DNA from: a virus
Taxonomy: Duplodnaviria; Heunggongvirae; Uroviricota; Caudoviricetes
Direction: 5' to 3' (one strand)
IMG/VR virus record: IMGVR_UViG_3300032038_000031
Coordinates: 42,370-106,369 of that record
DNA length: 64,000 nt
In this document: piece after piece, positions 1 to 64,000 of the stretch
Layout: each line of letters opens with the position of its first letter
How positions within the stretch are numbered: the first letter of the stretch is position 1
Made by a program: the position numbers and the translations under genes
Notes under the pieces: generated by a model
Told to the model about the DNA's origin: nothing
Databases searched by the model: none
What the model saw: the letters and a program-made list of their open reading frames with translations, nothing else

Positions 1-2175
1 ACAGATAGTGGAATAAAAATTACTAGCGATAATCAAATATCTATAAATCTTGATAATCTTCAACTATTGAAGATCAAGCAATTAACAAATGTAGAGACTG
101 TTGTAGAGGATATTCTTCCTTATTATGAAGAAAATACTTTATATTATGGTGCTTGTCAAGGATTAATAAATAATGACAATTCCCCTATTATAAAATTAGA
201 AACTATTAGAACTAAAAGTTTTTTCATGTTTATAGAAAATACAGAGCGTTTTATTATTTTTTCAAGTGGGAGAATTTGGCGTTCTACTGTTAGGAAAGGT
301 TTCCCTGAGCAAGAAGTTTTTACTTTAATTCAAAACTCAATAGATAATGTATCTAGTTTTTCTTATTTTAATAATTTAAATGAATTTTTACAATTAACTA
401 AAAATGATAAAAAAACTTTTTCATATATATCTATAAAGAATGAAAAAAATATAGAAGATGGAGAATATTTATCTTTACCAATAGGAGAAACAACTAAAAT
501 ATTAATAAATGATTCTGGGGCAATGTATATTTCTCATTATATAAGTAATTTATGGGAAGAACCAAAAAAGATTGATCTTAATGCAGGTATATCCGCTTTA
601 GAAACTCAGCACAAAACAGATGTACAAGCACTAACTGACAAGGCTAATAGCATTGTCGATCAAGCTAACACAGATAGACAGAATTTTAATAACAGTATTG
701 ATGAAATCAACACAACTTTAGATACTAAAGAAAATGTATCTAATAAGGTAAGCGAGATTACATTTCCAAGCTTAAACTATTATCCTGACACAAAAGCAGT
801 TTTTGACTATGTTAATAGTAAGTTAGAAACACCTCTTGCTGCTATTGATAAGTGTGTTACAGATTTAGGCAAAGTGGCAAATATATCTGATAATTTATAT
901 CAATTTAATGATTATGGATTATATGCAGAAAGTGGTGCTGATCCAGACAATGCGACTGAATATTATTGGCATAGTATGCCTATACCTGTGAAAATTGGTG
1001 ATGTGTTGCGAACATCAAAACACGCATCGTGGCTCGCTGCATTTATAACAATGTACGACAGTAATAATAATCTTGTGAGTTTGGCAAAGGGTTCACTAAC
1101 TAACTATTATACAAATAGAGATAATGACGCTTATGATGAAATAACAATTAAAACTTTCACGTACAATGGTATAACATATATTGGTAAAGACTTTGAAGGT
1201 TATATAATTATCAGCTTTTCACAGGGAGATCTCGTCAAAGACCCTACCAAAAATGTAATTGTAAAAAATATAGCTTTTCCCGATAATTATGCAGAGTATG
1301 GGAAAGTTACACTTAATGAATCTATTCCTTTAACAGCTCAACAAAAGAAAGAATTATTACCTATTGAAAATAAGGTAATGGGTGTTAAATCAACTTTTAC
1401 TAAACCATTTGTTTGTATAAATTTTGACGATTTTTCATTTGATGATGATAGATTTAAGATTGTGCATGATGAATATGGTTTTCCAGCAACTGTCAGCATA
1501 ATTCCAAATTTTAATACTACTCAAAAAGATTATACAAATTATATCAAACTACTCGAATCTAATTGGGATGTTGGATTGTACCAATCAGCAGAATGGCCAC
1601 CGGATACTTACGGTGATGAAGCATATTCGGATAGTCCAACTCAAGAGGTTGTGTCTGCGTGGGAATCATATGTCTCAAAAACAGTTGAAAAAGCGAAAAT
1701 GTATGGTATATATCTTCCAATAACATGGTTGTGTCGCCAAATGCGTACATGTGTTGCTTTAGAGGAGGCTTGTAAAAAACATGGCATTAAATATATTCGT
1801 GGTGACGACATGAATAATTGGACAACTAGCTTATACTTCAAGCCATCTTTTAAGATGGCTGTTAAACCATCACAGTTATATCCTGACACAGTTGATACAG
1901 TTTTAGAAAACATTAATACTGCGGTGGAAAATGGATATGGTTGCACAGTATTTTCACACCGTTTATACGGGGATGAAAATACTGCAAAAAAGAATTATGG
2001 CTGTACAGTAGCAAATCTAAGAAAAGTACTTGATAAAATCAAAGATTTATATGATTCTGGCAAAATTGAGGTAATAACATTTTCCGATATGTATAGGAAG
2101 TATTTTCCGGACGAAATGGATAATATTGAAAAAAGAAGAAACGTTCTAGTAGCACTTGAAAGTAAGGTGAACTAA
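1..2175 (+). CDS. tail fibre / receptor-binding protein, 5' end cut by window edge; C-terminal CE4/NodB-like polysaccharide deacetylase domain
   Basis: ORF open from nt 1 in frame (no stop before listed TTG at 67); C-terminal 'INFDDFSFDDDRF...HDEYGFPATVSIIP' resembles NodB/CE4 motif 1 (TFDDG); position in structural module next to chaperone-like ORF. Confidence 0.5.
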   Translation, partial: TDSGIKITSDNQISINLDNLQLLKIKQLTNVETVVEDILPYYEENTLYYGACQGLINNDNSPIIKLETIRTKSFFMFIENTERFIIFSSGRIWRSTVRKGFPEQEVFTLIQNSIDNVSSFSYFNNLNEFLQLTKNDKKTFSYISIKNEKNIEDGEYLSLPIGETTKILINDSGAMYISHYISNLWEEPKKIDLNAGISALETQHKTDVQALTDKANSIVDQANTDRQNFNNSIDEINTTLDTKENVSNKVSEITFPSLNYYPDTKAVFDYVNSKLETPLAAIDKCVTDLGKVANISDNLYQFNDYGLYAESGADPDNATEYYWHSMPIPVKIGDVLRTSKHASWLAAFITMYDSNNNLVSLAKGSLTNYYTNRDNDAYDEITIKTFTYNGITYIGKDFEGYIIISFSQGDLVKDPTKNVIVKNIAFPDNYAEYGKVTLNESIPLTAQQKKELLPIENKVMGVKSTFTKPFVCINFDDFSFDDDRFKIVHDEYGFPATVSIIPNFNTTQKDYTNYIKLLESNWDVGLYQSAEWPPDTYGDEAYSDSPTQEVVSAWESYVSKTVEKAKMYGIYLPITWLCRQMRTCVALEEACKKHGIKYIRGDDMNNWTTSLYFKPSFKMAVKPSQLYPDTVDTVLENINTAVENGYGCTVFSHRLYGDENTAKKNYGCTVANLRKVLDKIKDLYDSGKIEVITFSDMYRKYFPDEMDNIEKRRNVLVALESKVN

Positions 2176-2300
2176 ATGTTTAATCTACACGATTTTGTGA
2201 TTAGAACTTTATCTACTATGAAAAACAGACTTGATGAATACCAAGTAAGAAGCTATGCTTTATCTTGGTATAGTAAGTCTGTTTTAACTGATGAAGATGC
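2150..2300. repeat. direct repeat copy A (~150 bp, ~85-90% identical to 3040..3190) spanning end of fibre gene + start of small ORF
   Basis: 'ga aagt(a/g)aggtgaactaaatgtttaatctacacgattttgtg(a/g)ttagaactttatctactatgaaa...' present twice. Confidence 0.8.
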
Positions 2301-2397
2301 GTTAATTACTAAAATTATTAATAGATTACCTAAATATGAGGGTGATATAGTAACTTTTGAAGATACTTTAGAGGAGATTGCAAATGACTCTTACTAA
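2176..2397 (+). CDS. small protein downstream of tail fibre (tail-fibre assembly/chaperone-like), paralog copy 1
   Basis: ATG overlaps fibre stop (TAAATG); 73 aa; N-terminal 45 aa ~90% identical to 3065..3271 product. Confidence 0.45.
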   Translation: MFNLHDFVIRTLSTMKNRLDEYQVRSYALSWYSKSVLTDEDALITKIINRLPKYEGDIVTFEDTLEEIANDSY

Positions 2398-2643
2398 TTT
2401 TAAGAATAAGCTAAAAGAATTAGCAAACTCTGTTCGCCGCAATAATTTAGTAATAGCAATTATAACTTTGACTTTATAATATAAATAATAACAAGACTAT
2501 AAATAAAGCAGAAATTTAAATTACAAAAAATTTTACTATAGATGTCTTAAATATAAAAATAAAAGATTATATAATAATTGAGAAGATAATATAACATTAT
2601 CAAATCTAGAATCTATAGTTATTTATTAAAAGGAGGTTTTATT

Positions 2644-2886
2644 ATGCAATTAAAAGAAGATAAAGGTTTAAGAATTTTAACTCCAGATAGTGAAGATAAT
2701 GTCATTACAGATATAGAAACTGAAACTATAAGATCAAAAATTGTTTATTTAGGAAAGAATGATTCTATTGATAACTATAAAGAAATAGATAAAAATACTC
2801 CTGTATCTTACAAAGATGATAAGACTACTAATGACGATCTTCTTTCTGATGAACAACTTCAACAGATTGCAGAGTTTTATAGTTAA
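2644..2886 (+). CDS. hypothetical protein
   Basis: strong RBS AAAGGAGG 7 nt upstream of ATG; acidic 80 aa product. Confidence 0.5.
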   Translation: MQLKEDKGLRILTPDSEDNVITDIETETIRSKIVYLGKNDSIDNYKEIDKNTPVSYKDDKTTNDDLLSDEQLQQIAEFYS

Positions 2887-2922
2887 TGGAAATTATTAAT
2901 GATGTAAATGGCTTATTTGAAT

Positions 2923-3064
2923 TTCAAGATCTAGGAGCAAGAACAGAATTAGTGCCGACACTGATTTTGAAGTAACTTATATTGCTGATACTAAAAACTA
3001 CATTGACAACAAGTTTAATGAGTTAGCAGCAGCCATTGTAGAACACGAAAGTGAGGTGAACTAA
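2923..3064 (+). pseudogene. start-less remnant of a tail-fibre gene C-terminus (~47 codons ending ...AAAIVEHESEVN*)
   Basis: frame opens after TGA, no start codon; ends with same '(E/K)(S)(E/K)VN*' + TAAATG junction as 67..2175; part of the duplicated module. Confidence 0.4.
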
Positions 3065-3190
3065 ATGTTTAATCTACACGATTTTGTGGTTAGAACTTTA
3101 TCTACTATGAAAGGTAGATTGGATGAATATCAAGTAAGAAGCTATGCTTTGACTTGGTATAGTAAATCTGTTTTAACTGATGAAGATATG
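3040..3190. repeat. direct repeat copy B of 2150..2300
   Basis: see copy A. Confidence 0.8.
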
Positions 3191-3271
3191 AATACAATTG
3201 ATAGTTGGTATCCAGTTGAAACAGAAGAAAATAAAGATACAGAAACACAAGAGGTAACAAATTATAAATAA
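3065..3271 (+). CDS. tail-fibre chaperone-like small protein, paralog copy 2 (divergent C-terminus)
   Basis: MFNLHDFV(V/I)RTLSTMK...YQVRSYAL(T/S)WYSKSVLTDED shared with copy 1. Confidence 0.45.
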   Translation: MFNLHDFVVRTLSTMKGRLDEYQVRSYALTWYSKSVLTDEDMNTIDSWYPVETEENKDTETQEVTNYK

Positions 3272-3608
3272 AATAGATTTTAATAAACTATTAGCTCAAA
3301 TAAAAGCAGATAAAAAAATAGTAGATCAAGTAAATTCATTAGGCGGACTTCAAGAAAAATATTCTCAAAGTGATAAAATAGGTTATGATTTTAAAGAACT
3401 TTATTTAGGAGATATTCTTTTAAAAAAAGAATATTCTCCTCAAGAAGATAAAAAAGGTACACAAGATAATCCTTTAGTATTTTCAAAAGGTATACCATTA
3501 ATTCCTAATGCTTTTTATTCTTATCAGAATAATAAATATATTTATATTGGAACAGCAAAAATTGCAGATGATTGGGAACAAAATTTATTCGTTCAATTTT
3601 AAAGGAGG
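3258..3608 (+). other. 116-codon open frame with no ATG/GTG/TTG anywhere in frame; lies in -1 frame relative to 3065..3271 and ends just before next gene's RBS
   Basis: translation IDFNKLLAQIKADKKIVDQVNSLGGLQEKYSQSDKIGYDFKELYLGDILLKKEYSPQEDKKGTQDNPLVFSKGIPLIPNAFYSYQNNKYIYIGTAKIADDWEQNLFVQF*; neighbour-like composition. Confidence 0.3.
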
Positions 3609-3617
3609 TTGTTAAAT

Positions 3618-3800
3618 ATGCCTTATATAGTAAAGCAAGATGGTAAATTTGATTATAAATATAAAGAAATTTTTGTTGATAATGCTAATGAAATAACAAA
3701 TATAGATTTATCTTCTTTGTGCCCTGGTAGTGTTGTTTATGATATTGCAACTGGAAATGTATATATTTTAAATTCATCTTTTGAATGGATAAAACAATAG
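3618..3800 (+). CDS. hypothetical protein (60 aa from ATG at 3618)
   Basis: RBS AAAGGAGG at 3601-3608, ATG 3618 (track start 3609 is TTG). Confidence 0.45.
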   Translation: MPYIVKQDGKFDYKYKEIFVDNANEITNIDLSSLCPGSVVYDIATGNVYILNSSFEWIKQ

Positions 3801-3810
3801 GAGGTCTTAT

Positions 3811-4155
3811 ATGGATATAATAACATTAGCTTTAGCTAAAAAAATGATTAATAGCCAAAAAGACGCCTATGTATTTAATTCTGTTGAGGAATTACAAGAT
3901 TTTATAAATAGTTCAAAAGATAGTTTAAAAATTGGGGATAAATTTTATATTACTGATCCTAATTCCCCTGACTATTGGTGGGATGGGACAATATTACAAG
4001 AAGAAAAAGTTAAAATTGATCTAAGCAATTTAGCAACAAAAGAAGAATTAAATACTAAACAAAATATTCTAACTGAAGAAGATAAACAAGAATTAGTGCA
4101 AAAAGTAATTACCGCCTTACCAAAGTATAATGGAGAAACTAGTGATAAGTCATAA
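3811..4155 (+). CDS. hypothetical protein
   Basis: RBS AGGAGGT upstream; 114 aa. Confidence 0.5.
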   Translation: MDIITLALAKKMINSQKDAYVFNSVEELQDFINSSKDSLKIGDKFYITDPNSPDYWWDGTILQEEKVKIDLSNLATKEELNTKQNILTEEDKQELVQKVITALPKYNGETSDKS

Positions 4156-4211
4156 TAGAATTCATAGGTTTAAAAAAAGAAATAGTAATATTATAAGAAT
4201 GAGGTGATTAG

Positions 4212-5756
4212 ATGATAAAAGTAAATATGGAAACTAAAGATGGTGTAATTTTAAATACTAATGGAAAATATTGTGAAGATTATATACAGATAACACCGAC
4301 TAATGCTGATGCAATTTCTGCACAGAATATTAAAGAAGGTGTTACTATATTAGGAGTTGAAGGAGCTTTAGAACCATCAAATATAGATCAACTTATTAGT
4401 GGGGAAATAACAACTTTAAATATTCCTAATAATGTTACAAAAATTAAAGATTATACATTTTATGATTGTCCTAAATTAACTTCTATTACAATTCCTAATA
4501 GTGTTACTAGTATTGGTAATTTCGCATTTAATGGTTGTTCTAATTTAGTATCATTAACTTTACCTTTTTATAATCCTGCTATATTTGGTACTAGTAGATA
4601 TAATAATAGTACTAAGTGTGGTAGTTATTATATTCCTAATAGTTTAGAGTCTATTACTTTAACTAATAGTAAAACTATTGAGAATAATTTATTTCAAGAT
4701 TATAATATGATAAAAAATATCACTCTTAATGATGGTATCACTAGTATTGGAGATTATGCAATTAGAAATTGTACTAGTTTAACATCTATTACAATTCCTA
4801 ATAGTGTAACTAGTATTGGTCCAAGTGCATTTTATGATTGTTTTAGTTTAACATCTATTACTATACCAAATAGTGTTACTAGTATTGGTCCATGGACATT
4901 TTATAATTGTTTTAGGTTAAAATCTATAGAAATTCCTGATAGTGTTACTAGTATTGTAAATGCTGCATTTGCTGGTTGTACTAGTTTAACATCTATTACT
5001 ATTCCTAATAGTGTAACTAATATTAGTGAAGGTGCATTTAGTGGTTGTTCTGGATTAACATCTATTAATATTCCTAATGGTGTTACTAGTATTGAAAATT
5101 ATACATTTGCTGATTGCCGTGGTTTAAAATCTATCACTATTCCTAATAGTGTTACTAGTATTGGTAATAGTGCATTTGATGGTTGTTCTAATTTAACAGA
5201 TGTAACTATACCAAATAGTGTTACTAGTATTGGTAATAGTACATTTGCTGATTGCCGTGGTTTAAAATCTATCACTATTCCTAATAGTGTTACTAGTATT
5301 GGTAATAGTGCATTTGATGGTTGTTCTAGTTTAACAGATGTAACTATTCCTAATAGTGTTACTAGTATTGGTAATAGTGCATTTTATGATTGTTTTAGTT
5401 TAACATCTATTACTATACCAAATAGTGTTACTAGTATTGGTGATTGGGCATTTGCTTATTGTACTGGATTAACATCTATTACTATCCCTGATAGTGTTAC
5501 TAGTATTGATAATAGGGTATTTACTAGTTGTTCTAGTTTAACAGATGTAACTATAGAAAAAGGATTTAATGCTAATAATCTAGATCTTAGTAGTTCTACA
5601 TTATATACTCATGATACCATTCTATCATGGTTAAATGCTTTATATGATAGAACTGGGTTAGATACTTATAAATTCATTATTGGCACTACTAATCTTAATA
5701 AACTAACAGATGAAGAAAAAGCAATCGCAACTAATAAGAACTGGACTTTAGCATAA
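4212..5756 (+). CDS. BspA-type leucine-rich repeat (LRR_5) protein, probable receptor-binding/adhesin component
   Basis: >15 tandem ~23-aa units '[24 protein letters not shown]'; RBS GAGGTGATTAG; followed by rho-independent terminator. Confidence 0.7.
5113..5388. repeat. two near-identical tandem 138-bp units inside LRR gene
   Basis: 5113-5250 vs 5251-5388 differ at only a few positions (cgtggtttaaaatctatcactattcctaatagtgttactagtattggtaatagtgcatttgatggttgttcta...). Confidence 0.8.
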
Positions 5757-5794
5757 CATAGATAATAACAAATAAAAATATTACATTACTATAA

Positions 5795-5822
5795 AGACCT
5801 TTTTATAAGGTCTTTTTTTATT
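5795..5822 (+). terminator. rho-independent terminator of structural module
   Basis: aaagacctttttataaggtcttttttt hairpin + T-tract. Confidence 0.7.
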
Positions 5823-6000
5823 GTGTTTTTATTTAAAATTTTTTGCATGTACGATATTTTCCATATTCAGATAGAAAAAAATATTCTCCTGACAAATTTT
5901 AAATTTTTGTTAAAAATCAGGACAGGGTAGGAAAAATAGTTTACTTTATTTTTTATATAATAATGTCAGAGATAAACGAAAAGAGAGTGAATAAAATATA

Positions 6001-6159
6001 ATGAGTTATATAAATTCTAATTTTTATCCAAATTATCAATATGGAAATAATCAATTTTTACCAAACAATCAACAGCCTATATATAGTTTGCCTCAACAAA
6101 ATACACCACTTATGGCGATGAAATTATTTATACCACAAATAAAATTTTCCAAAAATTAA
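6001..6159 (+). CDS. possible small N/Q/Y-rich protein (52 aa), not in ORF track
   Basis: ATG...TAA frame MSYINSNFYPNYQYGNNQFLPNNQQPIYSLPQQNTPLMAMKLFIPQIKFSKN; ends at bidirectional terminator; weak RBS. Confidence 0.2.
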   Translation: MSYINSNFYPNYQYGNNQFLPNNQQPIYSLPQQNTPLMAMKLFIPQIKFSKN

Positions 6160-6190
6160 CAGGAGAGTAATACTCTCCTGTTTTTTTTAT
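6158..6190. terminator. bidirectional terminator at convergence of + and - strand blocks
   Basis: caggagagtaatactctcctg perfect hairpin flanked by T-tract (+) and A/T (-). Confidence 0.7.
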
Positions 6191-6723
6191 TCCCAATTAA
6201 TTCCATTATCTTGATTCTGTTCTTCTTGTTTTTTATTCAAAAATCCAATAGCAATACATATAGCATCTGCAATGTCATCATTAACATCAATTTGGAAATG
6301 CTTTTTAACAAAAGAAATATCCGCTGATTTTAAAGCTGTTCTTTTTAGCCCTCTTCCCGTAGAGATTCCACAAGCGGATCTCCATTCACTGGGATATATA
6401 TATTCTATTTTTGCAGTTGGCAATTCATCATGTAACATCATTACCACTGCCCCTTGTAACCACATTAAAACTTTTTGAGTATGTAAGTTTCCTACTCCAG
6501 AACCAAAGTCATTTGGTCTAACTTCTTCTAAAATTATTGTATCTATATCTTTATAATTAATAAGAATCTTTTTTATTTCTTGTGTAATTTTTTTTATTCT
6601 TTTGATAACATCACTTGAAGATGCTGTAAAGCAATAGAAACCATCTAAAATTTTTGTTTCTTTGTTTAAAATAGCACAACCTGTGCTTTTTGTTGACAAG
6701 TCTAAAGCTAAAATTTTTGACAT
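6187..6723 (-). CDS. RuvC-like Holliday junction resolvase (RNase H-fold)
   Basis: true start MSKILALDLSTKSTGCAIL preceded by AAAGGAGGAGAGTC; RuvC-type 'LGIDPG/ALDLS' N-terminal catalytic Asp motif, acidic residues later. Confidence 0.5.
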   Translation of the reverse strand: MSKILALDLSTKSTGCAILNKETKILDGFYCFTASSSDVIKRIKKITQEIKKILINYKDIDTIILEEVRPNDFGSGVGNLHTQKVLMWLQGAVVMMLHDELPTAKIEYIYPSEWRSACGISTGRGLKRTALKSADISFVKKHFQIDVNDDIADAICIAIGFLNKKQEEQNQDNGINWE

Positions 6724-6733
6724 TGACTCTCCT

Positions 6734-6763
6734 CCTTTATTTAAGTATATCAAAAATTTTAAA
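6734..6763 (-). promoter_or_regulatory. sigma70-like promoter TTGACT-17-TATACT for RuvC-like gene
   Basis: minus strand TTGACTttttttaaaatttttgaTATACT upstream of RBS. Confidence 0.5.
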
Positions 6764-6773
6764 AAAAGTCAAG

Positions 6774-6806
6774 AAAAAAAAGACAAGCATTTTACTTGTC
6801 TTTTTA
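6774..6806 (-). terminator. hairpin + U-tract after 6809..7285
   Basis: aaagacaagtaaaatgcttgtcttttttttc on minus strand. Confidence 0.6.
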
Positions 6807-6808
6807 TT

Positions 6809-7285
6809 TTATAATAATGATATTGTACAATTACTTTCTTCATCAGAAAAATCAATTTTCCAACCTTTTTCTTTTGCTTTTTCAACAATTTCATTTGGAA
6901 TTGCGGGAATCCCCTTAGGGATATGAATAGACTTAGAATTATTACCCCAATTATCAATAAGAATATTATTTAATTCTTGAGATAGCTCTTCCGCCAATTG
7001 AGTAACTACTTTTGACCAAAAGAAATAAACAGCTTCATCATTTAAACTATGATCTTTTTTTAGTTTTGTCCCATCCATTAAGTAATCTAAATTTTTAATT
7101 TTTATTTTTTCTTTAGTTGTGAAGTACATTTCGTTTTTATTGTAATTTAATATGTAATTTGTAAAATCCTTTATAGATAAACTATTTGCATGATTAGGGT
7201 TGTTATGAAAATTAAATTCAGGTTTTAATGTTACTGTTCCAATTTCTATATCTTTATTATTTATTTCCTGTAGAACCAAATCCAT
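6809..7285 (-). CDS. hypothetical protein
   Basis: 158 aa ORF, no recognised motif. Confidence 0.45.
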   Translation of the reverse strand: MDLVLQEINNKDIEIGTVTLKPEFNFHNNPNHANSLSIKDFTNYILNYNKNEMYFTTKEKIKIKNLDYLMDGTKLKKDHSLNDEAVYFFWSKVVTQLAEELSQELNNILIDNWGNNSKSIHIPKGIPAIPNEIVEKAKEKGWKIDFSDEESNCTISLL

Positions 7286-7457
7286 TTGAACCTCTTTCTG
7301 TTTCTTCTAAATCATTAACTTCAATAAATTTTCTTATTGGCTGATAAGGAATTAATACTAATTGTGCAATGCGTTCGACGGGTTCTACTATTTGACTTTT
7401 GTTACTGTCATTATATAGTGGAACTTGAATATTCCCTCTATAATCGCTATCAATAAC
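7257..7457 (-). CDS. dut: dUTPase exon 2 (motifs III-V: VIDSDYRG...RIAQLV...RGSNGFGSTG)
   Basis: C-terminal dUTPase motifs only; joins exon 1 to give ...LANCVG|VIDSDYRG matching E. coli GNLVG|LIDSDYQG. Confidence 0.85.
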   Translation of the reverse strand, partial: VIDSDYRGNIQVPLYNDSNKSQIVEPVERIAQLVLIPYQPIRKFIEVNDLEETERGSNGFGSTGNK

Positions 7458-7460
7458 CAT

Positions 7461-7530
7461 TTGTTATCCTAAAAGTTTTTTATCTTTTAGTTCTTATAAT
7501 TTCTTATAAGTTCAGCATATCTTTTCACCT
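7461..7530. repeat. intron 3'-end repeat (similar to 33839..33905)
   Basis: ttatcctaaa(a/g)gttttttatc(t/c)tttagttcttata..aagttcagcatatctttt. Confidence 0.65.
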
Positions 7531-7605
7531 TTATTTAATTGGTGCTGCGGCCTCGTGGGAACCCTATTAAAGGGTTGAGATATTAAAAATCTCTACATTA
7601 TATTC

Positions 7606-8091
7606 TTATATAAAATAGAATTTATATCCATGAGTTTGATTTCTTTTACCATTTAAGACTTTTGATATTGTCCCTTTATTTATTCCAAGAATGGCTCCAG
7701 CTTCAGTAACCGATTTAAAAGCTATTGTTTCTTTTGTTGTAATATTTTCTGCTATAATCGGTTTTTCTTGAGTTTTTAAACCTGTTTTTCTTGCGTGGTT
7801 ATCATTTTCTTTTGCTGTAACCCATTCAAGATTTTCTACTTTATTATTAGTCTTATCTCCATCTTTATGATTTACATAGGGTAAATTTTCGGGATTTGGG
7901 ATAAAGTATAAAGCTACAAGCCTGTGTATTCTAAATGTTTTTTTAATTCCATTTTGACAAAAAGTATAAGTAAGATATCCGCTTTTATTTAAATATGGAG
8001 TTAAAACATTCCCTTTTTTTATATTCTTAATATTCCCTAAATTGGAAATACCATAATTATCAAACTCATTTATTATAATATATTTTTCCAT
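7606..8091 (-). CDS. HNH homing endonuclease (intron-encoded)
   Basis: NHKDGDKTNNKVENLEWVTAKEN HNH motif; C-terminal NUMOD-like DNA-binding tail; RBS AAGGAGGA. Confidence 0.75.
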   Translation of the reverse strand: MEKYIIINEFDNYGISNLGNIKNIKKGNVLTPYLNKSGYLTYTFCQNGIKKTFRIHRLVALYFIPNPENLPYVNHKDGDKTNNKVENLEWVTAKENDNHARKTGLKTQEKPIIAENITTKETIAFKSVTEAGAILGINKGTISKVLNGKRNQTHGYKFYFI

Positions 8092-8213
8092 TTTGTATCC
8101 TCCTTATTATGACTCAACGAGCCTTTAAAGAAATATAATTTTTCAGTTTACCTATGCGTTGCCCCTGACTTATCTTAAATAAGCCTTCGGTTCTGATTAA
8201 CTTGCCTTACGGT

Positions 8214-9074
8214 TTAGTCTTCCAGCTTAATTCCGCAGTTTTTTGTCGGCATTATTTTAATAAACTGACTTTTTTCTAATAATAGATCTTTTAAACATAA
8301 TTCATTATAATGAGTATAAGGTATTCTAATTAAAGGTATGTTGTTATTTTTGCACCATTCATTTTTAATTAAGTCATGGTTATGTGTATATTCATAATCA
8401 AAAACAGAATCTTTATCAAAATGTTGTTCGCCATCATATTCTATAAGATATTCATTATTAATAAAGAAATCAAAAGGTAATTCTTTTTTATCTTTGCAAG
8501 TAGGAAATTTTTGCTCTACTGTATAAGAAATATTGGCTTTATCTAATAATTCAGCTATTTTTACATTTCCTTTTGAAATATTTGAATGTAATCCGCAACT
8601 AAGGCTTCTTCCTTGTCTTAAAGAAGTACCTAAAACATCTTTTTCTGTTCCGCAATCACATCGACAGTGCCAGTATATAACTCCGCCAGCATTTCTTTTA
8701 TCTGTTGGATATAAAACAGTCCATTTTCCAAATTTTTGGTTCGTTATATCTATCATAGTTGTTTTTGAATTATTATTTTCTTTTCCTCTACAATGATTAT
8801 CATACCATATTTTTGTAATCATTCCTCGACTTACATTAAAATGATTAGCCAATTCAGTTGAAGTCATATCATTATAATGTTCTATAATATATAACTTATC
8901 TTCATTTTTAAGTTTATATTGCTTATTTTGTGATACATCATATCCAATTCTTTTTGCATGATTTAGAATGGTAGTCTTGTCACACCCGTAAAATTCACCC
9001 ATTTTCCGAGAACTTTTTAGTTCTTCATATTTTGCAATAAAATCTTCATTAGATCCAAAATCTATTTTTTTCAT
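8214..9074 (-). CDS. intron-encoded endonuclease: HTH + Zn-finger N-region, C-terminal PD-(D/E)xK/Vsr-like 'EYDGEQH' domain
   Basis: GKWTVL..YWHCRCDCG Zn module shared with 40260..40964; 'LIEYDGEQHFD' shared with 20723..21676; RBS AAAAAGGAG. Confidence 0.5.
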   Translation of the reverse strand: MKKIDFGSNEDFIAKYEELKSSRKMGEFYGCDKTTILNHAKRIGYDVSQNKQYKLKNEDKLYIIEHYNDMTSTELANHFNVSRGMITKIWYDNHCRGKENNNSKTTMIDITNQKFGKWTVLYPTDKRNAGGVIYWHCRCDCGTEKDVLGTSLRQGRSLSCGLHSNISKGNVKIAELLDKANISYTVEQKFPTCKDKKELPFDFFINNEYLIEYDGEQHFDKDSVFDYEYTHNHDLIKNEWCKNNNIPLIRIPYTHYNELCLKDLLLEKSQFIKIMPTKNCGIKLED

Positions 9075-9165
9075 AGAAGCACTCCTTTTTTATTTTGATA
9101 TTATATATAAAAATAACTAAAACCAAAATAATCACGATTGCCCAGGAGAAATAAAAATATTATTT

Positions 9166-9429
9166 ACCGACACAATTTGCTAATCTAAGACCTTTTTTTG
9201 TACTTAACCCACTTCTTGGGAACACCGCCCCAAAATATCCTTTAGGAATAACCATTGCAAGATCAGTAGGTATAACTACTGTTTCTTTTGATTTTATTTG
9301 AATGGGTTTCTCTATTGCTGATTTTAAATCATAACCTGCCGCATCTTTACTTCCTCGTGTAGGTTCTGAACCAAAAGGAGATAATTTTTTAAATAGTACA
9401 GAAATACCTTTATTTTTTTTAAAAAACAT
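9166..9429 (-). CDS. dut: dUTPase exon 1 (motifs I-II: AAGYDL, PRSGL)
   Basis: N-terminal dUTPase motifs; ORF terminates 1 codon after splice point. Confidence 0.85.
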
Positions 9430-9441
9430 ATAATACCTCCT

Positions 9442-9687
9442 TTAATCTTTTTTGTTATATTCAATTTCAATTTCTGAATCAGGTTCTTTTTCTATATTAA
9501 AATTTTTAGTTACAGAGAATAAAATATATTCATCAATAATTTCTCCTTTTTGCTTAGTTTGTTTTTTCTTACTAGTATAAGAATCAACAGTAAAACGAGC
9601 ATCTTGACGCAATTCTTCTAAATAATTTTTAACTTCATTTTCGCTATCAATACGATAAGTTTCTTTTGTCTTGATTAAATATTTCAT
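9442..9687 (-). CDS. hypothetical protein
   Basis: 81 aa ORF with RBS. Confidence 0.4.
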   Translation of the reverse strand: MKYLIKTKETYRIDSENEVKNYLEELRQDARFTVDSYTSKKKQTKQKGEIIDEYILFSVTKNFNIEKEPDSEIEIEYNKKD

Positions 9688-9692
9688 ATATT

Positions 9693-9962
9693 TTATTCTC
9701 CTCTTTTGTTGTATTCAATATTAATATCATTTTTCCCATACTTACTAACTTCCGCCTTCTTAATTTTTTTTACGAAGCCTTTTAAAAAATCAGGAGGTCC
9801 ATCTAGTTTAATATGTTTAAGCGGATTAGTAATCATATAATCCACAAGCTTATCATTTGTAATTTGTTCAGTATTTGAACATAAGCCGTCTTGAATAGTA
9901 TATATAGTTTGAGTAAAATCAAAAGGTTGTACACTAATATAAATATATTTATTTTCTTCCAT
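9693..9962 (-). CDS. hypothetical protein
   Basis: 89 aa ORF. Confidence 0.4.
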   Translation of the reverse strand: MEENKYIYISVQPFDFTQTIYTIQDGLCSNTEQITNDKLVDYMITNPLKHIKLDGPPDFLKGFVKKIKKAEVSKYGKNDINIEYNKRGE

Positions 9963-9973
9963 AATCTTTCTCC

Positions 9974-10411
9974 TTAATAACCTACTTTAATAATCGCTGC
10001 ATCATATGGAAATAAATGATAACAGTTAACTAATTCTTTTTTATTTATGTCTTTCTCTTTTGCTACTAACAATGGAGAAGAAACAATCCAGCATTCAATA
10101 GCCCCAAGATTATTAAATTCAATATGATAAATTTTTCCTCTATTGTACAGACACTCATAAAGATCAGTTTTTAATTGATTAATATTCTTTTTAGTACTTT
10201 CTTTCATTTGAAAAATTGTATAATCACTTTTTTCTGAACACAATAGCATTGAATACTTTGATTCGCCGTATTTTTTTACATATTTCTTTAGGCTTTTGTC
10301 TAGTTGTTCTTGCACTTCTTCTTTAGAAAGCTTTTTATAGTTTTTTAACACATAATCTTTATTTATATCATATAAAGTCTGTCCTGTATTTATTTTTATA
10401 TCTTTTCCCAT
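9974..10411 (-). CDS. hypothetical protein
   Basis: 145 aa ORF. Confidence 0.4.
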   Translation of the reverse strand: MGKDIKINTGQTLYDINKDYVLKNYKKLSKEEVQEQLDKSLKKYVKKYGESKYSMLLCSEKSDYTIFQMKESTKKNINQLKTDLYECLYNRGKIYHIEFNNLGAIECWIVSSPLLVAKEKDINKKELVNCYHLFPYDAAIIKVGY

Positions 10412-10902
10412 GATAACTCCTTTAGATTATAAATATTTTGATTAAAAGAACCTCTTAAAAATAAGGTCACATCTCGTTTTTCTTCTTCATATCTACCATC
10501 AATTAGATAATCTATATTTTTCATTATCTGATTAATTATATCAAAATTTTTATTATTTTTCAATTCAGTTACAGTATATCCAGTCCATAGAAAAATTTTA
10601 ATAGAAGGATATTTTTGTCTAACTGTTTGAATTATATCATTTACAAAAGAAATATTTTCATCACAAAGAGGTTCTCCGCCTAAAACAGAAAAATTTCTTA
10701 AAATTCCATTATCCGCAATAGCTTGAATAATTTGTTCTTTAATGTTTTTGGGGATAAGACCTCCAGAATTAAAATCCCACATATCTTTATTATGACAACC
10801 TGGGCAATGATGCGGACATCCGCTAACCCAAAGGCTAACGGATATTCCTATTCCATCTATAAAATCATTTGGCATATATCCATTATAATATTTGTTCTGC
10901 AT
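10396..10902 (-). CDS. nrdG: anaerobic ribonucleotide reductase activating protein (radical SAM)
   Basis: VSGCPHHCPGCHN CxxxCxxC cluster near N-terminus, ~168 aa, directly downstream of nrdD. Confidence 0.85.
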   Translation of the reverse strand: MQNKYYNGYMPNDFIDGIGISVSLWVSGCPHHCPGCHNKDMWDFNSGGLIPKNIKEQIIQAIADNGILRNFSVLGGEPLCDENISFVNDIIQTVRQKYPSIKIFLWTGYTVTELKNNKNFDIINQIMKNIDYLIDGRYEEEKRDVTLFLRGSFNQNIYNLKELSWEKI

Positions 10903-11551
10903 TATCTTCTAGCCCCCTAATTAAACTTGAATGTCTAATTCTTGATTCTACTTCTTGTTGTTTTCCCGCATTAAAAGAAGTAGTATAGTTACCTGTTAAA
11001 TAACCCGTTACTCTGCGGAGTTGTTGGATATTAGTGCTACCACACTCAGGACATTTATCATTAAATTCTCCTGTATAACCACAATTTAAACAAGTATCAT
11101 TAGGGACATTAATTGCAAAATATGGAATATCTTTATCCATTGCATAATTTACTAATGTTTCTAATGCAGAAGTATTTTTTTCCATACCTCCATCTAATTC
11201 AACATAAGTAATACAACCAGCATTACTATATCCAGTTAATTGAGATTCAATATCAATTTTTTCAAAAGGAGATACTTTCTCCCATACTGGAACATGCATA
11301 GAATTAGTAAAGAAGTTTTTATCAGAAACTTTTGGGATAATTCCATATTGTTCTTTAAACTTTTTCATAGCTGTATAGCAAAGATTCTCAGCAGGAGTCA
11401 TATATACCCCAAAATTTAGTTTATATTCTTTCTTAAATTGATCACATCTTTTTCTAAATAATTCCTCAATTTTTTTTGCCAATTTCATTCCTTTTTGAGT
11501 AGTATGATTTTCGCCTATTAATAATTGCAGAGTCTCTGCTAATCCTAACTG
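10883..11551 (-). CDS. nrdD: anaerobic RNR NrdD exon 5 (glycyl-radical C-terminus)
   Basis: Zn-ribbon CLNCGY..CPECGS and RVTGYL glycyl radical motif; begins QLGLAETLQLLIG right after intron-terminal G. Confidence 0.85.
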   Translation of the reverse strand, partial: QLGLAETLQLLIGENHTTQKGMKLAKKIEELFRKRCDQFKKEYKLNFGVYMTPAENLCYTAMKKFKEQYGIIPKVSDKNFFTNSMHVPVWEKVSPFEKIDIESQLTGYSNAGCITYVELDGGMEKNTSALETLVNYAMDKDIPYFAINVPNDTCLNCGYTGEFNDKCPECGSTNIQQLRRVTGYLTGNYTTSFNAGKQQEVESRIRHSSLIRGLEDNAEQIL

Positions 11552-12762
11552 CATTTTTTATACCCTCTCTTTCGAGATATTTACATAGGGTTTAGACTAT
11601 ACCATAAATTGATTGATAGATTTTTTGATTTTCTAATTTATTTTTTCTAATAGGACATTTAAATTGTTGAGTTATTTCTTTCCAAGTTAATCCTCTTGAA
11701 ATATCTCCAACAGTATTTTTTGCTATATTATATTCTTTACCTATATTTTCAAGTGTAATATTAGTAAAGCATAATTTATAACATATCTCTTGAACTTCTT
11801 TTTGTGTTATTTTATTTTGAAAAGTATATTTTTGCACTGGCTTTCTTAAAGGGTATGATAAATCTTTTGGACACCAACTATTTGTTCCTCGATTAATTTC
11901 TCCTATTGTATATGTGTGAACATCTGTTGCTAATCCAATTTCTTCTTGAGTCATATTGGTATTTAAAAGCATATCTAAAATAATATTTATTTTAGTTTCA
12001 TCAATATAACTTCGTGAAGGTGTCTTTCTAATTGGATAATTAATCGAATTATCAATAAAAGATTTACCTCTATTAATATCACTTATACAATAAAGAGTAA
12101 CTCCATATTTAGCTCCAATAATATGAAATGGATATTCAGTATTTTTTAATAATTCTTTAATCTCATCAGCTTGATTAACTGTTAATTTTTGAGTTCCTGA
12201 ACCCCATTGTCCACCTTGGGTTAAATTATAACCCTTTCCAGTTGTATAAAAACTTTCAAAATAATTTATATAGTATTTTTCTTTTTCATTTAATTCATTA
12301 AATGGAATATTATCTTCAACAAGTTCTAATGAAAAATTATTTCTTCCATATTTTTTTATTGCCCTATGAAAATAAGTATTGTCATTTAATTGAGTTTGAT
12401 GTTTATAATCTCTTTGTTCAAGAGTTTGTTTTGTTTGTCCTATATATACCTTTCCATTTATTAAATTAGTATATTTATAAATTTTGCCATTTTCTATCAT
12501 AAAACTTGCCATCCTTTCATGTTTTTTCCTATTATTCCATGAAAATTAATTAATGTCAAATTTTCAATTTTGCCCATTATAGTCGTTGAACGTTCCTCCG
12601 GCCTGGAGGCTTCGCTGCGTCTGGTTTCCCAATCCTTAACGATTTTACCCTACCTTGGTCGCTAACCTCGCCGCTATTATATTCCTATAATAGTTTGGTT
12701 GTTAAGGCTTAAGGGGGTTCCCGCAATTTTGAGCATTTATAGTGGGCCAGTGTTAGGCTTTA
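11552..12762 (-). mobile_element. group I intron 4 of nrdD with GIY-YIG ORF
   Basis: exon ...HGTLAVG(ggT)|intron|QLGLAETLQ, phase 0; intron contains classic R element GUUCAACGACUAUAA and GC-rich core (cagacgcagcgaagcctccaggccggagg). Confidence 0.8.
11592..12512 (-). CDS. GIY-YIG homing endonuclease (I-TevI-like)
   Basis: KIYKYTNLINGKVYIGQT...R..E..N motifs; RBS AAAGGA. Confidence 0.8.
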   Translation of the reverse strand: MASFMIENGKIYKYTNLINGKVYIGQTKQTLEQRDYKHQTQLNDNTYFHRAIKKYGRNNFSLELVEDNIPFNELNEKEKYYINYFESFYTTGKGYNLTQGGQWGSGTQKLTVNQADEIKELLKNTEYPFHIIGAKYGVTLYCISDINRGKSFIDNSINYPIRKTPSRSYIDETKINIILDMLLNTNMTQEEIGLATDVHTYTIGEINRGTNSWCPKDLSYPLRKPVQKYTFQNKITQKEVQEICYKLCFTNITLENIGKEYNIAKNTVGDISRGLTWKEITQQFKCPIRKNKLENQKIYQSIYGIV

Positions 12763-13221
12763 ACCCACCGCTAAAGTACCATGCTTAAGAGCTGAATAAA
12801 TTCCTTCTTCAGGAACATATCCCGCCATAGTATGATTTTCATACATAAACTTTGCACTTTCCATTGGTTGAGAGCATATATAATTAAATCTTTCTAATAA
12901 AGCATCTTTTGCTTCAAAAATACTTTTATCTAAAAGGTTCATAAAAGTATTTATATAATATTCTTCTGGGATTGTTAAATCATCTTTATATTTATTATTA
13001 ACTTCTTCTATTGCCTCCATAGCTATTGTTGGCATAATAATTGTTACAGGACAGATATTTCCTCGTCCATCTTTTTGAGCAGCAGAAACATAATTATCAT
13101 ATAAATGTCCTGTCTCTATTACTGATTGAATGTTCATTTGGTAAGAATTGAACGCGTTAATGTCTGCTCCATTCTGGGTTCTGCATCCCATGGTCGAGAA
13201 CAATTCTACTGGAGTCTGGAT
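12763..13221 (-). CDS. nrdD: NrdD exon 4 (MGCRT...GRGNICPVTIIMPTIAME region); 5' boundary approximate (13221 or 13242)
   Basis: matches NrdD 'sMGCR...GRfN.GvvtiNLp' segment; 3' end fixed by intron 4. Confidence 0.7.
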
Positions 13222-13934
13222 CTGTTTAATTTTTATTTTTTTCATTTTCATAATCCTCCTTAAACTTCCAAATATAACCTCCAGCAGTTTTTTGCTTACC
13301 ATGGAGAACAGTTGAAATACCGCCCTTCCAAATATTATTTTTTTCTCCTGCTTCAAGAACGCTATTATATTCTGCAATAAAATTACCTTTTAAATCAAGT
13401 TGAACAACAGGTTTTTTTGGAGGTCTTCCTTTAAAACCGTTTGCTTTAGCTGATTCATATTGATGTTGACGAGCAAGAGGAAAAGAAACATTTTCTGCAT
13501 GAGTACACCATCTTAAATTATTTACATTATTATTTAATTTATTTCCATCTATATGGTCTACTTTATTTCTACCTAATTTAATATCTTCTTCAGTTTTTGG
13601 AATAAAAATTTCAGCAACTATTTTATGTACCATTCCAAAACTTAAAGTATAATATCCCCAATCATTAATTTTTAATTCTATTAATTTTCCATCTCTTTTT
13701 ATATTACCAAGATTTGAAACTTCCCAAGTACTAGCATAAGGATGTTTATCATCTTTTAAATCTCTAAATACTTTCCATATTTCTTCCATATTAAGCATCC
13801 TCCTCATATATTTCAAGCATTAAAATATTTTGTAATTCTGGATTTTCTTCTAATCTTGTAATTAAAATATTATATTGCTTTTCCGTTAAAGAATTTATAT
13901 ATTCTTCTTTTTGTTTTCTATCATACTCAATCCA
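13222..13934 (-). mobile_element. group I intron 3 of nrdD with HNH ORF (boundaries approximate)
   Basis: NrdD homology breaks after ...PNYANCDVKMQKD (gaT) and resumes at ...IQTPVELFSTMGCRT; HNH stop lies 4 nt before candidate 3' splice (..taaacaG|ATC). Confidence 0.55.
13226..13789 (-). CDS. HNH homing endonuclease
   Basis: VDHIDGNKLNNNVNNLRWCTHAEN HNH_3 motif; RBS GAGGAGG; start MEEIWKV. Confidence 0.75.
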   Translation of the reverse strand: MEEIWKVFRDLKDDKHPYASTWEVSNLGNIKRDGKLIELKINDWGYYTLSFGMVHKIVAEIFIPKTEEDIKLGRNKVDHIDGNKLNNNVNNLRWCTHAENVSFPLARQHQYESAKANGFKGRPPKKPVVQLDLKGNFIAEYNSVLEAGEKNNIWKGGISTVLHGKQKTAGGYIWKFKEDYENEKNKN

Positions 13935-14075
13935 ATCTTTCTGCATTTTAACATCACAATTAGCATAATTTGGATATAATCTTTTAGCTGTTGATTTTAA
14001 TGCTAATTTAAATAAATCATAATTTGGTTCACCAGGATTCCGATTAACCCCTTTCATACATTGAAAAATTACACA
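13935..14075 (-). CDS. nrdD: NrdD exon 3 (CVIFQCMKGVNRNPGEPNYDLFKLALKSTAKRLYPNY...)
   Basis: strong match to NrdD segment 'IFklKeGVNfNeGDPNYDLF.LA...aKR.fPNF'; the listed 102-aa ORF 13791..14099 is this exon read through into intron. Confidence 0.65.
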
Positions 14076-14513
14076 CATTTTGTACCGTTGCTTTCGCAAT
14101 ATTTTAACACTTATTAAAAAGTCGGATTAGACTATATCATTACTAATATTTATAAATATTAGTACAAGGCACTTCGGAACTATATCGCTATAGCCCTACT
14201 CCCATAAGGGATAGTCGTTAGACCTTATTTTTGTTCTATGAAATAATAACCATTAATAGGTTTTTTATCTTGAACTCTTCTCCATAGAGTTGTAAGACTA
14301 ATATTATATTTTATTGCTGCTTTTGTTATAGATGGAAAACTTTCTATATATACACCATTTAGAACAAAAATCTTGGCACAGGATTGTCATATCTTTCGAC
14401 TTAGAGTTTCCCTGTTAGCAGAAATATTTCAACAGTCATTTCCTACTATATTTTATTTCCACACCCGTCTCTGACGGTTCACCTTGTTTTACTTCCCCAG
14501 TAGATTATATATT
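14076..14513 (-). mobile_element. ORF-less group I intron 2 of nrdD (~438 nt) with decayed endonuclease remnant
   Basis: exon ...TSIFP(ccT)|...|(aaaatG)CVIFQ; R-like UAACGACUAUCCC and S-like GCGAUAUAGUUCC elements at 14160-14220. Confidence 0.65.
14226..14385 (-). pseudogene. start-less remnant of HNH endonuclease C-terminal DNA-binding (NUMOD/IENR-like) domain inside intron 2
   Basis: frame ...KIFVLNGVYIESFPSITKAAIKYNISLTTLWRRVQDKKPINGYYFIEQK* resembles tails of 7606..8091 and 13226..13789 products; no start, stop-bounded. Confidence 0.45.
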
Positions 14514-14639
14514 AGGGAAAATACTTGTTTTATGAAATTTGCCTACACCATTTAAGCATCCGTTTAATATTGCTCGAATAACAAGTCTTCCTTCTGGTAA
14601 TGTACAAGTTCCTAAATTGATAGATGTAAAAGGCAATTG
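14514..14639 (-). CDS. nrdD: NrdD micro-exon 2 (42 codons: QLPFTSINLGTCTLPEGRLVIRAILNGCLNGVGKFHKTSIFP)
   Basis: not in ORF track; matches T4/E. coli NrdD 'QVPFSSINFGTDTSPEGRMV...GETPIFP' as recalled from memory; bounded by intron-terminal G (tattG|CAA) and exon-terminal U. Confidence 0.7.
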
Positions 14640-14859
14640 CAATAGTTATTAACCATAGGCTTTTTATCCTATGCTCTGGAGATTTCTCTCATTTTCATCG
14701 AATGGTCAATTCCATTCCAGTGTAGCGTACATCTTCACCTTCGCCATTACGCGGTCAGGGTGGACACTCTTGACGGGATTATATTTATTCACCCGCTACG
14801 CGTTACGGTGACTCCTAGCCTTTCGCTATCTAGAAGTTTACCTCGGTATTGTCATATTT

Positions 14860-15693
14860 TTAACATTTTAAATTATAATGCTGTAAGAAATTATCATATA
14901 TATCTTTTTTGCGATTAAGATAGATAGTTGAATAATTATACATCCAATCTCCAAATGTTTGCATATCTTCAATATTTTGGATTTTTAATTCACTTAATTG
15001 TCTATCTTTATAATCATAAACCAATGGCTTTTGTTTTAAATTAAGATGTTCAAAACTATAGTTAGAAATATCTTCCATTAATTTATGAGTTCCACAAAAA
15101 CTAATAGAATGTAAAAATCTATTATGTCCATCTTTATTAGGACTTGGTTTTGCCATTATACTACCATCACCATCAAATATTCCTCTAATAAGATGAGGCA
15201 TCATTTCATATGAAACTTTAGGAAGATAGGTGCTGTAACTTTTTCGAGGAACCACCCCATATTTAGCAAGGTCTTCTGCCATTATATTGCTACGAACAGC
15301 TATCTGTCCACATCCTCTGCCATCATGCCCTACTGAAGTATTAGCGTGTAAAACCTCTTTAAATTTTTCAAGCATATATTCATCTTTTAAATTCAATGTA
15401 ATGGATATAGAGGCTTGTCTTCCAGTATCATCTTTAAAAACATTTCCATCTGAAATAAGTAAACCTAAAAAGTAAGCCTTTGCTTCTTCGTTTATATCTT
15501 GAAAGAAATGCTCTCTCATGTTAGGATTATTTAATTTTGCTTTAGTATATTTTGGAACATCCTTTAATATTTTAGTTACTGTTGGATGACTTAATTCATA
15601 TTTATCTTCAACTTGTTTTATAGTCATCGGTTGAGATAAATAATATTTAATAATTTCTTGCTTTAATTCTTCTGTTATAATTTTTCTTGGCAT
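14860..15693 (-). CDS. LAGLIDADG homing endonuclease (two-motif)
   Basis: YFLGLLISDGNV and RGIFDGDGSI motifs; RBS AAAGGAGGA. Confidence 0.8.
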   Translation of the reverse strand: MPRKIITEELKQEIIKYYLSQPMTIKQVEDKYELSHPTVTKILKDVPKYTKAKLNNPNMREHFFQDINEEAKAYFLGLLISDGNVFKDDTGRQASISITLNLKDEYMLEKFKEVLHANTSVGHDGRGCGQIAVRSNIMAEDLAKYGVVPRKSYSTYLPKVSYEMMPHLIRGIFDGDGSIMAKPSPNKDGHNRFLHSISFCGTHKLMEDISNYSFEHLNLKQKPLVYDYKDRQLSELKIQNIEDMQTFGDWMYNYSTIYLNRKKDIYDNFLQHYNLKC

Positions 15694-15707
15694 AATAATG
15701 TCCTCCT

Positions 15708-15736
15708 TTGCAATAATATTATATCAAAATATTTAA
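15708..15736 (-). promoter_or_regulatory. consensus sigma70 promoter TTGACA-17-TATAAT inside intron 1, upstream of LAGLIDADG ORF
   Basis: minus strand TTGACAagtgttaaatattttgaTATAAT. Confidence 0.6.
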
Positions 15737-15846
15737 CACTTGTCAAATATTTTCTTGCATTATTATACCAAAATTAAAAACTTAGAGTTTACCGATTTTG
15801 CCCAATTTTTTACTAAGAATTTCTTCTTAGGGAAACCAATTTGTTA

Positions 15847-16791
15847 ATTTCCGCTTCTTGACTGCAGTGTGTTGAGATTATGGAACATCCCTTCTGCAGC
15901 TTGTTCGACTTCCTTTTTGGTCATATCCATTGCATATTTATAAGTGTCAGGACATTCCTTATAAATTTCAGCATCTATACTCTTAGTGGGATCAATTCGT
16001 TCAATTATGTACTGTTGATAATTGCTCTCGAGTAAAGGTTCTGATATATACTTTAAACCATCAACATAATGCTTATAAAAACTCTTTCTTACATATGGAA
16101 CCATAGTCCAATCTAGGTGAGAAGCAGAGACTCCCCCAAATTGCTGAAGACTTTGTAATTGGAATGTTACCGCCAATAGTTGAAAAGCTGTACTTACACT
16201 GTTTGCAGGTCTAACATCTGCTTGTCTAGTATTAAATCCTTTTTCTAATAAATCATCAATAGGCAATGTTAAACAATTATGCATTCCTATTGAATAAGAA
16301 TCTAAATCATGAACATAAATACGATTATGTAAATGATTATATCTCATACGAGGAGACATTACACGGTTTAAAGCATCATCTTTTAAAATAATATTAGAAG
16401 CTTCACCTTTTCGACCCCCAAAAGACATCTCATCTAAATTTGCATTTTGATTTTCAATATTTGCCCCTAATAATTTATTTCTCATTTCTTTTGTTAAAGG
16501 GGTCTTTTGATTTCGATTTCGATTTCGTTCTTCTCTATAAAGAATAAAAGCTTTAGCAACATCTTTTCGTTTAGTTGCCATTAATCCTTTTTCAACTAAA
16601 TCTTGAATTTCTTCTACTGTTAAAAGCTCATCTTGTGCTTTTGTTTCAATATAAGTAGCAATATTTTCTGATTTTGTTAAAGCGTAATCAGAAATATTCC
16701 CATCAATAGCACAAAAAGCTTTTTTTATAGCGGAAATAATCTTTTCTTTGTTGAATTGTTCTATTCTTCCATCTCTTTTTTCTATAATCAT
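15847..16791 (-). CDS. nrdD: NrdD exon 1 (ATP-cone + N-terminal catalytic region)
   Basis: MIIEKRDGRIEQFNKEKI ATP-cone; ...NLNTLQSRSGN matches NrdD 'NLN..SRaGsQ'. Confidence 0.85.
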
Positions 16792-16860
16792 TTTTATACC
16801 TCCTAAGTATTTAAATATTTTTAGGCTATATATAAATATATCAAAATTATAATTAATAAA

Positions 16861-17529
16861 TTAAAATAATTTGACATTATTAAAATATTCTTCTAGTTCT
16901 TTTACCTTATCAGTAAAATCATAAGTAAATATATTAATATCATCATCATTTTTAAAACCAATACAATTAAAATCTATCTCTTTAAAATCTTCTACATCAC
17001 TTAAAAATCTTCTACAAATTTCAACACAGCTTGGATTTTCTTCTCGATTTAAGCATCTCTGAAGTCGAGTCTTTGAAGGTACTGAAATAAAAACGGGGCA
17101 AACTAGTAAATTAGGATCTCTTAATAAACAATGAATACTTTCAATATCATAACAACCAATATTAATTTTTTCTTTATCTAATTTATCTTTTTCTGTCCCA
17201 TAAAACCAAGAATTATAACAAACTGCTTCAATTAATAAATGCTTATCTAATAAGATTTCTTCAAAAGTTTTTTTATCTACAAAATAATAATCTTTTTTAT
17301 CAACCTCATAATCTCTTTTAGGACGAGAAGTTGTTCTAATAATATTAGCAAAAGTATTAGGAAATTGTTTTAATAATTGATTTTTAATTGTATCTTTTCC
17401 CGCTCCGCTTGGTCCAAATAAAGCTACAATTTTAATTTGTTTTTCTGTTGGGGGAGGACTCCAATAAGCGAGATATTCTCGCTTAAAGGTTTCTTCATTC
17501 ATCGAAATAGTTTCCTTGTTGTCTATCAT
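16861..17529 (-). CDS. guanylate-kinase-like nucleotide kinase
   Basis: GPSGAGKDT P-loop + TTSRPKRDYEVDKKDYYFV (GMK 'TTRPpRpgEvdGvdYhFv'). Confidence 0.6.
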   Translation of the reverse strand: MIDNKETISMNEETFKREYLAYWSPPPTEKQIKIVALFGPSGAGKDTIKNQLLKQFPNTFANIIRTTSRPKRDYEVDKKDYYFVDKKTFEEILLDKHLLIEAVCYNSWFYGTEKDKLDKEKINIGCYDIESIHCLLRDPNLLVCPVFISVPSKTRLQRCLNREENPSCVEICRRFLSDVEDFKEIDFNCIGFKNDDDINIFTYDFTDKVKELEEYFNNVKLF

Positions 17530-18911
17530 GTCTAAGTGTTAATTCTCCTTTTTCATTTATATCTTCAATTAAATATAGTTGATGAGTAGGAGTATGTTTA
17601 TAAGTTTTTGTAACAAAAGTATCTTCTCTTCTATACCCAGTTACTAAAATCTTCCTACCTCTAGTGAACCAAGATTTTTCTATTACTTTTTTTACTCCAT
17701 CTTCATTAATTGCAGAAATTTGTCTTTTATACATTGCATAATACTCTTTAGTAAATTTAACAGTTACAACTCCTGTTGGGGTTAATAGTACAACTGATGA
17801 ACGAGCATCATTTTTATCTAATACTGTTCCTGCAATCTTATAAGTTTTCCAAATAGGAATATCATGTCCTTTTCTTTTAAAATAATATTCCGCCTGAGGT
17901 TCTGATGGTAATTGGAAAAAATCAACTAAACCATACTGATGAGCATTAACATTAGCTAATTCATGAGCATGACTATAAAAACATACACTTTCCATTTCCC
18001 AAGCAGATATTGTACCAGAACCATATTTTTCCCATTCCTTTAGAAAAAGACATTTATTATACTGCTCTAAAATATCTTTTTGATTTTCTTTTAACCAATC
18101 TCTAATATAATCCATTGAATTTTTATAATACTTATCCCAAATTTTTATTGGAATAAGTAAAACATTATCTTGCATTTTTATAGAATCTATAATAGGAGAA
18201 AAATATTCTTCTAATTTTTCATTATCTATTAATAAACATTTCTTATCTGTTGATATTGTACTGTAATATCCATCTTGAATATACACGCTATGTTTAAAAA
18301 ATTTATTAATTTGATATATACCAATTTCTTTTTTAAATTTAGAAGGAATTAATTTTTCTTTTAACAAACCATTAAAATTCTGTAAAGTTAATTTATTCTT
18401 TTTTCCACAAATACGATCAATATAATAAATTAAAATAGCTTTACGAGGAGCTTTAGGAAAAATTTCTTTAGCCCATTTTTCTGTATTATCAAAAGCTCCA
18501 GCTTTAATCAATGAAATCATAACTGTTTTTGTTTGAGGGCATCTGTTTAAAAAATCTTTTAAACTCTTATAAGGTCTTTTTGCAATAATTTCTTCTACTA
18601 CATTTGTTCCTACTTTATTAACTCCTTTTAAACCAAATAAAATAGCATTATTTTTAATATCTGGGCGGAAACCATAACTAGAATTATTTATATCTACTAA
18701 AGACACTTTAACACCTTTAGATGTAATTTTTCCTATTGCCCCCGCAATTTTCCCATAATTAGTACTTTTTTCTTTTTGGTTTTTTATATCTTCTTGTTCT
18801 AATGAACCACTATTTACAATTAAACAAGCAGTATTCCAATAAATTGAATTCCAGTGAGTTGATAATATTACAGTTTGCACTCCTATAAAGCTATAAGCTA
18901 ATGCGTGAATA
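17495..18911 (-). CDS. dnaE: DNA polymerase III alpha (DnaE-like) exon 4
   Basis: begins (I)HALAYSFIGVQTVILSTHW ~ E. coli '[20 protein letters not shown]'; 'VKVSLVDINNSSYGF' ~ DnaE 'vlpPDVN.S'. Confidence 0.7.
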
Positions 18912-19069
18912 CATTATTAATTTTAATTAATAACTGACTATTTTTTACGAGGTTTGTAGTGAGAATTGGCGGTTCTCTCCCCCGCACACTATTTCCCAGA
19001 ACGTATCAATAGTTCTAGTACTCTCCGTCTAACCAGAGATAGTCGATACAACGTTTCTTGATAATATGA

Positions 19070-19990
19070 TTATTCAAAATATTTTTTAAAAATTTCTTTA
19101 TTTTTTTCTAAATTAGAACGAATAGGGTAAATTAAATATTCTTGTTTATTTGCTCTGCCTTGTCCTAATTTTTTAATTGTGCTTTCTGCTTTTCCATATT
19201 TTTGAGCTATTTTTACTAAACTATCAGGAGAAAAAATAATATCTTTTAAACAAGGAATAATCCAACTTTTATCTGCGCAACCTTTAATTATAAGAGGATA
19301 TTTTTCATTTGGATCAAAATAATATTTCCCCGTATTTATCTTTGATAAAAATCCAGCACTTTTTATATCCCATTTTTTTTGTATTTCAGAATAAGATTTT
19401 CCAGATTTTATATCTTCTTTTATTTTTTTAATATCATCTTTTGTAAATCTTCCTTCTCCTGTGAAGTCTTTTTTTAATGGATAATTTAATTTTGGATTTT
19501 TATAATTGATTCCAGTATTAATATTACTTAAAAAAGTTCTTGTTAATCTTGGATTAAAATATTCAATAATATCATCATATTTTTCTCCATTAATTAATTT
19601 CTTTTGTATTAATTCTATTTCTTCTCCTGTAAAAATTTTACCTCTATCTTTTAATTCATCCCAAGAAAGTTTTTCTCTTAAATGTTCATCTCCACCAAAA
19701 GTAATATTATAACCACCTTGACTAATGTGACTTTTCTTTTCTTTTATCCAATATTGTTCTTTTTCGTTTGCTTCTTCCTGAGTTAAATTTGATTCAATAA
19801 CTTCAAAAGTAAAATTTTCAATTCCATATTTTCTAATGGCATTATGTAAAGGATAATTATAACTATGACTATTTTTATTATAACTATCACTTTTATGACC
19901 ATTAAATCTTTTTTGCAAATTATTGGTTTGTCCAACATACTGATGACCGTTTATTTTATTCGTATAAATATAAATAAATTTATCTCTCAT
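19070..19990 (-). CDS. GIY-YIG homing endonuclease
   Basis: FIYIYTNKINGHQYVGQT... GIY-YIG motifs; paralog of 11592..12512. Confidence 0.8.
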   Translation of the reverse strand: MRDKFIYIYTNKINGHQYVGQTNNLQKRFNGHKSDSYNKNSHSYNYPLHNAIRKYGIENFTFEVIESNLTQEEANEKEQYWIKEKKSHISQGGYNITFGGDEHLREKLSWDELKDRGKIFTGEEIELIQKKLINGEKYDDIIEYFNPRLTRTFLSNINTGINYKNPKLNYPLKKDFTGEGRFTKDDIKKIKEDIKSGKSYSEIQKKWDIKSAGFLSKINTGKYYFDPNEKYPLIIKGCADKSWIIPCLKDIIFSPDSLVKIAQKYGKAESTIKKLGQGRANKQEYLIYPIRSNLEKNKEIFKKYFE

Positions 19991-20054
19991 TTTTCGGTCC
20001 TCCTTTCTACTGTATTTGAAAAACCTATAATCAAATTATCAAGATTTGTCACGA

Positions 20055-20140
20055 GATTTTACCCTCGTTAGCATATATTTCTATCTTTGCCAGAGATATT
20101 AATGAAATATATACCCCCATGATGAGTGGGTTAAGTGTGT
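20055..20140. repeat. intron 5'-region repeat (similar to 47400..47465)
   Basis: cc(c/t)cgttagcatatat...atatacccc(c/t)atgatgagt(g/a)gg(t)taa in dnaE intron C and gyrB intron. Confidence 0.65.
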
Positions 20141-20153
20141 GAGCACCATTACA

Positions 20154-20531
20154 ATGCTAAAGGAATATCCCATTTGCGGTCCAATTCCGCATTTCCAAAT
20201 ATAATTACCTAAACAAGGACTCTTTGCTTGTGCTAAAGTTTTTTCTTTTAATTTAGGAATTTCATTCATCAATTTTTTACCTACAGTTTTACGAGCTTGG
20301 TTAGCTTCAGCTAAACTAAAATTACATATATTAGGATCCATTAACATTAACATTAACTGCTCCTGTGAAGGAGGTACGCCAAAAGAAGACTTAAAGTAAG
20401 GTTCTACAATTTTTTGTTCTTCTTTAGTTAATCCATATTTATCCATTTCTTGATACCATAAATTAATATCTTTTTTAAAACGGATATATTTTTCCATAGG
20501 CGTTTCTTCGCCTTTTTCTGCAGTCATAAGT
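20154..20531 (-). CDS. dnaE: DnaE exon 3 (...EKYIRFKK...SFGVPPSQEQLMLMLMD..FSLAEANQARKTVGKKL...GYSFS); 5' boundary +/-6 nt
   Basis: matches DnaE 'TYGvivYQEQvMqia..GfslgeADlLRRAMGKK' and 'GYGFN'. Confidence 0.65.
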
Positions 20532-21876
20532 CTCATTAATCCATTAGCATCCGATAATTCTAAAATATTTTTTGGCTTTATTTTTTTTGCCGCTTGACTG
20601 CCAACTTCTGATTCAACATTTATATTCGATGAGAGACGCTACTCTCTCACCCGTTCTCTTATGAACTGCTTACAATTTCTTGTAAGATTAGACTATATCT
20701 TCTAAGAATCCCATTTCCACTATCAATCGCTTATAGTGTACTCCCTTTCGGGATAGTCGTTGAACATTAAACTTAACCATTCTTTTATTTCTTCTTCTGA
20801 ATTTGTATAATCAAATTGTTTAAATTTTATATCATTATCTAAACACCATTGCTTTTTTATAGCATCACTTTGTTGAATCTTTTTTAATTTTTCTTCTCCT
20901 CCAAAATGTTCATAAGCTTTAAAGTGTTGTTCACCATGATATTCAATAATATAATTTTGTTCAGGGAGATAAAAATCAAATCTATATGAATGACCATCTA
21001 AAATGAGAGGATATTCTCTAATATATTTAACTTTTAATTCGTCTAAATAATATCCAATTATTTGTTCAAATTTTGAACCTAAATTGCAATATTTACATTT
21101 TATAGGTCCATCAATTAAAGATATTCCCCATCTATAGTCTTCTTTTCCACAGTTAAGACATTTTATTTTATATTTAGAATTGCGATTAGTAAAAACTTCA
21201 TTTTCACATAAAATAAAGTTTTGTTTATTTAAGAAATGCCATTTTTCAATAAATTCACTATTTGTGCAATTTCTTGTAAATTTTTTCTCTGGATTACAGT
21301 TACATTTTTTATGACCATTACTAATATTGCCATAATATTCGTAACTAATTTTTCCGCAATTTAAGCATTTTACTTTTATTGGTTTTTTTGTGTCTATAGA
21401 TTTAGTTTTACTTAATTGATAGCTGTCTTCGTCATTAAAAAGAAAATAATAATGTTTTTTTTGTAAAACTAGATTTATTTTTTCTGCTTTAATTTTTCTT
21501 TTTTGACAAGGACATTTGATTTCTCTCCGAATAAAATTTCTTTTTTCATCCGAATGTTGTTCTCCGCAATAACTACATTGCCAATTAAAAATATCTCGAT
21601 TTTGTAACTTTAGAAAAAAATCTTGATTTTCCATAATAGCTGAGTTATCAGGATTTAATATTATTAATTGTTGCATCCATTATTCACATCCTTTTTTGTT
21701 TCTATATGATGTAAAAAATGGTTAAGTTTCTTTGCTGCGAATTGTCCAATTTTTTTCATTTTTACCATCCAATATTTATTACAATATCTGCTACACTATA
21801 CATCACTGTTAGCTGCGGTAGAAAAAACTTAAGGAGTTTCTCGCAATTAAGGATTTTTTATTTCAGCTTAATTCTC
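20532..21876 (-). mobile_element. group I intron B of dnaE with endonuclease ORF (boundaries +/-6 nt)
   Basis: R element GUUCAACGACUAUCCC (20745-20760) and S element AAGAUAUAGUC (~20690-20705) downstream of ORF; exon homology break at ...DLFQL / LMTAEKG. Confidence 0.6.
20723..21676 (-). CDS. intron-encoded endonuclease: triple Zn-ribbon N-region + PD-(D/E)xK/Vsr-like C-domain
   Basis: three C..C..C..C modules; 'YIIEYHGEQHFKAYEHFGG' shared with 8214..9074. Confidence 0.5.
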   Translation of the reverse strand: MQQLIILNPDNSAIMENQDFFLKLQNRDIFNWQCSYCGEQHSDEKRNFIRREIKCPCQKRKIKAEKINLVLQKKHYYFLFNDEDSYQLSKTKSIDTKKPIKVKCLNCGKISYEYYGNISNGHKKCNCNPEKKFTRNCTNSEFIEKWHFLNKQNFILCENEVFTNRNSKYKIKCLNCGKEDYRWGISLIDGPIKCKYCNLGSKFEQIIGYYLDELKVKYIREYPLILDGHSYRFDFYLPEQNYIIEYHGEQHFKAYEHFGGEEKLKKIQQSDAIKKQWCLDNDIKFKQFDYTNSEEEIKEWLSLMFNDYPEREYTISD

Positions 21877-22085
21877 ATCAACTGAAAGAGGTCAAGAACC
21901 TCATTATTTTCAATAGCTGTCCAAATTTTTGAATCACTCATATCTAAAATTTCAGGATGTAAATATTTATTATATGCTTCTCTTAAAGTCATATTAGGAT
22001 CAATAACTTTATCTTTTTGTAACAATTTAATACATTGAGCAATTTTATCTTGGACTTTTGTTAATAATAGATCATATTTTGTCAT
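21877..22085 (-). CDS. dnaE: DnaE exon 2 (MTKYDLLLTK...EVLDLFQL)
   Basis: joins exon 1 ...CEAAG|MTKYDLLL ~ DnaE 'vEalGLLKMDFLGL'; 'VLDLFQL' ~ 'GVFQLES'. Confidence 0.6.
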
Positions 22086-22099
22086 CGTGTATATCCATT

Positions 22100-22215
22100 A
22101 TTTCTAATGGCACTGACTATATCTTACTTATTATAAAATAATAAGAATACCGTTTCGAACTGCGTACCAATAGCAGTCCTACTCTACTTAATGTAGATAG
22201 TCGATAGGCACATCG
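22100..22215. repeat. intron 3'-region repeat (near-identical to 46262..46374)
   Basis: ctgactatatcttacttattataa...tttcgaactgcgta(c/t)caatagcag(t/c)cctactc shared by dnaE intron A and gyrB intron. Confidence 0.75.
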
Positions 22216-23115
22216 TTAAATATTTGTCCATGTTTTTCTATTTATAATATTTCTAACAGATGTTGTTGATACTTGAGGGTACAACTGATAGATTTTTGAA
22301 TTGCTAACTCCTTCATCGTGGAGTTTTCTAATATTTAAAACATCTTTTTCTGTTAGTTTAGCTCGTCCATTATTAGAACCTGCTTTTTTATTATTTTTTA
22401 TTTGACTATGCTTTTTTCGATTTTCTTCTGAGAACACTTCTGGCATAACCAATTTATATTTATTACCATAATAAATATTCCAAAAACTCCATTTATCTTT
22501 GAACCTGTTTTTATATGGTTTAAAAGCTTGTTCCCAATCAATGCCTTCTGCATACATATTCCTTAATTGCACAACTTCGTTATAAGTTAATTTATTTCGT
22601 GAAGTAAATTGATTAGAAAATTCTGAATTAAATGGATAAATTGGAGTTGAGGTTTTTATATTTTTGTATGTTTTATCTAAATAAACATCTTTAAAGGCTG
22701 CATAAGAAATTTTATCTGAAAATTTTTCATACAATACATATTCAGGAATATCTCTATGGTCTTTTATATATTGAGCTTCTTCATTAGTTAAAACAGCTTT
22801 TCCATTATCTTCACCATATCTTTTTTTAAGTTCAGGCTGAATAAAATTCATACCACCTTTAGCTACATTATAACCATTTGGAACTAAAGTATTTTCCTTT
22901 TCTATATGTTCCTGTTCTAACTTAGATGCTTCTTCAAGCGATAAATTAGAAAATAAAACTTCAAAAATAAAATTATCTACCCCGTATTTTTGAATAGCTT
23001 TTCCAATAACCATTTTTTTATTATATTTATGATTATTCCATCTTTTTTTATAATCATTTGTAATACCAATGTATTTTTTATTATTTTTTTTATTCGTTAT
23101 TCTATATAAAAACAT
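22216..23115 (-). CDS. GIY-YIG homing endonuclease
   Basis: MFLYRITNKKNNKKYIGITNDYKKRWNNH GIY-YIG; RBS AAGGAGAAAG. Confidence 0.8.
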   Translation of the reverse strand: MFLYRITNKKNNKKYIGITNDYKKRWNNHKYNKKMVIGKAIQKYGVDNFIFEVLFSNLSLEEASKLEQEHIEKENTLVPNGYNVAKGGMNFIQPELKKRYGEDNGKAVLTNEEAQYIKDHRDIPEYVLYEKFSDKISYAAFKDVYLDKTYKNIKTSTPIYPFNSEFSNQFTSRNKLTYNEVVQLRNMYAEGIDWEQAFKPYKNRFKDKWSFWNIYYGNKYKLVMPEVFSEENRKKHSQIKNNKKAGSNNGRAKLTEKDVLNIRKLHDEGVSNSKIYQLYPQVSTTSVRNIINRKTWTNI

Positions 23116-23338
23116 TTCTTTCTCCTTTCTTCTAAGATTTTATAAATCTTATTTTATTACCCTCTTAATAAAATAAGTTTTAGTCTGAACAAATTTAACA
23201 ACTTCGCCCGGGATTATCTTCAACTCAACTTGCTAAGACTTCCCCGGTAGCTATATAGGTATTTTTTACTTACAATTTCTTTGCCTATATAACCTCGCTG
23301 GTAAGGCGATTAGATATTATTGGGCTAGACTTTCGTTA

Positions 23339-25246
23339 ACCCGCTGCTTCACACATATGAAGATCATATTGAGTAATAATTTCTCCACTAGGAGTTTTCA
23401 TAAAACAGCCAAATGTATATGGATCTTCATCAAATAAAATAACGCCTGATGCATGAGAACCTCTTTGCTTAATAAGTCCTTCTATGCTGATCATAATTTC
23501 AAACAATCTATCATATTTATTTACTTCATTGATAAATGAAGTTACTGGCTTTCGACCTTTATTAGGATTACCATACATGACATCTTTTAATGTCCATAAA
23601 AATCCTCTTTCTTGTGGAATAAGTGAAGATAAATATTGAGCCGTATCGACATCAATTCCATCTGGATATTTTTCACTCGTATATCCTCGACAAGCTGTTA
23701 AAATAGCACTTTTTGTGCTCTCTGTCCCAAAAGTCGCAATTAAAGTACAACCCAAATTTTTCTTACTTAATTCATCAATTTCTGGAAGAAACTTTGCTCC
23801 TCTTTCTTCTTTAATCTTTTGTAAAATTAAAGGTCTTTTTGATGGACAAAGATCAATATCAATATCGCCTAATTCTGACCGAGCCTTGTTGAGATACCTC
23901 CAGAAAGGAAGCTCCCATTTTATCGGATCAAGCTGTGTGATTCCTAACAAATAATGATTCAACCCTGAACAAGAAGAACCTCTTCCCGCTCCAACAGTAC
24001 TTCCACAATCCCAAAATAAATCTACATAATGTTGTAAAGTAATTGGGTATGAAAACATATTAGTTTCTAGTACTTTACTAATTGTTAATTTAATATCCGC
24101 TTCTTCTTCTAATCTTGATAAATAAATACCATGTAATTGTTTATCAATAACTTTTTGTTTTTCTTTGTCTAACAATGATAAACAACATTCATTAATCCAA
24201 TAACGATGATGTTGATCATCACTACTATTAAGAAAACTTAAAGTAGGGAAATTTTTATTATCAACTAATAAAGAAATATTATTTTTAGGATAATTTTTAA
24301 CCTCTACTTTTGGAATAGTTTGTTTATGTCTTAAACTATAATTTTCGATTTTATCAAAAATTTCCATTGAATTATTACATAATATCTTATATTGTTCTAA
24401 ATCAATTCCACTTGGAATTAAATTTTCTAAAATTTCTTCTTCTTTTTGTAAAAAAGCATATTGATAAAAACTATCAACTTCTCGTTCGCCATTTTTAGAA
24501 TTTAAATACGCTTTATGAACATATCTATCTTCTGGTCTTAAAAAATGTGAGTCTGTACCAATTACAACTTTTAAGCTAAATGACTTTGCTATTGATAATA
24601 GTCTTTTATTTACTTCAATTTGTTCTTTTGATTGCCCTGGAGCAATTTCTATATAAAAATCATCATGAAATAAAGATATGCAAAATAAAATAAATTTTAC
24701 AATCTTGTTATGATATAAAGTAATATCATCTACAATTTGATGTTTTTCTGCTTCTATTAAATTTTTTGTTAATGTTGAAAGCTCTCCACCTAAACAAGCA
24801 GTTGACGCAATTAAACAATTAGGATATTTATTTACAATTTCTTGTAAATCTGAGTATAAAGTAACTACTCTTTCTTGTCCTCTATCAACAAAAGAATTCA
24901 TCCAAGCTCTTGAAGATAATTCTCTTAAAGCTCGATGACCTTTTTTATTTTTTGCTATTAAAATAAAATGATAATATTTTTGACCTTTTTCTCTTGTTTC
25001 ATTTAAATAAATTTCATTACCTAAAGCAATTTTAAAATTTGGATACTTTTTTTGAATTTCTTCACTGTATATATTTACTTCCATATGAGAACATAAGGCA
25101 TCGTGATCTGTAATCGCAATGCCTTTTAATCCTATCTCAATAGCTTTATCAATTAAAGCCTTTGGTTGAGTTATACAATCAAGAAGTCGAAGATTTGAAT
25201 AACAAGTATGAGAATGAATTTCCATTCTTGGAATTATACTATTCAT
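23339..25246 (-). CDS. dnaE: DnaE exon 1 (PHP domain + palm)
   Basis: MEIHSHTCYSNLRLLDCI...ITDHDAL PHP motifs; ends ...TQYDLHMCEAAG. Confidence 0.75.
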
Positions 25247-25274
25247 ATCTTACTCCTTTCATTCTTTATAATAT

Positions 25275-25305
25275 ATTATATCATTTATTTTTAAAAAAAT
25301 CAAAT
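25275..25305 (-). promoter_or_regulatory. phage promoter family copy (TTGATTT-N-TGATATAAT)
   Basis: minus strand reads TTGATTtttttaaaaataaaTGATATAATatat. Confidence 0.5.
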
Positions 25306-25943
25306 TATTTTTTATTTTCTCTACGCAAAAAATGAACAAAAGTATCTTTAGAATTTCTTTTCTTATCCCAATAAAACCAAGCATATGCTTGTGCAGATGC
25401 CATTTTCTGTTTAACATCTCCATTTTTATAACATGCAATTCTATCAACATAGACATATACATCTGAAGGCGGATTTTCTTTAAAAATATTTTTAAATCTT
25501 TTTTCTCCTTCTAAAAATTGTAATCTTCCTAATAAAAGAACACCTGTATTAGCAATTTCTAGAGCTTTCATTGTAAAAGGTTCAATAGTTGCATAAGGCG
25601 GATTCATAATTACATAATCAACATCAGTATATGGATAATCGTCATTTAAGAAATCATATTTAAGTCCAGATTCAATCTTAGGATCATCTGTTCTTTTTTG
25701 AACATCTGTTGCAAATATAGTAGGATAAAAACGCTTTTTTACACAATAATTTTCAATGCCTTTTAGCATATGCCCACCGCCACAGCAAGGCTCTAAAATT
25801 TTAACATCATCTAAAGGAATATTCATTTCAGTTAAAATATTCTCTACTTCTTCGGTTGGCGTTGAATAATAATCAAGTGCATCTCTTTCTTTATGCTTTT
25901 TATCATAACCTGAATATAATCCCTTTTTAGTGTATAAACCCAT
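25305..25943 (-). CDS. N6-adenine (or N4-C) DNA methyltransferase, NPPY class
   Basis: LEPCCGGGHM (motif I) and VIMNPPY (motif IV). Confidence 0.65.
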   Translation of the reverse strand: MGLYTKKGLYSGYDKKHKERDALDYYSTPTEEVENILTEMNIPLDDVKILEPCCGGGHMLKGIENYCVKKRFYPTIFATDVQKRTDDPKIESGLKYDFLNDDYPYTDVDYVIMNPPYATIEPFTMKALEIANTGVLLLGRLQFLEGEKRFKNIFKENPPSDVYVYVDRIACYKNGDVKQKMASAQAYAWFYWDKKRNSKDTFVHFLRRENKK

Positions 25944-25945
25944 AT

Positions 25946-26725
25946 TTATTCTCCTCTATTATCAATTAAATATAGCTTTTCACAAGCTTTAAAATTATTA
26001 TCTTTTCCCGCAGTTCTTTTAGCTTCTTTTTCCCAAATAATAGGAAAATCATCAGGCATATTCTGTTCACTAATAAAAATTGGTACTTTCTTACTAGTTT
26101 CTCTTAGCCAATTATAATAACTATCAAAATCAAATTTTCTATCAATCGCATATGGTTTTGTACCTTTATATGGAGAATCACAATATAAAACAGTAGTATT
26201 TAAATCAAATTTATTTAAATCAATATTTCTATAATCATTATTTAAAAAATGAATTTTATTATAAGATTCTAAATCCTTTTGTTTATTATGATTTCTCCAA
26301 GCTTCTTGGTAATAATTTCTCGTTGCAGTAGGCTTTGCATATCCTCTTGGGAAACCGCCATTAGCAAAAGAACCATACCATTCAATAGCACCAATCTCAA
26401 ATAACGGCATTTTTAATTTAGAAAAATCTTCCCCTTGATCCATTTTTGTTTTCATTTCTTTCCATTCTGTATATGCCTTATCCCAATATTCTCTAGAACC
26501 ATCTGTTGGAATTTTAGAAAAGTCTTCTTGAGCTTGTTTATGTAAAGCAATTAAAGTAGGGGATAAGTCATTTGCATAAACATTATCACAAATAATTTTA
26601 TCTGTTAAATTTGCTCCACCGCAAAAACAATCAATAAAAGTATTTATACCATTTTCTTTAATATAATTATTTATAATTGGTACAATATATTTTGCATATC
26701 GTCTCTTTGAACCCATATAAGTCAT
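25946..26725 (-). CDS. Dam-like (D12 class) N6-adenine DNA methyltransferase
   Basis: MTYMGSKRR N-terminus, FIDCFCGGANL (FxGxG), CDSPY (DPPY). Confidence 0.7.
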   Translation of the reverse strand: MTYMGSKRRYAKYIVPIINNYIKENGINTFIDCFCGGANLTDKIICDNVYANDLSPTLIALHKQAQEDFSKIPTDGSREYWDKAYTEWKEMKTKMDQGEDFSKLKMPLFEIGAIEWYGSFANGGFPRGYAKPTATRNYYQEAWRNHNKQKDLESYNKIHFLNNDYRNIDLNKFDLNTTVLYCDSPYKGTKPYAIDRKFDFDSYYNWLRETSKKVPIFISEQNMPDDFPIIWEKEAKRTAGKDNNFKACEKLYLIDNRGE

Positions 26726-26822
26726 TTTTTGTTCTCCTTTATTTTTTATTATTTATAGTTTACAGTAGAATCGATTTTTAAGTTTCCGTAATAATTATTA
26801 ATATTTTTTATAGTTAAATCAT

Positions 26823-28001
26823 TTATTTTATTAAAACAAGACGGGAAGCTGAACGAGTACATGCAGTGTATAGCCATTTAGCATGTTCTTCTTTTTTAAA
26901 AGGAAAATTTTCTTCAAAAACTAAAACATTATCCCATTGACTACCTTGAGCTTTATGACAAGTAATAGCATAACCATAATCAAATAATTGAGGAATTTTT
27001 ATTCTATCTTGTTTTTTAATTTTTGGTATATCTTGTAAATTAATACTTGATTGTGAATTTTGAAGATATAATTTATCAACAATTATATTTGAAAAATAAT
27101 CGTTATCATCAGTAATTAGCTTCTTTAAAATATATACTGGGAAATCTTTTCTATTTATTCCTATTTTTATAGAAACAATATCTGAATTAAAATCTACTAC
27201 AGTTCCAATCATTCCATTTACAAGAGGTGCTTCATTTTCAGAAAAAATATCCCAATTATTTTGTAAACAAATAATTTTATCATTAGGCAATAGTAAAGAT
27301 TGAGATTGTTCATTTCCAAACTTTAAAAATCTATATTGTTGATTAATATTTTGTCTTGTTTGATTAGTAGCACAAATAATTTGATCTGCCCAAGTATACA
27401 TGCCAAACACTACTTCACTTGAAGGTAAAACTTGTACTTCTGAACCTTTCTGATAAGGAATTTCTTTTCCTTCTCTAATATCCATAGTTAATCTAATAAT
27501 TTCAGATTCTTTTGCTTGTCGCATAATTTCATCTAAAAATACATGCGGATGATCTAATAAATGATTATCAGTTTTTGGATTAATTGGGGGTAACTGAAAT
27601 GGATCTCCAAGCCCCAATAAATAAATATCATAAGATAGTAATTGTTTAATCATTCCTTCAGGAACCATAGATAACTCATCTATAACAACTATATCATACT
27701 CTAAAGTATTTTTAGGTATTCTAGCATATTTGCCATTTGGCATTAATATATTTCTATATAATAATCTATGCAAAGTCATTACATTCTTATTACCTTTTTT
27801 TCTTAACACCTCTGCAGCTTTGCCTGTAAAAGTTGCATATACTACTTTCTTTGGGTCTATCTGAAGAGCTTCAATAATAAATTTAATTAAGACCGTCTTT
27901 CCTGTTCCCGCATAACCTGATATTATTGTATATTTTTCTCCTTGAGCGAAACGAAGTATAGCTTCTTTTAAACCTTGCTCTTGTTTATTGGTTAATTGCA
28001 T
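26823..28001 (-). CDS. Dda/RecD-like SF1 helicase
   Basis: ISGYAGTGKT Walker A, VIDELSMV Walker B, CHKAQGSQWDNV (TVHKSQGSE) C-terminal motif. Confidence 0.7.
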   Translation of the reverse strand: MQLTNKQEQGLKEAILRFAQGEKYTIISGYAGTGKTVLIKFIIEALQIDPKKVVYATFTGKAAEVLRKKGNKNVMTLHRLLYRNILMPNGKYARIPKNTLEYDIVVIDELSMVPEGMIKQLLSYDIYLLGLGDPFQLPPINPKTDNHLLDHPHVFLDEIMRQAKESEIIRLTMDIREGKEIPYQKGSEVQVLPSSEVVFGMYTWADQIICATNQTRQNINQQYRFLKFGNEQSQSLLLPNDKIICLQNNWDIFSENEAPLVNGMIGTVVDFNSDIVSIKIGINRKDFPVYILKKLITDDNDYFSNIIVDKLYLQNSQSSINLQDIPKIKKQDRIKIPQLFDYGYAITCHKAQGSQWDNVLVFEENFPFKKEEHAKWLYTACTRSASRLVLIK

Positions 28002-28052
28002 AACTTTAATTACCTTTCTTCTTTATCTATATATTTCTATTCTTATATTAAT

Positions 28053-28082
28053 ATTATATCATTTTTTTAAAAAAATATCAAA
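28053..28082 (-). promoter_or_regulatory. phage promoter family copy
   Basis: TTGATATttttttaaaaaaaTGATATAAT on minus strand. Confidence 0.5.
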
Positions 28083-29858
28083 TTAAAACATATTACTTGA
28101 AAATTTTATTTTTTCTAAAGTATAATCTTCTAAAAATAACTGAGGATAAGAATTTCCATTCCATTTATTTACTCCACATCGACAAATTGCTACAAGAGTG
28201 GTATTATTAGAAACAGAAAAATCTTCAATTTCTTTTTCTGTGCCATTAAATTTAATAATAGAAATATTATTAGGTAAAGAAATTTTTAAAGTATTTTTTT
28301 TCATAATATAAAAATTAGAAGGAGTTAATTGAGCTTTTACTACAATATAAGGTTTATCTAAATCTTGACCCCAATAATCATTTAAATTAGCTATTTCTAA
28401 AATTGTATCTGCTAATTCTTTATCAGTATCTTTGTATTCATAATCTACATAATAACAGGCTTCAGATGGAATATTTTGTAATTCTTTATTTAAAAAATCA
28501 ACAAAAGTGTCTTTATCTTGTTCTAAAATGCCTAAACCCGCAGCATTATCGTGTCCTTCACAATATAATAAATTTGGAAATTTTTCACATATATCTCTAA
28601 AACTATTTAGCCCAGTTTTTGTATACCCTCTTAAAGAGCCTTCATAAGTTCCTCGATTTGTTAAAGTTAAAATGCAACAAGGTCTTTGATATTTTGCCAT
28701 TAATTTATTTGCTATTAACCCACGAATTTCTGCGGGAATCTCATTAGGTTGTAAATAAAATATTAATACTTTATTTTCTAGCATATTATCTTTTTCAATT
28801 TTTTGATTTAATAATAGTAAACCTTTTTCTTCTTCTCTTGTTTGTCTATTTTTAACATTAGACACTAAACGAACAGCTTGAACTGCTAATATTTCTTTTT
28901 CTCCCTCTTTATGTCCTCTCTTAGTAGATGGAACTTTTTGTAAACCTTTATTATTAAGCATAGACATAAATACTATATTTTTTTCTTCTAATGTTCCACT
29001 ACGAGTTATAGCATTAATAAAAGGAACAATAAACCAAGCAGCACCTATTGGAGTACAAGCTTGTCCTTCAATATTACTTTTATAATTATCTTTGTTTAAT
29101 GAAAAACTGTTTTTATCAATCATATATTCAAGAAAAGGATTACAAATATTTGTTTCTTGGAAACCTTTACGAATTAATTGCTTTGTTTCAATTTCTCGTA
29201 AACTCATCATATCTCCAACTAGGCCAAGAGCTACCAAATCTAAATATTTATTAGCATAGTCTTTATTTATTAGAGAATCTATATATCTACAAAATTGCCA
29301 AGTTATTCCTACTCCTGATAACTCTTTATTTGGATATGAAGATAACTGATTATTAATTATAACTGCATTTTCACTAATTTTATCTGCCAAGTGGTGATCT
29401 AATACTAAAATATCTATACCCGCTTTTTTTAATTGCTCATGCTCTTGATAGTCATTACTAGATGAGTCTGGACAAATAACAAATTCAAAATTTTGCGTTA
29501 AAATAATATTCATCATATCTTCTAATCCATGTTGTTTACTAGAATGCATTTCATAATGAACTTTATTGTCTACCCATAAAGGTCCAATATCATATAAATA
29601 ATTATACAGTAAAGCGGCGCTAGTATATCCATCACAATCACAGTCAACAACTATCAATGTCTTTTTTTGTTTTTTCCAAGCAGAAAGGAGCATCCTTGCC
29701 CCTGCTTTTAAGTTATCTTCTCCCAGTTCTAAAAAATCATTAATATCTGCATCAGTAGAATGAATATATTTATTAATATCTTCAATCCCTCGATTATGTA
29801 AAATAGTTTCTGTAACAGATTGATTTTTATTTTGATTATTCTTTAATATATAGTTCAT
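28083..29858 (-). CDS. RecJ-like DHH-family ssDNA exonuclease
   Basis: VDCDCDGYTSAALL (DHH motif I/II), VLDHHL (DHH), CEGHDNAAGLG (DHHA1 GGH). Confidence 0.65.
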   Translation of the reverse strand: MNYILKNNQNKNQSVTETILHNRGIEDINKYIHSTDADINDFLELGEDNLKAGARMLLSAWKKQKKTLIVVDCDCDGYTSAALLYNYLYDIGPLWVDNKVHYEMHSSKQHGLEDMMNIILTQNFEFVICPDSSSNDYQEHEQLKKAGIDILVLDHHLADKISENAVIINNQLSSYPNKELSGVGITWQFCRYIDSLINKDYANKYLDLVALGLVGDMMSLREIETKQLIRKGFQETNICNPFLEYMIDKNSFSLNKDNYKSNIEGQACTPIGAAWFIVPFINAITRSGTLEEKNIVFMSMLNNKGLQKVPSTKRGHKEGEKEILAVQAVRLVSNVKNRQTREEEKGLLLLNQKIEKDNMLENKVLIFYLQPNEIPAEIRGLIANKLMAKYQRPCCILTLTNRGTYEGSLRGYTKTGLNSFRDICEKFPNLLYCEGHDNAAGLGILEQDKDTFVDFLNKELQNIPSEACYYVDYEYKDTDKELADTILEIANLNDYWGQDLDKPYIVVKAQLTPSNFYIMKKNTLKISLPNNISIIKFNGTEKEIEDFSVSNNTTLVAICRCGVNKWNGNSYPQLFLEDYTLEKIKFSSNMF

Positions 29859-30955
29859 TATAAAAAAATCCTTTCTTTGTACATTCTTAAAAATACTTCC
29901 TTTCCTTGATCTATTGGAGAATCTTTATAATTTAACAATTGATTATGAGAATCAAATAAAAAACTTACTTTTACATATGAATTATATTTTTGATGAATCT
30001 TGTATAATTTTTTAACCCAATTTTTAAATTCTGTATCTCCAATTTCTTTGAACTGTTTATCAAAACCTATAATTAATTCTTGAACTCCATATTGTTGCAA
30101 TAACTTAAAATGATGATTAGTAAAAGAATTGCCGCAACAAGCAACGGCAATATTATTATCTACGCCAAAATAACTACAATATTTTAAAACTGATTTTTCC
30201 CCTTCCATCACAATAGCAGTTTTAGTTTTCTCTATTGCTTTTTTTGCATGTTCTAATCCATAAAGATTAAATCCAAGAGGATGATTATACATTGTTTCTC
30301 CGATAATTGCAGGGCGATATTTTCCATATTTTTCATTTTCTTTTTTTAATGTTCTTTCTCTGATTCCAATTAAATTAAAATCTTTATCATAATGAGGAAT
30401 TAATACTCCATGAGTAATAGGATTATATTTAATTCCAAACTCTTTTATAGTTTGAAAAGATATACCTTCTTTTTCCCAAGCTAAAATATGAGGCTGAGGA
30501 AAAAATTCTAATATATTATCATAAATATGAAAAATGTTTTCATCTATTTGCTGATAGGACATATTTAATAAATTTGAATTGTATTTTTTAAAAATATCCC
30601 AATCAAATAACCTTGAAATTGTTTCCTCATTATTTTGATATATAATATCATAACCAAAATATTGAGCCACATAATAAATTGCTTTACTTAAAGACCATTC
30701 TTCTCCTTGAGAATGTTTAACTTTTAAAATTAATTCATATATATCAAAGACATCATCACATTCTGTGTAACATCTAAATAATTTAGTATTATTATAATAA
30801 TATAATTTATGACTTTCTCCCTGATGACAAATAGTTTTACATATTAAAATATTTCCTTTTTGCTGAGGTTCGCCTCCTAACTCAGCAACTAAATCTGCTA
30901 CTTGATCAATATCTAATTCATTTTTTATTTCTTTTAAATCTTTATTTTTATCCAT
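29858..30955 (-). CDS. DnaG-type DNA primase (Zn-finger + TOPRIM)
   Basis: CKTICHQGESHKLYYYNNTKLFRCYTEC zinc ribbon; TOPRIM-like VMEGEKSVLK...IGFDKQ; upstream of DnaB-like helicase. Confidence 0.6.
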   Translation of the reverse strand: MDKNKDLKEIKNELDIDQVADLVAELGGEPQQKGNILICKTICHQGESHKLYYYNNTKLFRCYTECDDVFDIYELILKVKHSQGEEWSLSKAIYYVAQYFGYDIIYQNNEETISRLFDWDIFKKYNSNLLNMSYQQIDENIFHIYDNILEFFPQPHILAWEKEGISFQTIKEFGIKYNPITHGVLIPHYDKDFNLIGIRERTLKKENEKYGKYRPAIIGETMYNHPLGFNLYGLEHAKKAIEKTKTAIVMEGEKSVLKYCSYFGVDNNIAVACCGNSFTNHHFKLLQQYGVQELIIGFDKQFKEIGDTEFKNWVKKLYKIHQKYNSYVKVSFLFDSHNQLLNYKDSPIDQGKEVFLRMYKERIFL

Positions 30956-31032
30956 TTTATTTCTTACCTTTTATTAGTTAAAAATTAAAAATTTTTTAAA
31001 TATATATAAATCTATATAATAATCAAAATTTT

Positions 31033-32568
31033 TTAAAATGCAGATTCTTCTTCTTTAACAGAAATTTGGAAATCCTCTATTTCTACTAATTCATATTGAT
31101 AATTTGTAGCAAATAATGGCTCTATTCGACAAATACCTCGATTAGCTCGACACCACAATAAGATATTTTTATATTTATTCCCTCTGTTTTTATAAATAGA
31201 CATTTTTATTACAGGCATTTCTAAATTATTAGTATTTAATAAATCTAATAAAGCTTGTCTATCATCTTGAGTAACCTCTAACATAATTTCACCTAAATCA
31301 CATTTATCTGCAATTGCTTTAGCTCCTCTTAATAAGTTTTGATCATATTCTTCAGCATTTCTATATTCACCATTTAATTGTGTACCAGTCAAAATAAAAA
31401 TCCCATATTTATTACATAAATCTTTTAATCGTACACTAATCATAAAAAGAATATTATCTTCTCTTAAACCTTTTACTTTTGCTTTTGATCCAATTTCTGC
31501 TAAAATTTTCATTGAAGAATGAATATAATCAAAAAATACATATTGAACTTTATATTCTCTTACTGAATAACGAATTGTATTTTCTATATCTTGTAAAGAA
31601 AAGTCTGGTAACAATTTAATATATAGTTTACTCTCTTGTAATAGCTTTGCCGCATATGCTAATCGTTCTTCTTCTCCATCAAAAAACTGATTTTTTGAGA
31701 TATGACTTTCATCGACTCCAGATAAAAAAGCTAACATCATACTATCTACTTCTTCTTTATCTTGTTCGGTTGTAATATATAAAGTTGGTTGAGGTACGCC
31801 CGTACTTTCCCATTGATTTGTTTCTAAATTATAAATTTCTTTACAACCTATATAACAAGCATCTGCAATCATAGAACGAGTTTTACCTACCCCAGTTCCC
31901 GCAGAACGAATATAAAATTTCTTTAATCTAGCGCCTCTTGTAACTCCATTAATCAAAGGTCCAAATAAAGGATAACCTACATCTGGTTGTTCTTTTCGCT
32001 GTTGTAAAAAATCAAATATACCTTCTCCTGCATGAATAAAAGCTGTATCTTCGTTATTAATATAAGTCATACGAATAGCAGATATTTTTTTATCTATTTC
32101 ATCAGCAATGTCATCTAAAGTTGCATTATTTAACCATTCCTCTTGTTTTTCTCGTTTTGTTAAATCAAAAGCATTATCTATATCATAAATAAAAGATAAA
32201 TCAACCCCACATTGATCATACATTCTTAATAAAGTCATTTTCTTCATTTTATTATAATAATAATCAAAAGCCTGTAGAGTGGTTGTATCTATTAAATTTT
32301 TTAAATATTCTTGACCATTATTCGCTTTATATATAGCATATGCTTTTGGCTGTTTCTCTAAATAATCTTCAATATTATTAATTGAAAATTTCTTTACTCC
32401 TAAATTATATAAATTATACATAGAACCAAATAAAATTCTATGGAATTTCTCTGGAAAATCTTCTTCATTAAAATTATATTGCTCTTGCTCTAATAAAGAA
32501 GGCTTTTTATATATACCTCCAATTACTTGAATAATAGCAGATACATCTACATACTTACTTTTCCCCAT
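31033..32568 (-). CDS. DnaB-family replicative helicase
   Basis: RSAGTGVGKTRSM Walker A, VFFDYIH, ILTGTQLN motifs; 511 aa. Confidence 0.7.
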   Translation of the reverse strand: MGKSKYVDVSAIIQVIGGIYKKPSLLEQEQYNFNEEDFPEKFHRILFGSMYNLYNLGVKKFSINNIEDYLEKQPKAYAIYKANNGQEYLKNLIDTTTLQAFDYYYNKMKKMTLLRMYDQCGVDLSFIYDIDNAFDLTKREKQEEWLNNATLDDIADEIDKKISAIRMTYINNEDTAFIHAGEGIFDFLQQRKEQPDVGYPLFGPLINGVTRGARLKKFYIRSAGTGVGKTRSMIADACYIGCKEIYNLETNQWESTGVPQPTLYITTEQDKEEVDSMMLAFLSGVDESHISKNQFFDGEEERLAYAAKLLQESKLYIKLLPDFSLQDIENTIRYSVREYKVQYVFFDYIHSSMKILAEIGSKAKVKGLREDNILFMISVRLKDLCNKYGIFILTGTQLNGEYRNAEEYDQNLLRGAKAIADKCDLGEIMLEVTQDDRQALLDLLNTNNLEMPVIKMSIYKNRGNKYKNILLWCRANRGICRIEPLFATNYQYELVEIEDFQISVKEEESAF

Positions 32569-32572
32569 TTAA

Positions 32573-33076
32573 TTACCCCTCTAGATCAAAAAACTTAATT
32601 TCTTTAATATCACTTTTTGGCGGTGAAATAATAATTTTTTGGGCTTTTGGAGTATAGTCTTTAATATTTTTATTCTCATTTGCACTTTTAATTAAAAATA
32701 AATTATAATAATACTGTTTAGCATCATTATAAATATAAGGAACTATTCCAATTCCCCCATTAGCCTTTTCTATGCTATTATGTTTAATTTCATACCACCA
32801 TTTTAAAGATTTAAAAATTCCACTATAGGTATAACCATATTGAGTTTGAAATTCTTTTAATTGTTTCGCAACTCTTGCTGGATTATATTCATCTTTAAAT
32901 AAAAATTTAATGTATTTCATTAATAAATCAAAATCTTTTTCTTCTTGACTTTTATTTTCTTCATGTTCTTTTTGGCATTCCGCATGAGCATATCGCCGAT
33001 TAGATACTTTATAAAATGGTACTTTATCTCTATTAAATTTTTGTTTACAATAAACACAAGTTACATAGTGACTCAT
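32573..33076 (-). CDS. hypothetical Cys/His-rich protein
   Basis: CVYCKQKF...HAEC motif; translationally coupled to helicase. Confidence 0.4.
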   Translation of the reverse strand: MSHYVTCVYCKQKFNRDKVPFYKVSNRRYAHAECQKEHEENKSQEEKDFDLLMKYIKFLFKDEYNPARVAKQLKEFQTQYGYTYSGIFKSLKWWYEIKHNSIEKANGGIGIVPYIYNDAKQYYYNLFLIKSANENKNIKDYTPKAQKIIISPPKSDIKEIKFFDLEG

Positions 33077-33112
33077 TTTTATATCTTTCCTTTTTTAAAA
33101 TATTCTTTATTT

Positions 33113-33145
33113 AATTATACCATATTTTTTTTAAAATATCAAAAA
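33113..33145 (-). promoter_or_regulatory. phage promoter family copy
   Basis: TTGATATtttaaaaaaaatatggTATAAT. Confidence 0.45.
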
Positions 33146-33177
33146 GAGTGCTATTATTAGCACTCTTTAAAAAATAT

Positions 33178-33838
33178 TTATTTATTTTCTTCTTCTTCAA
33201 GTAAACAACCTAAATCTGTAACAATTAAGTCTAATGCTTCAACTTGTTCTCTTGAACAGTTATTTACTTTATTACCTTTACCCAAATATCTTTCAATAAT
33301 TTCAATAACACGAGGTTGCCAGAAATTTTCAAAATCTGGTTTTGAAATAAAAACAGTCATAATTTCATTAAATTTATTTAATAAATCGTCAAAATTTAGC
33401 TGTTCTCTTGTATCAATATATAAATTATTTCTTTCATCTGTAAAGTATTCTTGCTTTCCATCTTCTTGCATTTGTTTATCAATAGCTTCTCCAATTGCGG
33501 TTACTAGACTTTTATAAGTAAAATCAATAACTGGTGGAGTATATTTAAAACGAGAACCCGCCATATATCTTGGTGTTCCTCTCATAAACAACTTAGTGGC
33601 AGTTTCACCATTTTGAAGTTGAACACTACGAGAATACCCTATAATATCACACAAACGAGAACAAATATTTTGTGCTTTAGAAGGTAAAGTAGGAACAATT
33701 CTATTATATTCCATGCCTTGTTCGTCTTTAAAAGTTTTGTCAGTAGCATGACTAATTAACACTAATCCATAATTCATTTGAACAATACTTCTTAAAGCAG
33801 TATCAAATTCTTTAGCTAAAAGAGAATATCCTTTCAAT
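33178..33838 (-). CDS. AAA_24/Sak4-like recombination ATPase, exon 2
   Basis: exon begins A|TTG AAA GGA (LKGYSLLAKEF...LVLISHATDK) after intron-terminal G (..ggataacaaG). Confidence 0.6.
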
Positions 33839-33905
33839 CTTGTTATCCTAAAGGTTTTTTATCCTTTAGTTCTTATACTTTCTATTTGTATAAGTTCAGC
33901 ATATC
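33839..33905. repeat. intron 3'-end repeat (copy of 7461..7530)
   Basis: see above. Confidence 0.65.
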
Positions 33906-33951
33906 TTTTTATCTCCATTCTAGAGATATCGAAGTCTCGTGGAAAATTATA

Positions 33952-34764
33952 TCATTTTAGGAGTTCTTCAAATTTATCTTTTTTTCTTTTCATATATAAA
34001 TTTGAAGATGTATTGTATAATACATTATATATTTTTTGACATTTTTCTTTAGTATATCCATAAACTCTATATAAAGTCACATTTTTCTTTGGGCACAAAG
34101 AATAAGATAATTCTATACCTTCTTTTTTAAAGAAATCAATAATCTTTTCTGCTATTTTTTTTCTACTTACATCAATTTGCCAAGTTACTGTCTTTCCAGT
34201 TAATTTAATTGATCCATCTCCATCAAATAATCCTCGAATATAATCTTTGTAATATTTTATCTTTAGCTGCTCTGGAAAGTTATATTCTTCACTATATGTT
34301 TTATTAGGAACAATATTGTACTTTTGCAAATCTTGCTTAATTTGTTTTGAATAAAAATAAAGTTTGCTATTTTGATAACCTTTACTAGTTTCATAATCTT
34401 TTACAGGTCTTTCATTTTCAATAACTTTATTCATTTTTTCTAATAGTTCTTTATCTTTTCTTTGTAATTCTATATAAATTTGATTTTCATTTTTATTTAC
34501 ACTACCATCAGAAGCTAACATTCCTATCCAATAAGCCATATCTTCACTTTGTTTTTGAAAAAAAGTATGATTTACCCATAGCTTGTTCACATTTGTTTCT
34601 TGAATATTCTTTATTGGAATATTATATTTTAATAATATTTTTTTTACTATTTTATCACTGACTGGAATAAAAGCTCCTGATTTTTTTTGCCCATAATGTA
34701 AAACCGTATAATTATATATTATTTTTTTTTCTTGTTCTTCTGTCAATATAATTGATTTACCCAT
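33952..34764 (-). CDS. LAGLIDADG homing endonuclease
   Basis: YWIGMLASDGSV and RGLFDGDGSI; RBS AAAGGAGGA. Confidence 0.8.
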   Translation of the reverse strand: MGKSIILTEEQEKKIIYNYTVLHYGQKKSGAFIPVSDKIVKKILLKYNIPIKNIQETNVNKLWVNHTFFQKQSEDMAYWIGMLASDGSVNKNENQIYIELQRKDKELLEKMNKVIENERPVKDYETSKGYQNSKLYFYSKQIKQDLQKYNIVPNKTYSEEYNFPEQLKIKYYKDYIRGLFDGDGSIKLTGKTVTWQIDVSRKKIAEKIIDFFKKEGIELSYSLCPKKNVTLYRVYGYTKEKCQKIYNVLYNTSSNLYMKRKKDKFEELLK

Positions 34765-34903
34765 GCTGGGTCAATCCTCCTTTAATGTTTACTTTTTCTA
34801 TGCGTTGCACGTGTTATAATTTTTAAATTATAACTTCCGTTCTGATTCCCATTTCAGGGTTCCAGTTTTTTACTTCGATTTTTCCCAATAACATTGCTAT
34901 TAT

Positions 34904-35301
34904 AGGGTGGCAAAAATTTTACCATAAGGAATATCTCCTATAGCATCAACACCATAACTACCATCTTCTCTTTTGGCGTTGGCACATATATACTGTTCAC
35001 AATAATCATATGCAATATCAGCAGTATCTATAATAACTGTTTCGAAACGCTCTTTTAAGCGGTCATCTTTTAAAGCTTTTAGAATTTTTTTAAATTCTCC
35101 CCAAGAATTAACTGGCATAGCATTTGCTCCAGGAATTGCAGAGTATCCTTTTTCAAAAGCTATCAGGAGATGCTTGGGAAATTTTGTAGCAATGGTTGTT
35201 TTCCCACTTTTAGGTTCTCCAAAGAATAGCACTGAATAGCCTCTCATATCACGAGATACTTTGTGTGGCTCAATATTTAAAAGTTCGTCTACCATAGACA
35301 T
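34904..35301 (-). CDS. AAA_24/Sak4-like ATPase exon 1 (Walker A GEPKSGKTT, Walker B VIIDTAD)
   Basis: P-loop + hhhhD; ORF stops 1 codon after inferred splice point. Confidence 0.6.
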
Positions 35302-35377
35302 ATATTCATGTCCCCTTTCAATTATCTTATATTTATAAAGTGTCTAGAATAAAATCTAGACACTTTAATTAATTAAA

Positions 35378-36358
35378 TTAAAATTTCCAATTAGAAGGAT
35401 CAATTCCTACTGTGTTTGTAACAGTACCTGTTGGTACAGCTGATGACATAATAGGATTATTTTGTTTTTCTTGCTGAGAAGCTAAATATTCTTCTCTATT
35501 TTTAACTGTTTCAGCCCACTTAACTTCTCGGTCTTGAAGAGCTTTTACAATCTCATCTTGAGTAATAGTCTTTTCATCATTAAATTCATAAGGGATTTTA
35601 GATGTGCCAATAATAATCCAATCTTTAATAGGAGTTTCTTGAATTTCTACTAGAGAGTTTTCTTCTCCACCAAAAGCAGATTCAATAACATTTGGTGTTT
35701 TATTTACTGTATTAATAATTTTACCCCAAACTTTAGTATAAACAGGTTCTGCTTCTGTAACTCCATCTAAATTTTCTTCAAAGAATTTCATTCCTAAAGG
35801 ATTTCGTACACTATATGTAATTGGAATAATTTCATTTCTAAAATTAAAGATATAACCAGAAACTCTAGTAAAATCTTCTTTAATCTTTTCAGATGCATCA
35901 ACATGACTTACTCTAGTAATTACCATATCAGTAGTAAAAGTACATCTTTTTGTAATATCATCAGTAAGTGAAGAAACAATATTTACAAAACCACCTTCAC
36001 ATCTCTTTGATGTAATTCTTTTACCTTCCTTATCTGGAAATTCATTTAAAGCAATAGCTGTTTGAATTTTAACTTTTAAAGCTTTTTCTTTTCCATCTTT
36101 TATCCATTGAGGACCAGCCATAATATCTTTTAAAGCTTTAAAAGTATTGTTAGGTGTCCCCTTTTTTGTTAAAGGTGAAACATAAGTAAAGTGTACAGTT
36201 ACAACATTCAATCCTTCTTCATCAGTAGCAATCTGTAAGTTACCTTGAATAAAATCTTTTCCAAAATTTTTACTTTCTGTATTTTTTACTTTTGAAAGAG
36301 CCAAATTTTGCTCAAATACATATCCTTGAATTTCTACTTTATTAATTTGTTTCTTCAT
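35378..36358 (-). CDS. hypothetical protein (possible ssDNA-binding/annealing partner of Sak4-like ATPase)
   Basis: 326 aa; position between Sak4-like ATPase and regulator; no motif recognised - function is inference from context only. Confidence 0.3.
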   Translation of the reverse strand: MKKQINKVEIQGYVFEQNLALSKVKNTESKNFGKDFIQGNLQIATDEEGLNVVTVHFTYVSPLTKKGTPNNTFKALKDIMAGPQWIKDGKEKALKVKIQTAIALNEFPDKEGKRITSKRCEGGFVNIVSSLTDDITKRCTFTTDMVITRVSHVDASEKIKEDFTRVSGYIFNFRNEIIPITYSVRNPLGMKFFEENLDGVTEAEPVYTKVWGKIINTVNKTPNVIESAFGGEENSLVEIQETPIKDWIIIGTSKIPYEFNDEKTITQDEIVKALQDREVKWAETVKNREEYLASQQEKQNNPIMSSAVPTGTVTNTVGIDPSNWKF

Positions 36359-36374
36359 AACAAAATCCTTTCTT

Positions 36375-36782
36375 TTAATTTACTTTGTATTTTTTACCTT
36401 TTTCTGTTAATTTATAATATACTGGACTATTTTTTTTATCTTCAATAACTTTTTCTACATAACCATCTTTGAATAATTTATTCATTGTTCCAGAAACAGA
36501 TCTTGAAGAAAGAAATAACAATTCACCAATTTGTCGAGCATTAAAACGACAATCTTGTTTTATTGATAATGAACTATTATTATATTTTTTAGTTTCTTCT
36601 TGTAAACATTGAATAATTTTTAAACCTTTTTCAGTAGGTTTATCATTTTCATCTGAAACTTTAATTAAATCTTGAAAGAAATCAAAAGCCTCTTCACTTA
36701 ACTTAATTTTGCCATTTTTTAATAATAAGTCAATTTCTTTAATAAAACAATCTTTTTTATTATTTTTCATTAATTTTTCCAA
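36375..36782 (-). CDS. winged-helix (MarR-like) DNA-binding protein
   Basis: ARQIGELLFLSSRSVSGTMNKLFKDGYVEK HTH + wing. Confidence 0.45.
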   Translation of the reverse strand: MEKLMKNNKKDCFIKEIDLLLKNGKIKLSEEAFDFFQDLIKVSDENDKPTEKGLKIIQCLQEETKKYNNSSLSIKQDCRFNARQIGELLFLSSRSVSGTMNKLFKDGYVEKVIEDKKNSPVYYKLTEKGKKYKVN

Positions 36783-36805
36783 CCTTTAAATCTTTTGATA
36801 ATTTA

Positions 36806-36836
36806 TTATATCAAAATTTTTTATTAAAATCAATAA
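36806..36836 (-). promoter_or_regulatory. phage promoter family copy
   Basis: TTGATTttaataaaaaatttTGATATAAT. Confidence 0.5.
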
Positions 36837-36845
36837 AAATTAGAT

Positions 36846-37523
36846 TTAAGACTTTTTATTTGGCTTTCTATGACATTTTGCATTATTTTCAGGACAATAA
36901 CCTATTAATGCACATTTTGGTTGAAAATATGTTTTAATTATATCTGCCCATTCTTCATCATAATCACTTAATGCCTTCATTATATCTTTCATTAATTGAC
37001 GATATTCCCAATAGGCTCTTGAACAAAGTCTTTGATGACTCATATCTATTAAATTTCTTAAATTAGTTCTTACCACTATTCTTGTTTCCATACCAAGAGG
37101 TAAAATATTTGCAATATCTTCATTAGGAATACCTAATTCTGTTAATTTTTTATCAGCATCTTGAATAGCTTTAAATATATCTTCATATATATCTTTTGCG
37201 GCGGGATCTGCTAAAATGCTTGGAGGTGTTATATATTTGAAATTATCATAATTTATATAACGAGTGGAAGCTTGTAATCGTGTAGGTCCACCTCCAATAT
37301 GAGTATAAAACTCTCGAATAACTCTAGCAGAATATCCATCTATAATTAAAAATACCTGAGGAAATTCTGCTGTTCTCATATGCCCATTTTCAAAGCATTT
37401 CTTTCCTCTTTTTTTATTTTTTTCATCATCACTAGTATCAGCTCCCCAACATTCTCCTGCACATTTTCCAGCAAGAGTATAAGGATAATGACTAGTTTCT
37501 TTTAGTACTAAAACTTCTTTCAT
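36846..37523 (-). CDS. thyX: ThyX-like flavin-dependent thymidylate synthase homolog with non-canonical RHR motif (THI)
   Basis: GHMRTAEF..IDGYSARVIREFYTHIGGGPTRLQASTRY and NLRNLIDMSHQRLCSRAYWEYR match ThyX fold motifs but RHR->THI. Confidence 0.55.
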   Translation of the reverse strand: MKEVLVLKETSHYPYTLAGKCAGECWGADTSDDEKNKKRGKKCFENGHMRTAEFPQVFLIIDGYSARVIREFYTHIGGGPTRLQASTRYINYDNFKYITPPSILADPAAKDIYEDIFKAIQDADKKLTELGIPNEDIANILPLGMETRIVVRTNLRNLIDMSHQRLCSRAYWEYRQLMKDIMKALSDYDEEWADIIKTYFQPKCALIGYCPENNAKCHRKPNKKS

Positions 37524-38495
37524 TTAACCATTCCCCTTTGTCATATTATAATTTCCAAAAGCATTTGCTTGATAAAGATCAATAAAAAATTTTTCTTTTT
37601 TATCTAATTCTATTTTATTATTACATTGTTCTAACAATTCAAAAGTAAAATTCCATAAACCAAATTCTTGCATATCTTTATATAATCTATTTGAGGCGGG
37701 GGCATCTATTCCACAACCGCATTTCATATGTTGCTTTAATCTGTTAGCTACATTCACGCTTTGTCCAATGTAGCATAATTTATTTTGAATATTGGTAATT
37801 TTGTAAATACCACAAACTGCATCAGTTGTACCTAAAATTCTATCACATAAAATTTTAGATTTTTTTTGAAAGAATTGTGACCAAATTACTTTATTTAAAA
37901 TAATTGGCTGAGATAAAGTTTTTTTACATTGTTGTAATTTAACTATATCAGATAATTCTTCTTTTGTTATATCTATTTTATAAAAATTTATTTTATTTTC
38001 TTTTTGTTCTTCTCTTATTTGTGCCTGTCGTCCCGCAGATAAAGAGTTTTTTAAATCAATAACCTCTTGTTTTGTAGATTGATAATCATTTTGTAGAATA
38101 GCAATTTTTTGGTCATATTCTTTTTCTACTTGTTGATAATGTAATTCCAAAGTATTAGAAAAGTTTTGAAATGATTGTGTTGATTTATCAGAAGTTTTTT
38201 TTAATATAGAAATATTCTTTTCTAATTGTTGTAATTCTTTAGTTTGTTTATCCAAAATATGCTTTTGTTTTTCAAAAAGAATTTGCATATTATCATAAGC
38301 AATATTTTGTTTTTTTAAAGTTTCTTCCTTTTGTAAGATGTTTTCTTTTAAAACATTTTGTTGTTGTGTTAATTCATTTATTTTAATTCTTTGATTTTTT
38401 TTATTTCGTCTTGTTTTTATTATATTAAATAACGCATAAAAAATTAACCAAAGACTTACTATTATTAATATTATACAAACAATTTTCATTAACAA
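37524..38495 (-). CDS. membrane-anchored coiled-coil protein with C-terminal GIY-YIG nuclease domain
   Basis: N-terminal TM helix (IVCIILIIVSLWLIFYALFNII), ~200 aa heptad-rich K/Q/E region, C-terminal CGIYKITNIQNKLCYIGQS...R..E...N. Confidence 0.6.
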   Translation of the reverse strand: MLMKIVCIILIIVSLWLIFYALFNIIKTRRNKKNQRIKINELTQQQNVLKENILQKEETLKKQNIAYDNMQILFEKQKHILDKQTKELQQLEKNISILKKTSDKSTQSFQNFSNTLELHYQQVEKEYDQKIAILQNDYQSTKQEVIDLKNSLSAGRQAQIREEQKENKINFYKIDITKEELSDIVKLQQCKKTLSQPIILNKVIWSQFFQKKSKILCDRILGTTDAVCGIYKITNIQNKLCYIGQSVNVANRLKQHMKCGCGIDAPASNRLYKDMQEFGLWNFTFELLEQCNNKIELDKKEKFFIDLYQANAFGNYNMTKGNG

Positions 38496-38562
38496 ATTCC
38501 TTAAAAAAATAGATTAGATTAGAAATATAATCTAATCTAATCTAATATGCATTTAGAATAAT

Positions 38563-38823
38563 TTATTCTGCATCTGGATCAAAGTTACGACCTTTATCTG
38601 TTAGCTGAATAAACTTAACGCTCTTATGCTTACCATCTTCAACTTCAATTTCAGCTGGAATTCTTTCCATTAGATTCTTCTTCTGGAAGCTCATTGTAAC
38701 TACGCCATTTACTGACTTAACTGGTACACCAGTTGCATCTGCAATATCCTGTGCTGTGAACTGCTGTCCATCGTGTTCCTTTACATAATCATAAATTACT
38801 CTTGACTTTTCTGTTAGTGCCAT
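38563..38823 (-). CDS. small HTH DNA-binding protein; compositional outlier (GC-richer codons)
   Basis: TAQDIADATGVPVKSVNGVV HTH-like; codon usage visibly less AT-biased than neighbours; flanked by two hairpins. Confidence 0.45.
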   Translation of the reverse strand: MALTEKSRVIYDYVKEHDGQQFTAQDIADATGVPVKSVNGVVTMSFQKKNLMERIPAEIEVEDGKHKSVKFIQLTDKGRNFDPDAE

Positions 38824-38918
38824 TTTAAATAATCTCCTTTTATTTCTTAAATTTATTTATATTAAAGTAATTAGTTTTAATTACTTATAATCTATTATAA
38901 CAAAAAATTTTTAAAATT

Positions 38919-39119
38919 TCAACATAATTTTTTATTCATAATTTCTGCATCTATTGCAAGTAAAATTGTCAACATATCTTGTTCTGGATATTTTTGGGAA
39001 ATTTCTCCCACTATATTATAAATTTCATCTTCAATTAATTTTGAATTTTTGCCCATCTTTTTTTGTTTTTCTAATTGAGCAATTCTTTTACTATATTTTT
39101 TTATATCTTTCTTTTTCAT
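38919..39119 (-). CDS. hypothetical protein
   Basis: 66 aa, own promoter-like element upstream. Confidence 0.35.
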   Translation of the reverse strand: MKKKDIKKYSKRIAQLEKQKKMGKNSKLIEDEIYNIVGEISQKYPEQDMLTILLAIDAEIMNKKLC

Positions 39120-39143
39120 ATATTTTATTATATCAAAAAATTT

Positions 39144-39989
39144 TTATAATTGCAAATAATTCTTAATGAAGTTTTCTTCTGAAATAATAGGAATGCCTTT
39201 TTCTTTTGCAGCTTTATTCTTTGCTGTCATAGATTCTATATCATTGTTAACTAAACAAAAAGTTTTATTTGTAATATTATTTGATACTTTTCCTCCTAGA
39301 GATTCAATTTTTTCTTTTAATTCATTTCTATTCTTAAAAGAGTGTAGTTTTCCTGTAATTACGATAATTTTATCCATTAATGCGGAGTTCTCTTGTATGT
39401 TTATTTTTTCTTCTTTTTGAATATGAATATCTTTATTTGCAATTAATTGATCTGCTATTGAAAAATCATAAGATAATAAAGCAGATTTTTTACTTTCTCC
39501 AAAATCTGGAAGTTCACAAAAATCATAATTATCATTAATAGCATCTCTTAATTCTTCATAAGTAAAGAATTTTTCACACAATTTTTTAGCTACAGTTTTT
39601 CCAATTAATGGTATTCCAAGAGCTGAAATAAAAGCAGACAAACTACAATTCCTACTATATTCAATAGCATTAAGAATATTATCTACTGATTTTATTCCAA
39701 AACCTTCTTTTTTAATCCAATCTTCTCTATGCTTATTTAAAGTAAAAATATCTAATGCGGATGTTACCCAACCCCAATTTATTAATTTATTAAGAGTAGC
39801 TTTAGATAGTCCTTTTATATCTAAACCTTTTTTCCCGCAAAAATATTCTAATCTATTAAGTAAACGTGATTTGCATTGTTCATTAGGACAAAATAAAATC
39901 TTACTATTATTTTCTTGTTTAATTATTAATTCTGTATTGCAAATGGGACAATTTTTTGGAATTTCAAAATATATATATTGCATTATCAT
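39144..39989 (-). CDS. ligA: NAD-dependent DNA ligase C-terminal fragment (Zn-finger, HhH, BRCT) - separately translated
   Basis: CPICNTEL...CPNEQC Zn finger, HhH region, IVITGKL...LGGKVS..KT..LV BRCT; own RBS AAGGAAGA; ATGA overlap with upstream ORF. Confidence 0.75.
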   Translation of the reverse strand: MIMQYIYFEIPKNCPICNTELIIKQENNSKILFCPNEQCKSRLLNRLEYFCGKKGLDIKGLSKATLNKLINWGWVTSALDIFTLNKHREDWIKKEGFGIKSVDNILNAIEYSRNCSLSAFISALGIPLIGKTVAKKLCEKFFTYEELRDAINDNYDFCELPDFGESKKSALLSYDFSIADQLIANKDIHIQKEEKINIQENSALMDKIIVITGKLHSFKNRNELKEKIESLGGKVSNNITNKTFCLVNNDIESMTAKNKAAKEKGIPIISEENFIKNYLQL

Positions 39990-40276
39990 TCTTCCTTATT
40001 TTTTAATATTTTTACTATAGCTTCTGCATGATTTTTATTCAAAGTATAACAATATACTTCTCCAGTAGTAGCACGATACCATGGAATAATATCATAACTT
40101 TCATACTCTCCATTATGGTCATTCCAATGAATAACTAAAGGTTGTTTATCCGCATCCAATTTCCCATAGTATTTTTCTGTTAATATTCCAACTTTTGCCC
40201 AACGGATAATAATATATATATTTATAGCTTTACTATATTTTCTTTTTAATAATAACTGTTTAAATTTCTTTAGCAT
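39986..40276 (-). CDS. hypothetical protein inside ligA split
   Basis: 96 aa, AT-rich, no ribozyme-like structure; coupled to ligA-C. Confidence 0.4.
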   Translation of the reverse strand: MLKKFKQLLLKRKYSKAINIYIIIRWAKVGILTEKYYGKLDADKQPLVIHWNDHNGEYESYDIIPWYRATTGEVYCYTLNKNHAEAIVKILKNKEE

Positions 40277-40964
40277 ATTTATTTTTTTCCTTTTGATAAT
40301 TTAAAATTTGTTCCATGTGCTTTAACCAAAAATCTAAATCATAATCTAATTTCATTAAATTACAATATTTACAAGCTGGAGTACAATTATTTTTGTTATA
40401 GCCTTTTTGAGAATCTATACGGTCTATTCCTATTAAACCTTGTGAATCGCCACAGTAGCTACAAGGTTGAGAAGTTAATGTTTTAAAATCTTGAAAAGTC
40501 AAATTAAAATCAATATTTCTTTTTCGAGCATTTTTTTTATATATATTATATCTACCTTCTACTGAAGAAGTTTGACATTGTTTACATTCTCCTGAATATC
40601 CATCTTTTTGAGCCACATTTTTCCAAAAATCAGAAAGTGGAAGCCATTGTTTGCATCTAAAACATTTTTTCTTAATTATATTACCTTGTTCATCTCTAAT
40701 ATGAATTTTAATATCTGCTAAATTAGCTATTGTTTTTAATCGCTCACAACCACAATTAGTAGAAGTGTGTGCTTTTAAAGTTCTTGCGGAAACAGGTTTG
40801 GTTGTATGTTTATCGCATTGACATTCACAAACCCACATTGCTTTTCCACTGTTATCATTTGTAGTTCTATATAAAACTCTCCATTTTCCAAAGATCTTAT
40901 TTGTTAAATCTTCAGCTCTTCCTATTGATATTTTCGGAAAAATTTTTAAGTATTCACTATCCAT
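40260..40964 (-). CDS. free-standing HNH endonuclease (Zn-module + HNH) inserted in ligA
   Basis: GKWRVL..WVCECQCD module; CSYCGDSQGLIGIDRIDSQKGYNKNNCTPACKYCNLMK HNH; overlaps ligA-N end by 19 nt. Confidence 0.7.
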   Translation of the reverse strand: MDSEYLKIFPKISIGRAEDLTNKIFGKWRVLYRTTNDNSGKAMWVCECQCDKHTTKPVSARTLKAHTSTNCGCERLKTIANLADIKIHIRDEQGNIIKKKCFRCKQWLPLSDFWKNVAQKDGYSGECKQCQTSSVEGRYNIYKKNARKRNIDFNLTFQDFKTLTSQPCSYCGDSQGLIGIDRIDSQKGYNKNNCTPACKYCNLMKLDYDLDFWLKHMEQILNYQKEKNKYAKEI

Positions 40965-42199
40965 TTTCCATTTTCATCCTTTGCACGTTCTATTTTAGGG
41001 ATAATTTGATTTCTCTTTGATACTTCTATTATTTGACCTTTAAAAGGATGTAGTCCTAATGTTTGATGCATAATAGAAATATTTGATAAACTTGCACGAG
41101 AAATTTCCGTTCCATCAATATTTATTTTTTCAAATAGAGCAACTGGTGAAATTTGACCAGTGCGACCCATACTCCATAAAATATCTATTAACTTTGTTTC
41201 ATATAAATCATCTGTAAATTTAAATGCAATACCTCCACGAAAATGATGATCTGTATAACCTAATTTATTATAAATATCTGTATCATCAATTTTTACAACT
41301 ATGCCATCAATAGGATATTCTTTTTCTTTTGCAATATTTACTAAATTTGTAATTACATTTTCTATTTTCTCTAATGTTTGTTGATTATTAGATAAGATGT
41401 CATAAGGAACAACAGTAAAACCTAAACAGTCTAAATAAAATAATTTACTATGTAAATTTTTAACTAATAAATTGTTTGTATTATCTATAGATATTAAATC
41501 CCAAGCAACAAAAGATAAATGCCTTTTTGCACATTCCTCTGAAGATAACAGTCTAATACTTCCCGCAGCAAAATTTCTCGGATTACTATAACTTTTTATT
41601 TTATGCTGGTTAAAGTTTTGATAAGTACAAATAATTTCCCCATCAATAGTTAAGTTACCTTTTGCTTCAATACGATTAGGGATTGAGGGAATTACTAAAG
41701 CATTATGTAAAATATCTTCTCCAATTTCTCCATCTCCTCTTGTTTCTGCTCTTACCAAATAACCATCTTGATAAGATAAAGAACAAGTAAGTCCATCTAA
41801 CTTATTCATTAAAATAATTGGCTCACAAGAATCAGAGTTAGATACAGATTTTGAAAAATTTAATAATGTATTAATATCTTTTGTCTTTTGTAAAGATAAC
41901 ATTTTGTGGTTATGTTTAACCTTATTTAGCTTAGATACAGTATTATAATTAATCTTTTGAGTAGGAGAATTATCACAATAATAACCAGTCTTTTGTTCTA
42001 GTTGAACAAGTAGAAAATAAAACTTATCCCAATCCATATCTGTCAATCCACTATCAAGTCCTTCATCATAAGCAATAGTAGCTTTATTTAATATTGGAAC
42101 AATCTTATTAATTATTTCTATTCTCTTATTGTTATCTTCATTTATAGTAAGTTCAGTTACACCTTGTTGATATAACTCTGCTAATTGATTATCTAACAT
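40946..42199 (-). CDS. ligA: NAD-dependent DNA ligase N-terminal fragment (adenylation + OB domains)
   Basis: KLDGLTCSLSY (KxDG), RAETRGDGEIGEDI, ends GQIIEVSKRNQIIPKIERAK ~ LigA 'GDtVvirRAGdVIPqV'. Confidence 0.8.
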   Translation of the reverse strand: MLDNQLAELYQQGVTELTINEDNNKRIEIINKIVPILNKATIAYDEGLDSGLTDMDWDKFYFLLVQLEQKTGYYCDNSPTQKINYNTVSKLNKVKHNHKMLSLQKTKDINTLLNFSKSVSNSDSCEPIILMNKLDGLTCSLSYQDGYLVRAETRGDGEIGEDILHNALVIPSIPNRIEAKGNLTIDGEIICTYQNFNQHKIKSYSNPRNFAAGSIRLLSSEECAKRHLSFVAWDLISIDNTNNLLVKNLHSKLFYLDCLGFTVVPYDILSNNQQTLEKIENVITNLVNIAKEKEYPIDGIVVKIDDTDIYNKLGYTDHHFRGGIAFKFTDDLYETKLIDILWSMGRTGQISPVALFEKINIDGTEISRASLSNISIMHQTLGLHPFKGQIIEVSKRNQIIPKIERAKDENGKWIVNT

Positions 42200-42237
42200 A
42201 TAAAATTCTCCTTATTTATTTCTAAATAATTATATCA

Positions 42238-42265
42238 AAATATTTTATAAAAAGCAATTTTTATT
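42238..42265 (-). promoter_or_regulatory. phage promoter family copy
   Basis: TTGCTTtttataaaatatttTGATATAAT. Confidence 0.5.
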
Positions 42266-42360
42266 TTGAAAAATCCAAAACCTACTTTTGGTTTTAAAAT
42301 ACGGTCAAGCACACCCCGAAGAAAAATTTTTATAAATTATGATTAAGGATTTTTCCTTAA

Positions 42361-44694
42361 TCATAATTTTACTACTGCGGTTGCAGTAGATTTTATCATC
42401 ATATTTCCTAGACTTTGTCTACTTAATTTTGGAATATCTTTTGCAGAAATACAAATACTATTAGTTGGTCCGATAACAACAATATTATCTTCATCATTAA
42501 TCATTTCTGCTCCAATAATTTCATGACTATTTTTGGTTACAAAAATTCCTTTTCCGCCTTTAGACTGGATAGGAAATTCTTTAAGTTCAATTTTCTTTCC
42601 TAGCCCTTCAGCGGTAAATATTCCTACATAATCATTAGTATTATGAATAGGTAATACTGCAATAACTTCATCATCATCGTTTCTTAAATTAATACCTTTA
42701 ACCCCACTTGTAACTCTTCCTATTGGTGAAATTGTATTAGTTTCAAAACGAATTGCTATACCCTGTTTAGTTATTAAAATTAATTCTTCATCATTTAAAA
42801 AGGTTACTTTAGAGATAGAATCTCCATCTTTTATTTTAATTGCTGTAATACCATTTCGTTTAGTCTTAAAATATTCTTCTATTTTTGTTTTCTTTACCAA
42901 TCCATTTTTAGTAATAAATACAACATATTCAGCCTTACTCTTTCTATATAGAGAGGTAATAGCAATAATATGTTCTTCAGGAGGCAAAGAGATAAGGTTG
43001 TTAATTGGTGTTCCTTTTTCCGCATTTGTCCCTACTGGTACACTATCAACAAGTAAACGATACATCTTACCTTGATCAGAAAACATCATTAAAGTGTCAA
43101 CAGTATTAGTAGAAATACAATTTAATAAAGTATCATTTTGAGTTTTTACTCCTTTTCCAAATCTCTTTTGAACTTTAAAATTTTTACTTGGGACTCTTTT
43201 AATATTTCCGCCTTTAGTCATTACAACAACACAATCTTCTGGGGCAACTGCCTCTATTTCTTTTTCATTAGAAGATGCATTAATTTGAGTAATTTCAGTT
43301 CTTCTTTTATCTCCAAATTTTTTAACAATTTCATTTAAACGATTTCTTAATTCTTGAATTTGAATAGATTTATTTAATAATAGAGCTTTTAAATCAATTA
43401 CTTTTTTATCTAAATCACTTTTTTCTTGTTGTAATTCAATTTTTTCTAATCCCGCTAATCTACCAAGTTTCATATCTACAATAGCTTTTGCTTGATTATC
43501 TGTAAATTTATATATCTTAACAAGATTATCTTTTGCGGCAACTGAAGATTTTGATTTTTTAATTAAACTAATAATATTATCAATATCCTCTAAAGCTCTA
43601 ATAAGACCGTCTACAATTTCTAACCTTGCTTGGGCTTTTGCTAAATCAAATTTAGCTTCTTTGCTAATACAAGAAAGATTATGATTAACATAAATCATAA
43701 TACAATCTTTCAAATTTAATTCAACTGGAGTTTTATCAACAAGTCCTACTTGATTATAAGATACACTGGTTTGAAGTCCAGTTTTAGCAAAAAGTTTTTG
43801 AACAACAGAATCTAAAGATACATCTTTTTTACACTCAATGACAATACGCAAACCTTTTTTGTTACTTTCGTTACGAACATTTTTAACTCCAACAATTTCT
43901 TCATTATCACAAGCTTTACCAATCTCCGCTAAAAGATTTTCTGTATTTTGTCCATAAGGAATTTCATAAAAGACAATTTTATTTTTTTCAAAAGTATATT
44001 TTCCTCTAACTTTAATACTACCATGCCCAGTTTTCATTATTGCGGGGATATCCTTTTGATTAATGATTACTCCTCCTGTTGGGAAATCTGGACCGGGTAG
44101 ACTTGGTTCTTTACCATCCAAATAATCATTAATGGCAGTTGCAACTTCTCCTAAATTATGAGGTAGCCATGAGCAAGCAATAGCGACACCTATGCCACTA
44201 TTAGGGTTACATAGTAAATTTGGAAAAATTGAAGGCAAAGTTGTTGGTTCAAAATCATTTTCATCATAATTTGCAATAAAATCAACATTTTTTTTCTTTA
44301 AATTATTTAATAAACCTAATTCTGCAATTTTAGATAATCTTGCATTTGTATATCTATAAGCGGCTGGTCCATCTCCATCAATATTTCCCATGTTACCATG
44401 AAAATCAATAAGTGGATATCTCATAACCCAAGGCTGAGATAATCGAACCAATGCTCCATATACAGAAGAATCACCGTGAGGATGCCATTTACCAATGACA
44501 TCTCCGACAATTCTAGCACACTTTACATAAGGTTTATTAGAAGTATATTTACCATCATAACCTGCCCATAAAATTCTTCGTGCTACTGGTTTTAGTCCTG
44601 TTCTAGCGTCAGGTAAACTACGATCTGTATTAACTGCCGCCGCATATTCTATAAAATTTGTACTTAATTCATTAATAATATCATTAGTTTGCAT
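42361..44694 (-). CDS. gyrA: type IIA topoisomerase A subunit (GyrA/ParC-like)
   Basis: LPDARTGLKPVARRIL, HPHGDSSVY, catalytic AAYRYTNARL; 777 aa. Confidence 0.85.
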   Translation of the reverse strand: MQTNDIINELSTNFIEYAAAVNTDRSLPDARTGLKPVARRILWAGYDGKYTSNKPYVKCARIVGDVIGKWHPHGDSSVYGALVRLSQPWVMRYPLIDFHGNMGNIDGDGPAAYRYTNARLSKIAELGLLNNLKKKNVDFIANYDENDFEPTTLPSIFPNLLCNPNSGIGVAIACSWLPHNLGEVATAINDYLDGKEPSLPGPDFPTGGVIINQKDIPAIMKTGHGSIKVRGKYTFEKNKIVFYEIPYGQNTENLLAEIGKACDNEEIVGVKNVRNESNKKGLRIVIECKKDVSLDSVVQKLFAKTGLQTSVSYNQVGLVDKTPVELNLKDCIMIYVNHNLSCISKEAKFDLAKAQARLEIVDGLIRALEDIDNIISLIKKSKSSVAAKDNLVKIYKFTDNQAKAIVDMKLGRLAGLEKIELQQEKSDLDKKVIDLKALLLNKSIQIQELRNRLNEIVKKFGDKRRTEITQINASSNEKEIEAVAPEDCVVVMTKGGNIKRVPSKNFKVQKRFGKGVKTQNDTLLNCISTNTVDTLMMFSDQGKMYRLLVDSVPVGTNAEKGTPINNLISLPPEEHIIAITSLYRKSKAEYVVFITKNGLVKKTKIEEYFKTKRNGITAIKIKDGDSISKVTFLNDEELILITKQGIAIRFETNTISPIGRVTSGVKGINLRNDDDEVIAVLPIHNTNDYVGIFTAEGLGKKIELKEFPIQSKGGKGIFVTKNSHEIIGAEMINDEDNIVVIGPTNSICISAKDIPKLSRQSLGNMMIKSTATAVVKL

Positions 44695-46249
44695 ACTTTG
44701 CCTCCTTAGAATACATCTTTATAAATTCTTTTCTTGGCAATACTGATCCGCCCATTAAATCATCAAAAAGCTCATCAGATTTATCTACATCTTCTACTGT
44801 AATTTGTTTAATAATTCTTTGATCAGGGTTAACCAATACTTCAGTTTCCTCTGCATCCATTTCGCCTAATCCTTTTAAGTGCTTTACCTTAAAATTCTTA
44901 CCAATGTGTTTTTGTTTATATTCCTCTAATTCATTATCATCTTTTAAATAAATAATTTTATCCTTAGTTTCTTCAATACAATATAGAGGAGGAACTCCAG
45001 CATATACATATCCTTCCTCAATTAGTTTAGGACAGAAAGTCCATATAAAAGTATAAAAGAGGTTCTTAATATGACTTCCATCAACGTCGGCATCTGACAT
45101 AATAATGATTTTCCCATATCGCAACTCATCTCGATCAAAAGTTAATTTCATTGTTTTTAAATCAACTTTTAGTCCAAAAGCTTCAATCATTGTCATAATT
45201 TCCGCATTTTTTTGAATCTTATCTAGAGTCGCTTTTCTGACATTAAGTATTTTTCCTCTTACTGGAATAACCGCTTGATATTCATTATTTCTTGCAGTCT
45301 TTAAATTACCACTAGCACTGTCACCTTCTGTGACATATACTTCACACTTTAATCGATCTTGAGAATAACAGTCTGCTAATTTAGAATCAAATTTTAAAGC
45401 TTTCTTCTTTTTTATGTTTTGTTTATTTCTAATATTATCTCTTGCTTTTTTTGCAGCTTCTCTTGCCTTTCGGGCGGAAATGGCTTTATCTGCAATAGCT
45501 TTTACTTCTTTTTTATTTTCAGATAACCAATATTGAATTTTATCTGTCAACGCCTGAGTAAAAGGTTTCATATCAATTTTAGTAATTGTACTTTTGACTT
45601 GAGCATCATAAGCAATATTCGGAGCAGTTAAATTAAAAACAATATACATACCCTCTTGAATATCTTCGCCAGATAAATTAGCATCTTTTTCTTTTAGCCA
45701 TTTTTCTTCTCTAAAGAATTTATTAAATTCACGAGTAATTAAAGTTTTAATTTGTGTAATATGAGGACCTTTTTCTGTTAAACCAGTATTGACATAAGGT
45801 ACAATAGTCATTGAATAGTTTGAAGTATAAGTAAGAATAAAATCCATTTTATTTTTACCTTCCGCCATTTGTACTTCACATCTATTTTTTATAATTTCTT
45901 TATCTTTAATTGCTTCATCAACTAAATCATTTAATCCATTTTTAGAATAATAAGTTAATATTTTCTTATCTTTTGGATTATCTGTTTTTTGTATTGTTAA
46001 TTCTATTGTCAACCCTGGACATAAGCATACAATAGTTTTAAATAAAGATTTAACTTTTGGTAATTCAACACTAGTATTAGTAAAAAATTCTTCTGATGGT
46101 TGCCATACAACCTTTGTACCATTTGGTGCTGTTGTTTTACCAGATTTTCTTTCTACAAATTCTCCTTCTTTAAAACTAACCTCTTCCCATAGACCATCTC
46201 TATTTGTTGTTACAGTGCAACAATGTGATAAGAAATTTGTGATTTTGCT
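44684..46249 (-). CDS. gyrB: type IIA topoisomerase B subunit (GyrB/ParE-like) exon 2 (transducer + TOPRIM)
   Basis: begins SKITNFLSHCCTVTTNRDG (~VSVVNALSEWLEVTVKRDG); EVYVTEGDSASG and IMSDADVDGSHI TOPRIM. Confidence 0.8.
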   Translation of the reverse strand, partial: SKITNFLSHCCTVTTNRDGLWEEVSFKEGEFVERKSGKTTAPNGTKVVWQPSEEFFTNTSVELPKVKSLFKTIVCLCPGLTIELTIQKTDNPKDKKILTYYSKNGLNDLVDEAIKDKEIIKNRCEVQMAEGKNKMDFILTYTSNYSMTIVPYVNTGLTEKGPHITQIKTLITREFNKFFREEKWLKEKDANLSGEDIQEGMYIVFNLTAPNIAYDAQVKSTITKIDMKPFTQALTDKIQYWLSENKKEVKAIADKAISARKAREAAKKARDNIRNKQNIKKKKALKFDSKLADCYSQDRLKCEVYVTEGDSASGNLKTARNNEYQAVIPVRGKILNVRKATLDKIQKNAEIMTMIEAFGLKVDLKTMKLTFDRDELRYGKIIIMSDADVDGSHIKNLFYTFIWTFCPKLIEEGYVYAGVPPLYCIEETKDKIIYLKDDNELEEYKQKHIGKNFKVKHLKGLGEMDAEETEVLVNPDQRIIKQITVEDVDKSDELFDDLMGGSVLPRKEFIKMYSKEAKYAN

Positions 46250-46261
46250 CGGTTATTCTTA

Positions 46262-46374
46262 TGTTTCCATAAGCCCTGACTATATCTTACTTATTATAAG
46301 TAATAAGAATGTCCATTTCGAACTGCGTATCAATAGCAGCCCTACTCCTCCGATCCGAGGATAGTCGATACAGC
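46262..46374. repeat. intron 3'-region repeat (copy of 22100..22215)
   Basis: see above. Confidence 0.75.
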
Positions 46375-47298
46375 TTATTGTTTTTTTCTTATTGGATATT
46401 TTTCATTTTTTTGTCGATATGTTGTTCCACAATTTATAGAACTTATTGTTTTTGGTTTTACATTAAATTCATTTGCAATTTTAGACATTGTTTTATTAGG
46501 TTCTTTTTTAAGTTGTTCTATAATTGAAATTACTTGTTCTTGAGTTAATTTTTTTGAACCAGTTTTAGATACTCTTAATGGATATTTTTCGTTTTCTCTT
46601 ATATAAGTTTTCCCATTATTAATATTATGAATTGTTGATTCTGCTACATTAAATTTATGAGCAATTTCTTTCATAGTTAAATTATTTTCTTTTAATAAAA
46701 CAAATATTTCATCTAATATCACTTCATCGAATTTAGAGTTATAATTTAATGTTCCTTTTTTAATCTTCTGAAATCCATTTCTAATAGGATAAATTTCAGA
46801 AGAATGAAAATAAGTTCTACCATTGTTTATATAAGATAAACAATTTAAATTAATATGATATTTTTTTGCTATATCTGTCATAGTTTCTTTACAAGCTTTT
46901 AATTCTTGATAAATTTGTTGAATCTGTTCTTCTGTAAAATTTGCTTGAGAATTTTTGCTACCTATATCAGCTCCATCTCCGCCTTCAGATATATTATATC
47001 CAAATTCTCTATTGTTACTATGATATTTAGCAATCCAATATTTTTCTCTTTTTCGCATTAACTCTCTATTTTCAGCATCTATTTCTTCTAAAAGAATAAA
47101 ATCTTTTATTTTACCGTATTTTTGTATTGCTCTTTCAATAGGTAAATTATTTCTAAAATCAAAATTATGCTCAATCATTCTTCGTCTTATATTGTTACTA
47201 ATTCCAATATATTTTTTATTATTGGGAAAAAGAATCATATAAACACCAGAATAAATATGCTGTTTATCAGAGAGTTTTTGTAAATTTAATTTTTTCAT
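46375..47298 (-). CDS. GIY-YIG homing endonuclease
   Basis: IYSGVYMILFPNNKKYIGISNN..R GIY-YIG; RBS AAAGGTGG. Confidence 0.8.
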   Translation of the reverse strand: MKKLNLQKLSDKQHIYSGVYMILFPNNKKYIGISNNIRRRMIEHNFDFRNNLPIERAIQKYGKIKDFILLEEIDAENRELMRKREKYWIAKYHSNNREFGYNISEGGDGADIGSKNSQANFTEEQIQQIYQELKACKETMTDIAKKYHINLNCLSYINNGRTYFHSSEIYPIRNGFQKIKKGTLNYNSKFDEVILDEIFVLLKENNLTMKEIAHKFNVAESTIHNINNGKTYIRENEKYPLRVSKTGSKKLTQEQVISIIEQLKKEPNKTMSKIANEFNVKPKTISSINCGTTYRQKNEKYPIRKKQ

Positions 47299-47399
47299 AT
47301 AAGAATACCACCTTTGTGTCTTGATACTCTATATGAAAAATATCCAAATTGAATTAAACAATCTTGCCACGGGATTACCATGCTTTATTAAAGTTTAGG

Positions 47400-47465
47400 C
47401 TTCCCCGTTAGCATATATATTATTTATTATATATATACCCCTATGATGAGTAGGTAAAGACATAA
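47400..47465. repeat. intron 5'-region repeat (copy of 20055..20140)
   Basis: see above. Confidence 0.65.
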
Positions 47466-47480
47466 CAGGCAGTTTTATCT

Positions 47481-47846
47481 ACCAATGCCAAAAGAGCCTA
47501 AAGAAGTGCCCTCATATGCACCATCTTCTCGATATTTACCAGAAGTATTCAGTACTGAAAAAGCGGCTTCAAGAATTGATTTTCCATCTTCTCTAAAAGA
47601 ATTACAAATAAAACCTTGACCATAATCTTGTACTACTATTGTATTATCTTTTTCGTATATATATACTTCAATTTTATTACCATGTCCTAATCGAAATTCA
47701 TCAACCGCATTTGAAATAATTTCAACCAATAGCTGAGTTGAATAAGTAGTATCCCCTGCATACACCTGAGGTCTTAATCTTGTAAAAGCCAATGGGTCTA
47801 ATGACTCAATACTATCCTCTGTGTATAAATTGTTATTTGTAGACAT
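47481..47846 (-). CDS. gyrB: GyrB/ParE-like exon 1 (GHKL ATPase N-terminus)
   Basis: LLVEIISNAVDEF (N box), VQDYGQGF (G1), LNTSGKY...GTSLGSFGIG (G2). Confidence 0.8.
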
Positions 47847-47920
47847 TTATCTTCCCCTTCCTAATAACTTAATATAATAGATATTTTAATCTTAATAATT
47901 AATTATATCATTATAATTAA

Positions 47921-47948
47921 TTATATCATTTTTTTTAAGAAATATCAA
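47921..47948 (-). promoter_or_regulatory. phage promoter family copy (tandem -10 boxes)
   Basis: TTGATAtttcttaaaaaaaaTGATATAATtaattataatgatataat. Confidence 0.5.
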
Positions 47949-48231
47949 TTAAAAAATTTGAAATTGGAAATTTTTCTAAAACTAAACAATTTCCATAAAT
48001 AGAAGTATAAATATCTTCAATAATTGTAGAAATCCAATCTTTTCTATTTCGTTTAATATCTATTTTATAATAAAATACAAACCCTTTCTTCTCATTTGAA
48101 GCATGACTTTTCCATTTAATAATATTAGAACCATATCGACTTTCATATAAGATTACTTTCTGAAGATAAGTAGCTTGTTCTGGAGTCCAATGGTGATAAG
48201 AATGAGGTTTAACTTTTATCTTTATAATCAT
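47935..48231 (-). CDS. hypothetical protein
   Basis: 98 aa ORF. Confidence 0.4.
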   Translation of the reverse strand: MIIKIKVKPHSYHHWTPEQATYLQKVILYESRYGSNIIKWKSHASNEKKGFVFYYKIDIKRNRKDWISTIIEDIYTSIYGNCLVLEKFPISNFLIDIS

Positions 48232-48232
48232 A

Positions 48233-48739
48233 TTATTCCCCCTTATAAGTTAGATTATATTGAAACATGATTTTTCTAATTTTAGAAATGTTCTTTGTAG
48301 CAAAAGCATCTACTAATTCATTCCCAAAATTACCATCATGTCCTTTTAGCCATTTTACTTGACAAGATATTTTTTTTATGTTATAATTATTATATAAGGC
48401 TATTTGAGAATAGCAATCATATAATTCTAAAATTAGATCTAAATTTTCTACTACTTGATTTTTTGAATTTTTCCAATCTTTTTTCGCCCAACTATGCATC
48501 CAATTATTAAAAGTTTGTACACAATAATTAGAATCAGAATATAATATATATTCTTCATTAGGATTTTTTAAAACAATATTTTTTAAAGCATAAATAATAG
48601 CTTTTAGTTCTTCTCTATTATTAGTAGTTTCAGCAGTTTGTTCTTGATGAGCATTAATAATAATATTATCTTTTAATGCGGCAATCCCAAAACCACCACC
48701 TTCTTTTCTTTTGCTACCATCTGTATAAATTGTAATCAT
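48233..48739 (-). CDS. rnhA: RNase H (RNase HI-like)
   Basis: MITIYTDGS...EL.A...DS motifs; GGAG RBS 7 nt upstream of this ATG; listed longer N-terminus is translated promoter repeat. Confidence 0.7.
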   Translation of the reverse strand: MITIYTDGSKRKEGGGFGIAALKDNIIINAHQEQTAETTNNREELKAIIYALKNIVLKNPNEEYILYSDSNYCVQTFNNWMHSWAKKDWKNSKNQVVENLDLILELYDCYSQIALYNNYNIKKISCQVKWLKGHDGNFGNELVDAFATKNISKIRKIMFQYNLTYKGE

Positions 48740-48773
48740 TAATTTTCTCCCATCATTTTTATTTTCTATAATA

Positions 48774-48803
48774 ATTATATCATTTTTTTTAAAAAAAATC
48801 AAA
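48774..48803 (-). promoter_or_regulatory. phage promoter family copy within ~60-bp conserved block
   Basis: TTGATTttttttaaaaaaaaaTGATATAAT; block also at 52775-52840 and 55165-55230. Confidence 0.55.
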
Positions 48804-48854
48804 AAAATAGGTATTATAATAAAAATTATAATACCTATAAAATATTTCTTTTAT

Positions 48855-49769
48855 TTACTTTTTACAATAGTAATAACGACCATCGTGTTCGTCTTTAGAG
48901 ATTAGACGAAGATAATAATAACCTTTATAAGCCCCAGAAGTAATCAATGAAATCATCTTACATTTTATATCTTTCTTTAACACTGTCTTTGTTTCAAAAG
49001 TTTTACCATCTTTACTTAATCTACGAACTGTTTTTCCCGCCTTAATCGTAATAGTTGGATAAGTTGATTTATCATCTTTTTGTAGATGACTATTAGAAAT
49101 CCAATAGCTTTTCTTTTGATAAATTACTTTACTCCAACCACAGCCATCATCTTTAATAACCGATACTCTTGCACCTTTTGGAATAGTAATTTGTTTTTTG
49201 CTACTATTACCTCTTGGGTCAGCTTCATTTTTTGCATATCCACCCGCATTACTTTTTATTAAATAAGTTGAAATAGAATTAGTTGAAATAGCTTGTTTGA
49301 ATTTTTTCCAAATAGAATTATCTGAGCCTAGCCATCCAGACCAGCCAGGACATTGTTTAGAACATACATCGTAGTGTCTAACAACTCTACTAACAGGAAT
49401 ACCATATTTTTTCATTAACTTTTTAGTTAGTTCAACAGTATTATTAAAAGTTGCAGAAGCAATTTTCCCATGTGTAGAACACATTTCTAAACTAATAGAA
49501 TTACCATTAGTGCATTTACCAAATAAATTATTTGCTCCATAATTAACTCCTACTGCCCAAGCAGTGTCTTCAGGAGAAACTACTTCTACGACATTTTTTT
49601 CATCAATAAAATAATGAGCTGACGCATCTCTGTTTACATTATAGAAATAATTAGCATTAGCTTTTGCTGTATCAGTTGTATTACCTGTATAATGAATTAC
49701 TATATACTTTCTTCCAGTATTACCTGAATTATAATTTACTAAAGTGTGCTTTTTTGATAAAGTATACAT
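48855..49769 (-). CDS. endolysin: N-acetylmuramoyl-L-alanine amidase (Amidase_2/PGRP) + C-terminal SH3b wall-binding domain
   Basis: IVIHYTGNTTD...SAHYFID amidase_2 signature; C-terminal SH3-like GARVSVIKDDGCGWSKV; adjacent holin. Confidence 0.75.
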   Translation of the reverse strand: MYTLSKKHTLVNYNSGNTGRKYIVIHYTGNTTDTAKANANYFYNVNRDASAHYFIDEKNVVEVVSPEDTAWAVGVNYGANNLFGKCTNGNSISLEMCSTHGKIASATFNNTVELTKKLMKKYGIPVSRVVRHYDVCSKQCPGWSGWLGSDNSIWKKFKQAISTNSISTYLIKSNAGGYAKNEADPRGNSSKKQITIPKGARVSVIKDDGCGWSKVIYQKKSYWISNSHLQKDDKSTYPTITIKAGKTVRRLSKDGKTFETKTVLKKDIKCKMISLITSGAYKGYYYLRLISKDEHDGRYYYCKK

Positions 49770-49772
49770 ATA

Positions 49773-50090
49773 TCATTTACCCCCTTTTGAACCAATTTGC
49801 TTAATAGTTTGTACAATTTTATCATATCCTAACATAGAAGCTAGACTAGAAGCTAATCCCATTAATATCACACAAATAATATTAATACAAGTAAATTCTA
49901 TACCTCCAAAGATATAATAAATAATAGTACCTCCAACTCCTACAATTACTGCAACAATAGTAGCAAGAATATTACTTGAAAAATGAATATTTTCTTTTTG
50001 TAAAAAAGTCTTTATACCTTCTGTAATAATACTTGAAACTGTTGATACAATAGTTAAGATAATTAAAAAAAGTTGAATAGTCATGAACAT
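49773..50090 (-). CDS. holin
   Basis: 105 aa, 3 predicted TM helices, charged C-terminus, immediately upstream of endolysin. Confidence 0.65.
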   Translation of the reverse strand: MFMTIQLFLIILTIVSTVSSIITEGIKTFLQKENIHFSSNILATIVAVIVGVGGTIIYYIFGGIEFTCINIICVILMGLASSLASMLGYDKIVQTIKQIGSKGGK

Positions 50091-50096
50091 GCCTCC

Positions 50097-50483
50097 TTAA
50101 ACTATATCACTGTCTTCATATTTAGTATCATTATTATTTTCATCTATTGTTTCATCATTATTATCTATTAATGCTTTTGTTTTATTATTTTTTATTTTTT
50201 GTTTGTTTTCTGTTGCGGCTTTAATTAAATATCCAAGGATCCCGCCCGTAATAGGGATTCCAATAAATTCATAATAAGGAGCCATTTCTACTTGTTCTGG
50301 AGAAGCAATAGCGAAATAAGAATTTAGTACTAAACCATAAACCATAACAATAAGCCAAATAAAAATAATGATAGTAATAATAATTTTAGAAAATTCTTTT
50401 AAATGATTTCTTTTTTTCTTATAGTTGGGCTTTTTCTTATTAGTTTTTTTCATTATATTTTTACCCCCTTTATAAAAAATCAA
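50097..50483 (-). CDS. small membrane protein (possible second holin/antiholin); true start probably MKKTNKK at ~50453
   Basis: basic N-terminus, 2 TM segments, acidic C-terminus. Confidence 0.4.
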   Translation of the reverse strand: MIFYKGGKNIMKKTNKKKPNYKKKRNHLKEFSKIIITIIIFIWLIVMVYGLVLNSYFAIASPEQVEMAPYYEFIGIPITGGILGYLIKAATENKQKIKNNKTKALIDNNDETIDENNNDTKYEDSDIV

Positions 50484-50565
50484 AATATAAAGAAAAAAAT
50501 TAATTATTTTTGTCCATAAAAAAAACAGATACTAAATTCATTAGTATCTGTTAATTTACATTGTT

Positions 50566-51075
50566 TTATTTTTCTAGTATTTTTTTAAGTCTATTGATAA
50601 ATACAGATTTATCTTTAGCTTGAGAGGCTTTTTCTTTTAATAGTCTTGCTTCATTAATTCTATTAATTCTTCTTTCAGGGGATTCTTTAATTCGTTTATA
50701 TAAAGTTGTAATAGCATTTTGAATAAAGATCTTTTCTTGTTTTACTTTGAATAAATAAGGTTTAATTTTTTTATTTTCTTTATTTAATTCTGCTATTTGC
50801 AATATTTTTATTTGCCCATTTAGAATTTTCTTTTTATCTCTTAATGCCAAAAGTAAAGCTTTATCAATAGCTAATTCTTCCCCAAACAACGGTGATTCAT
50901 ATGCTTCATCTTCTGGATGTAATTTAGAAATACCTCTATATCTTCCATATGGTGTTACAACAGTAGCAAAACCAGAGTGTAGCATTTTAGAATATTCACT
51001 ATGTTCTACTTCATACTTAAAACATTGAGTTTTATCTTCATTATAAAATACATACATATTTTTCTTTTTCTTCAT
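50566..51075 (-). CDS. hypothetical protein
   Basis: 169 aa ORF. Confidence 0.4.
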   Translation of the reverse strand: MKKKKNMYVFYNEDKTQCFKYEVEHSEYSKMLHSGFATVVTPYGRYRGISKLHPEDEAYESPLFGEELAIDKALLLALRDKKKILNGQIKILQIAELNKENKKIKPYLFKVKQEKIFIQNAITTLYKRIKESPERRINRINEARLLKEKASQAKDKSVFINRLKKILEK

Positions 51076-51613
51076 TATTTATTTAACTCCTTGTTTTTTA
51101 AAAAATTATAAATAAACTCCAAAGAAACTGGAGTATTATTATTACTATCAATTCCTACATGGTATCCAAGAATATTTGGATTAATCGAATTAGTTTGATG
51201 AGTATGACCATATAAAGAAAAAACTTTATTATAATCATAATTATAAGTTAATTGCGGATAATGACTTAATAGGAAAATTTTCTTTTTATATTTTATTACA
51301 TCCATATAAGTAATATTTTCAAAAATTTGATTATTCTTATAAAATTCAACTTTTTTATCTGTATCGTGATTTCCTCTAATTAAAATCTTCTTCCCATTTA
51401 ATGATGTTAAATAAGACTTAATTTTTTCTAAATCATTTCCTAAAGCCATATCTCCTAAAATGTATACTACATCTTCAGGAAGTACAACTTGATTCCATTT
51501 TTCAATTAAATCATTATTCATTTCTTCAACATTATTATATCCTCTTGCTTGATAGATAAAACTTTTATCGTGGCACAGTCACAGATGCAAATCTGAAGTA
51601 AACCAAATTTGCA
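51075..51613 (-). CDS. calcineurin-like metallophosphoesterase with in-frame TGA at codon 12 (possible pseudogene, recoding or sequence error)
   Basis: ATG at 51613 after AGGAGGTGA gives MQIWFTSDLHL*LCHD..EEMNNDLIEKWN..ILGDMA..GNHD..GHTH; motif I (SDLHL) lies upstream of the TGA; TGA sits in 6-bp near-duplication ctgtga|ctgtgc. Confidence 0.5.
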
Positions 51614-51617
51614 TAAA

Positions 51618-51843
51618 ATCACCTCCTTATTGGAGTAGTAATAGCATCTATACTATTCATTCCATTTCTTATTCTTGCATTTACTGTTGCTTGTTTTATA
51701 TTATAAATTTTACACCATTCTGATATGCTATGTCTTACACCTTCTATTACAGGATGTCTTTTTTCATATTCATTAATAACATCATCTATTGTTAATTCAG
51801 AAGTATCAATAATGTTTCCATTAGATATTATTCCATCCTCCTT
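51618..51843 (-). other. 74-codon start-less ORF in same frame as PNK, separated from it by a single TAA; HTH/NUMOD-like
   Basis: KEDGIISNGNIIDTSELTIDDVINEYEKRHPVIEGVRHSISEWCKIYNIKQATVNARIRNGMNSIDAITTPIRR*; no ATG/GTG/TTG in frame; its TGA overlaps RBS of next gene. Confidence 0.35.
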
Positions 51844-52410
51844 TTAAAATGTTTCCTCAGAAGACTTCCATTCAATAAATGTTGGCTCATTCGCCCCTTT
51901 TAAATTTTTCTGAATGTGGTATCCATGAGGGTTAGTTAATACTTTATATATTGCTTGTATTTTATTATCTTCATTAAAAAGTGGCATACAAATAGTATTA
52001 GCCATTGATAGCATAACAGAATTAGGAACTTTCAATCTACCTTTTCTTTTATCATTTCTTTGACTACAAACTTTTAATGGAGTATTCATTACAAAATAAA
52101 TAATTCGATAATTTGTTAAAAAATAATCAATATTTTTTAATACTTTTTTTCTAGATTGTTTAGATAGATGTGTAGCATCTAATAAAACATTAGTATTCTC
52201 TTGTAAAGATAAAACTGCTGAATTAATAAATTCTCTAAATACTAAATCTTCTTTATCAAAATAGCCATCTTCATCTTTTATTTTAGAAAAACGAATATCA
52301 TCTCTTGAAATATATGTATAATGAAAATATTCACAAAATTTCTTTGCAAAAGTAGTTTTTCCAGAGCCAGGGATACCGACCATTAAAGCTAAAATAGGTT
52401 TATTACTCAT
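51844..52410 (-). CDS. polynucleotide 5'-kinase (T4 Pnk kinase-domain-like P-loop protein)
   Basis: ILALMVGIPGSGKTTFA Walker A, D..R, 188 aa kinase-only. Confidence 0.6.
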   Translation of the reverse strand: MSNKPILALMVGIPGSGKTTFAKKFCEYFHYTYISRDDIRFSKIKDEDGYFDKEDLVFREFINSAVLSLQENTNVLLDATHLSKQSRKKVLKNIDYFLTNYRIIYFVMNTPLKVCSQRNDKRKGRLKVPNSVMLSMANTICMPLFNEDNKIQAIYKVLTNPHGYHIQKNLKGANEPTFIEWKSSEETF

Positions 52411-52774
52411 TATTCTTCTCCTTTAAACAAATATTTTTTTTATTTGTATTCCAACATTTTCCATCAATACAACATAAACATTTTTGTTCTGTACAAATTG
52501 GTAAATCTTCTACTGGGATTCTTTGTCCATCTTCTGTAAAACGACCTAATTTAAACTCCATTAAAAAATTCTGATAAGAATAATTACTAAAAGGTCTTAT
52601 TTCACAATGATTTGTTTCTTTTTTACAATGAATACAATATAATTTTTTTAAATGACCAGATTCTCTAAAAGCATTTTTCTTTCTTGGAATAGGAATACCT
52701 TTATTGCCACACTGAGTACAATAGAAATCAGAAATCAACATATTATTTACTTTACACATAATTAAACACCTCAT
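52403..52774 (-). CDS. Zn-ribbon protein (start likely MRCLIM.. at 52774)
   Basis: CTQCGNKG...CIHCKKETNHC; listed N-terminal 32 aa is translated promoter/leader repeat (IFFKKNDIIIIENK). Confidence 0.4.
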   Translation of the reverse strand: MRCLIMCKVNNMLISDFYCTQCGNKGIPIPRKKNAFRESGHLKKLYCIHCKKETNHCEIRPFSNYSYQNFLMEFKLGRFTEDGQRIPVEDLPICTEQKCLCCIDGKCWNTNKKNICLKEKNNE

Positions 52775-52806
52775 ATTTTTATTTCTTTTCTTATTTTCTA
52801 TAATAA

Positions 52807-52834
52807 TTATATCATTTTTTTTAAAAAAAATCAA
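52807..52834 (-). promoter_or_regulatory. phage promoter family copy
   Basis: TTGATTttttttaaaaaaaaTGATATAAT. Confidence 0.55.
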
Positions 52835-52837
52835 AAA

Positions 52838-52864
52838 ATAAGAGGAGTTTAAACTCCTCTTATT
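52838..52864 (-). terminator. rho-independent terminator after SPFH gene
   Basis: aagaggagtttaaactcctctt perfect hairpin then U-tract (minus strand). Confidence 0.7.
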
Positions 52865-52866
52865 CA

Positions 52867-53772
52867 TCACTTGGTTGAAATATTAAATAGCATATTAGAA
52901 TCTGTTCCACTAATAAATTTAGGCATTACACCATTCCATTTATTAATATATTCTTCTTGTAGAATTTTATTAGTAATAGATTTTTCTTTCATTTCATTAG
53001 CCTGTTTTTCAGCTTTTGCGGCAATTAGCTTAGCATCAGCATTAGCCTGAGCCTCAGTTCTCTTTACTTTAGCATCAGCTTCTGCTTTAGCAATATTCTT
53101 TTCATTCTGAATTGACTGCTTTTCAGATTCAAGCTGAGCTTTTTGCTTATCCGCAACAGCTTTATTATAACTCTTTGAAAAGTTTGCACTTAAAACAACT
53201 ACTTTATTAATAATTACTACTCCATCGCCATATTTATTATTCAATGACTTTTGAATATAGCTTGTAACAATAGGCTCTAATACGGCACGGTTTGTAGCAT
53301 CTGTATCATTTAGTGTTTTTGATGTAGATTTAATCGCTGATCCTACAATATCAGAAGAAATAAGATTATCTTCATAATCTGTTACATTAGCGAAAATCCA
53401 AGCTGATTTGCTTGGAGCAATATGATATGTAACAGTAATATCATTATAATAAATTTCTGTTCTTTTGCTTGTTTCTGCGGAAATCTTGTCTGTAAATTTA
53501 ATATCTGTTAATTTATTATTAATAGTTTCTATACTCTGAACAAAAGGAATCTTCCAATGGAAACCATCTTTTAGAGTATTTTCATCAATTTGCTTAAAAG
53601 TAGTTCTTACACCTGTATAATTAGTAGGAATAATTATAAAACTATTAATTACAAAGCCAATTACTACTAAAGCTCCAGCAATTCCATAAAAAATCTTACT
53701 ATGTTTATAATATCCATATACAACAGCCAAAACTGCCAATAAAATTAGTAAAACAAAAGCAATAAGTATCAT
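52867..53772 (-). CDS. SPFH/band-7 (prohibitin/HflK-like) membrane protein
   Basis: N-terminal TM helices; TGVRTTFKQIDENTLKDGFHWKIPFVQSIETI ~ SPFH core; Ala/Lys/Glu-rich coiled C-terminus. Confidence 0.6.
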   Translation of the reverse strand: MILIAFVLLILLAVLAVVYGYYKHSKIFYGIAGALVVIGFVINSFIIIPTNYTGVRTTFKQIDENTLKDGFHWKIPFVQSIETINNKLTDIKFTDKISAETSKRTEIYYNDITVTYHIAPSKSAWIFANVTDYEDNLISSDIVGSAIKSTSKTLNDTDATNRAVLEPIVTSYIQKSLNNKYGDGVVIINKVVVLSANFSKSYNKAVADKQKAQLESEKQSIQNEKNIAKAEADAKVKRTEAQANADAKLIAAKAEKQANEMKEKSITNKILQEEYINKWNGVMPKFISGTDSNMLFNISTK

Positions 53773-53879
53773 TCAGTTATGTCCTCTCTTTCAATATAAT
53801 TAATTAAGTTATTAATAATTGCTCTATTTTGATTTTTAAATAATGGTGTAACTTCTGGAATTGTCCATCCCTTTCCCCT

Positions 53880-54605
53880 TTAATTAATCTTAATAATTTT
53901 ATTATATAAAAGATAAGCATTATATTTTAATTGCTTATCATCGTGAAAGTGACCAAAGAACCATTGTTTATAATTAATTTTGTTTTTAACTTTCTCTAAA
54001 AAATGTTCCATTGTATAATCTTCTTTTAAATCTGGTATTTTTAAAAATAAATATTGAAGTTGAGATAACCAAGAGAAAGGTGCGGTATGAGAAAAAACAA
54101 AATCAAACTGATTAGAAATATTATCTATCGCCATTAAAATATCTTCTTGTTCTTCTTTAGATAGCTGTTCTGTTTCAAACCATTTCCATCCCATAAGTAA
54201 TCTATATTCTTTATCTATTGAATAAGCTCCGCCAATACCTAAACAAGAAAACTTATCAATTTTAAAAATACCATCTACTGGAAAAATAACATTAGAAGCA
54301 ATTTTATTTACATATCCATAACATTGAAATTTTTCTATCCATTCATAAGTATAAGCTTTCTCTTGTGTTATACAATCAATGGTATCTTGAGGTCTTTTTT
54401 CGTGATTGCCGTTAATACAAATTAATGTAATAGGAATTTCCGCAAGTTTTTTAAAATTACAGTGTTCTCTTAAATCCTCATTACAATTTAAACCAATATC
54501 TCCAAGAAGTACTATTACATCTTCTTTTGAAGTATTAGCATTTTTACAAAAAGAAATTAAAAAGTTTAAATCTCCATGACAATCACCCTTTACAAAAATT
54601 TGCAT
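53880..54605 (-). CDS. calcineurin-like metallophosphoesterase
   Basis: KGDCHGD, LGDIG, NGNHE, GHFH motifs. Confidence 0.65.
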   Translation of the reverse strand: MQIFVKGDCHGDLNFLISFCKNANTSKEDVIVLLGDIGLNCNEDLREHCNFKKLAEIPITLICINGNHEKRPQDTIDCITQEKAYTYEWIEKFQCYGYVNKIASNVIFPVDGIFKIDKFSCLGIGGAYSIDKEYRLLMGWKWFETEQLSKEEQEDILMAIDNISNQFDFVFSHTAPFSWLSQLQYLFLKIPDLKEDYTMEHFLEKVKNKINYKQWFFGHFHDDKQLKYNAYLLYNKIIKIN

Positions 54606-54626
54606 TCTAAAACTCCTTTCTCAACT

Positions 54627-54655
54627 TTCTATATATATTATAACAAAATTTTTAT
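54627..54655 (-). promoter_or_regulatory. phage promoter family copy (40-bp block also at 59117-59157)
   Basis: TTGATTtttaataaaaattttgTTATAAT. Confidence 0.5.
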
Positions 54656-54770
54656 TAAAAATCAAAAAAATATTATTCAGATCGAAAGAAAGATATTGTT
54701 AAATCTTTTGCTTCTTTACAAAAGTCACATTTAGAAGATAACCATTCTCTCATACAATCTGCACAATTAG

Positions 54771-55148
54771 TCATTTAATATCCTCCATAGGTTGTTTCCA
54801 ACAACTTACACAATCTTGGCAGTTCTCGCAATCAATATTTGGGTATAATTGTATAACACAAATTTCAGGGCATCCACCCTCACCGAGTTCTGCATTTGGA
54901 TATTTTTTTAAAAAATCATCTAAATAAGTATGAAAAGGATGCTTTTCAATCCATTTTACTACTTTATTATAAATAGTTTCATTTGAACATTCTAATAATG
55001 TACATTTAGGCTCTACCCTTTTAAAGTCGGTTTCCATAATAACAAAAGGACAGCTTTGACAATTATCTTTTCTACAAGTAGTACACATCTTTTTAAATGC
55101 GGTAAGAAAAATTTTAGTTTCTTTATAATCCATAAAAGATACCTCCAT
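54771..55148 (-). CDS. Cys-rich protein (14 Cys)
   Basis: CTTCRKDNCQSCPF...CPEICV...CENCQDCVSCW; followed by ATGA-coupled 33-aa CxxC..CxxC micro-ORF (54664..54774). Confidence 0.45.
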   Translation of the reverse strand: MEVSFMDYKETKIFLTAFKKMCTTCRKDNCQSCPFVIMETDFKRVEPKCTLLECSNETIYNKVVKWIEKHPFHTYLDDFLKKYPNAELGEGGCPEICVIQLYPNIDCENCQDCVSCWKQPMEDIK

Positions 55149-55196
55149 ATAGTTTTTTCAATATTTTTTTATTTCTTTTCTTATTTTCTATATATA

Positions 55197-55225
55197 TTAT
55201 ATAATATTTTTTAAAAAAAATCAAT
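55197..55225 (-). promoter_or_regulatory. phage promoter family copy overlapping upstream terminator arm
   Basis: TTGATTttttttaaaaaatattaTATAAT. Confidence 0.5.
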
Positions 55226-55252
55226 AGTTTTTATATATTAAAAACTATTGAT
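55222..55252 (-). terminator. rho-independent terminator after RNA ligase gene
   Basis: caatagtttttaatatataaaaactattg hairpin + U-tract. Confidence 0.65.
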
Positions 55253-55258
55253 TTATAC

Positions 55259-56554
55259 TTATTCAATTTTAAAATCTTCTTCAGCTTCTTCTATATCTGG
55301 AGTTACCGCATTATCTTTTATAATACCTTCTAAAATCTTAAATTCCAAATTTTTATGTTTATATGCAGTAAAAATAGGTTTATTTACTACTCTAACTACA
55401 ACCCCTTCTCTAATATGAGTTTTCCCGATTGGATCAGCACCTACAGAAAACATTTCAGCAAGTTCCATAATATCTCCAATATTATTCTCTGTAACAACAA
55501 GAGTTAAAAGATGAGGAACACAATCTACCCCCATTTGTTTACATCTGTATCGCATAAATTCAGGTGTATATTCTACAACTTCTCCATCTTCATTAGTCAT
55601 AGTCATTCTATAGACATAAGCATGACAAGAACCAATAGGTTCTCCATAATTAAAAACTGTCTTTTCTCCATAGCGATTAATAAAATCTTGACCAATCTTT
55701 TTATTATCACAAGAAGCCATAATAGGAGTATCATCATGTACATATCCCACTACTTCATAATAAACAGTTTCTCCAAACCACAATTTATTTTTAAAAATTT
55801 CTGCGGTTTTTATTCTAAAATCTTGAGTACCATAAAACCCTTCATTGTTATTATTTACTATTGTGCGGCGAGTACCAGTAATATAATCTTTTTTATAAAT
55901 TGGAGAACCCTCTCTATGAAAAATTCTATCTAAGAAACTTCTTTTATAACCTTTTAAAACTGGTAAATATCCTGTTCTTTGACTTGTTCCATGCATTTTA
56001 ATAGAAAAGTCTAGAATATCCCCAACTTTAATATTATTGATATAATAAGCTAATTGTTCAGTATCTTTATGCTCTTGGAATAAAGGAGCTATATTTATTT
56101 TCTTTTTAGTTTTTTTAGGAATATTTAGATTTGGACGAGAATGAGCTTTATGCTTTGGGATGTACTTAGTTGCAATAACAACCCCATTAAAAGTTTCTAC
56201 CTGTTCCCCTTCTTTTAATAAAGATATATCTCCAAAAGGAGCTAAACACTTTAATGGAAGGAAAAGTCCATCTGAAGGTTCTCCTCTTAATTTAACAGTT
56301 GTTACATGTCTTTTCTTAGGGTCTAAATATCCGCCAATATTTTTACCATTTTCATCTAATTGCCTTAATAAATTGTTTTGCATACAAAAATCATAATTTA
56401 ATTGTCCATCTGTTGGGAAATAAACTCCTAAATCACCTTCTTTAAATGTATTATCAACACAAACAGTATTACCAAAGCAATCTGCTAATGTTAATCTATC
56501 TGCATTCGGATGAGGACGAACATTTTTTAATCTAGTTACATAACAATGATACAT
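55259..56554 (-). CDS. ATP-dependent RNA ligase (Rnl2/Rnl5-like) with N-terminal tRNA-binding OB (EMAP/Trbp111/CsaA-like) domain
   Basis: N-term VRPHPNADRLTLADCFGNTVCVDNTF (HPNADkL tRNA_bind signature); motif I SIKMHGTS (KxHGxN), later EVVGYV, NEDGEVVEY, EGVVVRV..KHK ligase motifs. Confidence 0.6.
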   Translation of the reverse strand: MYHCYVTRLKNVRPHPNADRLTLADCFGNTVCVDNTFKEGDLGVYFPTDGQLNYDFCMQNNLLRQLDENGKNIGGYLDPKKRHVTTVKLRGEPSDGLFLPLKCLAPFGDISLLKEGEQVETFNGVVIATKYIPKHKAHSRPNLNIPKKTKKKINIAPLFQEHKDTEQLAYYINNIKVGDILDFSIKMHGTSQRTGYLPVLKGYKRSFLDRIFHREGSPIYKKDYITGTRRTIVNNNNEGFYGTQDFRIKTAEIFKNKLWFGETVYYEVVGYVHDDTPIMASCDNKKIGQDFINRYGEKTVFNYGEPIGSCHAYVYRMTMTNEDGEVVEYTPEFMRYRCKQMGVDCVPHLLTLVVTENNIGDIMELAEMFSVGADPIGKTHIREGVVVRVVNKPIFTAYKHKNLEFKILEGIIKDNAVTPDIEEAEEDFKIE

Positions 56555-56573
56555 ATTTTTTCTCCTTTATTTT

Positions 56574-57365
56574 TTAGTAATAATATAAACCAATCATTAC
56601 CTGTGCATATGCGGAAAATACATTTGTTCTAAATTTAGTTAATAAATGATTAAATTTATCATCATTTCCTTCTGGCACTAAAGTAAAACGACTTTCTAAA
56701 GACCAAACATCTGTTACAATTTTTTGAGATAAGGAAATAGCTTCTTTAGGGGTTATAAGTCCCTCTTTAATTTTAAAATATTCTTCTCTATCACAAGATT
56801 GTAAGCAATCTTTAAAATTACAACCATAATAATAAGTAAAAATAAGATCCCTTAAAAAGTACATATGAGCAAGATCTTTAGTATAATACACTTTTTCATC
56901 AGCTAATGAAGAGTTATGAATTTTACTGTCTAATGATCTTATCATTCCAAAAACAGCATTATAAAATTTTATTGGATGCCAATAAGCTAAATCTTCTCGT
57001 TTTTGTTTTAGCATATTCCAATAATCTTCATAATAAGAATCAATAATATAATAATCTGTAAATAACAATTCTAAATAATTAAGACTTTTATTAAAAAATT
57101 TTGGTAATAATCTATAATCAATAATATTAATCTGGTCTTTACCAAAAGCAATTATCTCATTGCGGGGCTGCTGTGTGCTTGTAATTTCTTCAAAACTTGG
57201 AATAATTATTACTTTTGAATCAATATCTGATTGACTATTATCAAGGTTATAATTTTGACTTCCAATTAAAAATGTCCCTAAGATTCCTGTCTTTTCAGAC
57301 AAAAATCTTTTAGCACATTTCTGATGCTGTTCTAACCTATTTAAAATTTTTTCTTTTTTAGTCAT
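56574..57365 (-). CDS. minimal nucleotidyltransferase (Pol-beta superfamily)
   Basis: LIGSQNYNLDNSQSDIDSKVII = hG[GS]x9-13Dh[DE]h signature. Confidence 0.55.
   Translation of the reverse strand: MTKKEKILNRLEQHQKCAKRFLSEKTGILGTFLIGSQNYNLDNSQSDIDSKVIIIPSFEEITSTQQPRNEIIAFGKDQINIIDYRLLPKFFNKSLNYLELLFTDYYIIDSYYEDYWNMLKQKREDLAYWHPIKFYNAVFGMIRSLDSKIHNSSLADEKVYYTKDLAHMYFLRDLIFTYYYGCNFKDCLQSCDREEYFKIKEGLITPKEAISLSQKIVTDVWSLESRFTLVPEGNDDKFNHLLTKFRTNVFSAYAQVMIGLYYY

Positions 57366-64000: not shown

Follow-up and report, generated by a model that had tools for sequence, protein, structure and literature searches.

Stop codons at a phage kinase-metallophosphoesterase locus mark the scar of a GIY-YIG homing endonuclease cassette and a candidate ribosomal stop-hop

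The window analyzed here is a 64,000-nucleotide stretch of a Caudoviricetes virus record (IMGVR_UViG_3300032038_000031, positions 42,370 to 106,369). Within it a polynucleotide-kinase-like gene is followed by a metallophosphoesterase (MPE) gene, and two in-frame stop codons raise the question of whether the locus is wrongly assembled, inactivated or read in an unusual way. Every gene of the locus is carried by the minus strand. An earlier note on this DNA placed the first stop, a TAA at 51846-51844, at the end of the kinase ORF (52410..51844). It placed the second, a TGA, at codon 12 of an MPE that opens MQIWFTSDLHL, within ctg tga ctg tgc. Both readings agree with the sequence, in which the MPE starts from an ATG at 51614 and the TGA lies at 51581-51579; both stops are real, with no assembly error. 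The features of the locus are as follows.

51844..52410, minus strand: polynucleotide-kinase-like P-loop kinase, 188 aa (Pfam AAA_33 and PHROG polynucleotide kinase)
51811..51843, minus strand: relic of the ancestral MPE translation start, AAGGAGGATGGAATAATATCTAATGGAAACATT, recognized by its match to empty alleles
51619..51819, minus strand: 3' remnant of a GIY-YIG homing endonuclease gene (HEG), residues 248-313 plus TGA stop, located by tblastn with the L028 HEG
51622..51628, minus strand: Shine-Dalgarno AAGGAGG of the replacement MPE start, read from the sequence, overlapping the HEG stop
51582..51614, minus strand: replacement MPE 5' end (MQIWFTSDLHL, motif I), cassette-borne, ending in CTG 51584-51582, the proposed take-off codon
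51585..51614, minus strand: predicted 12-bp RNA hairpin, AUGCAAAUUUGG / UCAGAUUUGCAU, from the start codon to the codon preceding the take-off codon
51576..51581, minus strand: 6-nt insert TGA CTG, comprising the stop (51581-51579) and a repeated Leu codon (51578-51576), the proposed landing codon
51075..51575, minus strand: MPE body, from CHDKSF... through the stop at 51077-51075, motifs II-V all intact

The kinase protein matched Pfam AAA_33 (E 4e-17) and PHROG 505, polynucleotide kinase, and contains the Walker A P-loop GIPGSGKT. Its best PDB matches were Pnkp1 (4xrp, E 5e-10), the C. thermocellum Pnkp kinase domain (4gp6) and T4 Pnk (1ltq). By these matches the upstream gene has the characters of a predicted polynucleotide 5'-kinase of the Pnkp / T4 Pnk type. 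The protein is 188 aa long in most relatives, those with an intact MPE included; in L013 and L014, which have an intact MPE without the insert, the same 188 aa end in ...ACATTTTAA. Because the same terminator is present in relatives without the downstream HEG piece, the kinase TAA is, by this comparison, native and ancestral. The kinase-HTH readthrough fusion that had been suggested is thereby ruled out. The frame shared by the kinase and the HEG tail is an accident of one deletion; the remnants in other relatives are different, out-of-frame or shorter.

Beyond the TAA, as had been noted, the kinase frame runs on for 74 sense codons (51843-51622) to a TGA at 51621-51619, which overlaps the ribosome-binding site (RBS) of the next gene (AAGGAGG, 51628-51622). 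The stretch had also been described as having no start codon; a single ATG does occur in it, as codon 62, encoding the M in RNGM. It consists of 8 intergenic codons and the final 66 codons of a GIY-YIG HEG. With the intact L028 HEG (313 aa) as tblastn query, residues 248-314 were aligned to window positions 51819-51619 at 98.5% identity. The L028 protein matched Pfam GIY-YIG (PF01541, E 9.5e-10), NUMOD1 and I-HmuI_NUMOD-like. The window piece matched PHROG 3377, 'HNH endonuclease', at positions 98-143 (E 1.6e-6); it gave no match in Pfam, the GIY-YIG catalytic domain being absent. That domain, the start and the first 247 codons were deleted together with the resident MPE stub, and the deletion junction lies within the shared microhomology ATCTA(A)TGGAAAYATT. 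The piece is not a complete ORF, with no start before codon 62 and the old MPE ATG one base out-of-frame. With 98.5% identity to the C-terminal end of the L028 HEG, it has NUMOD/HTH character, and the earlier HTH/NUMOD-like guess was right in kind: by homology the stretch is a HEG pseudogene fragment, the C-terminal DNA-binding end of the GIY-YIG enzyme.

An RBS and ATG relic 3' of the kinase TAA match the empty alleles. L014 and L016 are empty alleles: there the stretch AAGGAGGATGGAATAATATCTA leads straight into ATGAAAACATT..., where the intact MPE begins (MKTFFTSDLHFCHD), and L017 is near-identical. The old MPE ATG of the window (51821-51819) now opens only a 9-codon ORF, METLLILLN and a stop.

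In relatives the full cassette order is resident MPE 5' stub, HEG, RBS overlapping the HEG stop, and replacement MPE 5' end with the insert. Intact cassettes were found in L028 (HEG at L028:1579-2520), L057 (HEG at L057:2569-3507) and L100. There the replacement stretch duplicates the MPE 5' end in diverged form, and the resident copy is left as an orphan stub to the left of the HEG, matching in each case the recipient's native N-terminus. The cassette was found in at least four diverged MPE backgrounds. HEG 3' ends diverge by ~4% between lineages (hand count) versus pS 0.54 and pN 0.21 for the MPE bodies, a rough estimate of ~28% overall difference, and a cassette so much more alike than the MPE bodies argues for horizontal spread. 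Mobility is further indicated by presence/absence polymorphism at one site. Relatives more than 90% identical show empty, sequestin-filled, full-HEG and decayed sites, and HEG-plus and HEG-minus alleles coexist within the same populations. The ends of the co-conversion tract vary (AGT vs GAT at codon 17, GTT vs ATT at codon 28), and the cassette boundary maps to MPE codons 11-14, beside the insert, in the codons of catalytic motif I. Within the window clade the HEG has been deleted independently in five derivatives, each of which retains the RBS, ATG and insert, and the RBS AAGGAGG is kept in every cassette derivative, even with the HEG almost wholly deleted. On this comparative evidence, the MPE stop is part of a mobile cassette (HEG, then RBS, then replacement MPE 5' end with the 6-nt insert), and the locus is the scar left where a GIY-YIG HEG cassette entered a phage RNA-repair MPE gene at its 5' end.

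A nucleotide search of GenBank phages with the locus gave no match, and the relatives' cassettes gave irrelevant Lak-phage HEG matches only. When MPE and HEG were searched against GenBank phages by tblastn, distant uninterrupted MPEs and generic GIY-YIG enzymes were returned, with no cultured phage carrying the motif; matches to an 'x2 hypothetical protein' in Phass-1 and RP13 were set aside as mere overlapping neighbors. Exact-pattern scans of JGI metagenome, IMG/VR viral and GTDB genome contigs for the window-type MPE 5' end found none, and in the GTDB genome contigs a degenerate pattern matched by chance only, in unrelated frames.

After the TGA at codon 12, which breaks the ORF, the MPE is open in frame through to the stop at 51077-51075. 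The body matched Pfam Metallophos (E 2e-11; PF00149, PF12850) and PHROG 547, phosphoesterase (E 2e-44), and has a PDB relative in aq_1665 (1xm7). Calcineurin-like MPE motifs I-V are all in frame (DLH, LGD, GNHD, SHYP, GHTH). The insert is absent from intact alleles, which read GAT TTA CAT TTT TGC CAT; insert-free MPE allele A is GATTTACATTTTTGCCATGAT. As had been proposed, removal of the 6-nt duplicate restores the homologue spacing, with D-x-H-x-x-H regained. Homologues had been said to lack extra residues here, and D-x-H-x-x-H was indeed found in the inspected N-termini, the sole exceptions, 'WL', being code-4 translations of the stop. The identical ctgtgactgtgc (once ctatgactgtgc) was found in 13 independently assembled contigs of the phage clade from different samples, and diverged versions of the insert occur in other phage lineages.

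These observations dispose of several explanations. That the stop is an error of sequencing or assembly, or arose recently and privately in one genome, has a negligible probability: the same MPE stop is present in 13 independent assemblies from different assemblers and samples and in diverged cassettes, and no point in support was found. The stop is instead a conserved component of the cassette. The earlier label 'pseudogenes' is correct for the HEG fragment (51619..51819) and incorrect as a recent private mutation of the MPE. An alternative genetic code of the host or phage, with TGA read as Trp (code 4), finds some encouragement in MCI7527318.1, from the same phage on an NCBI 'Mollicutes bacterium' MAG contig, and in several database proteins translated with W at the stop, among them 179-aa MPE products (P0001, P0002, P0133). 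NCBI's own call of the gene is nevertheless a 149-aa truncated ORF. Trp is TGG in the window (175 TGG codons in long ORFs), which indicates the standard code; the terminators of the 57 long ORFs are TAA in 49 and TGA in 8, and the codon-12 TGA is the sole in-frame TGA among the dense ORFs of the window. With TAA at the equivalent codon in L023, L033, L044, L045, L055, L075 and L087, code 4 is essentially refuted and highly improbable. On the original interpretation as a whole, the parts concerning the insert, the HTH and the doubtful code reassignment stand, and those concerning assembly error and fusion fall.

The arrangement CTN-TGA/TAA-CTN was found in 25 of 25 cassette-bearing MPE loci recovered, the window counted. 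When the pattern was scanned with the middle codon free, only stops and no sense variant were found among the MPE matches. At least three independent TGA/TAA switches have occurred and no stop-to-sense change, and we estimate the neutral probability at ~0.001-0.01. The flanking Leu codons are always CTN, though Leu usage in the window is 68% TTA and 0.9% CTG. C always stands 3' of the insert stop; only 4 of 57 real terminators are so followed. Take-off and landing codons are CTG/CTG in the window and CTT/CTT, CTT/CTA or CTA/CTG elsewhere. One peptidyl-tRNA could decode both codons of each pair, including the CCG/CCA of the L087 kinase described below. Elsewhere in the window, a scan for codon-stop-synonymous-codon sites returned ordinary gene ends only.

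A second enzyme was found with the same design. In L087 the kinase Walker A is also interrupted, by CCG-TAA-CCA (GIP-stop-PASGKS; Pro-TAA-Pro; site L087:2844-2900), and a pattern scan for relatives of this kinase stop returned L087 alone. L097, a close relative of L087 without either insert, encodes exactly the predicted hop products. Between the two, dN/dS is 0.16 for MPE and 0.08 for the kinase (dS 0.22-0.48), with no further lesions. The HEG remnant of L087 has decayed, with ~33% divergence, indels and a Trp codon changed to a stop; the RBS/5' end/stop block differs from that of L057 at 4 of 69 positions, and 3 of the 4 are silent if the site is hopped (Fisher p = 2e-5).

We propose that the insert keeps the cassette from being cut by its own enzyme and that the ribosome passes over it by a +6 stop-hop, which would be a minimal counterpart of T4 gene 60/mobA; we judge the chances of this to be evenly balanced. 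The insert would destroy the HEG's own DNA target in the motif I codons, and the restored gene would then escape re-cutting. Peptidyl-tRNA-Leu would stand on CUG with a poorly terminating UGA-C in the A site, unpair, and re-pair with the next CUG. Decoding would restart at UGC to give ...DLHL-CHDK..., a full-length MPE with normal spacing. The predicted hop product is 177 aa, as is the MPE of intact relatives. The identical flanking Leu codons suggest hopping in preference to readthrough. We are slightly less inclined to accept the wider claim, that MPE CTN-stop-CTN and L087 kinase CCG-TAA-CCA are the first natural stop-hops and represent a general HEG-cassette or anti-HEG trick of phages. Such a trick would set 6 nt, made up of a stop and a second copy of the adjoining codon, into an invariant catalytic motif; the DNA target would be lost, and the ribosome would restore the exact protein. 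The stop-hop would then be a minimal version of the gene 60 bypass, possibly the ancestral one.

Several observations count against the stop-hop. Unstimulated stop-hops have an efficiency of ~1%. UAA, a strong terminator, is used in about half of the lineages, and take-off and landing codons are sometimes non-identical (CTT/CTA, CTA/CTG). Only 11 codons precede the hop site, which excludes a nascent-peptide signal of the gene 60 type. The window 5' hairpin has a fold energy of -14 kcal/mol (z = -2.8), and L033-type cassettes are comparable (z = -3.3); L057 and L032 form it weakly, intact alleles lack it, and RNAalifold on the alignment gave no consensus 5' hairpin. As a recoding aid the predicted hairpin is suggestive only. 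The inserts of L087 could have been acquired recently through short-tract conversion, and the intact MPE bodies may likewise have been recently invaded, given the horizontal movement of the cassette. In published work unstimulated stop-hops are described as low-level (bioRxiv 10.1101/2024.12.09.627546).

The main competitor, which we regard as unlikely yet worth serious weight, is that the insert shields the cassette and kills a dispensable MPE, with the HEG driving the spread and the ORFs still intact because the invasions are recent. The cassette does spread horizontally and is younger than the host MPE bodies, and its HEG-plus and HEG-minus forms share populations. The L009 MPE, which also counts against the stop-hop, has a second plain nonsense codon (GGA to TGA in GNHD) and H117Y, by which a metal-ligand His is lost. 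Private substitutions look relaxed, with 9N:2S in stop alleles vs 2N:4S in intact alleles (hand count; one-sided Fisher p = 0.07), and insert-free derivatives such as L097 would be expected if the insert were costly. A paralogous second Metallophos gene lies ~2 kb away (53880-54605) and might make the interrupted MPE dispensable, as might a need for the enzyme only in anticodon-nuclease hosts. What a null allele leaves unexplained is a stop persisting through at least three TGA/TAA switches with no sense variant, two flanking codons both held as CTN Leu, an RBS and 5' end conserved beside a decayed HEG, the same design in a catalytic motif of a second gene (the L087 kinase), and dN/dS of 0.08-0.16 without further lesions between L087 and L097. 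Values within the L033 subfamily (0.17-0.37) were dropped as a measure of post-insertion selection, the cassette being much younger than the gene bodies.

Readthrough of the stop by a near-cognate tRNA or a host suppressor, to give an active MPE with two extra residues (DLHL-X-L-CHDK), is improbable. UGA followed by C is a leaky termination context, and gene callers yield the 179-aa code-4 products. However, TAA replaces TGA in half of the lineages, so that Trp-type decoding is no general answer, and D-x-H-x-x-H spacing is kept in the inspected homologue N-termini, code-4 translations of the stop excepted. The repeated synonymous flanking codon is left without explanation, and a tRNA gene scan of the window found none and hence no suppressor tRNA. 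Selenocysteine at the MPE stop was dropped on account of the TAA variants and the lack of a SECIS match; an Rfam scan of the window found neither a SECIS element nor any known recoding RNA. An RF2-type +1 frameshift (CUU UGA C is the prfB shift site) was rejected, the rest of the MPE being in the zero frame. Reinitiation was likewise rejected: from a downstream ATG it would give a 148-aa product without motif I, and L057 and L087 have no conserved downstream start; complementation by two MPE pieces was rejected, the downstream piece having no start.

The +6 stop-hop can be set beside known systems. In the T4 gene 60/MobA system (Bonocora et al. 2011, cited in bioRxiv 10.1101/2022.08.31.505936; Manning & Atkins 2022), a free-standing HEG and a non-coding insert in an adjoining conserved gene likewise form one mobile cassette. 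There too the insert lies in codons of a metal-binding/catalytic region, a stop stands directly 3' of the take-off codon, take-off and landing codons are matched, and GIY-YIG enzymes can be the mobilizing nuclease. The HEG is often pseudogenized or deleted while the insert stays in place, and in some descendants the insert has gone as well. The bypass insert of gene 60 guards against MobA and outlasts HEG loss (bioRxiv 10.1101/2022.08.31.505936). The MPE insert differs in its length of 6 nt (a 3-nt gap) against 50 nt, in its codons (Leu CUN, or Pro CCN in the kinase, against Gly GGA) and in its target, an MPE and a kinase P-loop in place of topoisomerase. The MPE site lacks both an internal SD and a take-off stem-loop around the stop, neither being possible with a one-codon gap. 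Nor is the MPE split into two ORFs with CTE/NTE tails, the cassette bringing a whole replacement 5' end. The ~50-nt gap and the nascent peptide 14-30 residues upstream are absent from the MPE site, where bypassing is a candidate from sequence.

Stop-hops with matched codons around the stop work in synthetic constructs, and in nature 'no occurrences are known' (PMC5009743). The synthetic E. coli +6 stop-hops (Weiss, Dunn, Atkins & Gesteland 1987; O'Connor et al. 1989), as summarized in PMC5009743, resemble the MPE motif in having matched or synonymous codons around a single stop, 9 nt for one amino acid, a product two residues shorter than that of readthrough and an A-site codon slow to decode. 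They were engineered in lacZ and of low efficiency, whereas the MPE motif, a candidate, occurs naturally, is conserved and accompanies a mobile element.

The endonuclease resembles free-standing phage GIY-YIG HEGs (T4 Seg proteins, I-TevI-like) in its N-terminal GIY-YIG, NUMOD and helix-turn-helix modules, patchy presence among close relatives, flanking-marker co-conversion and frequent decay. It differs in entering a coding region without an intron or intein, a replacement 5' end keeping the gene whole, and in the window only the last 66 HEG codons are retained. The genes-in-pieces nrdA/mobE of Aeh1, as discussed in bioRxiv 10.1101/2022.08.31.505936, similarly have an HEG lodged at a conserved site of an enzyme ORF, the host gene apparently keeping its function; reconstitution from two subunits is implausible for the MPE, however, whose upstream piece would be a peptide of 11 residues and whose downstream piece lacks a conserved start.

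If the stop-hop is refuted, the locus is still a case of HEG entry into a coding region without an intron, by way of the replacement 5' end that it carries. Bypassing in T4 gene 60 has long been seen as an isolated curiosity, and the MPE locus offers a natural stop-hop candidate: a 9-nt motif with comparative support in several phage lineages, insert-free sister alleles that show what product to expect, an instance in a second enzyme and a linked endonuclease. If the proposal is true, it would explain the truncated or code-4 mistranslated proteins of this MPE family in public databases, and many single-stop 'pseudogenes' beside phage endonuclease genes would deserve re-annotation. The simplest form of recoding would then evolve as a by-product of the conflict between a selfish endonuclease and a host gene.

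Both in-frame stops that the earlier note placed at the kinase-metallophosphoesterase (MPE) locus were confirmed by reading both frames. The locus genes all lie on the minus strand, and the locus is part of an RNA-repair module in which the P-loop kinase is the Pnkp-like kinase:

52410-51844 (-), P-loop kinase, terminated by TAA at 51846-51844 (stop 1)
74 codons beyond that TAA, ending in TGA at 51621-51619 (-), open stretch in the kinase frame (sequence reading)
51614-51075 (-), MPE, from ATG 51614, N-terminus MQIWFTSDLHL, codon 12 TGA at 51581-51579 (stop 2)
55262-56554, RNA ligase of the RNA-repair module
56577-57365, Thg1-like nucleotidyltransferase of the RNA-repair module

The TGA at 51621-51619 overlaps the Shine-Dalgarno sequence AAGGAGG of the MPE. 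Stop 2 sits in ctg tga ctg tgc, a 6-nt insert of stop plus repeated Leu codon, after which the MPE is open in frame to 51075 with all remaining MPE motifs present. The 74-codon stretch had been described as free of start codons, which is wrong, as ATG is present at codon 62. The minus strand of the window is densely packed with ORFs, and tRNA and Rfam scans of the window gave no tRNA genes or Rfam matches. Trp is TGG (175 codons), and long ORFs end in TAA (49/57) or TGA (8/57); apart from stop 2 the standard code is used, as previously argued against reassignment. A conserved zinc-finger protein (52403-52759, minus strand; PHROG 1257, 'ribosome associated inhibitor A; zinc finger domain') directly precedes the kinase, also in distant relatives (contigs L033, L057, L087).

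Both stops are real. The in-frame stop in the MPE was borne out by the same insert in 13 independent assemblies of the window's phage clade (drawn from Logan and ENA, plus a 132-kb MAG contig at NCBI), a single assembly showing the variant ctatgactgtgc. This count includes the contigs encoding the closest database proteins, P0001 and P0002 (93-97% identical), which have the same TGA; these proteins read DLHLWLCHD because gene callers applied code 4 to short contigs. P0021, P0133 and P0135 are public mistranslations with W at the in-frame TGA for the same reason, and 'RWNHD' in P0002 conceals a second nonsense codon. Code-11 calls gave 148/149-aa N-terminally truncated 'MPEs' without motif I. 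The window's 148-aa truncated ORF has an identical database protein, P0132, whose contigs measure about 127 kb; the window thus belongs to a gut phage of ∼127-132 kb. The NCBI contig (L020; GCA_022785685.1, JALFPM010000064.1; 132 kb) is essentially this phage genome. Binned as 'Mollicutes bacterium', it was either assigned to the wrong bin or hints at the host.

An uninterrupted 177-aa MPE (MKTFFTSDLHFCHDKDF) is present in the relatives L014, L016 and L017, which have the window's kinase end, ...ACATTTTAA, followed by AAGGAGGATGGAATAATATCTA and then ATGAAAACATT, the MPE RBS and start. The ancestral RBS and ATG (51821-51819) are retained in the window, which diverges from these relatives thereafter. 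The complete structure was found in L028, in the order kinase, optional 'sequestin' gene, stub, homing endonuclease gene (HEG), RBS and replacement MPE 5' end. The orphaned 5' end of the resident MPE survives as the stub MKTFFTSDLHFC-KM*, the HEG is intact (313 aa; Pfam GIY-YIG, NUMOD1, I-HmuI_NUMOD-like), and its TGA overlaps AAGGAGG, beyond which follow ATGCAAATTTGG...CATCTGTGACTGTGC and then CACGATAAA... Window positions 51819-51619 are 98.5% identical to residues 248-313 of this HEG, which upholds the HTH/NUMOD-like nature proposed for the 74-codon piece. The stub and 247 HEG codons were deleted in the window, by a deletion that joined two copies of an ATCTA(A)TGGAAAYATT microhomology. Other relatives carry different wrecks:

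L020-L022, HEG remnant with a different internal deletion
L019, last 15 HEG codons fused to the kinase end
L027, L029-L031, 35 nt of HEG left
L009, 18 HEG codons left, behind the sequestin gene
L023, HEG frameshifted

Programmed readthrough to a kinase-HTH fusion, as suggested earlier, is thus unsupported and was rejected: the TAA is the native kinase end in the intact-MPE relatives too, the wrecks differ, and the HEG tail fell into the kinase frame by chance upon deletion. Stop 1 is ordinary: it is where the kinase natively ends, and a defunct homing endonuclease lies behind it. The spacer between kinase and MPE is a hotspot; in some relatives it holds a 120-aa 'Sequestin' (PF21825) gene, either alone or together with the HEG cassette (L009:478-840, L010:4562-4924, L012:856-1218, L015:370-732, L028:1034-1396); none is present at this spot in the window.

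The RBS, replacement 5' end and insert are kept in every HEG-deletion or decay derivative (L009, L019-L023, L027, L029-L031). The same arrangement was found in diverged MPE backgrounds:

L023, CTG TAA CTG, different MPE body
L032, CTT TGA CTT AAT, MPE 52% identical
L033, L044, L045, L055, L075, CTT TAA CTA/CTT AAY, orphan stub MIYFSSDLHL in L033
L057, L100, CTT TGA CTT GGG, HEG intact, stubs matching the recipient's native N-terminus, e.g. MGKIFVTSDLHFGH-ELV*
L087, CTT TAA CTA GGA, HEG decayed

Past the landing codon stands C, N or G, in every case a residue that intact homologues also have there (DLHLCHD, DLHLNHD, DLHLGHD). The left boundary of the cassette is at codons 11-14 of the resident gene, adjoining the insert position in the restored copy. 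Between lineages the HEG is far more alike than the host MPE bodies (HEG 3' end ∼4% divergent by our own count; MPE bodies pS 0.54, pN 0.21), and conversion-tract ends differ within the window clade; these are hallmarks of homing. Stop 2 is thus conserved as a component of a mobile GIY-YIG cassette.

Homing endonucleases are unusually numerous in this genome, with GIY-YIG, HNH and LAGLIDADG genes splitting the DNA polymerase, which appears to be in pieces (17498-25246), and the anaerobic ribonucleotide reductase NrdD (11592-16791, over several ORFs):

23339-25246 (-), DNA polymerase N-terminal half, 636-aa ORF, PHROG 405 match
20102-20536 (-), Pol III alpha finger domain piece, domain match
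17498-18880 (-), DNA polymerase C-terminal part, 461-aa ORF matching the C-terminal part of PHROG 405
19073-19990 and 22219-23115 (-), two GIY-YIG endonuclease genes
15847-16791, 13794-14099, 12763-13377 and probably 11592-12512 (-), NrdD pieces
13229-13816 (-), HNH endonuclease
14863-15693 (-), LAGLIDADG protein

Rfam called no group I intron in 17498-25246. Further GIY-YIG domains were located by tblastn at about 37536-37808 and about 12216-12482.

A proposed +6 ribosomal hop over the insert (stop-hop) was weighed against a null allele driven by hitchhiking with the HEG. Without the 6 nt, the MPE has the D-x-H-x-x-H spacing of inspected homologue N-termini and of aq_1665, as the earlier note anticipated; the only exceptions among those N-termini are code-4 translations of stop 2. 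A readthrough product would be two residues longer within motif I. A degenerate scan (GATTTGCATCT NNNN CT NNNN CAYRAT, middle codon free) returned a stop in the middle of all MPE matches and a sense codon in none. Whatever tree joins the four cassette groups, TGA and TAA interchanged at least 3 times and never became sense (neutral probability ∼0.001-0.01, our estimate). Flanking codons are both always CTN Leu (Leu usage in the window: TTA 68%, CTG 0.9%); with CTN as the invariable landing codon, the base after the stop is always C, a context found at 4/57 real terminators of the window.

In L087 (IMGVR_UViG_3300031760_000039, same contig as L050) the 69-nt block of RBS, 5' end and stop has only 4 differences from L057 (Leu/Phe, TGA/TAA, CTT/CTA, GGG/GGA), beside a wrecked HEG tail that differs from L057 by ∼33%, contains indels and has one Trp codon turned into a stop (Fisher p = 2e-5). 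Its kinase (L087:2844-2900) has the same stop anatomy inside Walker A, GGC ATT CCG TAA CCA GCA TCT GGC AAG, reading GIP*PASGKS around CCG TAA CCA, or MCGIP*PASGKS with the two preceding residues. The close relative L097 has an RBS and 5' end of the cassette type but neither insert, and its genes encode the exact predicted hop products, DLHLGH (MPE) and GVPASGKS (kinase). Between the two, dN/dS is 0.16 (MPE) and 0.08 (kinase) over dS 0.22-0.48, with no further lesion; the L087 inserts could be a recent gain through short-tract conversion. Upstream of the L087 kinase, AAAGGAGTGATGATTAATG resembles the cassette RBS/HEG-stop block. Elsewhere, an HNH/zinc-finger-like ORF of IMG/VR contigs L038 and L039 (position 985 in both) reads ...VWKCLC*CGNTCEV... 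(TGT TAG TGT); its stop seems to stand where the C-x-C-x-C-G-N motif normally has a residue, which suggests TAG recoding or plain nonsense mutation rather than a hop. L075:1291 has ATT TAG ATT between open stretches of 114 and 170 codons in one frame without a nearby start.

Against a hop, UAA is a strong terminator, and with 11 codons before the hop site a nascent-peptide stimulator is impossible. A predicted 12-bp hairpin between AUG and the last codon ahead of take-off stands out in the window (-14 kcal/mol, z = -2.8) and in L033-type cassettes (z = -3.3), is weak in other cassettes, and found no support in alignment-based folding. Unstimulated stop-hops are described as low-level (bioRxiv 10.1101/2024.12.09.627546), which also counts against it. 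The L009 allele carries H117Y and, within GNHD, a second nonsense mutation of the ordinary kind, and private substitutions were 9N:2S in stop alleles vs 2N:4S in intact alleles (hand count; one-sided p = 0.07). Since the cassette spreads horizontally, the invasion of intact MPE bodies may be recent, and a second Metallophos gene (241 aa, 53880-54605, minus strand, 2 kb upstream) could render the interrupted MPE dispensable. The driven null allele is therefore the main alternative, possible yet rather doubtful.

In T4 gene 60/mobA, self-cleavage is prevented by an insert within a conserved metal-binding region; the first codon of this insert, past take-off, is a stop, ribosomes skip the insert, and it outlives its endonuclease (bioRxiv 10.1101/2022.08.31.505936). 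The logic proposed for the MPE insert and HEG cassette matches this. Stop-hops, in which matched codons around a stop let 9 nt encode one amino acid, are known from synthetic constructs only, and 'no occurrences are known' in nature according to a review (PMC5009743). A hop is the favoured reading of stop 2, at about even odds, and would be the first stop-hop known from nature; the candidate is credible and inexpensive to test.

Follow-up and report, generated by a model that had tools for sequence, protein, structure and literature searches.

The window, by which we mean the whole stretch of 64,000 nucleotides of viral DNA that was analysed, carries a gene that, with a probability of about 0.82, encodes an ATP-dependent nick-sealing RNA ligase built on the Rnl5 plan and acting as the sealing part of a phage RNA-repair island. 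We assign the protein to a divergent long-form subfamily of Rnl5 architecture, which is sister to, and not an equivalog of, DraRnl. Its fold, motifs, family relations and gene linkage were observed directly and are described below, together with the coordinates of the features (Table 1).

The window has a GC content of ~27%, and past ~6 kb almost every gene lies on the minus strand. The open reading frame that an earlier, sequence-only reading had proposed for the ligase (55259..56554) was recovered exactly in the open reading frame listing, with the same strand, length and ATG start, and all of the peptides quoted in that reading were found within it when their positions were checked by back-translation: VRPHPNADRLTLADC (residues 12-26), GNTVCVDNTF (residues 28-37), KMHGTS (residues 186-191, motif I), EVVGYV (residues 267-272, motif III), NEDGEVVEY (residues 321-329) and EGVVVRV (residues 383-389, motif IV). 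The last four had been listed as nucleotidyltransferase motifs; this holds for KMHGTS, EVVGYV and EGVVVRV, while NEDGEVVEY is kept in close relatives and corresponds to no canonical motif. Three further motifs that were absent from that list were located, namely Ia (GTRR, 227-230), IIIa (YVYRM, 313-317) and V (KHK, 399-401). Profile searches of the ligase gave signals far above chance. PHROG 968 'RNA ligase' matched residues 2-410 (E 9.3e-61), Pfam PF21189 'PHA02142 OB-fold domain' matched residues 6-101 and exceeded its gathering score, Pfam PF09414 RNA_ligase matched residues 186-392, and the NCBIfam model TIGR02306 (DraRnl/DRB0094) matched residues 9-196 (E 3.5e-18).

Table 1. Features of the ligase and of neighbouring genes, with positions in the window and residue numbers in the ligase.
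Feature	Position	Strand	Residues	Remarks
RNA ligase gene	55259..56554	minus	431 aa	ATG start; N-terminal OB and C-terminal nucleotidyltransferase domain, no C-terminal domain beyond these
N-terminal OB domain	56159..56554	minus	1-132	N module characteristic of Rnl5; distantly related to the tRNA_bind fold
HPNADRL motif	56492..56512	minus	15-21	common to tRNA_bind proteins (E. coli PheT HPNADKL, YgjH HENADKL)
KLRGEPSDG motif	56267..56293	minus	88-96	in tRNA_bind (PheT KLRGEPSEG) and canonical Rnl5 (NgrRnl RLRGQLSQG)
Basic linker PKHKAHSRPNLNIPKKTKKKINIAPLFQEHKDT	56060..56158	minus	133-165	residues 136-150 low-confidence; F159, H162, T165 invariant
Nucleotidyltransferase (adenylyltransferase) domain	55310..56059	minus	166-415	
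Motif I, KMHGTSQR	55976..55999	minus		K186 is the predicted AMP-accepting lysine, aligned to NgrRnl K170
Nucleotidyltransferase motifs				I K186-MHGTS-x-R193; Ia G227-T-R229; III E267-VVG270; IIIa Y315-R316; IV E383-GVVV-R388; V K399-H-K401
Acidic C-terminal tail AVTPDIEEAEEDFKIE	55262..55309	minus	416-431	predicted disordered, no domain
P-loop kinase, polynucleotide-kinase-like	51844..52410	minus		AAA_33 E 4e-17; PHROG 505 polynucleotide kinase E 5.8e-21; downstream of the ligase run; candidate for 5'-end healing
SPFH/Band-7 protein	52867..53772	minus		Band_7 E 6e-15; in the co-directional unit of the ligase
Metallophosphoesterase	53880..54605	minus		Metallophos E 1.4e-10; PHROG 1649 E 1.3e-27; candidate for 3'-end healing
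Cys-rich orphan	54771-55148			co-directional with the ligase
Pol-beta-type nucleotidyltransferase, RlaP-like	56574..57365	minus		directly upstream of the ligase; PHROG 388 E 8.7e-15
Diverged paralogue of the RlaP-like gene	57358..58404	minus		BLASTP 24% identity, E 6e-7; catalytic GS..DxD not conserved
Second metallophosphoesterase, lambda/NinI-phosphatase-like	58412..59092	minus		also matches the phosphatase segment of PHROG 8238
DUF2828 + DUF7788 protein	59248..60756	minus		PHROG 850 'RNA-binding protein'; upstream of the ligase run

Domain layout and active site

The ligase was found to have the features of the Rnl5 layout, that is, a homologous N module, a nucleotidyltransferase domain with motifs I-V and no C-terminal appendage. 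Only 30 residues follow motif V, and these comprise a helix (residues 403-415) and the disordered acidic tail, for which the AlphaFold2 model gave pLDDT values below 50 at residues 417-431. In a clade alignment of 13 sequences, which included orthologues of 28-34% identity from Vibrio, Mycobacterium and Alishewanella phages, the following residues were invariant: K186, H188, G189, T190, S191 and R193 of motif I; G227 and R229 of motif Ia; E267 and G270 of motif III; Y315 and R316 of motif IIIa; E383, G384 and R388 of motif IV; and K399 and K401 of motif V. PDB searches, whether started from the protein alone or from either of two family profiles, never aligned the nucleotidyltransferase domain of NgrRnl; T4 Rnl2 was matched by a family profile over motifs III-IV (E 1.6e-3).

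The active-site residues of NgrRnl have been defined experimentally (PMC7261155). These residues were mapped onto the ligase with a MAFFT alignment, for which NgrRnl residues 4-338 (chain numbering) were rebuilt from printed HMMER alignments and which included two canonical phage Rnl5 proteins that exceed the TIGR02306 cutoff. The nucleophile K170 of NgrRnl corresponds to K186, R190 to R229, E227 to E267 and E312 to E383, all of them conserved, and the OB-domain residues D53 and K121 correspond to D49 and K130, both likewise conserved. NgrRnl D172 aligned with H188, and a histidine is also essential at this point in DraRnl (His167). Two gamma-phosphate contacts of NgrRnl are not kept: R149 of the nucleotidyltransferase domain aligned with Q167, a position held by Q, H or N across the clade, and R4 of the OB domain has no counterpart. 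It is possible that H162 or the K150-K152 cluster stands in for these missing gamma-phosphate contacts. The counterpart of NgrRnl K326 was ambiguous in the alignment, and the invariant K399-H-K401-N of the ligase resembles the K-x-K motif V of Rnl2. The long-form clade thus departs from NgrRnl at R149, a residue that has been reported as important.

The N-terminal OB domain

The sequence-only reading had labelled the N-terminal domain as a tRNA-binding domain of the EMAP/Trbp111 type, and had named as the case against itself a generic OB domain of Rnl5-type ligases with no tRNA_bind profile signal. It is this latter case that our results describe. The Pfam tRNA_bind profile PF01588 (gathering score 27 bits) gave no match at E<=10 to either the whole ligase or the isolated N-terminal 130 aa, while three positive controls from E. 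coli K-12 (the B2 domain of PheT, the C-domain of MetG, and YgjH) were matched at E 1e-25 to 1e-33, with 87-115 bits; direct membership in tRNA_bind was therefore ruled out. Among four divergent phage orthologues, only that of Kirov was matched, and this match was partial and sub-threshold (12.6 bits, E 0.16). The sequence matches of the N domain in the PDB were confined to the RNA ligase of Naegleria gruberi (5cot), found at E 1.5e-3 with the single sequence and at E 3.4e-4 with a diverse family profile. When the N domains of the clade were compared by HHalign with those of canonical Rnl5 proteins (NgrRnl, Burkholderia phage BcepSaruman and Aeromonas phage Aes508), they aligned over 105 columns with 97.8% probability (P 7e-13). 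We conclude that the domain is the N module characteristic of Rnl5-type ligases, a module distantly related to the OB fold of tRNA_bind.

The earlier label was correct in part, in that the remote homology and the EMAP/Trbp111-like fold both stand, and it fails as a claim of profile membership. An OB fold at the N terminus is confirmed by AlphaFold2, whose full-length model has pLDDT values above 90 there, and the domain has the OB topology of the EMAP/Trbp111 type as well as the HPNADKL and KLRGxxSxG motifs. Against a three-sequence tRNA_bind alignment, the clade N domain reached 77-79% probability in HHalign (P ~2e-5, score 35), anchored by HPNADRL/HENADKL and KLRGEPSDG/KMRGETSEC. We regard this match as real, because 30 column-shuffled templates and a reversed template scored <=18.0. 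The canonical Rnl5 N domains gave 4% probability against tRNA_bind in the same program, with the KLRG..S.G motif alone aligned, and the NgrRnl equivalent of HPNADRL is IAGAEAI. Judged from these alignments, the long-form clade has kept the ancestral tRNA_bind-like signature better than the NgrRnl-type enzymes, and no other link in sequence from the OB folds of tRNA_bind to the N domain of Rnl5 is as clear as the one that this clade provides. The likeness itself is not new, since the resemblance of the Rnl5 OB domain to the B2 domain of PheRS was published in 2007, where earlier work was credited for it; in our Pfam scan, the B2 region of E. coli PheT fell in tRNA_bind. Compared with the tRNA_bind/EMAP OB domains (PF01588: Trbp111, CsaA, YgjH, the B2 domain of PheRS-beta, the C-domain of MetRS, Arc1p and EMAPII), the OB domain of the ligase goes undetected by the Pfam profile, has an extra helix/loop insertion of ~25 aa at residues 52-82, and sits N-terminal to a ligase, where the documented role of the Rnl5 domain is catalytic.

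It had also been proposed that this OB domain would hard-wire the specificity of the enzyme for tRNA, and this proposal is unsupported, given the silence of PF01588 and the closer likeness to an Rnl5 N domain with a catalytic role. T4 Rnl1 obtains its tRNA specificity from an unrelated C-terminal domain, and the N-terminal OB domain might, by analogy, be a working Trbp111/EMAP-type module that docks the ligase on tRNA; such a docking role could coexist with a catalytic one, but we consider it unlikely. Proteins of the Trbp111 type act as homodimers when they bind tRNA, and the B2 domain of PheRS is not known to have a tRNA-binding role. Besides the lack of a PF01588 match at an E value that the controls surpassed by a wide range (1e-25 to 1e-33), docking is opposed by the conservation of HPNADRL itself, in which D19 is the sole invariant residue across divergent orthologues, suggesting a structural rather than a ligand-contact role. 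It is opposed too by the much greater nearness of the domain to the Rnl5 N domain, whose demonstrated role lies in gamma-phosphate/metal contact for adenylylation. In NgrRnl, the OB domain contacts the ATP gamma-phosphate/metal, and the contacts in the Michaelis complex are made by R4, D53 and K121, together with R149 of the nucleotidyltransferase domain (PMC7261155). The N domain of Rnl5 is required for step 1 and dispensable for step 3, and when it is deleted from NgrRnl or from DraRnl, adenylylation and the sealing of nicks as a whole are severely impaired while step 3 is spared (PMC4408790, PMC1807946), and the RNA-OH specificity of these ligases is located in the nucleotidyltransferase domain (PMC4408790); both of these points speak against docking.

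A related and equally doubtful possibility is that the long-form clade is an evolutionary intermediate, a tRNA-directed nick-sealing ligase whose OB domain docks tRNA in addition to aiding adenylylation. This idea draws on the retention in the clade of HPNADRL and KLRGEPSDG, which are largely lost in NgrRnl-type enzymes, on the replacement of the gamma-phosphate-binding R149, and on neighbours of the tRNA-repair type (kinase, phosphatases and RlaP-like protein, with Thg1 in a sibling phage). If true, tRNA docking would provide the first physiological substrate for ligases of the Rnl5 architecture.

Gene neighbourhood and proposed mechanism

Both in the window and among 80 related viral loci (49-57% identity), which were surveyed for homologues within 10 kb on the same strand, the ligase was found to be linked to co-directional genes for a kinase, a phosphoesterase and a Pol-beta nucleotidyltransferase, a conserved association. 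In these loci, which are phylogenetically related and many of which come from one metagenome, homologues were found of the kinase (67/80), the RlaP-like protein (62/80), the DUF2828 protein (42/80), the phosphoesterases at 53880..54605 (27/80) and 58412..59092 (20/80), the RlaP-like paralogue (25/80) and the Band-7 protein (7/80). Since the gene order varies among the 80 loci, the association points to a functional linkage of the ligase and its neighbours; the link with Band-7 is weak because of its presence in only 7 of them. For the RlaP-like protein, the Pfam matches to RlaP (E 0.015) and Polbeta (E 0.023) were both sub-threshold. A contig from a 98%-identical sibling carries an additional Thg1-family gene, and a 55% relative of the ligase adjoins an AAA_33+HD protein and NAD-salvage genes. 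The neighbourhood of the ligase matches the phage RNA-repair toolkit described in a review of jumbo phages (PMC7824862), in which a polynucleotide kinase, phosphoesterases, RlaP, Thg1 and ROT/TROVE accompany an ATP-dependent ligase, often with NAD+ salvage. The DUF2828 + DUF7788 protein could be a scaffold of the repair system.

The combination of kinase, phosphoesterase and ATP-dependent ligase recalls T4 Rnl1 with Pnkp and the Pnkp/Hen1 system of Clostridium thermocellum, in which these activities are likewise encoded together. The kinase of the window matches the kinase part of the Pnkp-like tri-domain PHROG 8238, and one metallophosphoesterase matches its phosphatase segment. In contrast to these known systems, each activity in the window has a polypeptide of its own, the sealing enzyme is of the Rnl5 type and not Rnl1 or Rnl4, and no Hen1 methyltransferase was seen. 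Eight terminator-like hairpins were found in the region, against 2.4 +/- 1.4 expected; two on the minus strand (59250-59224 and 52865-52836) flank a run of seven genes, and a weaker one (53416-53397) lies inside the Band-7 gene. A scan for sigma-70 promoters was uninformative (91 sites, against 85 +/- 10 expected). Searches for structured RNA partners of the TROVE-like and Band-7 genes (tRNA-like or Y RNA) gave 0 tRNAs with ARAGORN and 0 matches at the Rfam gathering threshold, and a permissive Rfam scan gave one match, at chance level.

Rnl5 ligases seal duplex nicks with 3'-OH(RNA) and 5'-PO4 ends by way of ligase-AMP (PMC4408790, PMC1807946). For the present enzyme we infer its activity, the role of its OB domain and its substrate in vivo as follows. 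In step 1, K186 of motif I would attack the alpha-phosphate of ATP to form ligase-AMP, with the OB domain closing over the active site as in NgrRnl and orienting the pyrophosphate leaving group via D49 and K130; in step 2, AMP would be passed to the 5'-phosphate RNA end; and in step 3, attack by the 3'-OH would seal the break. The OB domain, which shares ancestry with the tRNA_bind/EMAP OB fold or descends from it, would be used mainly as a catalytic/clamp module and not for the specific recognition of tRNA. Ends left by ribonucleases of the host (5'-OH, and 2',3'-cyclic or 3'-phosphate) would be healed by the kinase and the two metallophosphoesterases, and the RlaP-like nucleotidyltransferase could put back nucleotides that had been lost. 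As targets, tRNAs or other structured RNAs cleaved by anticodon nucleases of the host are the most plausible, and it is the gene context, and not the OB domain, that makes broken tRNA the leading candidate. With its tight linkage to end-healing enzymes, the clade is a convenient system in which to look for the in vivo targets of Rnl5-type ligases.

The physiological substrates of Rnl5 enzymes have been stated to be unknown, and the same report speculated about DNA repair involving RNA patches; the nicked duplexes that these enzymes seal need RNA on the 3'-OH side only (PMC4408790). A DraRnl knockout has been described as radiation-sensitive (PMC5397189). The ligase of the window might accordingly act in DNA metabolism, on nicks that have a short patch of RNA (3'-OH ribonucleotides) next to DNA, which is the role suggested for DraRnl in radiation resistance. 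We judge this very unlikely, as the conserved neighbours are of the RNA-repair type (polynucleotide kinase, phosphoesterases, RlaP-like nucleotidyltransferase, TROVE-like protein) and are not replication genes, and as Kirov, whose ligase orthologue adjoins an annotated polynucleotide kinase, has a separate ATP-dependent DNA ligase nearby.

Family placement and distribution

The TIGR02306 score of the ligase was 65.6 bits against a cutoff of 151.15, with only model positions 8-176 of 341 covered; the clade orthologues scored 17-59 bits, and Aes508 (470 bits) and BcepSaruman (187.7 bits) both passed. We therefore place it in a divergent sister subfamily, the cutoff having been missed and the match being confined to the N half. 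The ligase is ~90 aa longer than the canonical Rnl5 proteins (DraRnl; NgrRnl, PDB 5cot; TIGR02306; Aes508, BcepSaruman; 340-372 aa), with insertions after motif I, between motifs III and IIIa (~35 aa), between motifs IV and V, and in the linker, and it differs from them also in its acidic tail and its K-x-K motif V. That it is instead an Rnl2-family enzyme with an acquired N-terminal OB domain is very unlikely, since the domain order is the defining feature of Rnl5, one unbroken stretch from the N domain through the linker to motif I (residues 9-196) is matched by the DraRnl model, no Rnl2-type all-alpha C-terminal domain was found in a protein that ends at residue 431, 30 aa past motif V, and the canonical Rnl5 Aes508 also matches Rnl2 weakly, which makes an Rnl2-like core a general Rnl5 property. 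Unlike T4 Rnl2 and the kinetoplastid REL1, the ligase has an N-terminal OB domain in place of the C-terminal alpha-helical domain, and the Rnl2 model TIGR02307 did not match it, while the orthologues scored 12-16 bits against a cutoff of 197. Distant matches in Bacteroidales genomes were considered as a bridge to DraRnl and rejected; they represent a third, larger variant of 526-541 aa.

The joining of an OB domain to a ligase, which had been put forward as a 'fusion', is the long-known defining architecture of the Rnl5 ligases, in print by 2007 and named Rnl5 in 2015. Pfam, the PHROGs and hundreds of phage annotations already call such proteins RNA ligases, so that general knowledge of them is unchanged. 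The best structural matches in BFVD were full-length viral proteins that already bear the NgrRnl name. The long-form clade is very abundant and has no biochemically characterised member in the searchable literature, in which nothing specific was found on a long-form ligase of actinophages or Bacillus phages.

The long-form clade is large and divergent, and it occurs in phages of Bacillota, Actinomycetota and some Proteobacteria. A word-indexed search gave at least 7,985 long-form relatives (significant, full-length matches, as clusters at 90% identity, among 8,000 candidates scored), many of them on contigs of 90-190 kb. A long-form homologue was present in 366 annotated phage records, almost all labelled 'RNA ligase', from phages of Mycobacterium (296), Microbacterium (27), Gordonia (22) and Bacillus (8). 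Canonical Rnl5 proteins were found in 315 phage records, a largely separate set; their hosts are mainly Pseudomonas, Aeromonas and Burkholderia, whereas those of the long form are Mycobacterium, Microbacterium, Gordonia, Bacillus and hosts of the Clostridia type. The closest annotated phages were the Bacillus phages Kirov and PBC2 (48% identity). A megablast comparison of 24 kb of the window with 50,697 phage records gave no match, indicating that it has no close sequenced relative among them. Matches in cellular genomes were mostly on contigs of 125-175 kb in metagenome-assembled genomes of gut and rumen Clostridia and other Bacillota, together with a few isolates, which is consistent with a large AT-rich Bacillota phage.

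Active-site substitutions and a larger ligase variant

Comparison of the ligase with the Rnl5 enzyme of Naegleria gruberi (NgrRnl) revealed clade-wide substitutions at two active-site positions, represented by Q167 and H188 in the window protein. The NgrRnl residue R149, which contacts the gamma-phosphate, is replaced by Q, H or N in the long-form clade (Q167 here), and D172 is replaced by a His (H188) that is shared with the Deinococcus radiodurans enzyme DraRnl. Two features of the linker, the invariant H162 and the K150-K152 cluster, are candidates for making the gamma-phosphate contact in place of R149. In addition, we found a third, larger variant of the OB plus nucleotidyltransferase (NTase) architecture (526-541 aa) in rumen Bacteroidales MAGs; it carries the motifs SVKMHGTS, LYGEICGY, REGVCIRID and FKLKT, and differs from the window ligase by very large insertions and an identity of 22-26%.

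Thg1 and NAD+-salvage genes

The sibling contig L009 encodes a ligase 98% identical to that of the window in the same gene order; however, a Thg1-family gene is flanked there by the metallophosphoesterase and Band-7 genes, while the corresponding site of the window holds a gap of 108 nt and nothing more. Thg1 proteins are 3'-5' polymerases of tRNA 5'-end repair; a gene for tRNA repair has thus recently been gained on one side or lost on the other. NAD+-salvage genes were found to adjoin this ligase family repeatedly in distant phages (the window, a gut contig, Bacillus phage Kirov and an Alishewanella phage), comprising NAMPT/NAPRTase, PRPP synthetase, nicotinamidase and NAD synthase. The window NAMPT had no homologue among the 80 closest loci, and different salvage enzymes therefore appear to have been recruited beside this ligase family.

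Other genes near the ligase

Upstream of the ligase, two tandem paralogues (24% identity, E 6e-7) overlap by 8 nt. The signature GS...DID of the first, a Pol-beta/RlaP-like nucleotidyltransferase, has degenerated to GEVNYGFALQENEIR in the second, a protein with an additional C-terminal region of ~100 aa; the two may form an active/inactive pair. Of the 80 related loci, 42 encode a homologue of the DUF2828 protein at most 10 kb from the ligase. This protein is a possible TROVE/Ro-like scaffold, but searches with Rfam and ARAGORN revealed neither a Y-RNA nor a tRNA-like partner for it. The Cys-rich product encoded directly downstream of the ligase contains several CxxC-type clusters, such as CTTCRKDNCQSC and CENCQDCVSC, and matched no Pfam or PHROG family, with homologues in 0/80 related loci. 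Immediately 3' of the Band-7 stop codon is a strong terminator-like hairpin (13-bp stem, then a T-run), which falls within the zinc-finger ORF as mechanically called from a GTG start. The PHROG 1257 match of this ORF begins at residue 22, and the true start of the gene is probably a downstream ATG.

Coordinates of the features described
Feature	Sequence	Position	Strand	Remark
Zinc-finger ORF	window	52403-52870	-	
Hairpin	window	52836-52865	-	
Gap at Thg1 site	window	53773-53879		
Cys-rich ORF	window	54771-55148	-	125 aa
Q167/H188 region	window	55991-56056		
RlaP-like NTase	window	56574-57365	-	
Degenerate paralogue	window	57358-58404	-	
DUF2828 + DUF7788	window	59248-60756	-	502 aa; PHROG 850 'RNA-binding protein', E 2.5e-124
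NAMPT	window	61032-62228		NAD+ salvage
NAD+-salvage genes	L008	9370-13644		gut contig
NAD+-salvage genes	L001	13854-16934		Bacillus phage Kirov
NAD+-salvage genes	L004	6987-9446		Alishewanella phage
Thg1-family gene	L009	3734-4498		
Larger variant	L133	2947-4527		Bacteroidales
Larger variant	L138	2920-4545		Bacteroidales

Window-wide features

The window appears to derive from a large phage equipped for RNA repair, yet its 64 kb contain neither tRNA nor tmRNA genes, and no Rfam family reached its gathering score. Near 6 kb the sign of the GC skew reverses, at the same place where the genes switch from the plus to the minus strand.
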